Part shown: positions 1-26,412 of the stretch, in pieces
How the letters are laid out: the number at the start of each line of letters is the position of its first letter
Numbering within the stretch: position 1 is the stretch's first letter
Assembly: GCA_964500905.1 (NCBI GenBank)
Contig: CAZCQT010000001.1
Coordinates: forward strand, 1 to 26,412
Length of the DNA stretch: 26,412 bases
Direction of reading: 5' to 3'
From: an uncultured Moorellales bacterium
GTDB taxonomy: Bacteria > Bacillota > DULZ01
Program-made: the position numbers and the translations under genes
The notes under the pieces: generated by a model
The model's database searches: none
Seen by the model: only the letters and a program-made list of their open reading frames with translations
What the model was told of the DNA's origin: nothing

Positions 1-2
1 AA

Positions 3-1055
3 AAGCAGTTGGAAATCTTTTATTCTCTTGATTCAAATCAATATACTGCTTTAGAATCTACACCCAAAATTGAGGCTTTTAATGGGGACGCCTTAGAGGG
101 TTATTCCCTATATTCTGCCTCCTATAATACGCCCAACAAGGAATTAAGGCGAATGACTGTGGATTTTATAGAAAAGAATGTGGATATGCCGGGCAGCTTA
201 CGACTAATTCTAAAAGTTTATAATAATGAGCGGACTAATACCGGTAAGAAACCCATGCCTCTTGACCAAGAAAAAAACGTTTTTTTGGATGATATGCCGA
301 ATATTGAACCTGTTTATATTGCAGAATTTACATTTCTGCTGGAATTCGACCCTAACTACACAAGCCTAGGTAAACATATTATCCTTGATGAGACTTTTGA
401 TATAGAAGGACAAAAATTAAACATTAGCGATCTGGAAATCTACCCCACACATTTAAGATTAAACTTAGAAGCTGATACTAATAACACTGCATGGCTGAAA
501 TCATTGGATTTTTATCTTGAAGATGAGCAAGGTAACCGTTTTGAACCAATTTCCAATGGCATTACCGGTACGGGTTCCAAGGATTCACCAATGATGGAAT
601 CCTTTTGGTTGGAAAGCCCCTTCTTTTATGAATGCAAAGAGTTGACCGTTTATATAACCGGTGCAACCTGGCTTGATAAAAACCTTGGTAAGATACGTTT
701 AGATTTAAAGCATGAAACCGCTGATTTTCTACCCCAAGGTGTAGTATTGGAAAGTGTTGAACAAATAGATAAAAATTGGCTGTTGGCTTTCTCTGCTGCG
801 GAATTCAAAAAAAATCACTCGCATCAACTATGGGAACATAATTATTATGACGAGGAAGGTCAGGAATATTTTATAGGGGGATCTTCAACCATAACGGGTG
901 CATCTTATGGGGAACTCACCGACAAGTATATAGAAGACCAAAGATTCATAGTTAGATTTGCACTTAAGGATTATACTTACGATATAGTATATCTTTCCCC
1001 TGCTTATTCACAGGTGGTTAAACTTTCCACCCCCATTGAAATTAAACTAAAGTAA
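3..1055 (+). CDS. 5'-truncated DUF4179/DUF5643-like extracytoplasmic protein (possible anti-sigma-factor type), C-terminal part
   Basis: The frame is open back to the window edge (aag cag ttg...), so the TTG at 9 is probably internal. Segments such as 'DETFDIEGQKLNISDLEIYPTHLRL' and 'DFYLEDEQGNRF' resemble the beta-rich domains of DUF4179-family proteins. Recognised by eye only. Confidence 0.5.
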   Translation, partial: KQLEIFYSLDSNQYTALESTPKIEAFNGDALEGYSLYSASYNTPNKELRRMTVDFIEKNVDMPGSLRLILKVYNNERTNTGKKPMPLDQEKNVFLDDMPNIEPVYIAEFTFLLEFDPNYTSLGKHIILDETFDIEGQKLNISDLEIYPTHLRLNLEADTNNTAWLKSLDFYLEDEQGNRFEPISNGITGTGSKDSPMMESFWLESPFFYECKELTVYITGATWLDKNLGKIRLDLKHETADFLPQGVVLESVEQIDKNWLLAFSAAEFKKNHSHQLWEHNYYDEEGQEYFIGGSSTITGASYGELTDKYIEDQRFIVRFALKDYTYDIVYLSPAYSQVVKLSTPIEIKLK

Positions 1056-1090
1056 TTTTTAAAAACATAAAAAAACCCTCTTTTAAAAAA

Positions 1091-1132
1091 CAAACCTATA
1101 TAGATCGGTGGTATGTGCTACCGATCTGTTTG
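1091..1132 (+). other. Stem-loop: possible terminator of the upstream gene or leader structure of the cyclase gene
   Basis: AGATCGGTGG (1102-1111) pairs with CTACCGATCT (1118-1127), 10 bp with one G-U and a TATGTG loop. CAAAC (1091-1095) and GTTTG (1128-1132) can extend the stem past a bulge. The U-tract is weak. Confidence 0.45.
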
Positions 1133-1247
1133 AATTTCCAGTCTACGGATCAAACATGACAACAAATAAAGCATGTCCCCACGTGCACCACGGCACTAAG
1201 AATTAAAGGTGAAACAGTCTATGATTTTAGAGGATTTAAGCCTTTTG

Positions 1248-1276
1248 TGACGTATATGACGTATATATGATGTATA
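1248..1276. repeat. Triple direct repeat TGA(C/T)GTATA
   Basis: TGACGTATA (1248-1256), TGACGTATATA (1257-1267), TGATGTATA (1268-1276), ending about 70 nt upstream of the ATG at 1349. Confidence 0.7.
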
Positions 1277-1348
1277 TGCTTTATGCTGTCCAATAACCTT
1301 AAACTACTAAATCCAATACATTAGAAATGCTTCCTGGGGAGAGAAATC

Positions 1349-3103
1349 ATGATAGAAAAAACCCGTCACAATTTAAATTACGATGTAACCAGCACCTCAA
1401 AAATTAAATTTAATTTTAATAAATTAGTATATTCGCTATTGATAAGCTGGACTATACTGCTTGTTCTTTTTTTAGGTTGGAATTGGACTCAAATTAGTGA
1501 CGGCATTTATAAAGAAGCAGTAATAGCCTTACGAATGGCCTCCGATAATGATCTTTCCTTTCGGGCATGGGCTACGGATCATGGAGGCGTTTATGTTCCC
1601 ATTATACCCGGAACAGAGCCTAACTCTTTTCTTTCTCACCTGGATAATCGCGATATTACCACTACAAAAGGCATGAACCTTACCTTACTTAACCCTGCAT
1701 ATATTATGCGGCAAGCCTACCAGGTAAGATTAGACAACACAGGAGTCCGCAACAGATTGACCAGTCTGGACCCCATAAACCCAGTCAACACACCGGATTC
1801 CTGGGAAAAAGAAGCTTTATTGATGATAAAAAATGATAGTAGTATTGAAGAGGTTCATGCCATAACCGATTTTAATCAAGTACCCTCTATAAGACTGATA
1901 AAACCTTTTTATGTTGAGGAAGGGTGTCTAAAATGCCATGCACACCAAGGCTATCAAATTGGAGATTTACGTGGGGCCATTAGTGCAACAACACCTTTGG
2001 AACCATATAACTCCCTGATACATGCTCGAAGCTTTTCACTTTTACCTGGTTATGGGCTGATCTGGATTGTTGGATTAATTGGTATTTACTTAGCCGTTTC
2101 ACGTATTCAAGCATCATCCTCAGCACTGAAGGACAGGGAGGCTCGAAGCAGAGCCATGCTTCAAGCCATACCAGATATGTTTTGTCGTTATAGTGTAGAT
2201 GGAAGGTATTTAGATATTGAAATTAAAGAAAATTTTCCTGCCTACGAATTGATACTGGAAAAGGTTAAAAATAATAAGTTTATTGGACAAGATGTTGCTT
2301 CTGTTTTACCGATAGAAAATGCTAAAAAAATAATAGGAGCAATTAAAGATGCTGTTTCTACAGGTGAAATGCAAATAGTTGAACACAACTGCACAACCCA
2401 GCAAAAACAATTTTATTTCGAGGAACGTTTGGTTTTAGTATCTGAAAAGGAAGTCATTTCTATAATTAGGGATATAACTGAGCAGAAAAATTCTGAGTTA
2501 AAATTGGAATATCTAAGTTACCACGACTCCTTAACCAGGTTACACAACAGATACTATTTTGAAAGGGAACTAAAAAGATTTGAGATAAGTGAAGAATATC
2601 CAATTAGCATTGCTTCTATTGATGTAAATGGACTTAAACTAATCAATGATACCTTGGGGCATGTTGCCGGGGATTCTCTATTGGTAAACTGTGCAAAAGT
2701 GTTAAGACAATCCCTACGAGTTTCGGACGTATTAGCCCGAGTGGGAGGGGATGAATTTGTGGCGATTCTGCCCAACACAAATGAGCAAGTCTGTCAACAA
2801 ATTATCCAAAGGATTAGGGACAATGTACAAGAACAAAATAAAAAAACCCCTTCATTGCCCCTTAGCCTGTCCATAGGGATAGCCACAGCAATTTCGGATT
2901 CCGAAAACTTAATGTTTATCTACAAAAGGGCCGATGACGCCATGTTTAAAGAAAAACGAAAAAGTAGTGTCAGGGAAAACAACAATATCATAAGATCCTT
3001 GCTGGCATCTCTCGGAAAAAATGAGGACAATTTGTGGCTACCAACAAAAGAGGCAATATCACCTGCCGACATATCAACAACAGAAAAAGATGGTAACCCT
3101 TAG
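1349..3103 (+). CDS. Membrane diguanylate cyclase: TM, DUF3365 (Tll0287-like) heme c sensor, TM, PAS, GGDEF
   Basis: GGGGAGAG RBS. Two TM helices flank a domain with 'LLNPAYIMRQ', 'RLTSLDPINPVNTPDSWE' and CxxCH 'CLKCH'. PAS start 'AMLQAIPDMF'. 'HDSLTRLHNR', intact GGDEF, and I-site RxxD (RVSD). Confidence 0.9.
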   Translation: MIEKTRHNLNYDVTSTSKIKFNFNKLVYSLLISWTILLVLFLGWNWTQISDGIYKEAVIALRMASDNDLSFRAWATDHGGVYVPIIPGTEPNSFLSHLDNRDITTTKGMNLTLLNPAYIMRQAYQVRLDNTGVRNRLTSLDPINPVNTPDSWEKEALLMIKNDSSIEEVHAITDFNQVPSIRLIKPFYVEEGCLKCHAHQGYQIGDLRGAISATTPLEPYNSLIHARSFSLLPGYGLIWIVGLIGIYLAVSRIQASSSALKDREARSRAMLQAIPDMFCRYSVDGRYLDIEIKENFPAYELILEKVKNNKFIGQDVASVLPIENAKKIIGAIKDAVSTGEMQIVEHNCTTQQKQFYFEERLVLVSEKEVISIIRDITEQKNSELKLEYLSYHDSLTRLHNRYYFERELKRFEISEEYPISIASIDVNGLKLINDTLGHVAGDSLLVNCAKVLRQSLRVSDVLARVGGDEFVAILPNTNEQVCQQIIQRIRDNVQEQNKKTPSLPLSLSIGIATAISDSENLMFIYKRADDAMFKEKRKSSVRENNNIIRSLLASLGKNEDNLWLPTKEAISPADISTTEKDGNP

Positions 3104-3113
3104 TTTCCTTGAT

Positions 3114-6100
3114 TTATTGACTGCCTGTTCTTAGAATTTTTTCAATTTCCGAGGCAGGCATTGGCTTGTAATATAAATAGCCTTGAGCCTCATCGCACAT
3201 TTTTTGATTAAGAAATTCCAGTTGAGTGTTAGTTTCTACCCCTTCCGCCAACACCTCAAGACCAAGGCTTTTTGCTAATTTGATAATAATTTTTGTAATA
3301 GCCTGATCCTTTTCACTACCCTCTATGCCCTGCACGAATTGCATATCAATTTTTATACGATCAATTGGCAGCATTTTTAACCGATTAAGGGATGAATACT
3401 CTGTGCCAAAATCATCAATAGAGATTGACACCCCTAGTTTTTTTAATTTATTCAGTGTATCTACTGTGAAACCGGCCTCTTTTGTAGCAATACTTTCAGT
3501 AATCTCCAACTCAAGGTATTTTGAATCCAGACCAGTTTCCTGAAGTAATTGCTCTACCATTTTCACAAAACGTGGATTGCTAAATTGTATAACAGATAAA
3601 TTAACCGCCATTCGCAAAGGAATCAAACCCTGATCCTGCCACCTTTTATTCTGATTGATGGCTGTTTTTAGAACCCATTCCCCTATGCTATTGATCAAAC
3701 CATTGTTTTCCGCCAAAGGGATAAAAACCGCCGGCGGTATCATTCCCATTTCAGGGTGCTGCCAACGTAGCAGAGCCTCCAAGCCTATAATTTTACCTGT
3801 TTGCATCTTGACTTGAGGTTGATAATAAACAGCTAATTCACCTCGCTCCAAAGCCCTGTAAAGATTATTAGAAAGCATAATATTTCTCCTGACTTCTTCT
3901 TTCATCACAGCAGTGCATAATACATATTGGTTTTTACCTTTGGATTTAGCTTTATACATTGCAATCTCTGCATTCTTAATCAAGGTTTCCGTGTCCTCAC
4001 CATCAATTGGGTAAACCGCAACACCGGCACTGGCTGTGATATAAAATTCCTGACCATTTAAATCAAAGGGTTTTGTAAAGATCCCCATAATATCATCAGA
4101 AACCGTAATAATATCCTCGGGGTTCCCTATATTATTAAGCATAATTAAAAACTCATCTCCACCAAACCTTGACACTGTATCTGTTTTACGTAAACGATCC
4201 ACCAAACCTTGAGCGACCTCTTTAATAATGGTATCCCCGGCACCATGCCCCATGGTATCGTTAATAGACTTAAAACTATCTAAATCCATCAATAAAACCC
4301 CAATAAGCTTTTCAGTCCTTTTAGCCAAATTAATGGCCTGAGTCAGTCTGTCAGAAAACAAAATGCGATTCGGCAGAGTAGTCAAAACATCATAATAGGC
4401 CATAAATTCAATTTCTTTTTCGGATTTCATTTTTATAAAGCCGTTAGCCAACAGATTGGATAAGATATCCAACAACTCAAAGCTTTTTGGGTACCAATGT
4501 TTAGTGGAAGCAACGGTATCTAAACCAATAAAACCAATCAAATCGCCATTTTCTTCGATGGGAAACATTACTACGGTTTTATTATCTAATCGATTGAGTA
4601 GGGCTATTTCCTCCCTGGCTTCGTCGGGCAATTTTTTCACATCTTCAATATAAATTGGTTGTTTGCCTTGAAATTGCTGTACCCACCATGGGAATCTATC
4701 CTTGGGTATTTCTCCGTTGATACTCGTTTGATAATAGATGTCTGCTTTGCACCATTCATAACCATAGGACAGGGTCTGCTTTTCGTCGTTGATTAAAACA
4801 ATGTAGGCCCGATCCACATCAAAAAAGTTACCTATCTTTTCTAGGGCACTATTAATTTTATCATCGCTGCTGGCTTGGCTGACACTAACAAAATCAAATG
4901 ATACTTCGGAAACAAGCTTTTGAAAATTAGCTTGGTAGATGTTCTCTCTTAGCCTTCTAAGGTAAATTTTATTAATGGCCGAACCCATCCAAAAAGCTAT
5001 CAAAAACATACCTATACGCAATAGATAATCCAAATTGTGAGCATTAAGCGGTTCCTGGGCTGTTATTTGCCACAATAGAACCTGGGTAGCGACTATAACG
5101 GCGGTCATGATGATTAGAGGAAGTCTCGTGTTAAAAACAAGGGAAGCTATCATTAAAATAATGGGTAAGGCCCAAACCATGGTTGCCGCTGCTGTTTTAA
5201 TAAATATCAACATAACTATCGGTATGGAGGAAACCAAAGTTGACATGATCAGCAGGTCTTTAACCCTTTTATTTTTAACTAGCTGAAGAGCCAATATTAA
5301 GGCACCTATAATAAATAAGATGCCGCTGGCGAACAAAAAACCACCCGGCGATTCTCCGCCACGATCCATTCGCGAGAAAAAGTAGGATGTAAAACTAATA
5401 CTGCTGGCAGCCAAAAATGTAACTGCTATATGATAGTATAATATCGCCCGAGTTTTTACGCTTAGGATCAAAGTTTTATTCTCATCCTCAACTATTTCTA
5501 CCATTAGGCCATAACGCTTCATGGAATAGTAAATTGCGGTAATGGGAATTAAAATAACCACGGGGGCCATCTGAGGAAGAGGGATTGGCAAATACGAAAC
5601 CAAGATGACATCAGTAAGACTGCCTAGAATCAGAGCCATTAGCATAGAGTTAAAGATCAACTTTGACTGCCTTTGAACACTTAATTCGGAAGAGCTTTTT
5701 CGCCAAAGACCTATAATTACTAAGGAAGAAAGCATATAAGTTCCATAATAGATATAGAAAAAAATATCCAGTCCATTCTTGACCGATATATTGATCCATC
5801 CATAATCCATTCTTATTAAATTATATTGGGCTGCTGTTAAGGTCGGGGAAAGAGCAAAGGCATAAACAGCTATTACAGCAGGAAGGTATAATAAGCAGAT
5901 AAAAATTCTTTTACTGATTATTTTATTTTTATTTGTAAGCACTAAAAAGAAATGCAACAAAAAAGCATACATGCTTCCCCAGCCAACAGCCGAAACCCTT
6001 CGCCAAAACAAGGCCGACTCTAAATTTTGTGCTGAGTTGGCAATTGAAAAACCGAAGGCCCAAAAAACCAGGGAAATGCTAATTGCAAAAAACAATTTAT

Positions 6101-6209
6101 TAACCGTAGCTGTGGGGTTTCGATAGATAATGTACGCCCCAAAAAACATATACATTGTAAAAACAGCGAAAAACATCAGTGAAAAAAACAGGGCAAAATC
6201 CATCGGCAT
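3114..6209 (-). CDS. Membrane c-di-GMP cyclase/phosphodiesterase: multi-TM N-terminus (HisKA_7TM-like), GAF, GGDEF, EAL
   Basis: AAGGGGG RBS. About 12 hydrophobic segments, then a GAF-like region. 'YDVLTTLPNR', GGDEF with RKTD I-site, EAL ('GLEALLRW'), 'ELEITES', 'IDDFGTEYSSL', 'KID', 'AEGVE'. Confidence 0.93.
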   Translation of the reverse strand: MPMDFALFFSLMFFAVFTMYMFFGAYIIYRNPTATVNKLFFAISISLVFWAFGFSIANSAQNLESALFWRRVSAVGWGSMYAFLLHFFLVLTNKNKIISKRIFICLLYLPAVIAVYAFALSPTLTAAQYNLIRMDYGWINISVKNGLDIFFYIYYGTYMLSSLVIIGLWRKSSSELSVQRQSKLIFNSMLMALILGSLTDVILVSYLPIPLPQMAPVVILIPITAIYYSMKRYGLMVEIVEDENKTLILSVKTRAILYYHIAVTFLAASSISFTSYFFSRMDRGGESPGGFLFASGILFIIGALILALQLVKNKRVKDLLIMSTLVSSIPIVMLIFIKTAAATMVWALPIILMIASLVFNTRLPLIIMTAVIVATQVLLWQITAQEPLNAHNLDYLLRIGMFLIAFWMGSAINKIYLRRLRENIYQANFQKLVSEVSFDFVSVSQASSDDKINSALEKIGNFFDVDRAYIVLINDEKQTLSYGYEWCKADIYYQTSINGEIPKDRFPWWVQQFQGKQPIYIEDVKKLPDEAREEIALLNRLDNKTVVMFPIEENGDLIGFIGLDTVASTKHWYPKSFELLDILSNLLANGFIKMKSEKEIEFMAYYDVLTTLPNRILFSDRLTQAINLAKRTEKLIGVLLMDLDSFKSINDTMGHGAGDTIIKEVAQGLVDRLRKTDTVSRFGGDEFLIMLNNIGNPEDIITVSDDIMGIFTKPFDLNGQEFYITASAGVAVYPIDGEDTETLIKNAEIAMYKAKSKGKNQYVLCTAVMKEEVRRNIMLSNNLYRALERGELAVYYQPQVKMQTGKIIGLEALLRWQHPEMGMIPPAVFIPLAENNGLINSIGEWVLKTAINQNKRWQDQGLIPLRMAVNLSVIQFSNPRFVKMVEQLLQETGLDSKYLELEITESIATKEAGFTVDTLNKLKKLGVSISIDDFGTEYSSLNRLKMLPIDRIKIDMQFVQGIEGSEKDQAITKIIIKLAKSLGLEVLAEGVETNTQLEFLNQKMCDEAQGYLYYKPMPASEIEKILRTGSQ

Positions 6210-6298
6210 AAGGCCCCCTTTGATTTCTCAAACAACTATTATTACTAATTAGAATAATAACTTGTTATTTCAACAAAATTCTACAAAATCCTTCCAAT

Positions 6299-6331
6299 AA
6301 AAAAAAGATAGCTGTAAATCCCAGCTATCTT
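6299..6331 (-). terminator. Rho-independent terminator of the 6370-7254 gene
   Basis: AAGATAGCTG/CAGCTATCTT stem (6305-6314/6322-6331). An A8 run on + gives a U8 tail on the minus strand, 39 nt past the stop codon. Confidence 0.85.
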
Positions 6332-6369
6332 GCTTGATAATAAAATAATACAAAGAAGGTTAATACCAA

Positions 6370-7254
6370 TTAACTATTTTCAACTAATTTTTCTTTAACT
6401 ATAGGCAGACTTAGTAACAAAAAAGCAACCAGAGCCAGTACCATGGCAATTTTGTAATCTGTGATATCTAAGTTTCCAACTATTAAAATGCCATTTCCAA
6501 TAATAGCCGCTGAAGAGCCCACTAGGCCTAAAAACCAGCCTTTTCTTATATTCCCCGTTAGATATGGAATCGCTATTATAATTATAACTACGGCTATCCA
6601 ATTAGTTACTGTTCCCACTGCCAGGGCTTTATCAATTATCTGGGGTTTATCTATTAAAGAGCTCCATAGGGCCCTAAGTGCAGTGTGACCGGTCATAAAG
6701 CTTAGGCCTGTAGCTATAATAAGGGAGAAGTAAAGGACAAATTCAACCAGTTTGTTTTTTAAATTAATTTTTTGGGATAACAAAATAATAAAGAAGGGTA
6801 TAATTCCTATTAAAAAAATTGATAGAGGATTGATTAATAATTCCTTGGCAAAAAAACTCATCTGCCCAATAGCGATCTCTCCGAACATAAGCCGTGCAAA
6901 AAAAGTAACCGGCCATATGGCATACATGCCGAAAATTGAGAGAAAAAACAATGCCCCCAATGCTGCCGATCTCCCTCTTCTTTCCCCCCTGGCTATCGGT
7001 AAAGCTGATAATAATAAGATTACACCTGCTACCACACTAAAACCACTCCAAATAGGATACCAAATAGATACCAAGTTGGGAGCCGCAATAATATTTGGTC
7101 TATTTAACATTTCCATTGCCATTGAGGCATTTTTGGTGACTAGATTTGCTACCTTCATAGCTAACTCGGGCACAACAATAATTGCCAGCAAACCGGCAAT
7201 AACCGCTATTGTCGCCATGATTCTTCGCCCCAGCTTGGTTGTACTATTAAGCAT
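6370..7254 (-). CDS. Hypothetical polytopic membrane protein (about 8 TM)
   Basis: Long hydrophobic ORF. The likely start is ATG 7254 behind GAGGTGA rather than 7287. Followed by a terminator. Confidence 0.8.
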   Translation of the reverse strand: MLNSTTKLGRRIMATIAVIAGLLAIIVVPELAMKVANLVTKNASMAMEMLNRPNIIAAPNLVSIWYPIWSGFSVVAGVILLLSALPIARGERRGRSAALGALFFLSIFGMYAIWPVTFFARLMFGEIAIGQMSFFAKELLINPLSIFLIGIIPFFIILLSQKINLKNKLVEFVLYFSLIIATGLSFMTGHTALRALWSSLIDKPQIIDKALAVGTVTNWIAVVIIIIAIPYLTGNIRKGWFLGLVGSSAAIIGNGILIVGNLDITDYKIAMVLALVAFLLLSLPIVKEKLVENS

Positions 7255-7340
7255 ATTCTCACCTCTTTCCAGTTTAATCTTTGGCATTGTTGCAAAACTT
7301 GCCTATTATATTAAGCTTAAGAAATAAAGTACAAAAAGTC

Positions 7341-7387
7341 TTTGCCTTAGGGCATAAAAAACCGATTAAAAACAATTTTGCCTTAGG
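7341..7387. repeat. 11-bp direct repeat TTTGCCTTAGG (two copies, 36-bp period) in the divergent promoter region
   Basis: Exact copies at 7341-7351 and 7377-7387. Confidence 0.65.
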
Positions 7388-7425
7388 AAATGAGGCTGTA
7401 AAGCACCATCCCTCCGAAAAAGATA

Positions 7426-7434
7426 TGTTATAAT
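7426..7434 (+). promoter_or_regulatory. Extended -10 promoter element (TGnTATAAT)
   Basis: TGTTATAAT at 7426-7434, 48 nt upstream of the ATG at 7483, which has a TAAGGAGG RBS. Confidence 0.65.
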
Positions 7435-7482
7435 ATAAATGCAATAAAAAAACCATTTTTATACCAGTAAGGAGGAAATTAA

Positions 7483-8235
7483 ATGCGTGCACAAATAACT
7501 TTAACATCCAGCGAATCAAAAAGACTTATAGCTAAAGGTGTTGCGGCCTTACCAAGTATTCAAAAGGCCCTTAAGAATTATACCATTATTTTGGCAGGGG
7601 GAACTACTAACGCTTTTATCGCTGAAGAATTGCTGGGACAAACCATTGAAAAAAAGAGCACCTATTCCGTTGGCATTATAACCGAAGGCAAAACGGGAAT
7701 CAGCACTGAAGAAGGACGAATCAACCCCTATGTCATAACAAAAGGAAAGACTAGGGAAAAAGACTATCATTGGAAGGCTTATTTAGAAGAAATGGCACCG
7801 GGGGATATTTTTATTAAAGGGGGCAATGCAATAGATCACACCGGGTTAACAGCTGTATTATCCTCTAATGCCCTAGGGGGTACAATAGGTGCTGCTTGGG
7901 GACCTGTAATGAAAAGAGGTGTTGAACTAATTGTTGCTATAGGGCTTGAAAAGCTCATACCGGATGTGCGAGCAGCGGTGGAGCTCCTAGCTGTTTGCCC
8001 CGCTGATAAAGCAATCGGTAATCGAGCCACTCTCATGCCAATGATGGGAGCCACTGCAGTCACTGAAATTACCTCCTTAAAAATTCTTTATGGTATTGAA
8101 GCAACCTGTATAGCCTCAGGAGGTATTGCAGGCTCCGAAGGATCTGTAACCTTAATACTAACAGGGACAGAAGAAAAAATAGGCCAAGCCTTTGCTGATA
8201 TTCTCGCCCTAAAAGGCGAGCCCCAAGTCAGCTAA
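7483..8235 (+). CDS. Conserved hypothetical cytoplasmic protein, possibly NagB/RpiA/CoA-transferase-like alpha/beta fold
   Basis: Strong RBS. Motifs 'GGTTNAFIAEEL', 'DIFIKGGNAID', 'GGTIG' and 'IGLEKLIP'. The fold assignment is inference. Confidence 0.75.
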   Translation: MRAQITLTSSESKRLIAKGVAALPSIQKALKNYTIILAGGTTNAFIAEELLGQTIEKKSTYSVGIITEGKTGISTEEGRINPYVITKGKTREKDYHWKAYLEEMAPGDIFIKGGNAIDHTGLTAVLSSNALGGTIGAAWGPVMKRGVELIVAIGLEKLIPDVRAAVELLAVCPADKAIGNRATLMPMMGATAVTEITSLKILYGIEATCIASGGIAGSEGSVTLILTGTEEKIGQAFADILALKGEPQVS

Positions 8236-8263
8236 AATAAAATTTACACATATTTGGTTCAAA

Positions 8264-8387
8264 AGCCACTGAACTGCCGACCGATTTTTACATTATTTTT
8301 AAATAAGGTTAAAAAACCTGCCTGCTTTGATCCTTGTGGAATTTCTAGCAGACACCATTCAAATCCGAACACACAGTTTCAGTGGCT
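8264..8387 (-). ncRNA. Candidate structured RNA or miniature inverted-repeat element
   Basis: Terminal inverted repeat AGCCACTGAACTG (8264-8276) / CAGTTTCAGTGGCT (8374-8387), with further internal stems. Strand inferred from G-U versus A-C pairing. Confidence 0.35.
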
Positions 8388-8416
8388 CCAACTATTTTCG
8401 CCTTATTTTGTATCCC

Positions 8417-10336
8417 TTACCTACTTCCCATTGATCTTTTGATTAGCATTTTATTGCTGTTCTTTTTGCTTGATACAATCTCCACCTTAAACCCTTTGCG
8501 ACTTTGACTGACAGTTGCCGCCATGAAACCGAAAAACATTGTCGCCCAAACTACGGCGGTTATCAACACCCCTGTCAATACCCCCGCCCAAGCAGGCCAT
8601 AACAAGGGCCTGGTAATGAGGTACAGCCCATAGGTAATAATTGAGATAAATCCCCATTCAAAAGCAACAGGGGGGAGTTGCTCTATAAGAGAAACCAACT
8701 CGATGGGCCGGGTAATTATTAAAATTCCCACTGATAAAAACAGGATAAAAATAAGATTAATCAAATACATCACCAAGGAGGCCCCCGGTGCGATCCTCTG
8801 GTGTGGATTTTCCGGATTAAAGCGACTATTATTGATGGAATAAAACAGGCCGACAGCACTGGAGCCAAGGGATAAAAAGATAGCCCCGCTTGCAAGGGCA
8901 AGCAGCACGGGAAAACTAAAGCCAATAGCTATGCCGCTTCCTACCAATAAGACTTCCATTAAAATTAAAGTCGGCAAAACTGAGGCCACTAATTTGCCAA
9001 AGACCACGGGCCAGCCGGTTAAGGGCACGCTGTTTAGCAGCCAATCAGATTCCCCTTCACGACCAAAGGACTGCAAGGCCATATTGCCGCTAAACATTAT
9101 AGTGTACATCACCAAGACGGTGATTAAGGTGCTTTGAGACATATCTGATTTACCAAGGAAAAAATACTGGCCGATAAAAAATGCCATTATAATTAAGGGC
9201 ATTAAGTAGCCAAACCATTCCCTGATGTCCCGCTTTAAATAAAGCAAATCTTTTTTTGCAATGGCCCATACCCCAATAAAAATTGAGGCTTTTGCTCCGA
9301 GCTTTTCTTCCGCTTTTACTTCAGCAAATATTTTATTTAACAAGGCAGGTTCCCTACGCCGGGCAGAGGCTTGAATGTTATCGGCATTTCTCGCTTTTCG
9401 GTTGGATTTGCGGCCATGCCCCCCTTCCCCTTGGCTCAAGGAAATAAAACCTTGGCGAAAACCACGCTCGACAAAATTAAAGGCTATACCAAAGAGTAGC
9501 AGACCAAAAAACAAGGTTAAAAGGCTCCAAGCAAAGGCAGTTAACCCGTTTCCCGAAATAGAGGCAGCCAAGGCTTTGGAACCCCAGCCCCAGGGAAAAA
9601 GGTCCATTATATTTAAGAGTTGCTCGTTTCCCGTCAGCCATGAGCTGAAATCAAATTGTTCCACCCTGCCTGCCACCAAATTGGGTATTTGAAACATCAG
9701 AGCTATTATAACACCCGCCAAAGCACCTATAACTCCTACAGCTTCTCTACTGCGATGCGGAGGAATGACGCGCATCACCAGTAAATTTAACAATTCTGCA
9801 AGAGCTGTGCCGATAATTAAAAGACCAAGACTAACTAAAACAGCCGCTAGATAAAAAAGTCCGCCGGCTTGAAAAAACAATCCGTAAAATGTGGCAGGCA
9901 GTAAAACAAATAAAATAGCGGTAACTAAATTACTAATAAACACATTTAATGATTTTACAGCAAAAACAGCTTTAAGTGATACCGGTGCCATAAAAAGAAG
10001 CTCAAGATCCTCGGACATATAAAGGGAGGTAAAAGCAGCGGTAATACCAAAAAATATTTGGGCAACCATACCGCTCATAAATATTAAACTTAATAACCCC
10101 CTACCTAATTCAGGCGAAACACTTCCTATGGCACCATAAGCTAAGGAGCCCAAATAGATAACAAAACTCAACAGCCCTATTAAAGCGATACCCATAATAA
10201 TCAAATGCTTTTTAGGCAGATATCTCCACTTATTCCAAGTAACCCTTATCTGATTTTTTGTCAACAGTATCAAATCACTGGTAAAGGATTGGGACAGCGG
10301 GGGAGTCTCCAGTGGAGGCGGCAAAATGTTTTTCAT
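8417..10336 (-). CDS. Large ABC exporter permease (ABC-2-like, about 14 TM)
   Basis: ATGA overlap with the ATPase stop. Two hydrophobic halves joined by a basic cytoplasmic loop. Family-type motifs 'LELLFMAPVS', 'AKKDLLYLKRD' and 'SFGREGES'. Confidence 0.85.
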   Translation of the reverse strand: MKNILPPPLETPPLSQSFTSDLILLTKNQIRVTWNKWRYLPKKHLIIMGIALIGLLSFVIYLGSLAYGAIGSVSPELGRGLLSLIFMSGMVAQIFFGITAAFTSLYMSEDLELLFMAPVSLKAVFAVKSLNVFISNLVTAILFVLLPATFYGLFFQAGGLFYLAAVLVSLGLLIIGTALAELLNLLVMRVIPPHRSREAVGVIGALAGVIIALMFQIPNLVAGRVEQFDFSSWLTGNEQLLNIMDLFPWGWGSKALAASISGNGLTAFAWSLLTLFFGLLLFGIAFNFVERGFRQGFISLSQGEGGHGRKSNRKARNADNIQASARRREPALLNKIFAEVKAEEKLGAKASIFIGVWAIAKKDLLYLKRDIREWFGYLMPLIIMAFFIGQYFFLGKSDMSQSTLITVLVMYTIMFSGNMALQSFGREGESDWLLNSVPLTGWPVVFGKLVASVLPTLILMEVLLVGSGIAIGFSFPVLLALASGAIFLSLGSSAVGLFYSINNSRFNPENPHQRIAPGASLVMYLINLIFILFLSVGILIITRPIELVSLIEQLPPVAFEWGFISIITYGLYLITRPLLWPAWAGVLTGVLITAVVWATMFFGFMAATVSQSRKGFKVEIVSSKKNSNKMLIKRSMGSR

Positions 10337-11112
10337 TCTAAATTTCCCCCCAAGCTTTTAAGTAACTCATCATCCTCTTGACTCGCCGTAAGGTCAAGGA
10401 ATATATCCTCCAGGCTTTCCCCTGTGTGGCCAACAGTGTTTCGCAATTCCTCAGTACTACCTTGGGCAATTAATTTTCCCTGATTGAGAATACCCACCCT
10501 ATGACACATTCTTTCGGCAATCTCCAGGATATGGGTCGAAACAAAAATAGCGGCCCCTTGTTTAGCCATTTCCAACAAAACATCTTTAAGTAAACGTGCA
10601 CTGGCGGGATCAAGACCTACTGTGGGTTCATCCAACAATATTACCTTGGGTTGGTGAATAAGTGCGGAAGCCAAAACAACCTTTTGCCTCATTCCATGAG
10701 AATACCCTTCCAAAAGTTCATCCGCCCGTTCCAAAAGTCCAAACATCTCAAGCAAAGCCTCCGCCCGCTTTTTGCTTATATCCTTGGGCATACGGTAAAG
10801 GGCAGCTATGAGCTGCAAAAATTCCCATGCTGACAATTTGCCATACAATTTAGGCTGATCAGGCACATAAGCTATTAATGCTTTGGCTTGTGTCGGCTGC
10901 TTTCTAATATTATAACCACAAATAAAGGCTTCTCCTTCGCTAGGCTCCATTAGCCCTGTCAGCATTCTGATTGTAGTTGTTTTACCTGCTCCGTTGGGAC
11001 CTAGGAAACCGTAAATTTCTCCCGCTCTAACCTCCAAATTAAGCTTATTTACCACAGGAGTAGCACCATAACGCTTGGTTAATTGATGAGTTTTGATTAA
11101 AGCCTGATCCAT
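10333..11112 (-). CDS. ABC transporter ATP-binding protein (EcsA/drug-exporter type)
   Basis: Walker A GPNGAGKT, signature YSHGM, Walker B ILLDE, D-loop PTVGLD, H-loop STH. AAGGGGG RBS. Confidence 0.95.
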   Translation of the reverse strand: MDQALIKTHQLTKRYGATPVVNKLNLEVRAGEIYGFLGPNGAGKTTTIRMLTGLMEPSEGEAFICGYNIRKQPTQAKALIAYVPDQPKLYGKLSAWEFLQLIAALYRMPKDISKKRAEALLEMFGLLERADELLEGYSHGMRQKVVLASALIHQPKVILLDEPTVGLDPASARLLKDVLLEMAKQGAAIFVSTHILEIAERMCHRVGILNQGKLIAQGSTEELRNTVGHTGESLEDIFLDLTASQEDDELLKSLGGNLE

Positions 11113-11113
11113 T

Positions 11114-11314
11114 TTATTTGCCCCCTTTTTACCTTTCCTTTTTAGTTAGGCCAAGTTCCGTTCCTAACATTATTGATAATTTAGTCAATCCTTGCCTGTG
11201 TTCTTCTGTTTCCTGACTTTTAACATAAAGGGCTGCCCAATAGAAGATACAATAGCTATAGTGAAAACTTTAGCAGCTTACGATGTTTAATATGTTCTGC
11301 AGCGGCTTTGATAA
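11114..11314 (-). pseudogene. Possible degraded small membrane-protein gene upstream of the ABC ATPase
   Basis: AGGAGG at 11317-11322 is followed by a frame LSKPLQNILNIVSC*SFHYSYCIFYWAALYVKSQETEEHRQG...KKGGK*. It has an internal TAA (11270-11272), no valid start, and ends 1 nt before the ATPase start. Confidence 0.25.
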
Positions 11315-11492
11315 CACCTCCTAAACCCCTGCTCTTTCCGCTCCCTTGTGTTAAAAACCCTTGACCACTCCCCCCCAACCAATTGGCGATATTCAGGGCA
11401 ATCATCTCATTATAGGAAAGATCACGATTACCAAGCAAGCTTTCCGGATGATAGTCGGTGAGCTTATAACCTCCTTTGGGGATAAGTTCCAT
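11256..11492 (-). CDS. Short ORF of doubtful status (78 aa)
   Basis: Present in the ORF track. An internal AAAGGAGG precedes 'LTDYHPES...' without a start codon. No recognisable family. Confidence 0.2.
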   Translation of the reverse strand: MELIPKGGYKLTDYHPESLLGNRDLSYNEMIALNIANWLGGSGQGFLTQGSGKSRGLGGVIKAAAEHIKHRKLLKFSL

Positions 11493-11750
11493 CGTCTAAT
11501 GTTGATCATATTTACAACTGTAGGCTCTATCCGAAAGGTGAGAAAGCAAAGCGGATTTATGTTGGTAACCTTTTCTTGCAAGACACTTTTGTTTCTGCTG
11601 GTTATCATAGTACCCACAGGTGCTTGTTCAAAAACATTATGGTAAAGAGTCTTTTATATAGCAAGCCACAAAAATATCCAGACACATTCTTTGCCAAAAA
11701 TCTTCCCGCCATTCCTTGGCAAAGTAGCTCATCCCCGGCATAGCATTTTT

Positions 11751-11897
11751 TTATCCTAAGAGCCTTCTCTTAGTAAAAACTAAATACAAAAAAGCTATTA
11801 TTACCCCAGTAAAAATAATAGCCATAACCGTCCTGTAATATTGTGGAGTGTTTTTTAAAAAATTTGAATTTGACAGAAGCTCCTTCTACATTTCCAT
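11751..11897 (-). pseudogene. 48-codon single-TM small protein interrupted by TAG at codon 4
   Basis: AAGAGGT RBS 8 nt before the ATG. Translation MEM*KELLSNSNFLKNTPQYYRTVMAIIFTGVIIAFLYLVFTKRRLLG has a clear TM helix and a basic tail. Confidence 0.45.
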
Positions 11898-12040
11898 AGC
11901 AAAAACCTCTTGTTTAAACAGTCGACGAAGAACTATTTAAACCAAATTCCTCCAATGGAAACTTTACTAATTAGATTTGTTCCCGTTTCTTTTGATCTGT
12001 GTCTAAACCGTAGACTGCTAGGTGCTTTCTAGCTGTATAA

Positions 12041-12315
12041 ATGGGTGAGCCCACTAAAACACAGGGAAATGAAATTTTATATGGTGTAGGTGCGGTGGCT
12101 CTTCTGGGCATGCTGTTACCGAATTTTAGAAAAAAATTGGAACTGTAATGGATAGAACCGCTTTAAAAGGGGCAGGGCTCCTTGAAAAAGCTCGTTCCAT
12201 GATTGCAAGGGCTAAAGAAGACATGGAAGATCTAATCGCTGAAGCAAGTTTCAGCGAAACAACAAATTTTACCCTTTTCAGTTCAGGCCCCTATACAAAT
12301 TTTTATGCAGATTAG
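12041..12315 (+). pseudogene. Frameshifted small protein resembling DUF5132 (ORFs 12041-12148 and 12148-12315)
   Basis: MGEPTKTQGNEILYGVGAVALLGMLLPNFRKKLEL* continues in the -1 frame as MDRTALKGAGLLEKARSMIARAKEDMEDLIAEASF. The hydrophobic G-rich helix followed by 'KEDxEDLxAEA' resembles DUF5132. The stop abuts a perfect bidirectional terminator. No good RBS at 12041. Confidence 0.5.
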
Positions 12316-12350
12316 AAAAAGACAGGGGGAGGCTTCCCCCTGTCTTTTTC
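12315..12350. terminator. Bidirectional Rho-independent terminator
   Basis: Perfect 16-bp inverted repeat GAAAAAGACAGGGGGA / TCCCCCTGTCTTTTTC with a GGCT loop, between convergent stops at 12315 and 12353. Confidence 0.92.
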
Positions 12351-12352
12351 GT

Positions 12353-12559
12353 TTAGAAGCCTTTGTACTGCGGTTCCTCCAGCTCAATTTGCTGAACTCT
12401 TGTTTCTATTTGCTCTACAACCTGTTGGGTACTTTTTGCCGCATTTTCAAAAAGATTTTTTGCTTCTTTATTTTGGGTGCCCAAAGCGAATTGCTCCAGG
12501 CTGGCTTGAGCACTTTTTAAGGAAGCCAGACAAGTTTTAACATTTGATGCAATGGTCAT
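12353..12559 (-). CDS. DUF1657 family small sporulation-associated protein
   Basis: 68 aa, 'MTIASNVKTCLASLKSAQASLEQFALGTQNKEAK...EEPQYKGF'. GAGGTGA RBS. Adjacent to spoVA genes. Confidence 0.9.
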   Translation of the reverse strand: MTIASNVKTCLASLKSAQASLEQFALGTQNKEAKNLFENAAKSTQQVVEQIETRVQQIELEEPQYKGF

Positions 12560-12707
12560 TATATCACCTCATTTCGATCCATGCTGTTTTTATTATTCGT
12601 TTTAACAGAAATCTAATGAGCGGAAAACAAAGGAAGCACCCAGAAGAATTATTAATGGCAAAGGATAGAACAATATAAAAAAACCAATTAAAAAGGTGGG
12701 ATAGTTA

Positions 12708-13568
12708 GTGCCGCAGTGGATAGAAATAATAATGCGTACACTGGCAGCCATAATTGCACTCTTTCTTTTAGCTAAACTGCTCAGCAAAAAACAACTGGGC
12801 AAGCTTTCCTATTTTGAATACATTACCGGCATTGCTGTCGGTGGTATTGCCTCTGCCATTTCAATCGGTATTTGGCCAAACTGGTATTTAGGCTTCATCT
12901 CCATGTCCGTTTGGATGGGAGTAGTTGTTGGGTTAGATTATCTTAGTTTAAAAAGTAAAATTGCCAGAGATTTTATTAAAGGCAAAGGTGAAATATTAAT
13001 TAAAGACGGCAAGGTTTTAGAAGATAATTTGACAAAGGCCCGTTATACCGCTGACAACCTATTAGAGAGTTTAAGAGCAAAAAACGCCTTTGAATTTGCA
13101 GATGTTGAATTTGCAGTTTTGGAAGCGGGCGGTGAATTAAATGTTTTGCTCAAAAGAGAAAATCAACCCCTTACCTCAAAAAATTTAGGCATAAAAACAG
13201 CTAATGAGCAGGAACCACAAACTGTGATCATTGATGGTAAAATTATGGATGAACCCCTTGCCACCCTAGGCCTAAGCCGGGGTTGGCTATCAACAGAGCT
13301 TGAAAAAATAGGAGCTTCTGTTGAGAATGTCTTTATCGGACAAGTAGACACCTATGGTCAACTTAAAATAGATTGTTTTGATGATAAACTGCTGCTTCCT
13401 GAACCACAAGAAAAAGCCCAACTACTGGCAACACTTAAAAAATGTGAGGCGGATATTGAAATGTTTGGTCTGAGTAGCAAAAACAAAAATGTCAAAAAGC
13501 TGTATGGAAATTGCTCTGAAGAATTACAGGAAGTTATTGCGGCTGTACAGCCTATATTAAGCAAGTAG
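12708..13568 (+). CDS. DUF421 (YetF-like) membrane protein with C-terminal DUF1657 domain ('2Duf'-type)
   Basis: GTG start after AAGGTGG. Three N-terminal TMs, 'GKLSYFEYITGIAVGGIA', 'DVEFAVLEAGGELNVL', 'QVDTYGQL'. The C-terminal helix is visibly homologous to the neighbouring DUF1657 protein. Confidence 0.9.
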   Translation: MPQWIEIIMRTLAAIIALFLLAKLLSKKQLGKLSYFEYITGIAVGGIASAISIGIWPNWYLGFISMSVWMGVVVGLDYLSLKSKIARDFIKGKGEILIKDGKVLEDNLTKARYTADNLLESLRAKNAFEFADVEFAVLEAGGELNVLLKRENQPLTSKNLGIKTANEQEPQTVIIDGKIMDEPLATLGLSRGWLSTELEKIGASVENVFIGQVDTYGQLKIDCFDDKLLLPEPQEKAQLLATLKKCEADIEMFGLSSKNKNVKKLYGNCSEELQEVIAAVQPILSK

Positions 13569-13579
13569 GAGGTTTAAAA

Positions 13580-14065
13580 TTGTCCAATAATAAAATGAAA
13601 AAACTAACTCCTGTACAACAAGAATATCAAGAGTTGGCTTTAGATAAGGAACCTAAAAGACCTTTATTTACAAATTGCTGGCACGCTTTTGTCGCAGGGG
13701 GAACCATTTGTTTAATAGGCCAAGTGGTGCAAACGGCTTTTATTAAGTGGGCAGGGTTCGAACAAAAAGATGCAGGCAATCCCACTGTGGCTGTTATGAT
13801 TATTTTATCAACCATACTAACAATTTCAGGCGTTTACGACAAATTGGCTCAGTGGGCAGGTGCCGGTTCGGCTGTTCCGGTAACGGGCTTTGCAAACACT
13901 ATGTCCTCTGCGGCACTGGAACACAAAAGTGAGGGAATGGTTTTAGGAGTTGGAGGCAAAATGTTTAAGGTAGCGGGACCTGTTATCGTTTTTGGGACAG
14001 TCGCCGCATTTATCATAGGAATTTTACATTGGCTATTTAATCCACACATAGGGGGAATGGTTTAA
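13580..14065 (+). CDS. spoVAC: Stage V sporulation protein AC
   Basis: AGGAGG RBS with TTG start. 'AFVAGGTICLIGQ', 'GVYDKLAQWAGAGSAVPVTGFAN', 'KMFKVAGPVIVFG'. Confidence 0.95.
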   Translation: MSNNKMKKLTPVQQEYQELALDKEPKRPLFTNCWHAFVAGGTICLIGQVVQTAFIKWAGFEQKDAGNPTVAVMIILSTILTISGVYDKLAQWAGAGSAVPVTGFANTMSSAALEHKSEGMVLGVGGKMFKVAGPVIVFGTVAAFIIGILHWLFNPHIGGMV

Positions 14066-15078
14066 TGTTGAAAGGACACCAGACTTGGCTTTTTCCAAAC
14101 CAACCAACTATTATTGGCACAGCTACAGTAGTTGGGCCCTTTGAGGGGCAAGGCCCGTTAGCCAAGGATTTTGACATTATCCACGGTGATCTGTCTATAG
14201 GACAAAAAAGCTGGGAGAAAGCTGAAAGAACTCTTTTGGAAGAAGCCAACAAGCTGGCTATAGAAAATGCCGGCCTGACTAAAGAACAAATTAATTTTTA
14301 TATTGGCGGCGATCTGATGGATGAAATCATTAGCAGTAGTTTTGCTGCCAGAACCCTAGCCGCTCCTTTTTTAGGCATCTTTGGTGCCTGCTCAACAGCT
14401 ATGGAAGGACTGTCTCTTGCGTCATTAATTATTGCTTCCGATTCGGCAAACTACGTACTGGCTTCCGCTTGCAGTCATAATGCCAGTGCGGAAAAACAAT
14501 TTCGCTATCCTACCGAATACGGTGCACAAAAACCCCCTACTGCTCAATTTACCGTGACCGGATCCGGCTCCGCTGTGATAGCTAAGGCAGGAAAAGGGCC
14601 AAAGATTGTCTCGGCTACAATCGGACGAGTTGTAGATATGGGACTGAAAGACCCTTTCAACATGGGGGCCGCTATGGCACCCGCAGCGGTAGATACAATT
14701 CAAGCCCATTTCAGAGATTTGCAAATTAAGCCGAATCATTATGACTTAATAGTTACAGGTGATCTTGCTAAGGTGGGCTATGAGCTGGCTTTGGAATTAT
14801 TTAAAAAACACAACTTTCCTATTGAAAAAACTCAATATAATGATTGCGGAATGATGATTTATGATTATGAAACGCAAAATGTACAAGCCGGGGGAAGTGG
14901 CTGTGGCTGTTCAGCCGTAGTGACCTATGGTCATTTGCTTAAAAAACTTCAACAAGGAGATTTCAAAAGAATTCTGGTAGTTGCCACAGGTGCCTTGCTA
15001 TCACCATTATCCTTCCAACAAGGTGAAAGCATTCCTTGTATTGCTCACGCTGTAGCTATTGAGAGAGGAAAGGAGTAA
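14065..15078 (+). CDS. spoVAD: Stage V sporulation protein AD (dipicolinate-binding)
   Basis: TAATG overlap with spoVAC. 'VGPFEGQGPL', 'SWEKAE', 'GACST', 'FRYPTEYGAQKPPTAQFTVTG', 'GGSGCGCSA', 'IPCIAHAV'. Confidence 0.96.
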   Translation: MLKGHQTWLFPNQPTIIGTATVVGPFEGQGPLAKDFDIIHGDLSIGQKSWEKAERTLLEEANKLAIENAGLTKEQINFYIGGDLMDEIISSSFAARTLAAPFLGIFGACSTAMEGLSLASLIIASDSANYVLASACSHNASAEKQFRYPTEYGAQKPPTAQFTVTGSGSAVIAKAGKGPKIVSATIGRVVDMGLKDPFNMGAAMAPAAVDTIQAHFRDLQIKPNHYDLIVTGDLAKVGYELALELFKKHNFPIEKTQYNDCGMMIYDYETQNVQAGGSGCGCSAVVTYGHLLKKLQQGDFKRILVVATGALLSPLSFQQGESIPCIAHAVAIERGKE

Positions 15079-15085
15079 AAAATCT

Positions 15086-15436
15086 ATGGATTTTTTTTGG
15101 GCTTTTGTGATAGGGGGTTTGATTTGTGTCTTCGGCCAAATCTGCTTCGATGTTTTTAAGCTCTCGCCTGCTCACACATCTACCCTGCTAGTAGTTCTGG
15201 GTGCAATAGTAGGAGGATTGGGGCTTTATGAGCCCTTCATTGAATTCGCTGGGGCCGGCGCTTCAATTCCCATCACCAGTTTTGGTAACTCTCTAGTTAA
15301 AGGGGCCTTGGGGGAGCTGAAGATCCACGGCCTTGTCGGAGTAGTTACAGGAATTTTTGAAATTACCAGTGCAGGTATTTCATCGGCCATTATCTTTTCC
15401 TTTTTCGCTGCCTTGTTTTTTAGACCCAAGGGTTAA
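15086..15436 (+). CDS. spoVAE: Stage V sporulation protein AE (SpoVAEb type, 116 aa)
   Basis: ATG 15086 after AGGAG. 'AFVIGGLICVFGQ', 'FAGAGASIPITSFGN', 'FRPKG'. Confidence 0.93.
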   Translation: MDFFWAFVIGGLICVFGQICFDVFKLSPAHTSTLLVVLGAIVGGLGLYEPFIEFAGAGASIPITSFGNSLVKGALGELKIHGLVGVVTGIFEITSAGISSAIIFSFFAALFFRPKG

Positions 15437-15607
15437 TACGAATTTACAATAAAATAATCTTATTATATCCTAACTTGGAAATGCGATCGAAAGTCGACTT
15501 AGTATCCCATTTACTCTTATTGCCGACAACAAGCTATACAGGGTTTATCACATAAATTAGCCTATCTTGGCAACAATATTATTATCTAACAGACTAGGGG
15601 TGACCAG

Positions 15608-16033
15608 TTGAAAAGGGTAACACTGTTTTTAGGTGTCTTGTTTTTAGTAATTGTGTTTGGTGCCGGTGCAGCTGTTCGCCTGACCGAAAGTGCAGAGTTT
15701 TGCGGTTCCTGCCATATCATGAATGCCCACTATGAAACATGGGCCCACTCTTCTCATCGGGAGGAAACCAATTGCAATTCTTGCCATGTTCCCGAGGGCC
15801 TAATTGAAAAGCCCTTATACAAAGCAAAATCCGGTTTAATTGATGCTTATGTTTTTTTTATCAAGGGTTCTCCAGCCCATATTGAATTAAAGACCGACAG
15901 CCAAACAATAATTCAAGATAACTGTGTTAAATGCCACAGCACCTTCGTTAGGGAAATAACTAAGGGCGATGGGTTAAATTGCTACCATTGCCACCACTCG
16001 CCCCACGGAAAAGTTAAAAACTTGGTTTACTAA
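15608..16033 (+). CDS. nrfH: Tetraheme membrane-anchored menaquinol dehydrogenase (NapC/NirT family)
   Basis: N-terminal TM and four CxxCH motifs (CGSCH, CNSCH, CVKCH, CYHCH). Heme 1 has CxxCHxM. Directly upstream of nrfA. Confidence 0.93.
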   Translation: MKRVTLFLGVLFLVIVFGAGAAVRLTESAEFCGSCHIMNAHYETWAHSSHREETNCNSCHVPEGLIEKPLYKAKSGLIDAYVFFIKGSPAHIELKTDSQTIIQDNCVKCHSTFVREITKGDGLNCYHCHHSPHGKVKNLVY

Positions 16034-16055
16034 TAAACTGATAGTAGGTGATCCG

Positions 16056-17315
16056 GTGAATAAAAAGATAATTGCCCTGGCAGGTATAGTTCTAATAGCT
16101 GCCGTTATAGGTATAGGTGCCTATCAAGCTGGTATGAAGGCCGGCAAACCTCAATTGCCTCCCCACACGGTAGTCCTGAATCCTAAAGAAACAAGCAATG
16201 AGGTTTTTGGCCAATATTATCCCCGAGAATACGAAAGTTATTTAAAAAATTATGATATGAGCCAAGGACCAAGCGTTTATGGAGGATCTCACGAAAAAAG
16301 CAACTTGGATGTATATCCTTATATGAAGGTTCTTTGGAAGGGCTATGGTTTTGCAGAAGAATACCTGGAAGATCGAGGTCATGTTTACGCCATTGAAGAT
16401 GTAAAAAAGACTAAAAGAAATCCCCCCAGAGCTGTCTGTTGGGTTTGTAAAAGCACAGAAATTCCGCAAACCATTGAAGAAATGGGAGACGCATTTTACA
16501 GCATGCCTTTTAAAGAAGCAGCTGAACGATTTGTCAACCCCATTGGTTGTAGCGATTGCCACGATCCTGAAACTATGAGCCTGAGAATTACGCGGCCTGC
16601 CTTGGTTGAAGCTTTGGAAGAACAAGGGATAAATATAGCAAAGGCCAGCCTGCAAGAAATGCGCTCCTATGTATGTGCCCAATGCCATGTGGAATATTAT
16701 TTTGAAACAGATAATTTTATACCTGTTTTTCCGTGGAAAAACGGTATGGATCCAGAGGATGTATATGAGTATTATCAAGAAATTGACTTTGCCGATTTTA
16801 CACATCCCGATGCGGGTACAAAGCTTTTAAAAGGCCAACATCCTGATTTTGAGATGTTTACTGATGGCCCCCATCAATCCCGAGGGGTATCCTGTGCAGA
16901 CTGTCATATGCCCTATGTAGTAGAGGGCAACACGAAGATATCATCCCATTGGTGGACCAGCCCTTTAAAACAGATGGAAAATTCCTGTGGTGTCTGCCAT
17001 CGCGGCAATATGGATGATTTGCGAGATAGAGTTCTTTATACCCAGGACAGAAATAAGGATTTATTGGATCGGGCTGGACAAGCCAATGTAGAAGCGGTCA
17101 ATGCGATTGCCGCCGCCGGTGAATCGGCAAATGTTGATGAAAAGCTACTGGAGGAAGCCCGAGCCCTACATAGAGAGGGTCAGTGGTATTGGGATTGGGT
17201 CAGTGCAGAAAATAGTATGGGATTTCACAACCCACAAAAGGCGATGAACACCCTGGGAAAATCTATAGATCTTGCAAGTAAGGCCAGAGATTTAGCCAAA
17301 GAGGCTGCCAGATAA
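16056..17315 (+). CDS. nrfA: Pentaheme cytochrome c nitrite reductase (ammonia-forming)
   Basis: CWVCK active-site motif plus CSDCH, CAQCH, CADCH and CGVCH. Catalytic Arg ('DRGH'), Tyr ('CHVEYY') and His ('KGQH'). C-terminal 'AENSMGFHNP'. Confidence 0.96.
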   Translation: MNKKIIALAGIVLIAAVIGIGAYQAGMKAGKPQLPPHTVVLNPKETSNEVFGQYYPREYESYLKNYDMSQGPSVYGGSHEKSNLDVYPYMKVLWKGYGFAEEYLEDRGHVYAIEDVKKTKRNPPRAVCWVCKSTEIPQTIEEMGDAFYSMPFKEAAERFVNPIGCSDCHDPETMSLRITRPALVEALEEQGINIAKASLQEMRSYVCAQCHVEYYFETDNFIPVFPWKNGMDPEDVYEYYQEIDFADFTHPDAGTKLLKGQHPDFEMFTDGPHQSRGVSCADCHMPYVVEGNTKISSHWWTSPLKQMENSCGVCHRGNMDDLRDRVLYTQDRNKDLLDRAGQANVEAVNAIAAAGESANVDEKLLEEARALHREGQWYWDWVSAENSMGFHNPQKAMNTLGKSIDLASKARDLAKEAAR

Positions 17316-17401
17316 TTAAGCCGAGAAAACATTCTTTATCCGTTTGGTTTAACAGCTCTTGTTTTTGAGCAATCTGATCACAGCCTCTTGGCACTATATT
17401 A

Positions 17402-19147
17402 TTAAACTTTAAATTTATTAATCATTTCCGAAGTTTCTTTGGCCACTTTCTCTAAGGAAAGGACTGCCTCTTCAATTTCCCCCATTGAAGCCAATTGTTC
17501 TCTAATCGAGTTGGAGAAAGCATCAGCTGTTTGTGCAGTTTGTGTACCAAACCTTGAAACCTCATTAATAGAGGCAGATATTTCTTCACTGGCCGCACTT
17601 TGCTGCTGTGAAGCAGCACTTATACCCTGAATATTGCTGCCAATCTGCTCTATCCTTTGAATAATGGATTTAATCATTTTTTGGGCTTCTTCAACCTCTT
17701 TTTTACTATGATTAACTGCCTCCCCTGATTCTTGCAAATGGTTGTTTGCAGTTTGTGTTTTATCTGCAAGCTCCTTAATAATCTGAGAAATTTCCTTAGC
17801 AGATTGGGAGGAGTGCTCAGCTAAACCTCTTACTTCCTCTGCGACTACCGCAAACCCCCTACCTGCTTCCCCTGCTCTTTGGGATTCAATAGCTGCATTT
17901 AAAGCTAACATATTTGTTTGAGATGCAATATCATTAATATTACTTACAAAGTTAGTTATCTTGTTAATGGATTCCTTCAGCAATTCAAATACTGTTTCCA
18001 GCTCACTAACTTTATCATGTACATGACTGACCGAGGATACAACCCTATCCATACTGCTACCGGATTCCATTGCCTCTTTAGTCACTTCTTCACTTTCCTC
18101 GAAGGATTCCTGAGTCAAGATAGATATATGAGTAGCACTATTGGCAACCTCTTCCGAACTATGTTTAATTTCTACAAGGTTTTCAGCCAAGGTGGCAGAT
18201 ATACTTACAAGCTCATTTACTTGAGCAGAATTATTAGCCAACACCTGTCTTGTATGCACTATACCTGCAGATATATCAACGGCGGCTTTTTCTAAATCAT
18301 TAGATGAAGCATTAATTTGAGTAAACATTTTTCTTAAATATAATAAAAACGCATTAAATTGGGCTGCTATTTTACCAATGATATCTTCAGATCTAGCCAC
18401 CAATTGATATGTCAGATCACCTTCACCGGAGTTCATATCCTTTAATTGTTTATTAATTTCATTTAAAGGTTTGTTAATCACTCGCCTTGACACAATCCAC
18501 ATAAAGGCCCCCAATAAAACAATAATCAAGCCCCCTGCTAAAAATACGAAGGTGGACATCAATCTTGATTGAGCTATTAAGTCATCCAAAGAAGTCATCA
18601 TACTAAAAACACCGTGAATACCCCCCACAGAGCCGACATGGCAGCCTAGGCAATATTCATCCAATTTGATAGGCATGACATATCTTAAGTATGTACCATT
18701 TTGATCCTCAAGTACCTCATAGCCCTCCAGCAGGTTTTCATCAGCTTTAAACCCTTCTATTACACTTGTTTCCCATTCATCAGCACTATTTTCCTTGTTT
18801 TTAGGACTTTCCGCACTTATCCGCACACTGGTGTTTTCTGCTTTCATTTTATCGGAAAAACTTCGAACAGTGGCAATTGCTTCATACATACCAATGCTGG
18901 CGGCATTGTAGGAGTTAATATTGGTCTGACGCAAAATGTGTTGATGGGTACTTTCCATGTTACCCCAAATGGAATCTAATTGAATAGCAACGCTTCTCAG
19001 CCTGCTAACTTCCTGCTCCATAGGCAGCTCGTTTAAATAGTTAATAATTAAAGCAGATCCGATAAATGTAGAAATAAGAAGAACCAAAACAAAAGGAATT
19101 AATAATTTAACCAATAAGCTTTTTTCCAGAATTTTTTTTAGTTGCAT
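17402..19147 (-). CDS. Methyl-accepting chemotaxis protein with a heme c (DUF3365-like) extracellular sensor domain
   Basis: Likely start ATG 19147 after GAGGTGGGGG. TM1, sensor with '[19 protein letters not shown]', 'LRYVMPI' and 'CLGCH', TM2, HAMP, and signalling tip '[38 protein letters not shown]'. Confidence 0.93.
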
Positions 19148-19172
19148 TTCCCCCACCTCACATCTGTAAAAA

Positions 19173-20204
19173 TTAGTGTATGATGCTTGCCCCTTCAATG
19201 TTCTTTCCTGTTAACGCCTTGTAAGACTGTTGCAATAATTGTGCGGTAAAAAACGGGTTATGGATACCTTTACTTCCATCGTGGTTTATTAAGGTGTAAT
19301 TATAAACCGCTAAATATATTTCTTTTGGAACATTTTCAAAAGGGTTACCCTCTTTATCGTAAAATACAAAAGCTCCTCTGGCAGTTTCAAAGTAACCACC
19401 CTCCAAGCTCTGATTAATTGCTTGCAGCAAAATATTCATCAAACCCAAAACTTCGTCTTGCATCCCTTCAACTACACCATCGCCATCATAATCCTCATTG
19501 GCTTTGATATTGAAATCTACTACATCATCATGGCAGGCACCGCAGATTAATTCTGCATTTTTTGCCTCCATTGCAAAGCTGTGGCTGCGAAAACCCTTGT
19601 CCAGCCTGGGCATATGACAGTCTACGCAGGAGTTATCCAAGCTAATATGACCAAAGGTATTGTTGTATTGCAGCTCCTCATTTAATTTAATACCTCCGGT
19701 GCCGGTTAAAATATCCCCTTGGGAACCATAATGAGGTTCAGACCAACCGGGATCATAAATGTTAGGGTTTACCCTACTGTTGTGACAGCTCATACATAAC
19801 GCTCCTGCCCCTGAGATAGAATTTTCTTTCGTTGGTATACTGATTATTCCGGCTTGTTTTAATTCACCCCCAAAGCCTTGATGGCATGTAAAACAATTTT
19901 GTCCTGCGGATATATGTAAATCTTCGGACTGAACCAGCTGTTGACTAAAAGCCTCCCCGTCATGACAAAGAACACACCCATCCCTGCCTATGGTAGCCGC
20001 TACCGGATTTGCATGAGCTGATTCAGACCATTGCTTAAATATTTGATCTGAAGATGAAATTAATGAAAAGTCTTTAGCAGCACCGATTTTTGGTAAATTA
20101 TCTCCTTTCTTAAATTCCAGCTCCCTAACCAGACTACTAGTACATCCCTGGAATAAAACAACAGCAACTATAATAGCTAAAAATATCACTATGTACCTTT
20201 TCAT
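19173..20204 (-). CDS. Pentaheme cytochrome c, probable lipoprotein, NrfA/c552-like architecture without the CxxCK motif
   Basis: Likely start ATG 20204. Signal [20 protein letters not shown]|C. Motifs CVLCH, CFTCH, CMSCH, CVDCH and CGACH, a DYDGDG motif, and C-terminal 'DGSKGIHNP'. Confidence 0.88.
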
Positions 20205-20375
20205 TAACTTGCCCATCCCCTTTTTAAATTCAGAACCGGATAATAACAAATATTATTAGTATTTTACCTTCAACATATTTAGCTAAAATCCTCCTTTTTT
20301 TGCAGCTATTGCTTGATATCAGACAGCAATTTTTGACGTCCCACTATTATAGCCGCCCACTTTTAGATGCAGTCA

Positions 20376-20384
20376 TGATATAAT
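20376..20384 (+). promoter_or_regulatory. Extended -10 element for ung
   Basis: TGATATAAT at 20376-20384, 17 nt before the ATG at 20402 and just upstream of its GAGGTGA RBS. Confidence 0.55.
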
Positions 20385-20401
20385 TGCTTGAGGTGAGTAA
20401 A

Positions 20402-21076
20402 ATGCAAATTTTAAAAAACGGCTGGCAGGAGTTACTTGGTGCCGAATTTAACAAAGAATACTATTTACGCCTACGGGAATTTTTAATTAAAGAGTATCGG
20501 ACTAAAACAATCTACCCGGATGTATATGATGTCTATAACGCCTTACATTACACCGACTATGAAAAGGTCAAAATTGTTATTCTAGGTCAAGATCCCTATC
20601 ATGGTCCTAACCAAGCCCATGGTCTGAGTTTTTCTGTTAAGCCCGGAATTAAGCCGCCGCCATCTTTAATCAATATCTTTAAAGAGCTTCAAAATGACTT
20701 AGGCTGTTTCATACCAAACAACGGCTATTTAAAAAAATGGGCGGATCAGGGGGTACTGCTTTTAAATGCCTCCTTAACTGTCAGAGCAGGACAAGCAAAT
20801 TCTCATAGTAATATAGGTTGGGAGCAATTTACGGCTAAAGTTATTTCCCTTTTAAACGGTAGGGAAGATCCTGTAGTTTTTATTCTTTGGGGAAAAAATG
20901 CTCAGTCAAAGCAAAGTTTAATAACAGAATCCCGTCACTTAATTCTTAAATCGGTTCATCCCAGTCCATTATCCGCCCACGCCGGTTTTTTTGGTAGCAG
21001 ACCATTTTCCAGAACTAATAATTTTCTTATTTCTCATAATAAAACCCCTATTGACTGGCAGATTGATAACATTTAG
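20402..21076 (+). CDS. ung: Uracil-DNA glycosylase (family 1)
   Basis: 'GQDPYHG', 'GVLLLN', 'LWG' and 'HPSPLS' motifs. Confidence 0.97.
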
Positions 21077-21109
21077 GAAGGCAGGAATTGCGTTCTTGCC
21101 CTCCTAAAT
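21071..21109 (+). terminator. Hairpin after ung, probable terminator
   Basis: ATTTAGGAAGGCAGGAA pairs with TTCTTGCCCTCCTAAAT with one mismatch and one G-U. T-rich sequence follows. Confidence 0.7.
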
Positions 21110-21228
21110 GTTTAAATTCTTTTATCGTAATGTTTTTTCTATAGACACTAAAAAACAAGCACCTGCAACAAAAAAATCCACGGGGACTTGAACCACTGCA
21201 CAATAGATTTAAATAGCTGTCTTTTAGA

Positions 21229-21256
21229 TTGATTTTTACTAACTGTATCTTATAAT
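21229..21256 (+). promoter_or_regulatory. Sigma-A-type promoter for the kinase/CDF-like operon
   Basis: TTGATT-N16-TATAAT. The ORF starts at GTG 21346 behind GGAGG. Confidence 0.6.
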
Positions 21257-21345
21257 AAAAGGTGGAAAACCTAAACAACTGTATCGGTAGATGAAAAAAT
21301 GGTTAAAAATATGTTGAGATAAAAAGTCATCGGAGGAAAACCAAA

Positions 21346-22059
21346 GTGATTGCATTTTTATTTGATTTTTCAAAACTTCTTGTATATTTTGTTACTTGTG
21401 CATCTTGTGCTTTAGCAATTCGGTTATTTACACAAGTTCCTGAAGAGCTATACCGAAAGACACTTCATTTTATTTTACTTGGTTCAGCACCTGTTCTTTT
21501 GTATCTATTTGACAGCTGGCATAATGCGGTATTAGCATCAGTTGTATTTGCAGCACTGGTATATCCAGCTTTAACCTTAGCAGAAAAACTAGAGGGGTAC
21601 TCAAATATTCTTGCGGAGCGGGACGGCGGTGAAATAAAAAGAAGTCTCATTGCAGTATTTGGAATGTTTGCCGCCGTAATCTGGATATGTTGGGGAATAT
21701 TTGGAGCAAAATATCTTGCACTGGCTGTGATTCTGGGCTGGGGGCTTGGAGATGCCGCCGCTGCATTAGTAGGGAAAAAGTTCGGTAAACATCATCTGGA
21801 AGGTAAATTTATTGACGGCAAAAAGACTATTGAAGGTGCTGTAGCCATGTTTATCGTTTCCTTTATCACAGTTATTATTGTGTTACTTTTAAGCACCAAT
21901 CTTCCTTGGTATGGCCATATATCAGTTGCGATTATTACCGCCGGTGTTAATTCAATCGTAGAATTAAATACAAAGAATGGATTTGATACACTAACTTGTC
22001 CGGCAGCCACATTGGCAACTATGCTTCCCCTTCTTTATTTGTGTGGTGGAATAATGTGA
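21346..22059 (+). CDS. Membrane lipid kinase-like protein (polyprenol/phytol/DAG kinase, CTP_transf_1 superfamily)
   Basis: 'ELYRKTLHF', 'GLGDAAAALVGKKFGKH', 'KKTIEGAVAMF' and 'ELNTKNGFDTL' follow the dolichol/phytol kinase pattern. Confidence 0.8.
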   Translation: MIAFLFDFSKLLVYFVTCASCALAIRLFTQVPEELYRKTLHFILLGSAPVLLYLFDSWHNAVLASVVFAALVYPALTLAEKLEGYSNILAERDGGEIKRSLIAVFGMFAAVIWICWGIFGAKYLALAVILGWGLGDAAAALVGKKFGKHHLEGKFIDGKKTIEGAVAMFIVSFITVIIVLLLSTNLPWYGHISVAIITAGVNSIVELNTKNGFDTLTCPAATLATMLPLLYLCGGIM

Positions 22060-22703
22060 AAAAAACAGAGCAGTCAGGTGCACGAACATTATTGCTTTCA
22101 GTATTATTAAGTTCACCGGGACCTATAGTTGTAGGTATTGGGGTACTTATGGGGAGAAGTTCCACCCAACTTGCAGATTTTATCCGTCGTACGGCAGAAC
22201 TGTGTGCTATTTTAGTCTCTTATTTTATCTATCGCATTCTTCACCAAGGTGAAGCAAGCCGAAGGGCCCTTGATAAAGAAAGACTGGAGGGTATAGCAAA
22301 CCTTTGTGTAGGTGGGGCTATGTGTCTTTCCGGACTGGCTATGCTCTTTATCGCTCTCTTCGGGGGAAGCACTGAAAAAGGAACTGTAATACCCGGGCTG
22401 ATAATCGCCTCCCTTGGCCTCGCTACAAATTCATGGTTCTGGTTACGATATGCAAGGCTGGCTAAACAGAGTGGCAATTCCATTCTTTCTGTGCAAAGTC
22501 GCCTTTACCGTGCGAAATCCCTGGTAGACGCTTGTGTATTCATCGTGCTATTGATTATGACAGTTGCACCTCTTTCAACGGCGGCATACTGGGCTGATCT
22601 TGGCGGCTCAATTATCGTATCAGTTTACCTTATTGCAAATGGATTTATTATTTTGAAACAACAAAAGATATTTATGTTTAAAGTAAGACAACAAAAGGGT
22701 TAA
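22056..22703 (+). CDS. Cation-diffusion-facilitator-like transmembrane-domain protein with no cytoplasmic domain and an atypical metal site
   Basis: GTG 22056 overlaps the upstream TGA. Six TMs. 'RSSTQLADFIRRTAE', 'ERLEGIANL' and 'SILSVQSRLYRAK' align by eye to CDF TM2, TM3 and TM5. Confidence 0.72.
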   Translation: MKKTEQSGARTLLLSVLLSSPGPIVVGIGVLMGRSSTQLADFIRRTAELCAILVSYFIYRILHQGEASRRALDKERLEGIANLCVGGAMCLSGLAMLFIALFGGSTEKGTVIPGLIIASLGLATNSWFWLRYARLAKQSGNSILSVQSRLYRAKSLVDACVFIVLLIMTVAPLSTAAYWADLGGSIIVSVYLIANGFIILKQQKIFMFKVRQQKG

Positions 22704-22704
22704 T

Positions 22705-22745
22705 AAAAACCCCAAAACCCATATCATAAGGTTTTGGGGTTTTTT
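22705..22745. terminator. Bidirectional Rho-independent terminator
   Basis: AAAAACCCCAAAACC / GGTTTTGGGGTTTTT, a perfect 15-bp inverted repeat immediately after the stop at 22703. Confidence 0.9.
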
Positions 22746-22887
22746 GTTGTCAAAAGTTCAGCTACACAACATTTGCAATTCAGAAGTCTGGTTCATAGTA
22801 GCATCAATGAAGGTGGAAAATGGACATTGCCGGTCAAGGATTAGCCCACAGCCTACAGTCGAATTATAGCTTCCTTTGCTGATGAAT

Positions 22888-23135
22888 TTATAGCTCAAGA
22901 GCCGGCAATAGCCCGCTAAATAGGGCGTCTACATTTGCAGACAGTCCGCTGAAAACTTTTGATACGGCAATAGCGTCTTTTTCAAAAAACTTAACCAAGC
23001 TAATTTCCCGATGAGCAAAAACATAAATCATTATACTTTCCTGCTTCGGATCAATAATCCAATACTCTTGCACTCCTGAGAGTCTGTACGTATCAAGTTT
23101 AGGGCAAACAACTGAGATACCCCTACTTCCGAGTT
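22888..23135 (-). pseudogene. C-terminal fragment of a Uma2-family (PD-(D/E)xK) endonuclease-like protein
   Basis: 'KLDTYRLSGVQEYWIIDPKQESIMIY' is the typical Uma2 C-terminal motif. The N-terminal half is absent, and the ATG at 23163 lies inside the DUF3160 gene. Confidence 0.7.
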
Positions 23136-25325
23136 TTACTGTGCAATATAGGTCCTGGTCCATTCTGCAAGAGGAGGTGCCTTTCCTTCATATAAAATAC
23201 TCTGCCATTTTTTATCTGTTAAACGATCGGTAAGAGGCCAGGTAAATTCATAATGAGAATAAACCTTACCCTTGGCAATTCTGGGAACGCCCTCTACCAT
23301 AACCAAGACATAAATATCAAAAACATTACCTGTTGCCTCCTGTAAAACCATTCCATTAGGATCGGTGGCCACATCTGCCACTAAAGCAGCGGGGTTCTCA
23401 GAAACAGCCGAGCGATGGGAAACACCCTCATCGGACAAAGCCTCCAGCCAAAAATGCTCCAGCTGGCCGCCATAGGAACGAATCAAATTATGCTCTTCCT
23501 TGGTAAGGGACTCACCGGCTAATTCTTTTGAGGATATCATTTTTAAAGAAAAGGCCAATTGCCACAACCGCTCTAAACTGTCTTGATCCCTTTCATTTAA
23601 AAGACCCCGGGAAGCCAGACCTACTTTTGTTGTTTCAACTAAAGCGGCCAAACGACCATACAGATCCGGGTTGGGCTCTACATAACCCCGATCGTCTATT
23701 TCACCGCCGCCGCCCCCCATTTCAGCATAGACCTGTTTTGCATGTAAGATGGTATCATGCTTTAGCTCCGTCCAACTGGATAAAAAGGTGGCCAATTCTT
23801 TTCGTTGCCAAGCTTGGTTTTGCATAAAAAGTGGGTAAGCTTCCCCTTTTTCCGTGATAAGTGCCCTTAAAGTATCCAGCCAGCCCCAGTACAAATTTTG
23901 TGTCCACATTTCTCGGCTTAATCCGGCGATATATTGCTGTAATTTATGCATATTTTCGCTGTAGCCCGCAAAATCCACATCTCCCTCGGCCACCAAAATA
24001 GAGTAGGCCTCTTTAGAACCCATAGCAGCCGGAATATCAAGTGCCTTGGGTAACAGCCTCTTTTCACCTTTGCTATTTTCTTTTACATCACGGTAGACCA
24101 AGTTTTGAAAAATATCCCCATCTAAAGTATAGCGTTGACCCATAAAGCGAAAACCCTTAATATCTTCTTCGCGATCAGCTTGCAGGTCTTCTTCAAAAAT
24201 GGGAATGGAATTAAGGGCGGGCCCCTCCAATTGGCTAATCAGCTCCATAAAACTTTCCCATTTATCCTCATTGGAAACTAAATCGGCCAGTGTAACCCCC
24301 TCGCCATAACTTTTCTCCAGTTGCTTCTGATATTCAAAATAGGACAAATCGTCACTTTTGCCCACAAAAAAGTTGGTAGGCTCATAGATTGTTTCCCATT
24401 TTTCTTTATTTTCTTTTCCCTCTAGGATTAAGGTCATCAAAACAGCTGATTTTGTTTCATCTTCATTATTTGTTCTAAAGGTCATCCTTCCATACCACAT
24501 CATTGCTTTGAAATATGATTCCAGTTGTTCGCTGGCAGTATAATGCCCCCTGGGGATATATTGAGAGTAATCCTCCTTAAAAGCCTCTTCAATTGAGAGT
24601 TCTTGCCCCATATTCATTAACGGGGAAAAATCAATTCCGCCACAATCGGCTATAAGGGACAGCTCTTCCTTTGCCACTTCCGTAACTTCACTGGGAATTA
24701 CCACCTTGGAATCTAGAAGCTTGCCTGCAACAGCAAAAAAACCCACATTTCTTTTAGCAGCATTTTCCCAGGCTCCTCCTTTTAGAGTCTCGTATTGCTT
24801 TTGGGATTCCTTAAGCATGGATTTGGTCAAATCTTGCAATGTTTGTTCCAGCTTTTCCTTTTCAATCACTCTCAACAGATGACTGAAAAATAGATGGTAA
24901 TTGTGTAGCATGGAATCCGTAGTAATAAAGCTAGGTATGGCGGCATATGAATTCATTTCATAATCGATATAAAACTCCTGGGATAAAGCAGGTACCACAA
25001 CAAACCCGTTTTTCACAAGTAGCTTTTCTGCTTGGGAAGAAAACTTGAATTGCTCCCTATTAATAGTGTTTTCAAGCTTTAAATCCACAGCAATATTCGC
25101 TATTTCCGATTCTTCCTTCCACGGGGTATCTTGATCTGGGCTCGTTTGAGCATCTTGCTCCCCTACTGCCCCGTTATTATGATTAACATCTAAAGATACA
25201 TCTGTCTGCCCTGACTTATCCCCAATATTATCTTGTTTTGGCAAGTCAACCTGTTTGCCGCAGCCCACCCCCAAAATGATCAATGAACCGAGTAATACTA
25301 AAGCAATCAACCACTTTCTTTGCAT
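23136..25325 (-). CDS. DUF3160 domain-containing lipoprotein
   Basis: ATG 25325 after AAGGAGG. Lipobox 'ILGVG|C'. Family motifs 'FITTDSMLHNYH', 'DYSQYIPRGHY', 'FRFMGQRY', 'SSWTELKHDTILHAKQ' and 'GYVEPNP'. Confidence 0.9.
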   Translation of the reverse strand: MQRKWLIALVLLGSLIILGVGCGKQVDLPKQDNIGDKSGQTDVSLDVNHNNGAVGEQDAQTSPDQDTPWKEESEIANIAVDLKLENTINREQFKFSSQAEKLLVKNGFVVVPALSQEFYIDYEMNSYAAIPSFITTDSMLHNYHLFFSHLLRVIEKEKLEQTLQDLTKSMLKESQKQYETLKGGAWENAAKRNVGFFAVAGKLLDSKVVIPSEVTEVAKEELSLIADCGGIDFSPLMNMGQELSIEEAFKEDYSQYIPRGHYTASEQLESYFKAMMWYGRMTFRTNNEDETKSAVLMTLILEGKENKEKWETIYEPTNFFVGKSDDLSYFEYQKQLEKSYGEGVTLADLVSNEDKWESFMELISQLEGPALNSIPIFEEDLQADREEDIKGFRFMGQRYTLDGDIFQNLVYRDVKENSKGEKRLLPKALDIPAAMGSKEAYSILVAEGDVDFAGYSENMHKLQQYIAGLSREMWTQNLYWGWLDTLRALITEKGEAYPLFMQNQAWQRKELATFLSSWTELKHDTILHAKQVYAEMGGGGGEIDDRGYVEPNPDLYGRLAALVETTKVGLASRGLLNERDQDSLERLWQLAFSLKMISSKELAGESLTKEEHNLIRSYGGQLEHFWLEALSDEGVSHRSAVSENPAALVADVATDPNGMVLQEATGNVFDIYVLVMVEGVPRIAKGKVYSHYEFTWPLTDRLTDKKWQSILYEGKAPPLAEWTRTYIAQ

Positions 25326-25420
25326 TATTTTGCCTCCTTCTAGCAAAAGTTTCAATTTAGATACATCTGCACCTGAATGAGAATTTATTCGTAGCATTGC
25401 CGATTATTTTCTATTGATAT

Positions 25421-25454
25421 GTAATTAATTACTCTACTGATAATCAGTATAGCA
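25421..25454 (-). promoter_or_regulatory. Extended -10 promoter (TGCTATACT) with overlapping palindromes
   Basis: Minus-strand TGCTATACT at 25454-25446. TACTGA-N3-TCAGTA at 25435-25449 and GTAATTAATTAC at 25421-25432. Confidence 0.5.
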
Positions 25455-25486
25455 TATTTTTTTACAGATTCGTCCAGGAAGAAGCA

Positions 25487-25525
25487 AAAAGAATACTGCA
25501 TCTTAAATTAAGTGCAGTATCTTTT
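25487..25525 (-). terminator. Rho-independent terminator after the PEPCK gene
   Basis: ATACTGCA/TGCAGTAT core stem flanked by AAAAG and CTTTT. The A-run on + gives a U-tract on minus. Confidence 0.75.
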
Positions 25526-25558
25526 AGATTGCAAACAGTTTATCTGATTTTATTAGGA

Positions 25559-26412
25559 TTAAGCTTCCAACCTTTTTTCTAAGGCTGTAAGCTGATCCCT
25601 TAGTTCCCTAGGAAGTTTATCGCCGTAGGTTTTGTAGTTTTCTTTTATGGATTCAATTTCTTCAAGCCATCCCTCTACATCTACCTTAAGAAGTTTTTCC
25701 ATATCTTCCTTGCTCACATTGAGGCCTTCAACATCAATAGCATCCCCAGCCGGCATATATCCGATGGAAGTCTTAACGGCCTTGCCTTTTCCCGATACTC
25801 TTTCAACAATCCATTTTAGAACACGGCTGTTCTCACCAAAGCCGGGCCATAAAAATCTTCCGTCATCATCTTTTCTGAACCAGTTCACATAGAAGATTTT
25901 AGGAAGCTTATCAGTTGCGGTTTTTTCCCCAATTTCAAACCAGTGCTGCATATAGTCACCCACATGATACCCAATAAAAGGCAACATAGCGAAGGGATCT
26001 CTTCTTACCTGACCGATTTTATCTGAAATGGTGGCTGCAGTTATCTCCGAGCCCATGATAGATCCTAGAAATATACCATGTTGCCAGTCAAAGCTTTCAT
26101 GCACCAAAGGCACGATATTCCTGCGCCTTCCCCCTATAAGAATGGCTGAAATGGGCACCCCGTCCGGATCTTCCCATTCTTTTGCTATGCTGGGACATTG
26201 TTTTGCCGGAGCCGTAAATCTTGCGTTGGGGTGAGCAGCCTTTTTTTTCGAACCCCGATTCCAATCCTTACCCCTCCAGTCAATAAGGTGCTCAGGGGCA
26301 TCCACTCCAATTCCTTCCCACCATACGTCCTTATCGTCGGTAATAGCACAGTTGGTAAAGATGGAATTCTTTTGCATAGTAAGCATAGCATTGGGATTAG
26401 AATCCATTGCTG
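25559..26412 (-). CDS. pckG: Phosphoenolpyruvate carboxykinase (GTP), 3' part; the start lies beyond the window
   Basis: 'FTNCA', 'AHPNARF', 'GVPISAILIGGRR', 'DPFAMLPF', 'YVNWFRKD' and 'WPGFGENSRVLKW' are hallmarks of GTP-PEPCK. The frame is open to the window end. Confidence 0.96.
   Translation of the reverse strand, partial: AMDSNPNAMLTMQKNSIFTNCAITDDKDVWWEGIGVDAPEHLIDWRGKDWNRGSKKKAAHPNARFTAPAKQCPSIAKEWEDPDGVPISAILIGGRRRNIVPLVHESFDWQHGIFLGSIMGSEITAATISDKIGQVRRDPFAMLPFIGYHVGDYMQHWFEIGEKTATDKLPKIFYVNWFRKDDDGRFLWPGFGENSRVLKWIVERVSGKGKAVKTSIGYMPAGDAIDVEGLNVSKEDMEKLLKVDVEGWLEEIESIKENYKTYGDKLPRELRDQLTALEKRLEA

Follow-up and report, generated by a model that had tools for sequence, protein, structure and literature searches.

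A conserved gene pair encoding a pentaheme lipoprotein cytochrome and a heme c chemoreceptor, a candidate two-protein sensor for chemotaxis in uncultured Bacillota

Heme-c Cache sensors form a large family that has been recognized only recently, and DcrA of Desulfovibrio is an example of a chemoreceptor that carries a heme c sensor. [quoted passage not shown] The original prediction was that the genes form an operon facing nrfHA, and that the cytochrome is a dedicated relay that sets the redox state of the receptor heme and thereby steers cells toward nitrite or another acceptor.

The cytochrome, the chemoreceptor, and the junction between their genes

The upstream gene (19173..20204, minus strand) begins with an ATG at 20204, ends with a TAA at 19175-19173, and encodes a predicted pentaheme lipoprotein cytochrome c of 343 amino acids. 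The lone N-terminal hydrophobic segment of this protein, a putative signal peptide and lipobox (20142..20204, minus strand), ends in the lipobox cysteine C21 (VLFQG-C), and orthologues with a complete N terminus carry the variants LSGC, AMGC, and FSGC. C21 is the sole cysteine outside the CxxCH motifs, of which there are exactly five, starting at residues 77, 104, 137, 193, and 221. Motif 1 (CVLCH, residues 77-81, 19962..19976) is invariant in 10 orthologues and 27 family members, and motif 2 (CFTCH, residues 104-108, 19881..19895) is invariant in the orthologue and family alignments. Motifs 3 (CMSCH, residues 137-141, 19782..19796), 4 (CVDCH, followed by MP, residues 193-197, 19614..19628), and 5 (CGACH, residues 221-225, 19530..19544), on the minus strand like the others, are also supported by the alignments and pair in hhalign with hemes 3, 4 (CADCHMP), and 5 of the cytochrome c nitrite reductase NrfA, respectively.

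This relationship to NrfA was also found by profile searches. Pfam assigned the cytochrome to Cytochrome_C7 at 50 bits and gave a partial match to Cytochrom_C552 (PF02335, profile positions 240-371 of 438, 30 bits), and a PDB profile search returned NrfA (8bcx, E 8e-8) and a weak match to OcwA (6i5b, E 1e-3, residues 52-278). When the cytochrome was aligned by hhalign with the NrfA encoded in the window, which likewise has five c-type hemes, the correspondence covered hemes 3-5, the CxxCHMP motif, the C-terminal helices, and three conserved non-motif histidines in GH, SH, and HNP contexts; H186 of the cytochrome falls on a conserved NrfA histidine (GPHQS) that presumably serves as the distal ligand of a heme. 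Unlike NrfA, the cytochrome is ~80 residues shorter and contains no CxxCK, all five of its motifs being CxxCH. In addition, the NrfA segment QHPDFE, upstream of heme 4 and presumably the location of the catalytic histidine, faces a histidine-free stretch of the cytochrome and has no counterpart there. The possibility that the cytochrome is a second NrfA was rejected on the basis of the missing CxxCK and catalytic histidine.

An NCBIfam search found no curated family for the protein; the NrfA models were far below their cut-offs or gave no hit, and the NrfB equivalog model NF008659 scored 22 bits (cut-off, 184). Five histidines outside the motifs (H64, H158, H186, H208, and H315) are conserved in the 27 family members, a count that suggests five bis-His hemes. 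Because it lacks CxxCK and the catalytic histidine and has these five additional conserved histidines, the cytochrome resembles an electron wire and not an enzyme, and by sequence it looks like a non-catalytic relative within the NrfA/OcwA heme-core superfamily. An AlphaFold2 model of the cytochrome built from a 10-sequence alignment had a pLDDT of 46, too low for use.

The downstream gene (17402..19147, minus strand; ATG at 19147, stop at 17402) encodes a methyl-accepting chemotaxis protein (MCP) of 581 amino acids, in which Pfam and hydropathy analyses identify TM1, an sCache_heme sensor domain, TM2, HAMP, and an MCP signaling domain. The sensor domain (Tll0287/DUF3365, residues ~37-196, 18560..19039, minus strand) matches PF11845 over residues 44-170 with a score of 53 bits (cut-off, 24.1), and precomputed family annotation assigns all of the orthologous receptors to PF11845. 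Its heme motif, CLGCH (residues 166-170, 18638..18652, minus strand), is the single CxxCH between the transmembrane segments (~5-39 and ~193-225), so the sensor heme is predicted to be extracytoplasmic. C166, C169, and H170 are invariant in nine orthologues, as are M64, M87, M101, and M158, and the receptor has no cysteine apart from those of the motif. Across the sCache_heme family, which numbers roughly 20,000 proteins and is reportedly rare in Bacillota, 99% of members keep the CxxCH motif. The HAMP match is weak, and the signaling domain (residues 352-532, 17552..18094, minus strand; PF00015, MCPsignal, 146.9 bits) has the canonical hairpin-tip sequence. A sensor domain joined in this way through TM2 to HAMP and MCPsignal is the arrangement of the signaling-fused sCache_heme proteins (cluster 2).

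The sensor itself is divergent. When its profile was compared with PDB sequences, including 3B47 and 5B82, no relative was found; a protein-database search with the sensor alignment retrieved one fragment, and one with the periplasmic domain alone gave no match. An AlphaFold2 model of the sensor from two sequences had a pLDDT of 43, too low for use. The window encodes a second sCache_heme domain, and a PDB sequence search with that domain also found no relative.

The two genes are separated by an intercistronic gap of 25 nt (19148..19172, minus strand) that holds the receptor ribosome-binding site, GAGGTGGGGG, at 19150-19159, and a scan of the gap found no terminator-like site. The features described in the original prediction were all present in the sequence, among them the spacing between the cytochrome stop at 19173 and the receptor start at 19147, a separate ribosome-binding site for the receptor with no hairpin between the genes, and hemes of both proteins on the outer face of the membrane, as indicated by the cytochrome lipobox and by the position of the receptor CxxCH between the transmembrane segments.

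Conservation of the pair and of its surroundings

Cytochromes were grouped into lineages by clustering at 90% identity. In 14 of 14 lineages, the members of which are 48-100% identical to the window protein, the gene for the same sCache_heme MCP follows in the same orientation after 4-25 nt, with a GGAGG-type ribosome-binding site in the gap. The metagenomes that yielded these lineages of uncultured Bacillota/Syntrophomonadaceae come from landfill, digesters, and bioreactors, and the genes that flank the pair vary among them (comEC, mreB-like, feoB, a gene for an SLH protein, and MR_MLE). Recurrence in every lineage rules out chance adjacency of cytochrome and receptor. The retention of a short gap with a ribosome-binding site amid varying flanks also supports the proposed single operon, and the two genes are very probably co-transcribed as a conserved unit.

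Additional comparisons argue for a shared history. The pairwise identities of the cytochromes and of the sensors are correlated (r = 0.97, 55 pairs), and this co-divergence indicates that the two were inherited as a unit. A neighbor-joining tree places the MCP-linked cytochromes in a single clade, with orphan five-heme lipoproteins of Firmicutes as its sister groups. Eighteen positions, including K116, K126, D195, and D250, are invariant in the linked clade yet different in the orphan paralogues, and these clade-specific positions are candidate contact residues.

Outside this clade, the association was not found. Among ~150 loci from many phyla that encode cytochrome homologues of ≤45% identity, the receptor was never adjacent where the contig permitted a view. 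The wider cytochrome family comprises 1491 representative clusters, most without receptors, and its members are often fused into large multiheme cytochromes or lie within gene clusters resembling those for extracellular electron transfer (EET). Based on the orphan paralogues, this type of cytochrome has receptor-independent functions. Thermincola ferriacetica has a paralogue of the window cytochrome with an sCache_heme-GGDEF gene 3.3 kb downstream from it; this was the one further case found, too few for a general link between the cytochrome family and sCache_heme. In one Syntrophomonadaceae MAG, the receptor has no upstream cytochrome and only the last ~20 nt of the usual junction remain; the receptor thus seems able to persist alone.

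The prediction that this module is tied to nitrite reduction did not hold beyond the immediate locus. As proposed, the operon converges on nrfHA (15608..17315, plus strand; Pfam and NCBIfam), with nrfH at 15608-16033, nrfA at 16056-17315, and 86 nt between the end of nrfA and the receptor stop. This nrfA is a true one, with CxxCK and a Cytochrom_C552 score of 443 bits. When the 86-nt spacer between the convergent genes was folded, and when promoters and terminators were scanned for, the results were no better than those for shuffled sequences. When the neighborhood was followed across the 14 lineages, the cytochrome-DUF3365-MCP pair was kept throughout, mostly without adjacent nrfHA: these genes lie beside the pair only in the window and in a relative with 79% identity (loci L001/L002/L014), and the other readable flanks are unrelated. 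Steering toward nitrite is thus not a property of the module, and nrfHA was rejected as a part of it. Directly upstream of nrfHA are spoVAC/AD/AEB, which fits a spore-former.

Candidate roles of the cytochrome in signaling

The two-gene operon, kept in all 14 lineages, points to a two-protein redox or gas sensor for chemotaxis. The reading we put forward, at a probability of roughly 45%, is that electrons pass between the cytochrome and the heme of the receptor. The lipid anchor would hold the cytochrome on the outer face of the cytoplasmic membrane, beside the receptor, and five bis-His hemes would make it a wire. By exchanging electrons, it could couple the Fe(II)/Fe(III) state of the single sensor heme to a redox pool out of the reach of the receptor; the candidate pools are the respiratory chain, soluble shuttles, minerals, and partner cells. 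The sensor would respond to its redox state by changing axial ligation, as the Geobacter receptors GSU0582 and GSU0935 do, and TM2 and HAMP would transmit this change to CheA/CheW, so that swimming is biased; such a system would amount to redox (energy) taxis in which one cytochrome is dedicated to the input. Of the original proposal of a dedicated relay, what stands is the conserved unit and a cytochrome that looks like an electron carrier and not an enzyme (CxxCH motifs only, with five further histidines); what falls is the steering toward nitrite. Against electron exchange with the receptor heme, the operon holds no gene for an electron donor or acceptor of the cytochrome, the receptor can apparently persist alone while orphan paralogues exist free of a receptor, and the only signaling sCache_heme protein with biochemical characterization outside Geobacter binds NO tightly, which favors ligand sensing. 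A more specific form of the electron-exchange reading, which we regard as speculative, is a "wired" chemoreceptor, in which the pentaheme wire would link the outside (minerals, humics or shuttles, and surface cytochromes of syntrophic partners) to the receptor heme, so that taxis would follow extracellular redox potential independently of metabolism.

Ligand sensing stays an alternative to pure redox sensing because one characterized signaling member of the family binds NO. The receptor might be a sensor of NO, perhaps of CO, that binds NO through ferrous heme, and the cytochrome might keep or return this heme to Fe(II) outside the cell or reductively clear bound NO and so reset the receptor, giving taxis in response to NO or nitrosative stress and not to redox potential in itself. 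The signaling-type sCache_heme protein of Pseudomonas azotoformans binds NO with low off-rates and autoxidizes quickly, GSU0582 and GSU0935 likewise bind NO and CO, the invariant methionines of the window receptor are candidate displaceable distal ligands in a protein with no cysteine outside its CxxCH, and a conserved pairing suits an accessory reductase as well as it does a relay. In addition, the neighbor of the pair in the window and in its closest relative is nrfHA, and the nitrite chemistry of NrfHA is connected with NO. However, the other lineages with readable flanks have no adjacent nrfHA, NO-related genes do not recur next to the pair, the habitats that MAG and sample names indicate (digesters, bioreactors, and landfill) do not stand out as rich in NO, and five hemes are elaborate for one-electron upkeep. 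We consider an NO sensor of this kind unlikely, though worth keeping in view.

The two proteins might instead be co-regulated but independent, the cytochrome serving respiratory or extracellular electron transfer and the receptor sensing the matching condition, as happens in many operons where an MCP gene accompanies one for a catabolic enzyme. This would accord with the mostly receptor-free wider family of 1491 clusters, often found in large fusions or EET-like clusters, with the orphan paralogues of Firmicutes, and with the receptor lineage that lacks the cytochrome. Co-regulation alone would nevertheless rarely keep two genes strictly adjacent in all 14 lineages, some with as little as 48% identity, with 4-25 nt between them and with shuffled flanks; the operon contains no quinol dehydrogenase or terminal reductase, and the linked cytochromes are a distinct clade with 18 invariant residues of its own. 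Independence of the two proteins therefore seems to us somewhat less probable than NO sensing. Least likely by a wide margin is that the cytochrome is an enzyme like NrfA, reducing nitrite, hydroxylamine, sulfite, or NO, and that the receptor detects what this enzyme makes or consumes. The protein is related to NrfA and OcwA over hemes 3-5 and the C-terminal helices, and catalytic hemes are retained in OcwA-type proteins. The absence of CxxCK, the lack of a counterpart to the presumed catalytic histidine of NrfA, a Pfam match limited to profile positions 240-371 of 438, and NrfA and NrfB models far below their cut-offs all argue against catalysis, and the five extra conserved histidines suffice for six-coordination of every heme.

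Related systems and significance of the pair

The closest parallels to the receptor are GSU0582 and GSU0935 of Geobacter sulfurreducens, which share its layout of TM, periplasmic Tll0287 domain with one CxxCH, TM, HAMP, and MCP domain. In these proteins the spin state and axial ligand switch with redox state (-156 and -251 mV), and the proposed signal is a shift at the distal ligand, Met60, that accompanies the change in redox state; both receptors also bind NO and CO. More broadly, sCache_heme sensors fused to signaling domains are regarded as heme-based sensors. Unlike the window receptor, the Geobacter proteins have no dedicated cytochrome partner described in the literature examined; their host is a diderm of the Desulfobacterota, and the window sensor is too divergent to match their PDB sequences by profile. 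The Cache_heme-HAMP protein (CHH) of P. azotoformans is likewise an extracytoplasmic sCache_heme sensor that relies on a conserved adjacent partner gene. Its partner, however, is a cytoplasmic Ser/Thr kinase on the output side of a sensor of NO, whereas the partner in the window is an extracytoplasmic multiheme cytochrome on the putative input side of a receptor whose output is an ordinary MCP domain.

Among cytochromes, the window protein differs from the NrfHA complex in that a lipoprotein anchor takes the place of the NrfH partner and in being encoded with a receptor; the true nrfHA of the window specifies a clearly different protein. OcwA of Thermincola potens, like the window cytochrome, is a Gram-positive extracytoplasmic multiheme cytochrome of the NrfA-related superfamily. 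It differs in being a nonaheme protein with two pentacoordinate hemes of catalytic type, a cell-surface terminal reductase for extracellular acceptors with no known link to a receptor. TorC of Escherichia coli is also a membrane-anchored pentaheme cytochrome and communicates directly with the periplasmic side of a transmembrane sensor, the histidine kinase TorS. There, the heme-free apo form of TorC inhibits TorS in a quality-control loop, TorS has no heme and receives no electrons, and TorC belongs to the NapC/NirT family, unlike the window cytochrome. In Shewanella oneidensis, congregation toward acceptors genetically requires multiheme cytochromes (MtrBC/OmcA and CymA) and a Cache-domain MCP, SO_2240, but the genes are unlinked, SO_2240 has no heme, and the proposed coupling runs indirectly by way of energy status and not through a dedicated partner.

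The original prediction stated that no characterized cytochrome-receptor pair of this kind was known, and we found no description of a comparable pair in the searchable literature. If the cytochrome does relay electrons to the receptor, the pair would be, to our knowledge, the first case in which a dedicated cytochrome provides the input to a chemotaxis receptor. With its strictly conserved partner, the receptor offers a concrete two-protein system in which to ask what heme-c Cache sensors detect in vivo and by what route redox input reaches an extracytoplasmic heme. The module occurs in Bacillota, in uncultured anaerobes of digesters and landfill, and in such habitats syntrophy could be influenced by movement toward electron sinks or partners; were the receptor wired to the outside, Syntrophomonadaceae-like anaerobes could use it to find electron-accepting partners or surfaces. 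The contig index has no entry for the exact cytochrome of the window, and a fragment 100% identical to it is present in JGI sample 3300028603.

The cytochrome–receptor gene pair and its conservation

The locus is as the original prediction described it: the open reading frames, the five CxxCH motifs of the cytochrome, the CxxCH of the chemoreceptor, the 25-nt gap between the two genes, and the 86-nt spacer to nrfHA are all present. The cytochrome gene (start 20204, stop codon 19175–19173, minus strand) encodes 343 amino acids, and the chemoreceptor gene (ATG at 19147, stop 17402, minus strand) encodes 581. The gap between the cytochrome stop codon and the receptor ATG carries GAGGTGGGGG at 19150–19159 and no terminator-like site. 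Because of the short gap, the ribosome-binding site, and the lack of a terminator, the two genes are probably co-transcribed.

Convergent with the receptor gene are nrfH (15608–16033) and nrfA (16056–17315), whose product contains CxxCK and scores 443 bits in Pfam; spoVAC, spoVAD, and spoVAEB lie 5' of nrfHA. The spacer between receptor and nrfA (17316–17401) contains a convincing terminator on neither strand. In the nearest relative (79% identity; L001), a 145-aa Gmad2-domain gene (5771–6208) occupies this position. The linkage of spoVA to nrfHA is common to the window and this relative. Directly 5' of the window's spoVA genes is a single open reading frame (12708–13568, plus strand) with a YetF C-terminal domain (DUF421) and DUF1657.

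Relatives were collected by a word-indexed search, and further ones came from 185,579 scanned genomes representing one species each and from JGI/ENA metagenomes. The word-indexed search returned only 12 relatives of the cytochrome, ten of them at 50–99% identity. When clustered at 90% identity, the close cytochrome clade has 14 members, and each of these (14/14) is directly followed, in the same orientation, by an orthologous Tll0287-MCP gene, preceded by a GGAGG-type ribosome-binding site and a gap of 4–25 nt. The flanks of the pair change almost every time between lineages. The 79% relative has nrfHA/spoVA and a GyrI-like gene, the 59% relative has comEC and an mreB-like gene, and the 50–51% relatives have MR_MLE together with either feoAB or an SLH protein; at 53% identity, the neighbors are a metallo-beta-lactamase-fold gene and a cytochrome b/ferredoxin cluster. 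Based on the 14/14 recurrence, chance adjacency of the pair is excluded. The pair is thus kept with and without nrfHA, which adjoins it only in the window and the 79% relative. Since nrfHA is not kept with the pair, nitrite-directed taxis, one outcome proposed in the original prediction, is not characteristic of the module.

The pairing stops abruptly: among homologs at 45% identity or less (∼150 loci, many phyla), this receptor was never adjacent where the contig was long enough to tell. In a neighbor-joining tree, the receptor-linked cytochromes are monophyletic, and their sister groups, in other Firmicutes, are five-heme lipoproteins that occur as orphans. Pairwise identities of the cytochromes and of the sensor domains correlate with r = 0.97 over 55 pairs, as co-inheritance as a unit would predict, which is not proof of interaction. 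Conversely, the sensor clade was found in the same genomes as the cytochrome with one exception, the Syntrophomonadaceae MAG AS23ysBPME_226 (L100 5620–6053 and L099 2–1591). There, an unrelated gene and its terminator precede the receptor, and only the last ∼20 nt of the usual cytochrome–receptor junction are kept (AAATAGCTCGGAGGG...ATG), which suggests that the cytochrome was lost secondarily or that the assembly is faulty here.

The named carriers are uncultured Bacillota, Clostridia, and Syntrophomonadaceae, including "Syntrophomonas sp. DTU018"; MAG and sample names place them in anaerobic digesters, bioreactors, and one landfill. JGI sample 3300028603 contains a fragment 100% identical to the window's pair and is also the source of the 79% relative.

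Features of the cytochrome and the receptor

The N terminus of the cytochrome is a single hydrophobic segment that terminates at the Cys of a lipobox (C21), the only Cys outside the five CxxCH motifs (residues 77, 104, 137, 193, and 221). A profile of the clade matched the NrfA structures 8bcx (E = 8e-8), 6v0a, and 3ubr, and also 6i5b (E = 1e-3), which is OcwA of Thermincola. When the cytochrome was aligned with the window's NrfA by hhalign, its hemes 3, 4, and 5 paired with hemes 3, 4, and 5 of NrfA; the alignment also covered CxxCHMP, a His located eight residues N-terminal to heme 4, and a His after heme 4. In the profile match to NrfA, the C-terminal GxHNP motif agrees as well. No counterpart was found in the hhalign alignment for the QHPDFE segment of NrfA, whose His we take to be catalytic. 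An assignment as NrfA was ruled out, as CxxCK is absent and the Pfam match spans only profile positions 240–371 of 438; no NCBIfam model came near its cut-off.

Exactly five His residues outside the motifs are invariant in the clade (H64, H158, H186, H208, and H315), and they are almost universal among 27 members of the family, which range from Firmicutes to Thermus and Ignavibacteria. From these five extra His, a count and not a structure, we infer five bis-His, low-spin hemes. If the hemes are so ligated, the cytochrome would be an electron-transfer protein that retains the NrfA heme core minus its active site. The wider, unnamed family comprises 1491 representative clusters at E ≤ 1e-3 (99 at ≤ 1e-30), occurring as stand-alone proteins of ∼330–370 aa or as a module in multiheme cytochromes with as many as 1946 residues, and some members sit in clusters resembling those for extracellular electron transfer. 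Eighteen invariant positions, including K116, K126, D195, and D250, distinguish the receptor-linked clade from its orphan sisters and are candidates for a partner-specific surface. Residues 237–242 (19479–19496, minus strand) form an invariant D-Y-D-G-[DN]-G followed by QDE, which resembles a calcium-binding loop and is kept in most Firmicutes family members, orphan paralogs included.

The receptor has hydrophobic segments at residues ∼5–39 and 193–225, and the intervening loop contains one CxxCH (166–170) and matches Tll0287-like/DUF3365 at 53 bits (cut-off 24.1). Its cytoplasmic part matches MCPsignal at 146.9 bits after a weak HAMP match. The Tll0287/DUF3365 family is now called sCache_heme, after a recent redefinition as a Cache domain into which a CxxCH helix is inserted, and members of its "cluster 2," which are fused to signaling outputs, act as sensors. 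A representative from P. azotoformans binds NO with slow off-rates and autoxidizes quickly. The Geobacter chemoreceptors GSU0582 and GSU0935, also sCache_heme members, switch between a high-spin oxidized and a Met-ligated low-spin reduced state at −156 and −251 mV, and bind NO and CO. The window's sensor contains no Cys outside CxxCH, so its heme is not Cys/His-ligated like that of Tll0287. Four Met residues are invariant (M64, M87, M101, and M158), and any of these could be a displaceable distal ligand. The sensor profile had no match among PDB sequences, and the AF2 model of this domain was poor.

Possible roles of the pair

Both proteins have export features and heme c motifs, every member of the cytochrome clade has inherited the two genes together, and the catalytic signature of enzyme relatives is missing from the cytochrome. 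The likeliest reading, to which we assign a probability of about 0.45, is that the lipid-anchored cytochrome is positioned next to the receptor, with electrons passing between it and the receptor heme, in keeping with the relay role originally predicted. The ligation or spin state of the receptor heme would then read out the redox pool within the cytochrome's reach, and the HAMP and MCP domains would relay the sensor state to CheA/CheW.

It is also conceivable, with appreciably lower probability, that the receptor senses NO or CO and that the cytochrome maintains its heme in the ferrous state or resets it; the NO biochemistry of the family agrees with this, as does the nrfHA neighbor in two lineages. 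Somewhat less probable again is co-regulation of two proteins that act independently, which would agree with the orphan paralogs of the cytochrome and with the one receptor that lacks it but accounts poorly for strict adjacency amid shuffled flanks. That the cytochrome is an enzyme making or removing the receptor's ligand is very improbable, as the sequence evidence speaks against it.

Each part is of a known kind: the receptor is an sCache_heme MCP, and the cytochrome belongs to the NrfA-related superfamily of multiheme cytochromes. No description of their combination was found in the searchable literature. Multiheme partners go unmentioned in the two 2026 preprints on sCache_heme, one of which describes another conserved partner, a cytoplasmic Ser/Thr kinase, and a Geobacter review names no dedicated cytochrome for the heme chemoreceptors. 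Functional precedents are only loosely similar: the apo form of the pentaheme cytochrome TorC acts on TorS from the periplasmic side, and Shewanella congregation requires the Mtr/OmcA cytochromes and a Cache MCP whose gene lies at another genomic location. The pairing, robust as well as unexpected, allows a direct test of what feeds an extracytoplasmic heme sensor; the mechanism is inferred, however, the clade is small, and all carriers seen are uncultured.

Other cytochrome and heme-sensor associations

An iterated profile search of every open reading frame in the fetched loci found sCache_heme additionally in only two places, the window and Thermincola ferriacetica, each time fused to GGDEF. 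The window protein (1349–3103, plus strand; Tll0287-like, 61.7 bits; CLKCH motif) is a putative heme c-sensing diguanylate cyclase, a second sCache_heme protein that is notable because the family is reported to be rare in Bacillota. Its gene adjoins one for a 1031-aa c-di-GMP protein (3114–6209, minus strand; 7TM, GAF, GGDEF, and EAL), so signaling genes are abundant on the left side of the window. A T. ferriacetica MAG (L024 8001–13538) encodes a paralogous lipoprotein with five hemes (37% identity). Downstream of its gene, in the same orientation, lie genes for a response regulator, a histidine kinase, and, 3.3 kb from the lipoprotein gene, a Tll0287-GGDEF protein whose sensor is of the type orthologous to that of the window's GGDEF protein. 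This arrangement may represent a second kind of cytochrome/sCache_heme association; together, the two GGDEF cases hint at a wider link and are too few to claim one.

In an Ignavibacteria MAG (L030 3589–11360), a distant family member is clustered with two further cytochromes, one with four hemes and one with nine hemes and a T9SS sorting domain. Adjoining these genes are a 465-aa open reading frame and a HAMP histidine kinase with one CxxCH, of which the former was taken as the putative response regulator of the latter; this again places a heme-motif sensor beside cytochromes.

What the first reader, a model, noticed from the sequence alone, without database searches (positions are those of the whole stretch)
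19173..20204. NrfA-like pentaheme cytochrome with His in place of the catalytic Lys, under 2 kb from a true NrfA
Seen: the motifs line up in order with the NrfA in this window: CVLCH vs CWVCK, CFTCH vs CSDCH, CMSCH vs CAQCH, 'PHYG' vs 'QHPD', 'GH..CVDCHMP..SH' vs 'PH..CADCHMP..SH', CGACH vs CGVCH, and 'DGSKGIHNP' vs 'ENSMGFHNP'. The 'VEYYF' Tyr/Ca2+ segment after heme 3 is missing, and a DYDGDG (DxDxDG-type Ca2+-binding-like) loop is present. Known: Lys ligation of heme 1 is the hallmark of NrfA catalysis. Inference: this is a repurposed NrfA-fold protein acting as an electron carrier, terminal reductase or sensor of a different substrate.
Basis: partly seen in the sequence, partly recalled or inferred. 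Interest (0 to 1): 0.7.

Follow-up and report, generated by a model that had tools for sequence, protein, structure and literature searches.

The report
Pentahaem cytochrome paired with haem chemoreceptor
This gene encodes a membrane-tethered five-haem cytochrome related to nitrite reductase NrfA but closest to the surface cytochrome OcwA, and it always sits in a two-gene operon with a haem-containing chemotaxis receptor, which suggests an undescribed redox-sensing taxis module in anaerobic Gram-positive bacteria.

Summary
Window 19173-20204 (- strand) encodes a 343-aa lipoprotein with five CXXCH motifs that align in order with all five haem motifs of the neighbouring NrfA (hhalign probability 98%).

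It is not an NrfA and not a recent copy of the neighbour:
- The Glu-Tyr and Lys-x-Gln-His active-site/Ca2+ segments are absent.
- No NCBIfam NrfA model matches it.
- Its closest solved relatives, by profile and by fold, are the C-terminal NrfA-like pentahaem modules of the Gram-positive surface cytochromes OcwA and OmhA.

It belongs to a large uncharacterised family (about 1,500 clusters at 50% identity). The module occurs alone or inside proteins with 8 to 24 haems.

The gene is followed, 25 nt downstream, by a methyl-accepting chemotaxis protein whose extracytoplasmic sensor is a c-haem Cache (Tll0287-like) domain. This pair is kept in every homologue of at least 48% identity (about 10 lineages, different neighbourhoods) and in no homologue of 45% identity or less. 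NrfHA adjacency is not conserved.

Best reading: the cytochrome is a dedicated redox, or possibly ligand-processing, partner of the haem chemoreceptor. This is inferred, not shown. Whether haem 1 has an open coordination site is unresolved.

The parts
19173..20204 (-). Gene for a 343-aa pentahaem c-type cytochrome lipoprotein. It is the NrfA-like C-terminal module of the OcwA/OmhA type.
   Evidence: ORF. It has five CXXCH motifs. The 39-sequence family profile (alignment A2) hits OcwA 6i5b at E 5e-20. The AF2 model has pLDDT 80.8 and pTM 0.80. The Foldseek top hits are OcwA, OmhA and then NrfA.
20133..20204 (-). Signal peptide and lipobox ([20 protein letters not shown]|C21), followed by a low-confidence tether.
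   Evidence: Translation. Homologues carry canonical L-S-G-C or A-M-G-C lipoboxes at the same place. pLDDT is below 50 for residues 20-45.
20109..20126 (-). Short motif R-E-L-E-F-K (residues 27-32) inside the tether. It is conserved only in the MCP-linked subclade and may be a docking peptide (inference).
   Evidence: L29 is invariant and F31 nearly so in alignment A1. There is no equivalent in the other stand-alone pentahaems of A2.
19962..19976 (-). Haem 1 motif CVLCH. It is positionally equivalent to NrfA CWVCK and to OcwA haem 5 (CLKCH).
   Evidence: hhalign, HMMER alignment to 6i5b and translation.
19881..19895 (-). Haem 2 motif CFTCH.
19782..19796 (-). Haem 3 motif CMSCH. It is followed by NSRVN instead of the NrfA V-E-Y-Y-F segment (Ca2+/Tyr).
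19731..19733 (-). His158 (PHY), invariant in alignments A1, A2 and A3. It lies in the loop that roofs the distal side of haem 1 in NrfA and OcwA. It is either a sixth ligand or a distal-pocket residue; this is unresolved.
   Evidence: Invariance. The alignment to OcwA H383, next to the HH380/381 motif, is. OcwA haem 5 is open with HH380/381 above it (PMC6703420).
19614..19628 (-). Haem 4 motif CVDCH(MP), preceded by invariant His186 (19647-19649) and followed by invariant His208 (19581-19583).
19530..19544 (-). Haem 5 motif CGACH.
19476..19493 (-). DYDGDG, a DxDxDG-type loop and candidate Ca2+ site. It is a family trait.
   Evidence: It is present in 109-119 of 196 family modules.
19254..19268 (-). 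GIHNP (His315, Asn316 invariant) in the C-terminal helical bundle. It is equivalent to NrfA GFHNP and OcwA GVHNY.
19148..19172 (-). 25-nt intergenic spacer with the ribosome-binding site GAGGTGGGGG. It indicates operonic coupling of the cytochrome and the MCP.
   Evidence: Sequence. No terminator-like site lies between the genes. Gaps are 14-25 nt in the homologous loci.
17402..19147 (-). Gene for a 581-aa methyl-accepting chemotaxis protein. Its layout is TM1, extracytoplasmic Tll0287-like (sCache_haem) sensor, TM2, HAMP and MCP signalling domain.
   Evidence: Pfam gives Tll0287-like at 52.3 bits (GA 24.1) and MCPsignal at 147 bits. The hydrophobic segments are near residues 6-40 and 194-225. 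The start codon ATG is at 19147.
18638..18652 (-). The single CLGCH haem-c motif of the MCP sensor. The sensor has no other Cys, so it lacks the Cys axial ligand of Tll0287.
   Evidence: The classes of sCache_haem are described in PMC12889525.

Best explanation
The gene encodes a pentahaem c-type cytochrome tethered as a lipoprotein to the outer face of the cytoplasmic membrane.

**Identity (shown).** The protein belongs to the NrfA/ONR/MccA/OcwA superfamily. It corresponds to the C-terminal 'NrfA-like' pentahaem module plus helical bundle of the Gram-positive surface cytochromes OcwA and OmhA. It has neither their N-terminal c554-like module nor the NrfA active site.

**Operon (shown).** It is co-transcribed with a chemoreceptor whose extracytoplasmic sensor carries one covalently bound c-haem (sCache_haem, Tll0287-like). 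The two-gene cassette is inherited as a unit.

**Mechanism (inferred).** The cytochrome is the receptor's dedicated redox partner. Its chain of five haems passes electrons between the cell's extracytoplasmic electron-transfer chain, or external redox-active compounds, and the receptor haem. This sets the haem's Fe2+/Fe3+ state and axial ligation. The receptor then reports extracellular redox or energy status to the flagellar motor, which amounts to redox taxis. A monoderm cell has no periplasmic pool of small soluble cytochromes, so a co-expressed membrane-tethered partner would be needed. Keeping the sensor haem ferrous would also be a precondition for NO binding, the property reported for signalling-type sCache_haem domains.
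For: **Identity**
- Five CXXCH motifs and four invariant distal-ligand histidines (His186, 208, 315, plus His64) are collinear with NrfA.
- The family profile hits OcwA 6i5b at E 5e-20, OmhA 6qvm at 5.8e-14 and NrfAs at 3e-12 or weaker.
- The AF2 model (pLDDT 80.8) finds OcwA, OmhA and NrfA in that order by Foldseek.
- OcwA haems 5-9 superimpose on the NrfA haem core (PMC6703420).

**Operon**
- There is a 25-nt gap with a strong RBS and no terminator between the genes.
- The same cytochrome-then-MCP order, with 14-25 nt gaps, occurs in L001-L015 and L091-L095. That is about 10 lineages at 99-48% identity, in unrelated neighbourhoods.
- Searching from the MCP side found 5 of 5 loci with the cytochrome directly upstream.
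- None of the 75 loci with homologues of 45% identity or less has an MCP within 4 kb. One of them, Thermincola ferriacetica L021, has a Tll0287-like ORF 3 kb away after a two-component system.

**Partner type**
- The Pfam Tll0287-like hit is above threshold, with a single CLGCH and no extra Cys.
- The Geobacter haem MCPs GSU0582 and GSU0935 are described as redox sensors with Em of -156 and -251 mV and a Met on/off switch (PMC8396549).
- Signalling-fused sCache_haem domains bind NO tightly in the ferrous state (PMC12889525).
- Invariant Met64, 87, 101 and 158 in the sensor are candidate switch ligands.

**Possible docking element**
- A short motif RELEFK, specific to the subclade, sits in the cytochrome's flexible tether.
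Against: - No direct evidence of interaction or electron transfer exists. Gene pairing alone does not separate a redox relay from ligand processing or mere co-regulation.
- No transcript data could be found.
- The organism is uncultured; the sequence comes from landfill and bioreactor metagenomes.
- The coordination state of haem 1 is unknown. If it is open as in OcwA or NrfA, a catalytic or ligand-binding role becomes more likely than a pure relay.
- The MCP sensor could not be aligned to the solved Geobacter sensor domains by sequence, so the Met-switch analogy is not tested.
- The Foldseek TM-scores are moderate (0.50 and 0.36).
Confidence: 0.45

Rival explanations
1. Ligand-processing accessory. 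Haem 1 is five-coordinate, as in OcwA haem 5 and NrfA haem 1, with His158 in the distal pocket. The cytochrome turns over a small N-oxide (nitrite, hydroxylamine or NO) right next to the receptor. It either generates NO from nitrite or hydroxylamine, or scavenges NO, and so shapes the NO signal read by the NO-binding sCache_haem sensor. The outcome would be taxis towards, or away from, nitrite or nitrosative stress.
For: - In every characterised member of the superfamily with this module (NrfA, ONR, OcwA, OmhA), the haem equivalent to haem 1 is penta-coordinate. The loop carrying His158 forms its distal roof (PMC6703420; bioRxiv 10.1101/2022.02.24.481543).
- OcwA reduces nitrite (kcat 1 per min, KM 65 uM) and turns over hydroxylamine (PMC6703420).
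- Signalling-type sCache_haem domains behave as NO sensors (PMC12889525).
- His158 is followed by strongly conserved Gln162 and Asp164.
- In this window and in its 79%-identical relative the cassette lies beside nrfHA.
Against: - There are five conserved non-motif histidines for five haems, so an all-bis-His protein is equally possible.
- The NrfA Tyr, Arg, Ca2+ site and Lys are missing.
- nrfHA adjacency is lost in all homologues of 59-48% identity.
- OcwA's nitrite turnover is very slow.
- No activity data exist for any stand-alone pentahaem member of this family.
Confidence: 0.2
2. Independent electron carrier or terminal reductase. The lipoprotein is part of an extracellular electron-transfer or detoxification chain, in the manner of OcwA. 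It reduces soluble shuttles, metals or partner cells. The MCP is merely co-regulated so that cells swim when that pathway is in use, and no electrons or ligands pass between the two proteins.
For: - The closest characterised relatives, OcwA and OmhA, are terminal reductases for Fe(III) and electron shuttles (PMC6703420, PMC7829351).
- Stand-alone pentahaem homologues of 45% identity or less occur without any MCP, in varied contexts, in Thermincola, Chloroflexi, Thermus, Deltaproteobacteria and others. The module therefore has an MCP-independent function elsewhere.
- The module also occurs inside cytochromes with 8 to 24 haems.
Against: - Pairing is strict in both directions across about 10 lineages while everything else in the neighbourhood changes.
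- The intergenic gaps are tight at 14-25 nt.
- The partner is specifically a haem-bearing sensor rather than an arbitrary MCP.
- A tether motif is specific to the subclade.
- No other EET cytochromes or quinol dehydrogenase genes are conserved next to the pair.
Confidence: 0.2
3. NrfA paralogue or accessory of the adjacent NrfHA nitrite reductase. This is the first reader's framing: a degenerate second NrfA, or an NrfB-like carrier feeding NrfA.
For: - The gene lies 1.86 kb from nrfA.
- The Pfam C552 hit is above threshold.
- hhalign against the window NrfA gives 98% probability.
Against: - The gene is convergently transcribed relative to nrfHA and belongs to a separate operon.
- Identity is only 27%, and only over the C-terminal half.
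- It is closer to OcwA than to any NrfA.
- No hit to the NCBIfam NrfA models was listed, and the NrfB models score far below their cut-offs.
- The adjacency is absent from most homologous loci.
Confidence: 0.05

Closest known systems
OcwA (Thermincola potens TherJR_2595, PDB 6I5B) and OmhA (Carboxydothermus ferrireducens, PDB 6QVM), cell-surface multihaem terminal reductases of Gram-positive bacteria
   Same: - They are the best profile hits (E 5e-20 and 5.8e-14) and the best Foldseek hits.
- They share the C-terminal pentahaem module with CXXCH at the 'catalytic' position, the CxxCHMP haem-4 motif, G-x-H-N in the helical bundle, and a histidine-bearing loop over the first haem of the module.
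- Both they and this protein come from monoderm Bacillota.
   Different: - This protein has 5 haems, not 9 or 11. It has no c554-like N-terminal module and no beta-sheet or S-layer domain.
- It is a lipoprotein rather than a cell-wall or S-layer protein.
- It has His186 where OcwA has the Met that would fit its His/Met haem 9 (sequence inference).
- It has His-Tyr rather than the His-His-Pro-His cluster.
- Structural identity is about 17%.
- It is encoded with a chemoreceptor, which is not reported for OcwA or OmhA.
NrfA, pentahaem cytochrome c nitrite reductase (PF02335; e.g. 1FS7, 2J7A, 8BCX)
   Same: - It has five haems in the same order and similar spacing.
- The four distal-His positions are shared.
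- The CxDCHMP and G-[FI]-H-N-P signatures are shared.
- It has a C-terminal helical bundle.
- hhalign probability is 98%.
   Different: - It has no CXXCK.
- It has no Glu-Tyr after haem 3.
- It has no Lys-x-Gln-His.
- About 22 residues are deleted in the haem 3-4 loop.
- It matches no NCBIfam NrfA model.
- It has no conserved NrfH or NrfBCD partner.
Haem-c chemoreceptors GSU0582 and GSU0935 (Geobacter sulfurreducens), DcrA (Desulfovibrio vulgaris), and the sCache_haem family (Tll0287-like, PF11845)
   Same: The partner gene (17402-19147) has the same architecture. A c-haem Cache/PAS-like sensor sits between two TM helices, followed by HAMP and the MCP signalling domain. It has a single CXXCH and no axial Cys, which is the 'signalling' class of PMC12889525.
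   Different: - No dedicated cytochrome partner gene came up for those receptors in the papers I read or the literature searches I ran.
- The family is said to be rare in Bacillota (PMC12889525), yet this window carries two members.
- Sequence similarity to the solved Geobacter sensors is too low to detect with a narrow profile.
Cytochrome c554 with HAO, and NrfB with NrfA: small multihaem carriers dedicated to one partner
   Same: The concept is the same: a multihaem cytochrome encoded next to its single redox partner and serving as its wire.
   Different: Here the partner would be a signalling protein, not an enzyme. There is no sequence relationship to c554. NrfB-like Pfam and NCBIfam hits are below their cut-offs.

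Membership tests
NrfA (cytochrome c nitrite reductase) | Five c-haem motifs in the conserved order, with four conserved distal His ligands and a C-terminal helical bundle | tested here: met
   hhalign probability is 98% and all five motifs plus His186/208/315 align. Pfam C552 scores 30.3 bits against GA 24.1, over residues 186-329 only.
NrfA (cytochrome c nitrite reductase) | Distal catalytic triad Arg/Tyr/His at haem 1 (the proximal ligand may be Lys or His; PMC13562315) | tested here: not met
   The Tyr-bearing V-E-Y-Y-F segment is replaced by N-S-R-V-N. The catalytic 'QH' aligns with Leu174. His158 aligns elsewhere in the loop. Arg74 is only partly conserved.
NrfA (cytochrome c nitrite reductase) | Active-site Ca2+ site (Glu and Tyr after haem 3; Lys-x-Gln before the catalytic His) | tested here: not met
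   Both segments are absent from the alignment.
NrfA (cytochrome c nitrite reductase) | Match to the curated equivalog models NF008339 and TIGR03152 | tested here: not met
   Neither model was listed among the 12 matches at E <= 1 for this protein. The window's real NrfA scores 333 and 253 bits on them.
NrfA (cytochrome c nitrite reductase) | Conserved genetic linkage to NrfH or NrfBCD | tested here: not met
   nrfHA is adjacent only in the window and its 79%-identical relative. It is absent from the 59-48% homologous loci.
OcwA/OmhA clade of surface multihaem cytochromes | C-terminal NrfA-like pentahaem module with helical bundle | tested here: met
   6i5b is the top hit by profile (E 5e-20, residues 250-499) and by Foldseek (E 1.5e-4, probability 1.00, TMq 0.50). 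6qvm is second.
OcwA/OmhA clade of surface multihaem cytochromes | N-terminal c554-like tetrahaem module carrying a second open haem (9 or 11 haems in total) | tested here: not met
   The mature protein has only five CXXCH motifs. About 55 residues precede haem 1.
OcwA/OmhA clade of surface multihaem cytochromes | Penta-coordinate first haem of the C-terminal module, with histidines above the distal face | tested here: inconclusive
   Invariant His158 aligns within 3 residues of OcwA HH380/381, at H383.
OcwA/OmhA clade of surface multihaem cytochromes | Cell-wall or S-layer localisation and Fe(III)/shuttle reductase activity | not testable with these tools
   The sequence predicts a lipoprotein anchored by Cys21. 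No activity data are available.
sCache_haem (Tll0287-like, PF11845) chemoreceptor (partner gene) | PF11845 match above threshold with a strictly conserved CXXCH | tested here: met
   The match scores 52.3 bits against GA 24.1. The CXXCH cysteines and histidine (C166, C169, H170) are invariant in 8 orthologues.
sCache_haem (Tll0287-like, PF11845) chemoreceptor (partner gene) | Extracytoplasmic sensor between two TM helices, fused to HAMP and MCP signalling domains (the 'cluster 2' signalling class, no axial Cys) | tested here: met
   MCPsignal scores 147 bits. HAMP scores 21.1 bits, below its GA of 25. Hydrophobic segments lie at about residues 6-40 and 194-225. There is no Cys outside the CXXCH.
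sCache_haem (Tll0287-like, PF11845) chemoreceptor (partner gene) | NO binding or a redox-linked ligand switch of the haem | not testable with these tools
   This needs spectroscopy. Invariant Met64/87/101/158 are candidate ligands only.
DxDxDG calcium-binding loop | D-x-D-x-D-G sequence in a loop that binds Ca2+ | tested here: inconclusive
   The DYDGDG sequence is present and common in the family. Metal binding is not testable here.

The most novel reading that the evidence does not exclude
A new kind of sensory input device: a multihaem 'antenna' cytochrome hard-wired to a haem-based chemoreceptor. The five-haem lipoprotein collects electrons from, or delivers them to, extracellular redox partners such as minerals, humics, shuttles, electrodes or syntrophic partner cells. 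Alternatively it converts nitrite or hydroxylamine to NO at an open haem. Either way it imposes that information on the receptor's single c-haem. This would give spore-forming syntroph-like Bacillota a form of electro-, redox- or nitrite-taxis, with a two-protein haem-to-haem signalling step outside the membrane.
Probability: 0.35. Interest if true: 0.8.

Novelty: new variant of a known kind. Interest (0 to 1): 0.55.

Why it matters
**Signal acquisition by haem-c chemoreceptors.** These receptors (Geobacter GSU0582/0935, DcrA, and the newly defined sCache_haem family) are known. How their extracytoplasmic haem acquires its redox or ligand signal is open. A strictly conserved operon that pairs such a receptor with a dedicated pentahaem cytochrome gives a concrete two-component system, expressible in vitro, in which to test haem-to-haem signal input.

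**Diversity of the NrfA/OcwA superfamily.** The gene documents a stand-alone pentahaem form on the OcwA/OmhA branch. This would be a second reduction to five haems besides NrfA, consistent with the 'pruning' model of multihaem evolution (bioRxiv 10.1101/2022.02.24.481543). It also points to a very large, unannotated family of about 1,500 clusters at 50% identity, currently labelled 'cytochrome c3 family' or 'hypothetical'.

**Annotation.** Such genes should not be called nitrite reductases.

Tried and rejected
1. **AF2 with the 11-sequence alignment** gave an unusable haem domain (pLDDT 46.9). It was repeated with 121 sequences.
A1 was used instead.
3. **The search for homologous proteins with the MCP sensor domain** returned nothing although 87%-identical relatives exist. 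I treat this as a tool limitation. It was replaced by a metagenome scan with alignment A4.
4. **A narrow profile of the MCP sensor against the PDB** did not reach the Geobacter sensor structures. The Met-ligand equivalence therefore could not be tested.
5. **RNA runs for co-transcription:** none were found. The DNA runs show only a landfill and bioreactor origin.
6. **Regex counting of distal-ligand positions across all 196 modules** was confounded by extra haem motifs in some subfamilies and is not used.
7. **Model coordinates are not exposed**, so His158-to-haem-1 geometry could not be measured.
8. **Considered and rejected:** an NrfB-like carrier (hits below cut-offs); a cytochrome c3/c7 family protein as annotated by NCBI (only short local motif matches); and a functional link to nrfHA (the adjacency is not conserved).
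9. **Literature searches** for a described cytochrome-MCP operon found none. This is absence in the searched library only.
Full report
**1. What is at the coordinates**

On the - strand an ORF runs from ATG 20204 to the stop at 19173 and encodes 343 aa. The longer TTG start at 20249 is unlikely, because homologues begin at the same MKR/MKK and an A/G-rich stretch precedes the ATG.

The N-terminus is a signal peptide ending in a lipobox: [20 protein letters not shown]|C21. Homologues carry canonical L-S-G-C or A-M-G-C at the same position. The mature protein is therefore predicted to be a lipoprotein on the outer face of the membrane of a monoderm cell. The window also carries spoVAC/AD/AEB, and its relatives are Bacillota MAGs.

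There are five CXXCH motifs, at C77, C104, C137, C193 and C221.

**2. Is the resemblance to NrfA real?**

Yes, at superfamily level.
- BLASTP against the window's NrfA (16056-17315) finds only the C-terminal half: 27% identity over 162 aa, E 4e-8.
- A 39-sequence family profile aligns to that NrfA with hhalign probability 98% across all five haem motifs. It also aligns the histidines before and after haem 4 and the G-x-H-N-P motif.
- Pfam Cytochrom_C552 is above its gathering score, but only for residues 186-329.

The NrfA-specific machinery is missing.
- The V-E-Y-Y-F segment, which carries the Ca2+ ligand Glu and the catalytic Tyr, is replaced, and about 22 residues are deleted.
- The K-x-Q-H segment, which carries Ca2+ ligands and the catalytic His, has no counterpart.
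- No NCBIfam NrfA model matches, whereas the window's real NrfA scores 333 and 253 bits on those models.

Campylobacter jejuni NrfA has His at that position, keeps the Arg/Tyr/His triad and the Ca2+ site, and is highly active (PMC13562315).

**3. Closest relatives**

The word-indexed search found only 10 close homologues. The exhaustive profile search found far more clusters at 50% identity: 1,499 at E <= 1e-3, 671 at E <= 1e-10 and 101 at E <= 1e-30.

Among the best 150, the numbers of CXXCH motifs per protein were:

| CXXCH motifs | Proteins |
|---|---|
| 5 | 37 |
| 6 | 15 |
| 8 | 19 |
| 9 | 41 |
| up to 24 | some |

The roughly 290-residue pentahaem unit is therefore a widespread module that occurs alone or embedded in larger cytochromes. 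The few source names seen are 'hypothetical protein', 'cytochrome c3 family protein' or, in one case, 'formate-dependent nitrite reductase cytochrome c552 subunit'.

Against solved structures the family profile ranks as follows:

| Structure | E-value |
|---|---|
| OcwA 6I5B, residues 250-499 | 5.3e-20 |
| OmhA 6QVM | 5.8e-14 |
| NrfAs | 3e-12 and weaker |
| ONR, HAO, OTR, MccA | weaker still |

An AF2 model built on 121 sequences (pLDDT 80.8, pTM 0.80) gives the same order by Foldseek:

| Structure | E-value | TMq |
|---|---|---|
| OcwA | 1.5e-4 | 0.50 |
| OmhA | 1.1e-3 | 0.43 |
| D. vulgaris NrfA | 4.3e-3 | 0.40 |

OcwA is the nine-haem surface reductase of Thermincola potens. Its haems 5-9 superimpose on the NrfA core, and its haem 5 is penta-coordinate with His380/His381 above the distal face. 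It reduces Fe(III) and electron shuttles, and it reduces nitrite slowly (PMC6703420). Soares et al. place OcwA and OmhA with MccA and c554 in a clade separate from NrfA and ONR (bioRxiv 10.1101/2022.02.24.481543). Gavrilov et al. noted uncultured relatives with 5-17 haems around OcwA, OmhA and SmhC (PMC7829351).

The present protein is best described as a stand-alone, lipid-anchored version of the OcwA-type C-terminal module.

**4. Haem ligation**

Across 39 diverse family members the invariant residues are the five CXXCH motifs, His158, His186, His208, His315 and Asn316. His64 is His in most members and Lys in a subset.

His64, 186, 208 and 315 are collinear with the four conserved non-motif His positions that NrfA would need for haems 2-5. 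This equivalence is my reading of the alignment and was not checked against a structure. Soares et al. state that distal-ligand positions are conserved across the superfamily except in OTR.

At the His186 position OcwA has Met, which would fit its His/Met haem 9 (inference).

His158 lies in the haem 3-to-haem 4 loop, which in NrfA and OcwA roofs the distal side of the first haem. HMMER and MAFFT align it with OcwA His383, three residues after the HH380/381 motif. hhalign puts it 13 residues before the NrfA catalytic His.

I could not measure geometry, because model coordinates are not exposed and AF2 places no haems. Two readings remain open:
- All five haems are bis-His, making the protein a pure wire.
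- Haem 1 is open, with His158 as a pocket residue, as in OcwA.

A few larger relatives carry Gln, Arg or Cys at this position.

**5. The conserved partner**

Twenty-five nucleotides after the cytochrome's stop codon, behind the RBS GAGGTGGGGG, a 581-aa protein begins at ATG 19147. Its domains are:
- a Tll0287-like domain (52.3 bits, GA 24.1);
- an MCP signalling domain (147 bits);
- a weak HAMP domain;
- two hydrophobic segments bracketing a sensor of about 155 residues.

The sensor has a single haem motif, CLGCH, and no other Cys. This is the sCache_haem family (PMC12889525). The Geobacter haem chemoreceptors GSU0582 and GSU0935 belong to it; they are proposed redox sensors with a Met on/off switch (PMC8396549). 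Its signalling-fused members bind NO tightly but do not bind O2 (PMC12889525).

The pairing was tested in three ways.
- **From the cytochrome side, close homologues.** Every locus with a homologue of at least 50% identity has the same MCP directly downstream with a 14-25 nt gap. These loci come from Bacillota, Clostridia, Syntrophomonadaceae and Syntrophomonas MAGs. Their flanks are otherwise unrelated: a formate dehydrogenase-like operon with comEC, or DUF3189 with an SLH protein, or a desulfoferrodoxin cluster.
- **From the cytochrome side, distant homologues.** None of the 75 loci with homologues of 45% identity or less has an MCP or a detectable sCache_haem ORF within 4 kb. The one exception is Thermincola ferriacetica L021, where a Tll0287-like ORF follows a response regulator and a histidine kinase 3 kb downstream.
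- **From the MCP side.** A metagenome scan with the sensor alignment found five loci at 99-49% identity, and all five have the cytochrome directly upstream.

Adjacency to nrfHA is seen only in the window and its 79%-identical relative. There the two units are convergent, so they are separate transcripts. I regard that adjacency as inherited synteny, not evidence of function.

**6. Mechanism**

Three things are shown: an invariant two-gene cassette; a tethered five-haem protein of a fold built for haem-to-haem electron transfer; and a receptor whose only cofactor is a c-haem on the same side of the membrane.

The rest is inferred. I propose that the cytochrome is the receptor's dedicated partner.

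- **Redox relay (confidence 0.45).** The haem chain equilibrates the sensor haem with the extracytoplasmic electron-transfer chain or with external redox-active compounds. The receptor then signals redox or energy status. The relay would also keep the haem ferrous, as NO binding requires. A monoderm cell lacks a periplasmic pool of small cytochromes that could do this, which would explain why the partner is encoded in the operon.
- **Possible docking element.** A short motif, R-E-L-E-F-K, lies in the otherwise disordered tether (residues 27-32, pLDDT below 50). It is conserved only in the MCP-linked subclade and could be a docking element. This is speculation.
- **Rival 1, ligand processing at an open haem 1 (0.2).** The cytochrome would interconvert nitrite, hydroxylamine and NO and so feed or clear the sensor's ligand.
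- **Rival 2, an independent OcwA-like reductase that is only co-regulated with the MCP (0.2).**
- **Rival 3, an accessory of NrfHA (0.05).**

**7. Novelty and verdict**

The protein family (OcwA/NrfA superfamily) and the receptor family (sCache_haem MCP) are both known. What appears new is the stand-alone lipoprotein pentahaem form on the OcwA branch and, above all, its strict operonic pairing with a haem chemoreceptor. I found no description of such a pairing in the searched literature. I rate this as a new variant of a known kind, of moderate to good interest.

Noticed in passing
window 1349-3103 (+): A second sCache_haem (Tll0287-like, CLKCH) sensor, here fused to a GGDEF diguanylate cyclase (Pfam). 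That makes two haem-c Cache sensors within 26 kb of a Bacillota genome, although the family is reported as rare in Bacillota (PMC12889525). No cytochrome gene lies next to this one; the upstream ORF 9-1055 is a DUF5643 protein.
   Followed up: partly
window 15608-16033 (+) and 16056-17315 (+): A bona fide nrfH-nrfA pair. NrfH scores 129.5 bits on TIGR03153. NrfA scores 443 bits on Pfam C552 and carries CWVCK, VEYYF and QHPD. NrfA is short (419 aa) and scores below the NCBIfam equivalog cut-offs (333 vs 595). The pair is convergent with the MCP gene, with an 86-nt gap.
   Followed up: partly
window 20109-20126 (-), residues 27-32 of the cytochrome: The R-E-L-E-F-K motif in the disordered lipoprotein tether. 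It is conserved only in MCP-linked homologues and may be a docking peptide.
   Followed up: partly
window 20256-20276 (-): A six-codon mini-ORF (MLKVKY*) 13 nt after a GGAGG (20290-20294), in the leader upstream of the cytochrome gene. In L010 a 46-aa gene was called at the equivalent place. Its significance is unknown.
   Followed up: no
L021:8261-8998 (+), Thermincola ferriacetica MAG: A 37%-identical pentahaem homologue is followed by a response regulator, a histidine kinase and a Tll0287-like ORF, and is preceded by an aldehyde:ferredoxin oxidoreductase. This is a looser association of the cytochrome family with a haem-Cache protein outside the MCP subclade. The ORF is cut by the end of the locus.
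   Followed up: partly
family members P0057, P0063, P0064, P0067, P0068, P0128 (A2); P0075, P0082, P0092: Natural variants at putative axial or pocket positions. His64 is replaced by Lys in one subgroup of stand-alone pentahaems. His158 is replaced by Gln, Arg or Cys in a few 8- or 9-haem relatives. These could be natural experiments on haem ligation.
   Followed up: no
A3 consensus; e.g. P0164-P0252: A large group of proteins of about 368 aa has an extra N-terminal CxxCHGD motif, making them hexahaem, and a PHH doublet at the His158 position. The few with source names are Deltaproteobacteria MAGs. All named ones are annotated as hypothetical.
   Followed up: no
window 3114-6209 (-): A 1,031-aa multi-pass membrane protein. 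Its translation shows GGDEF-like and EAL-like signatures in the C-terminal part. I read this from the sequence and did not scan it against Pfam. Together with 1349-3103 it suggests a neighbourhood rich in c-di-GMP signalling.
   Followed up: no
window 13580-15436 (+); 20384-21076 (+); 23136-25397 (-); 25559-26407 (-): Housekeeping context. spoVAC/AD/AEB-like ORFs occupy 13580-15436; the matching genes in the 79%-identical relative carry those Pfam domains. A DUF3160 lipoprotein occupies 23136-25397 (Pfam 757 bits). I read 20384-21076 as a uracil-DNA glycosylase-like protein and 25559-26407 as the C-terminal part of a GTP-dependent PEP carboxykinase. Both readings come from the translations and were not scanned.
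   Followed up: no
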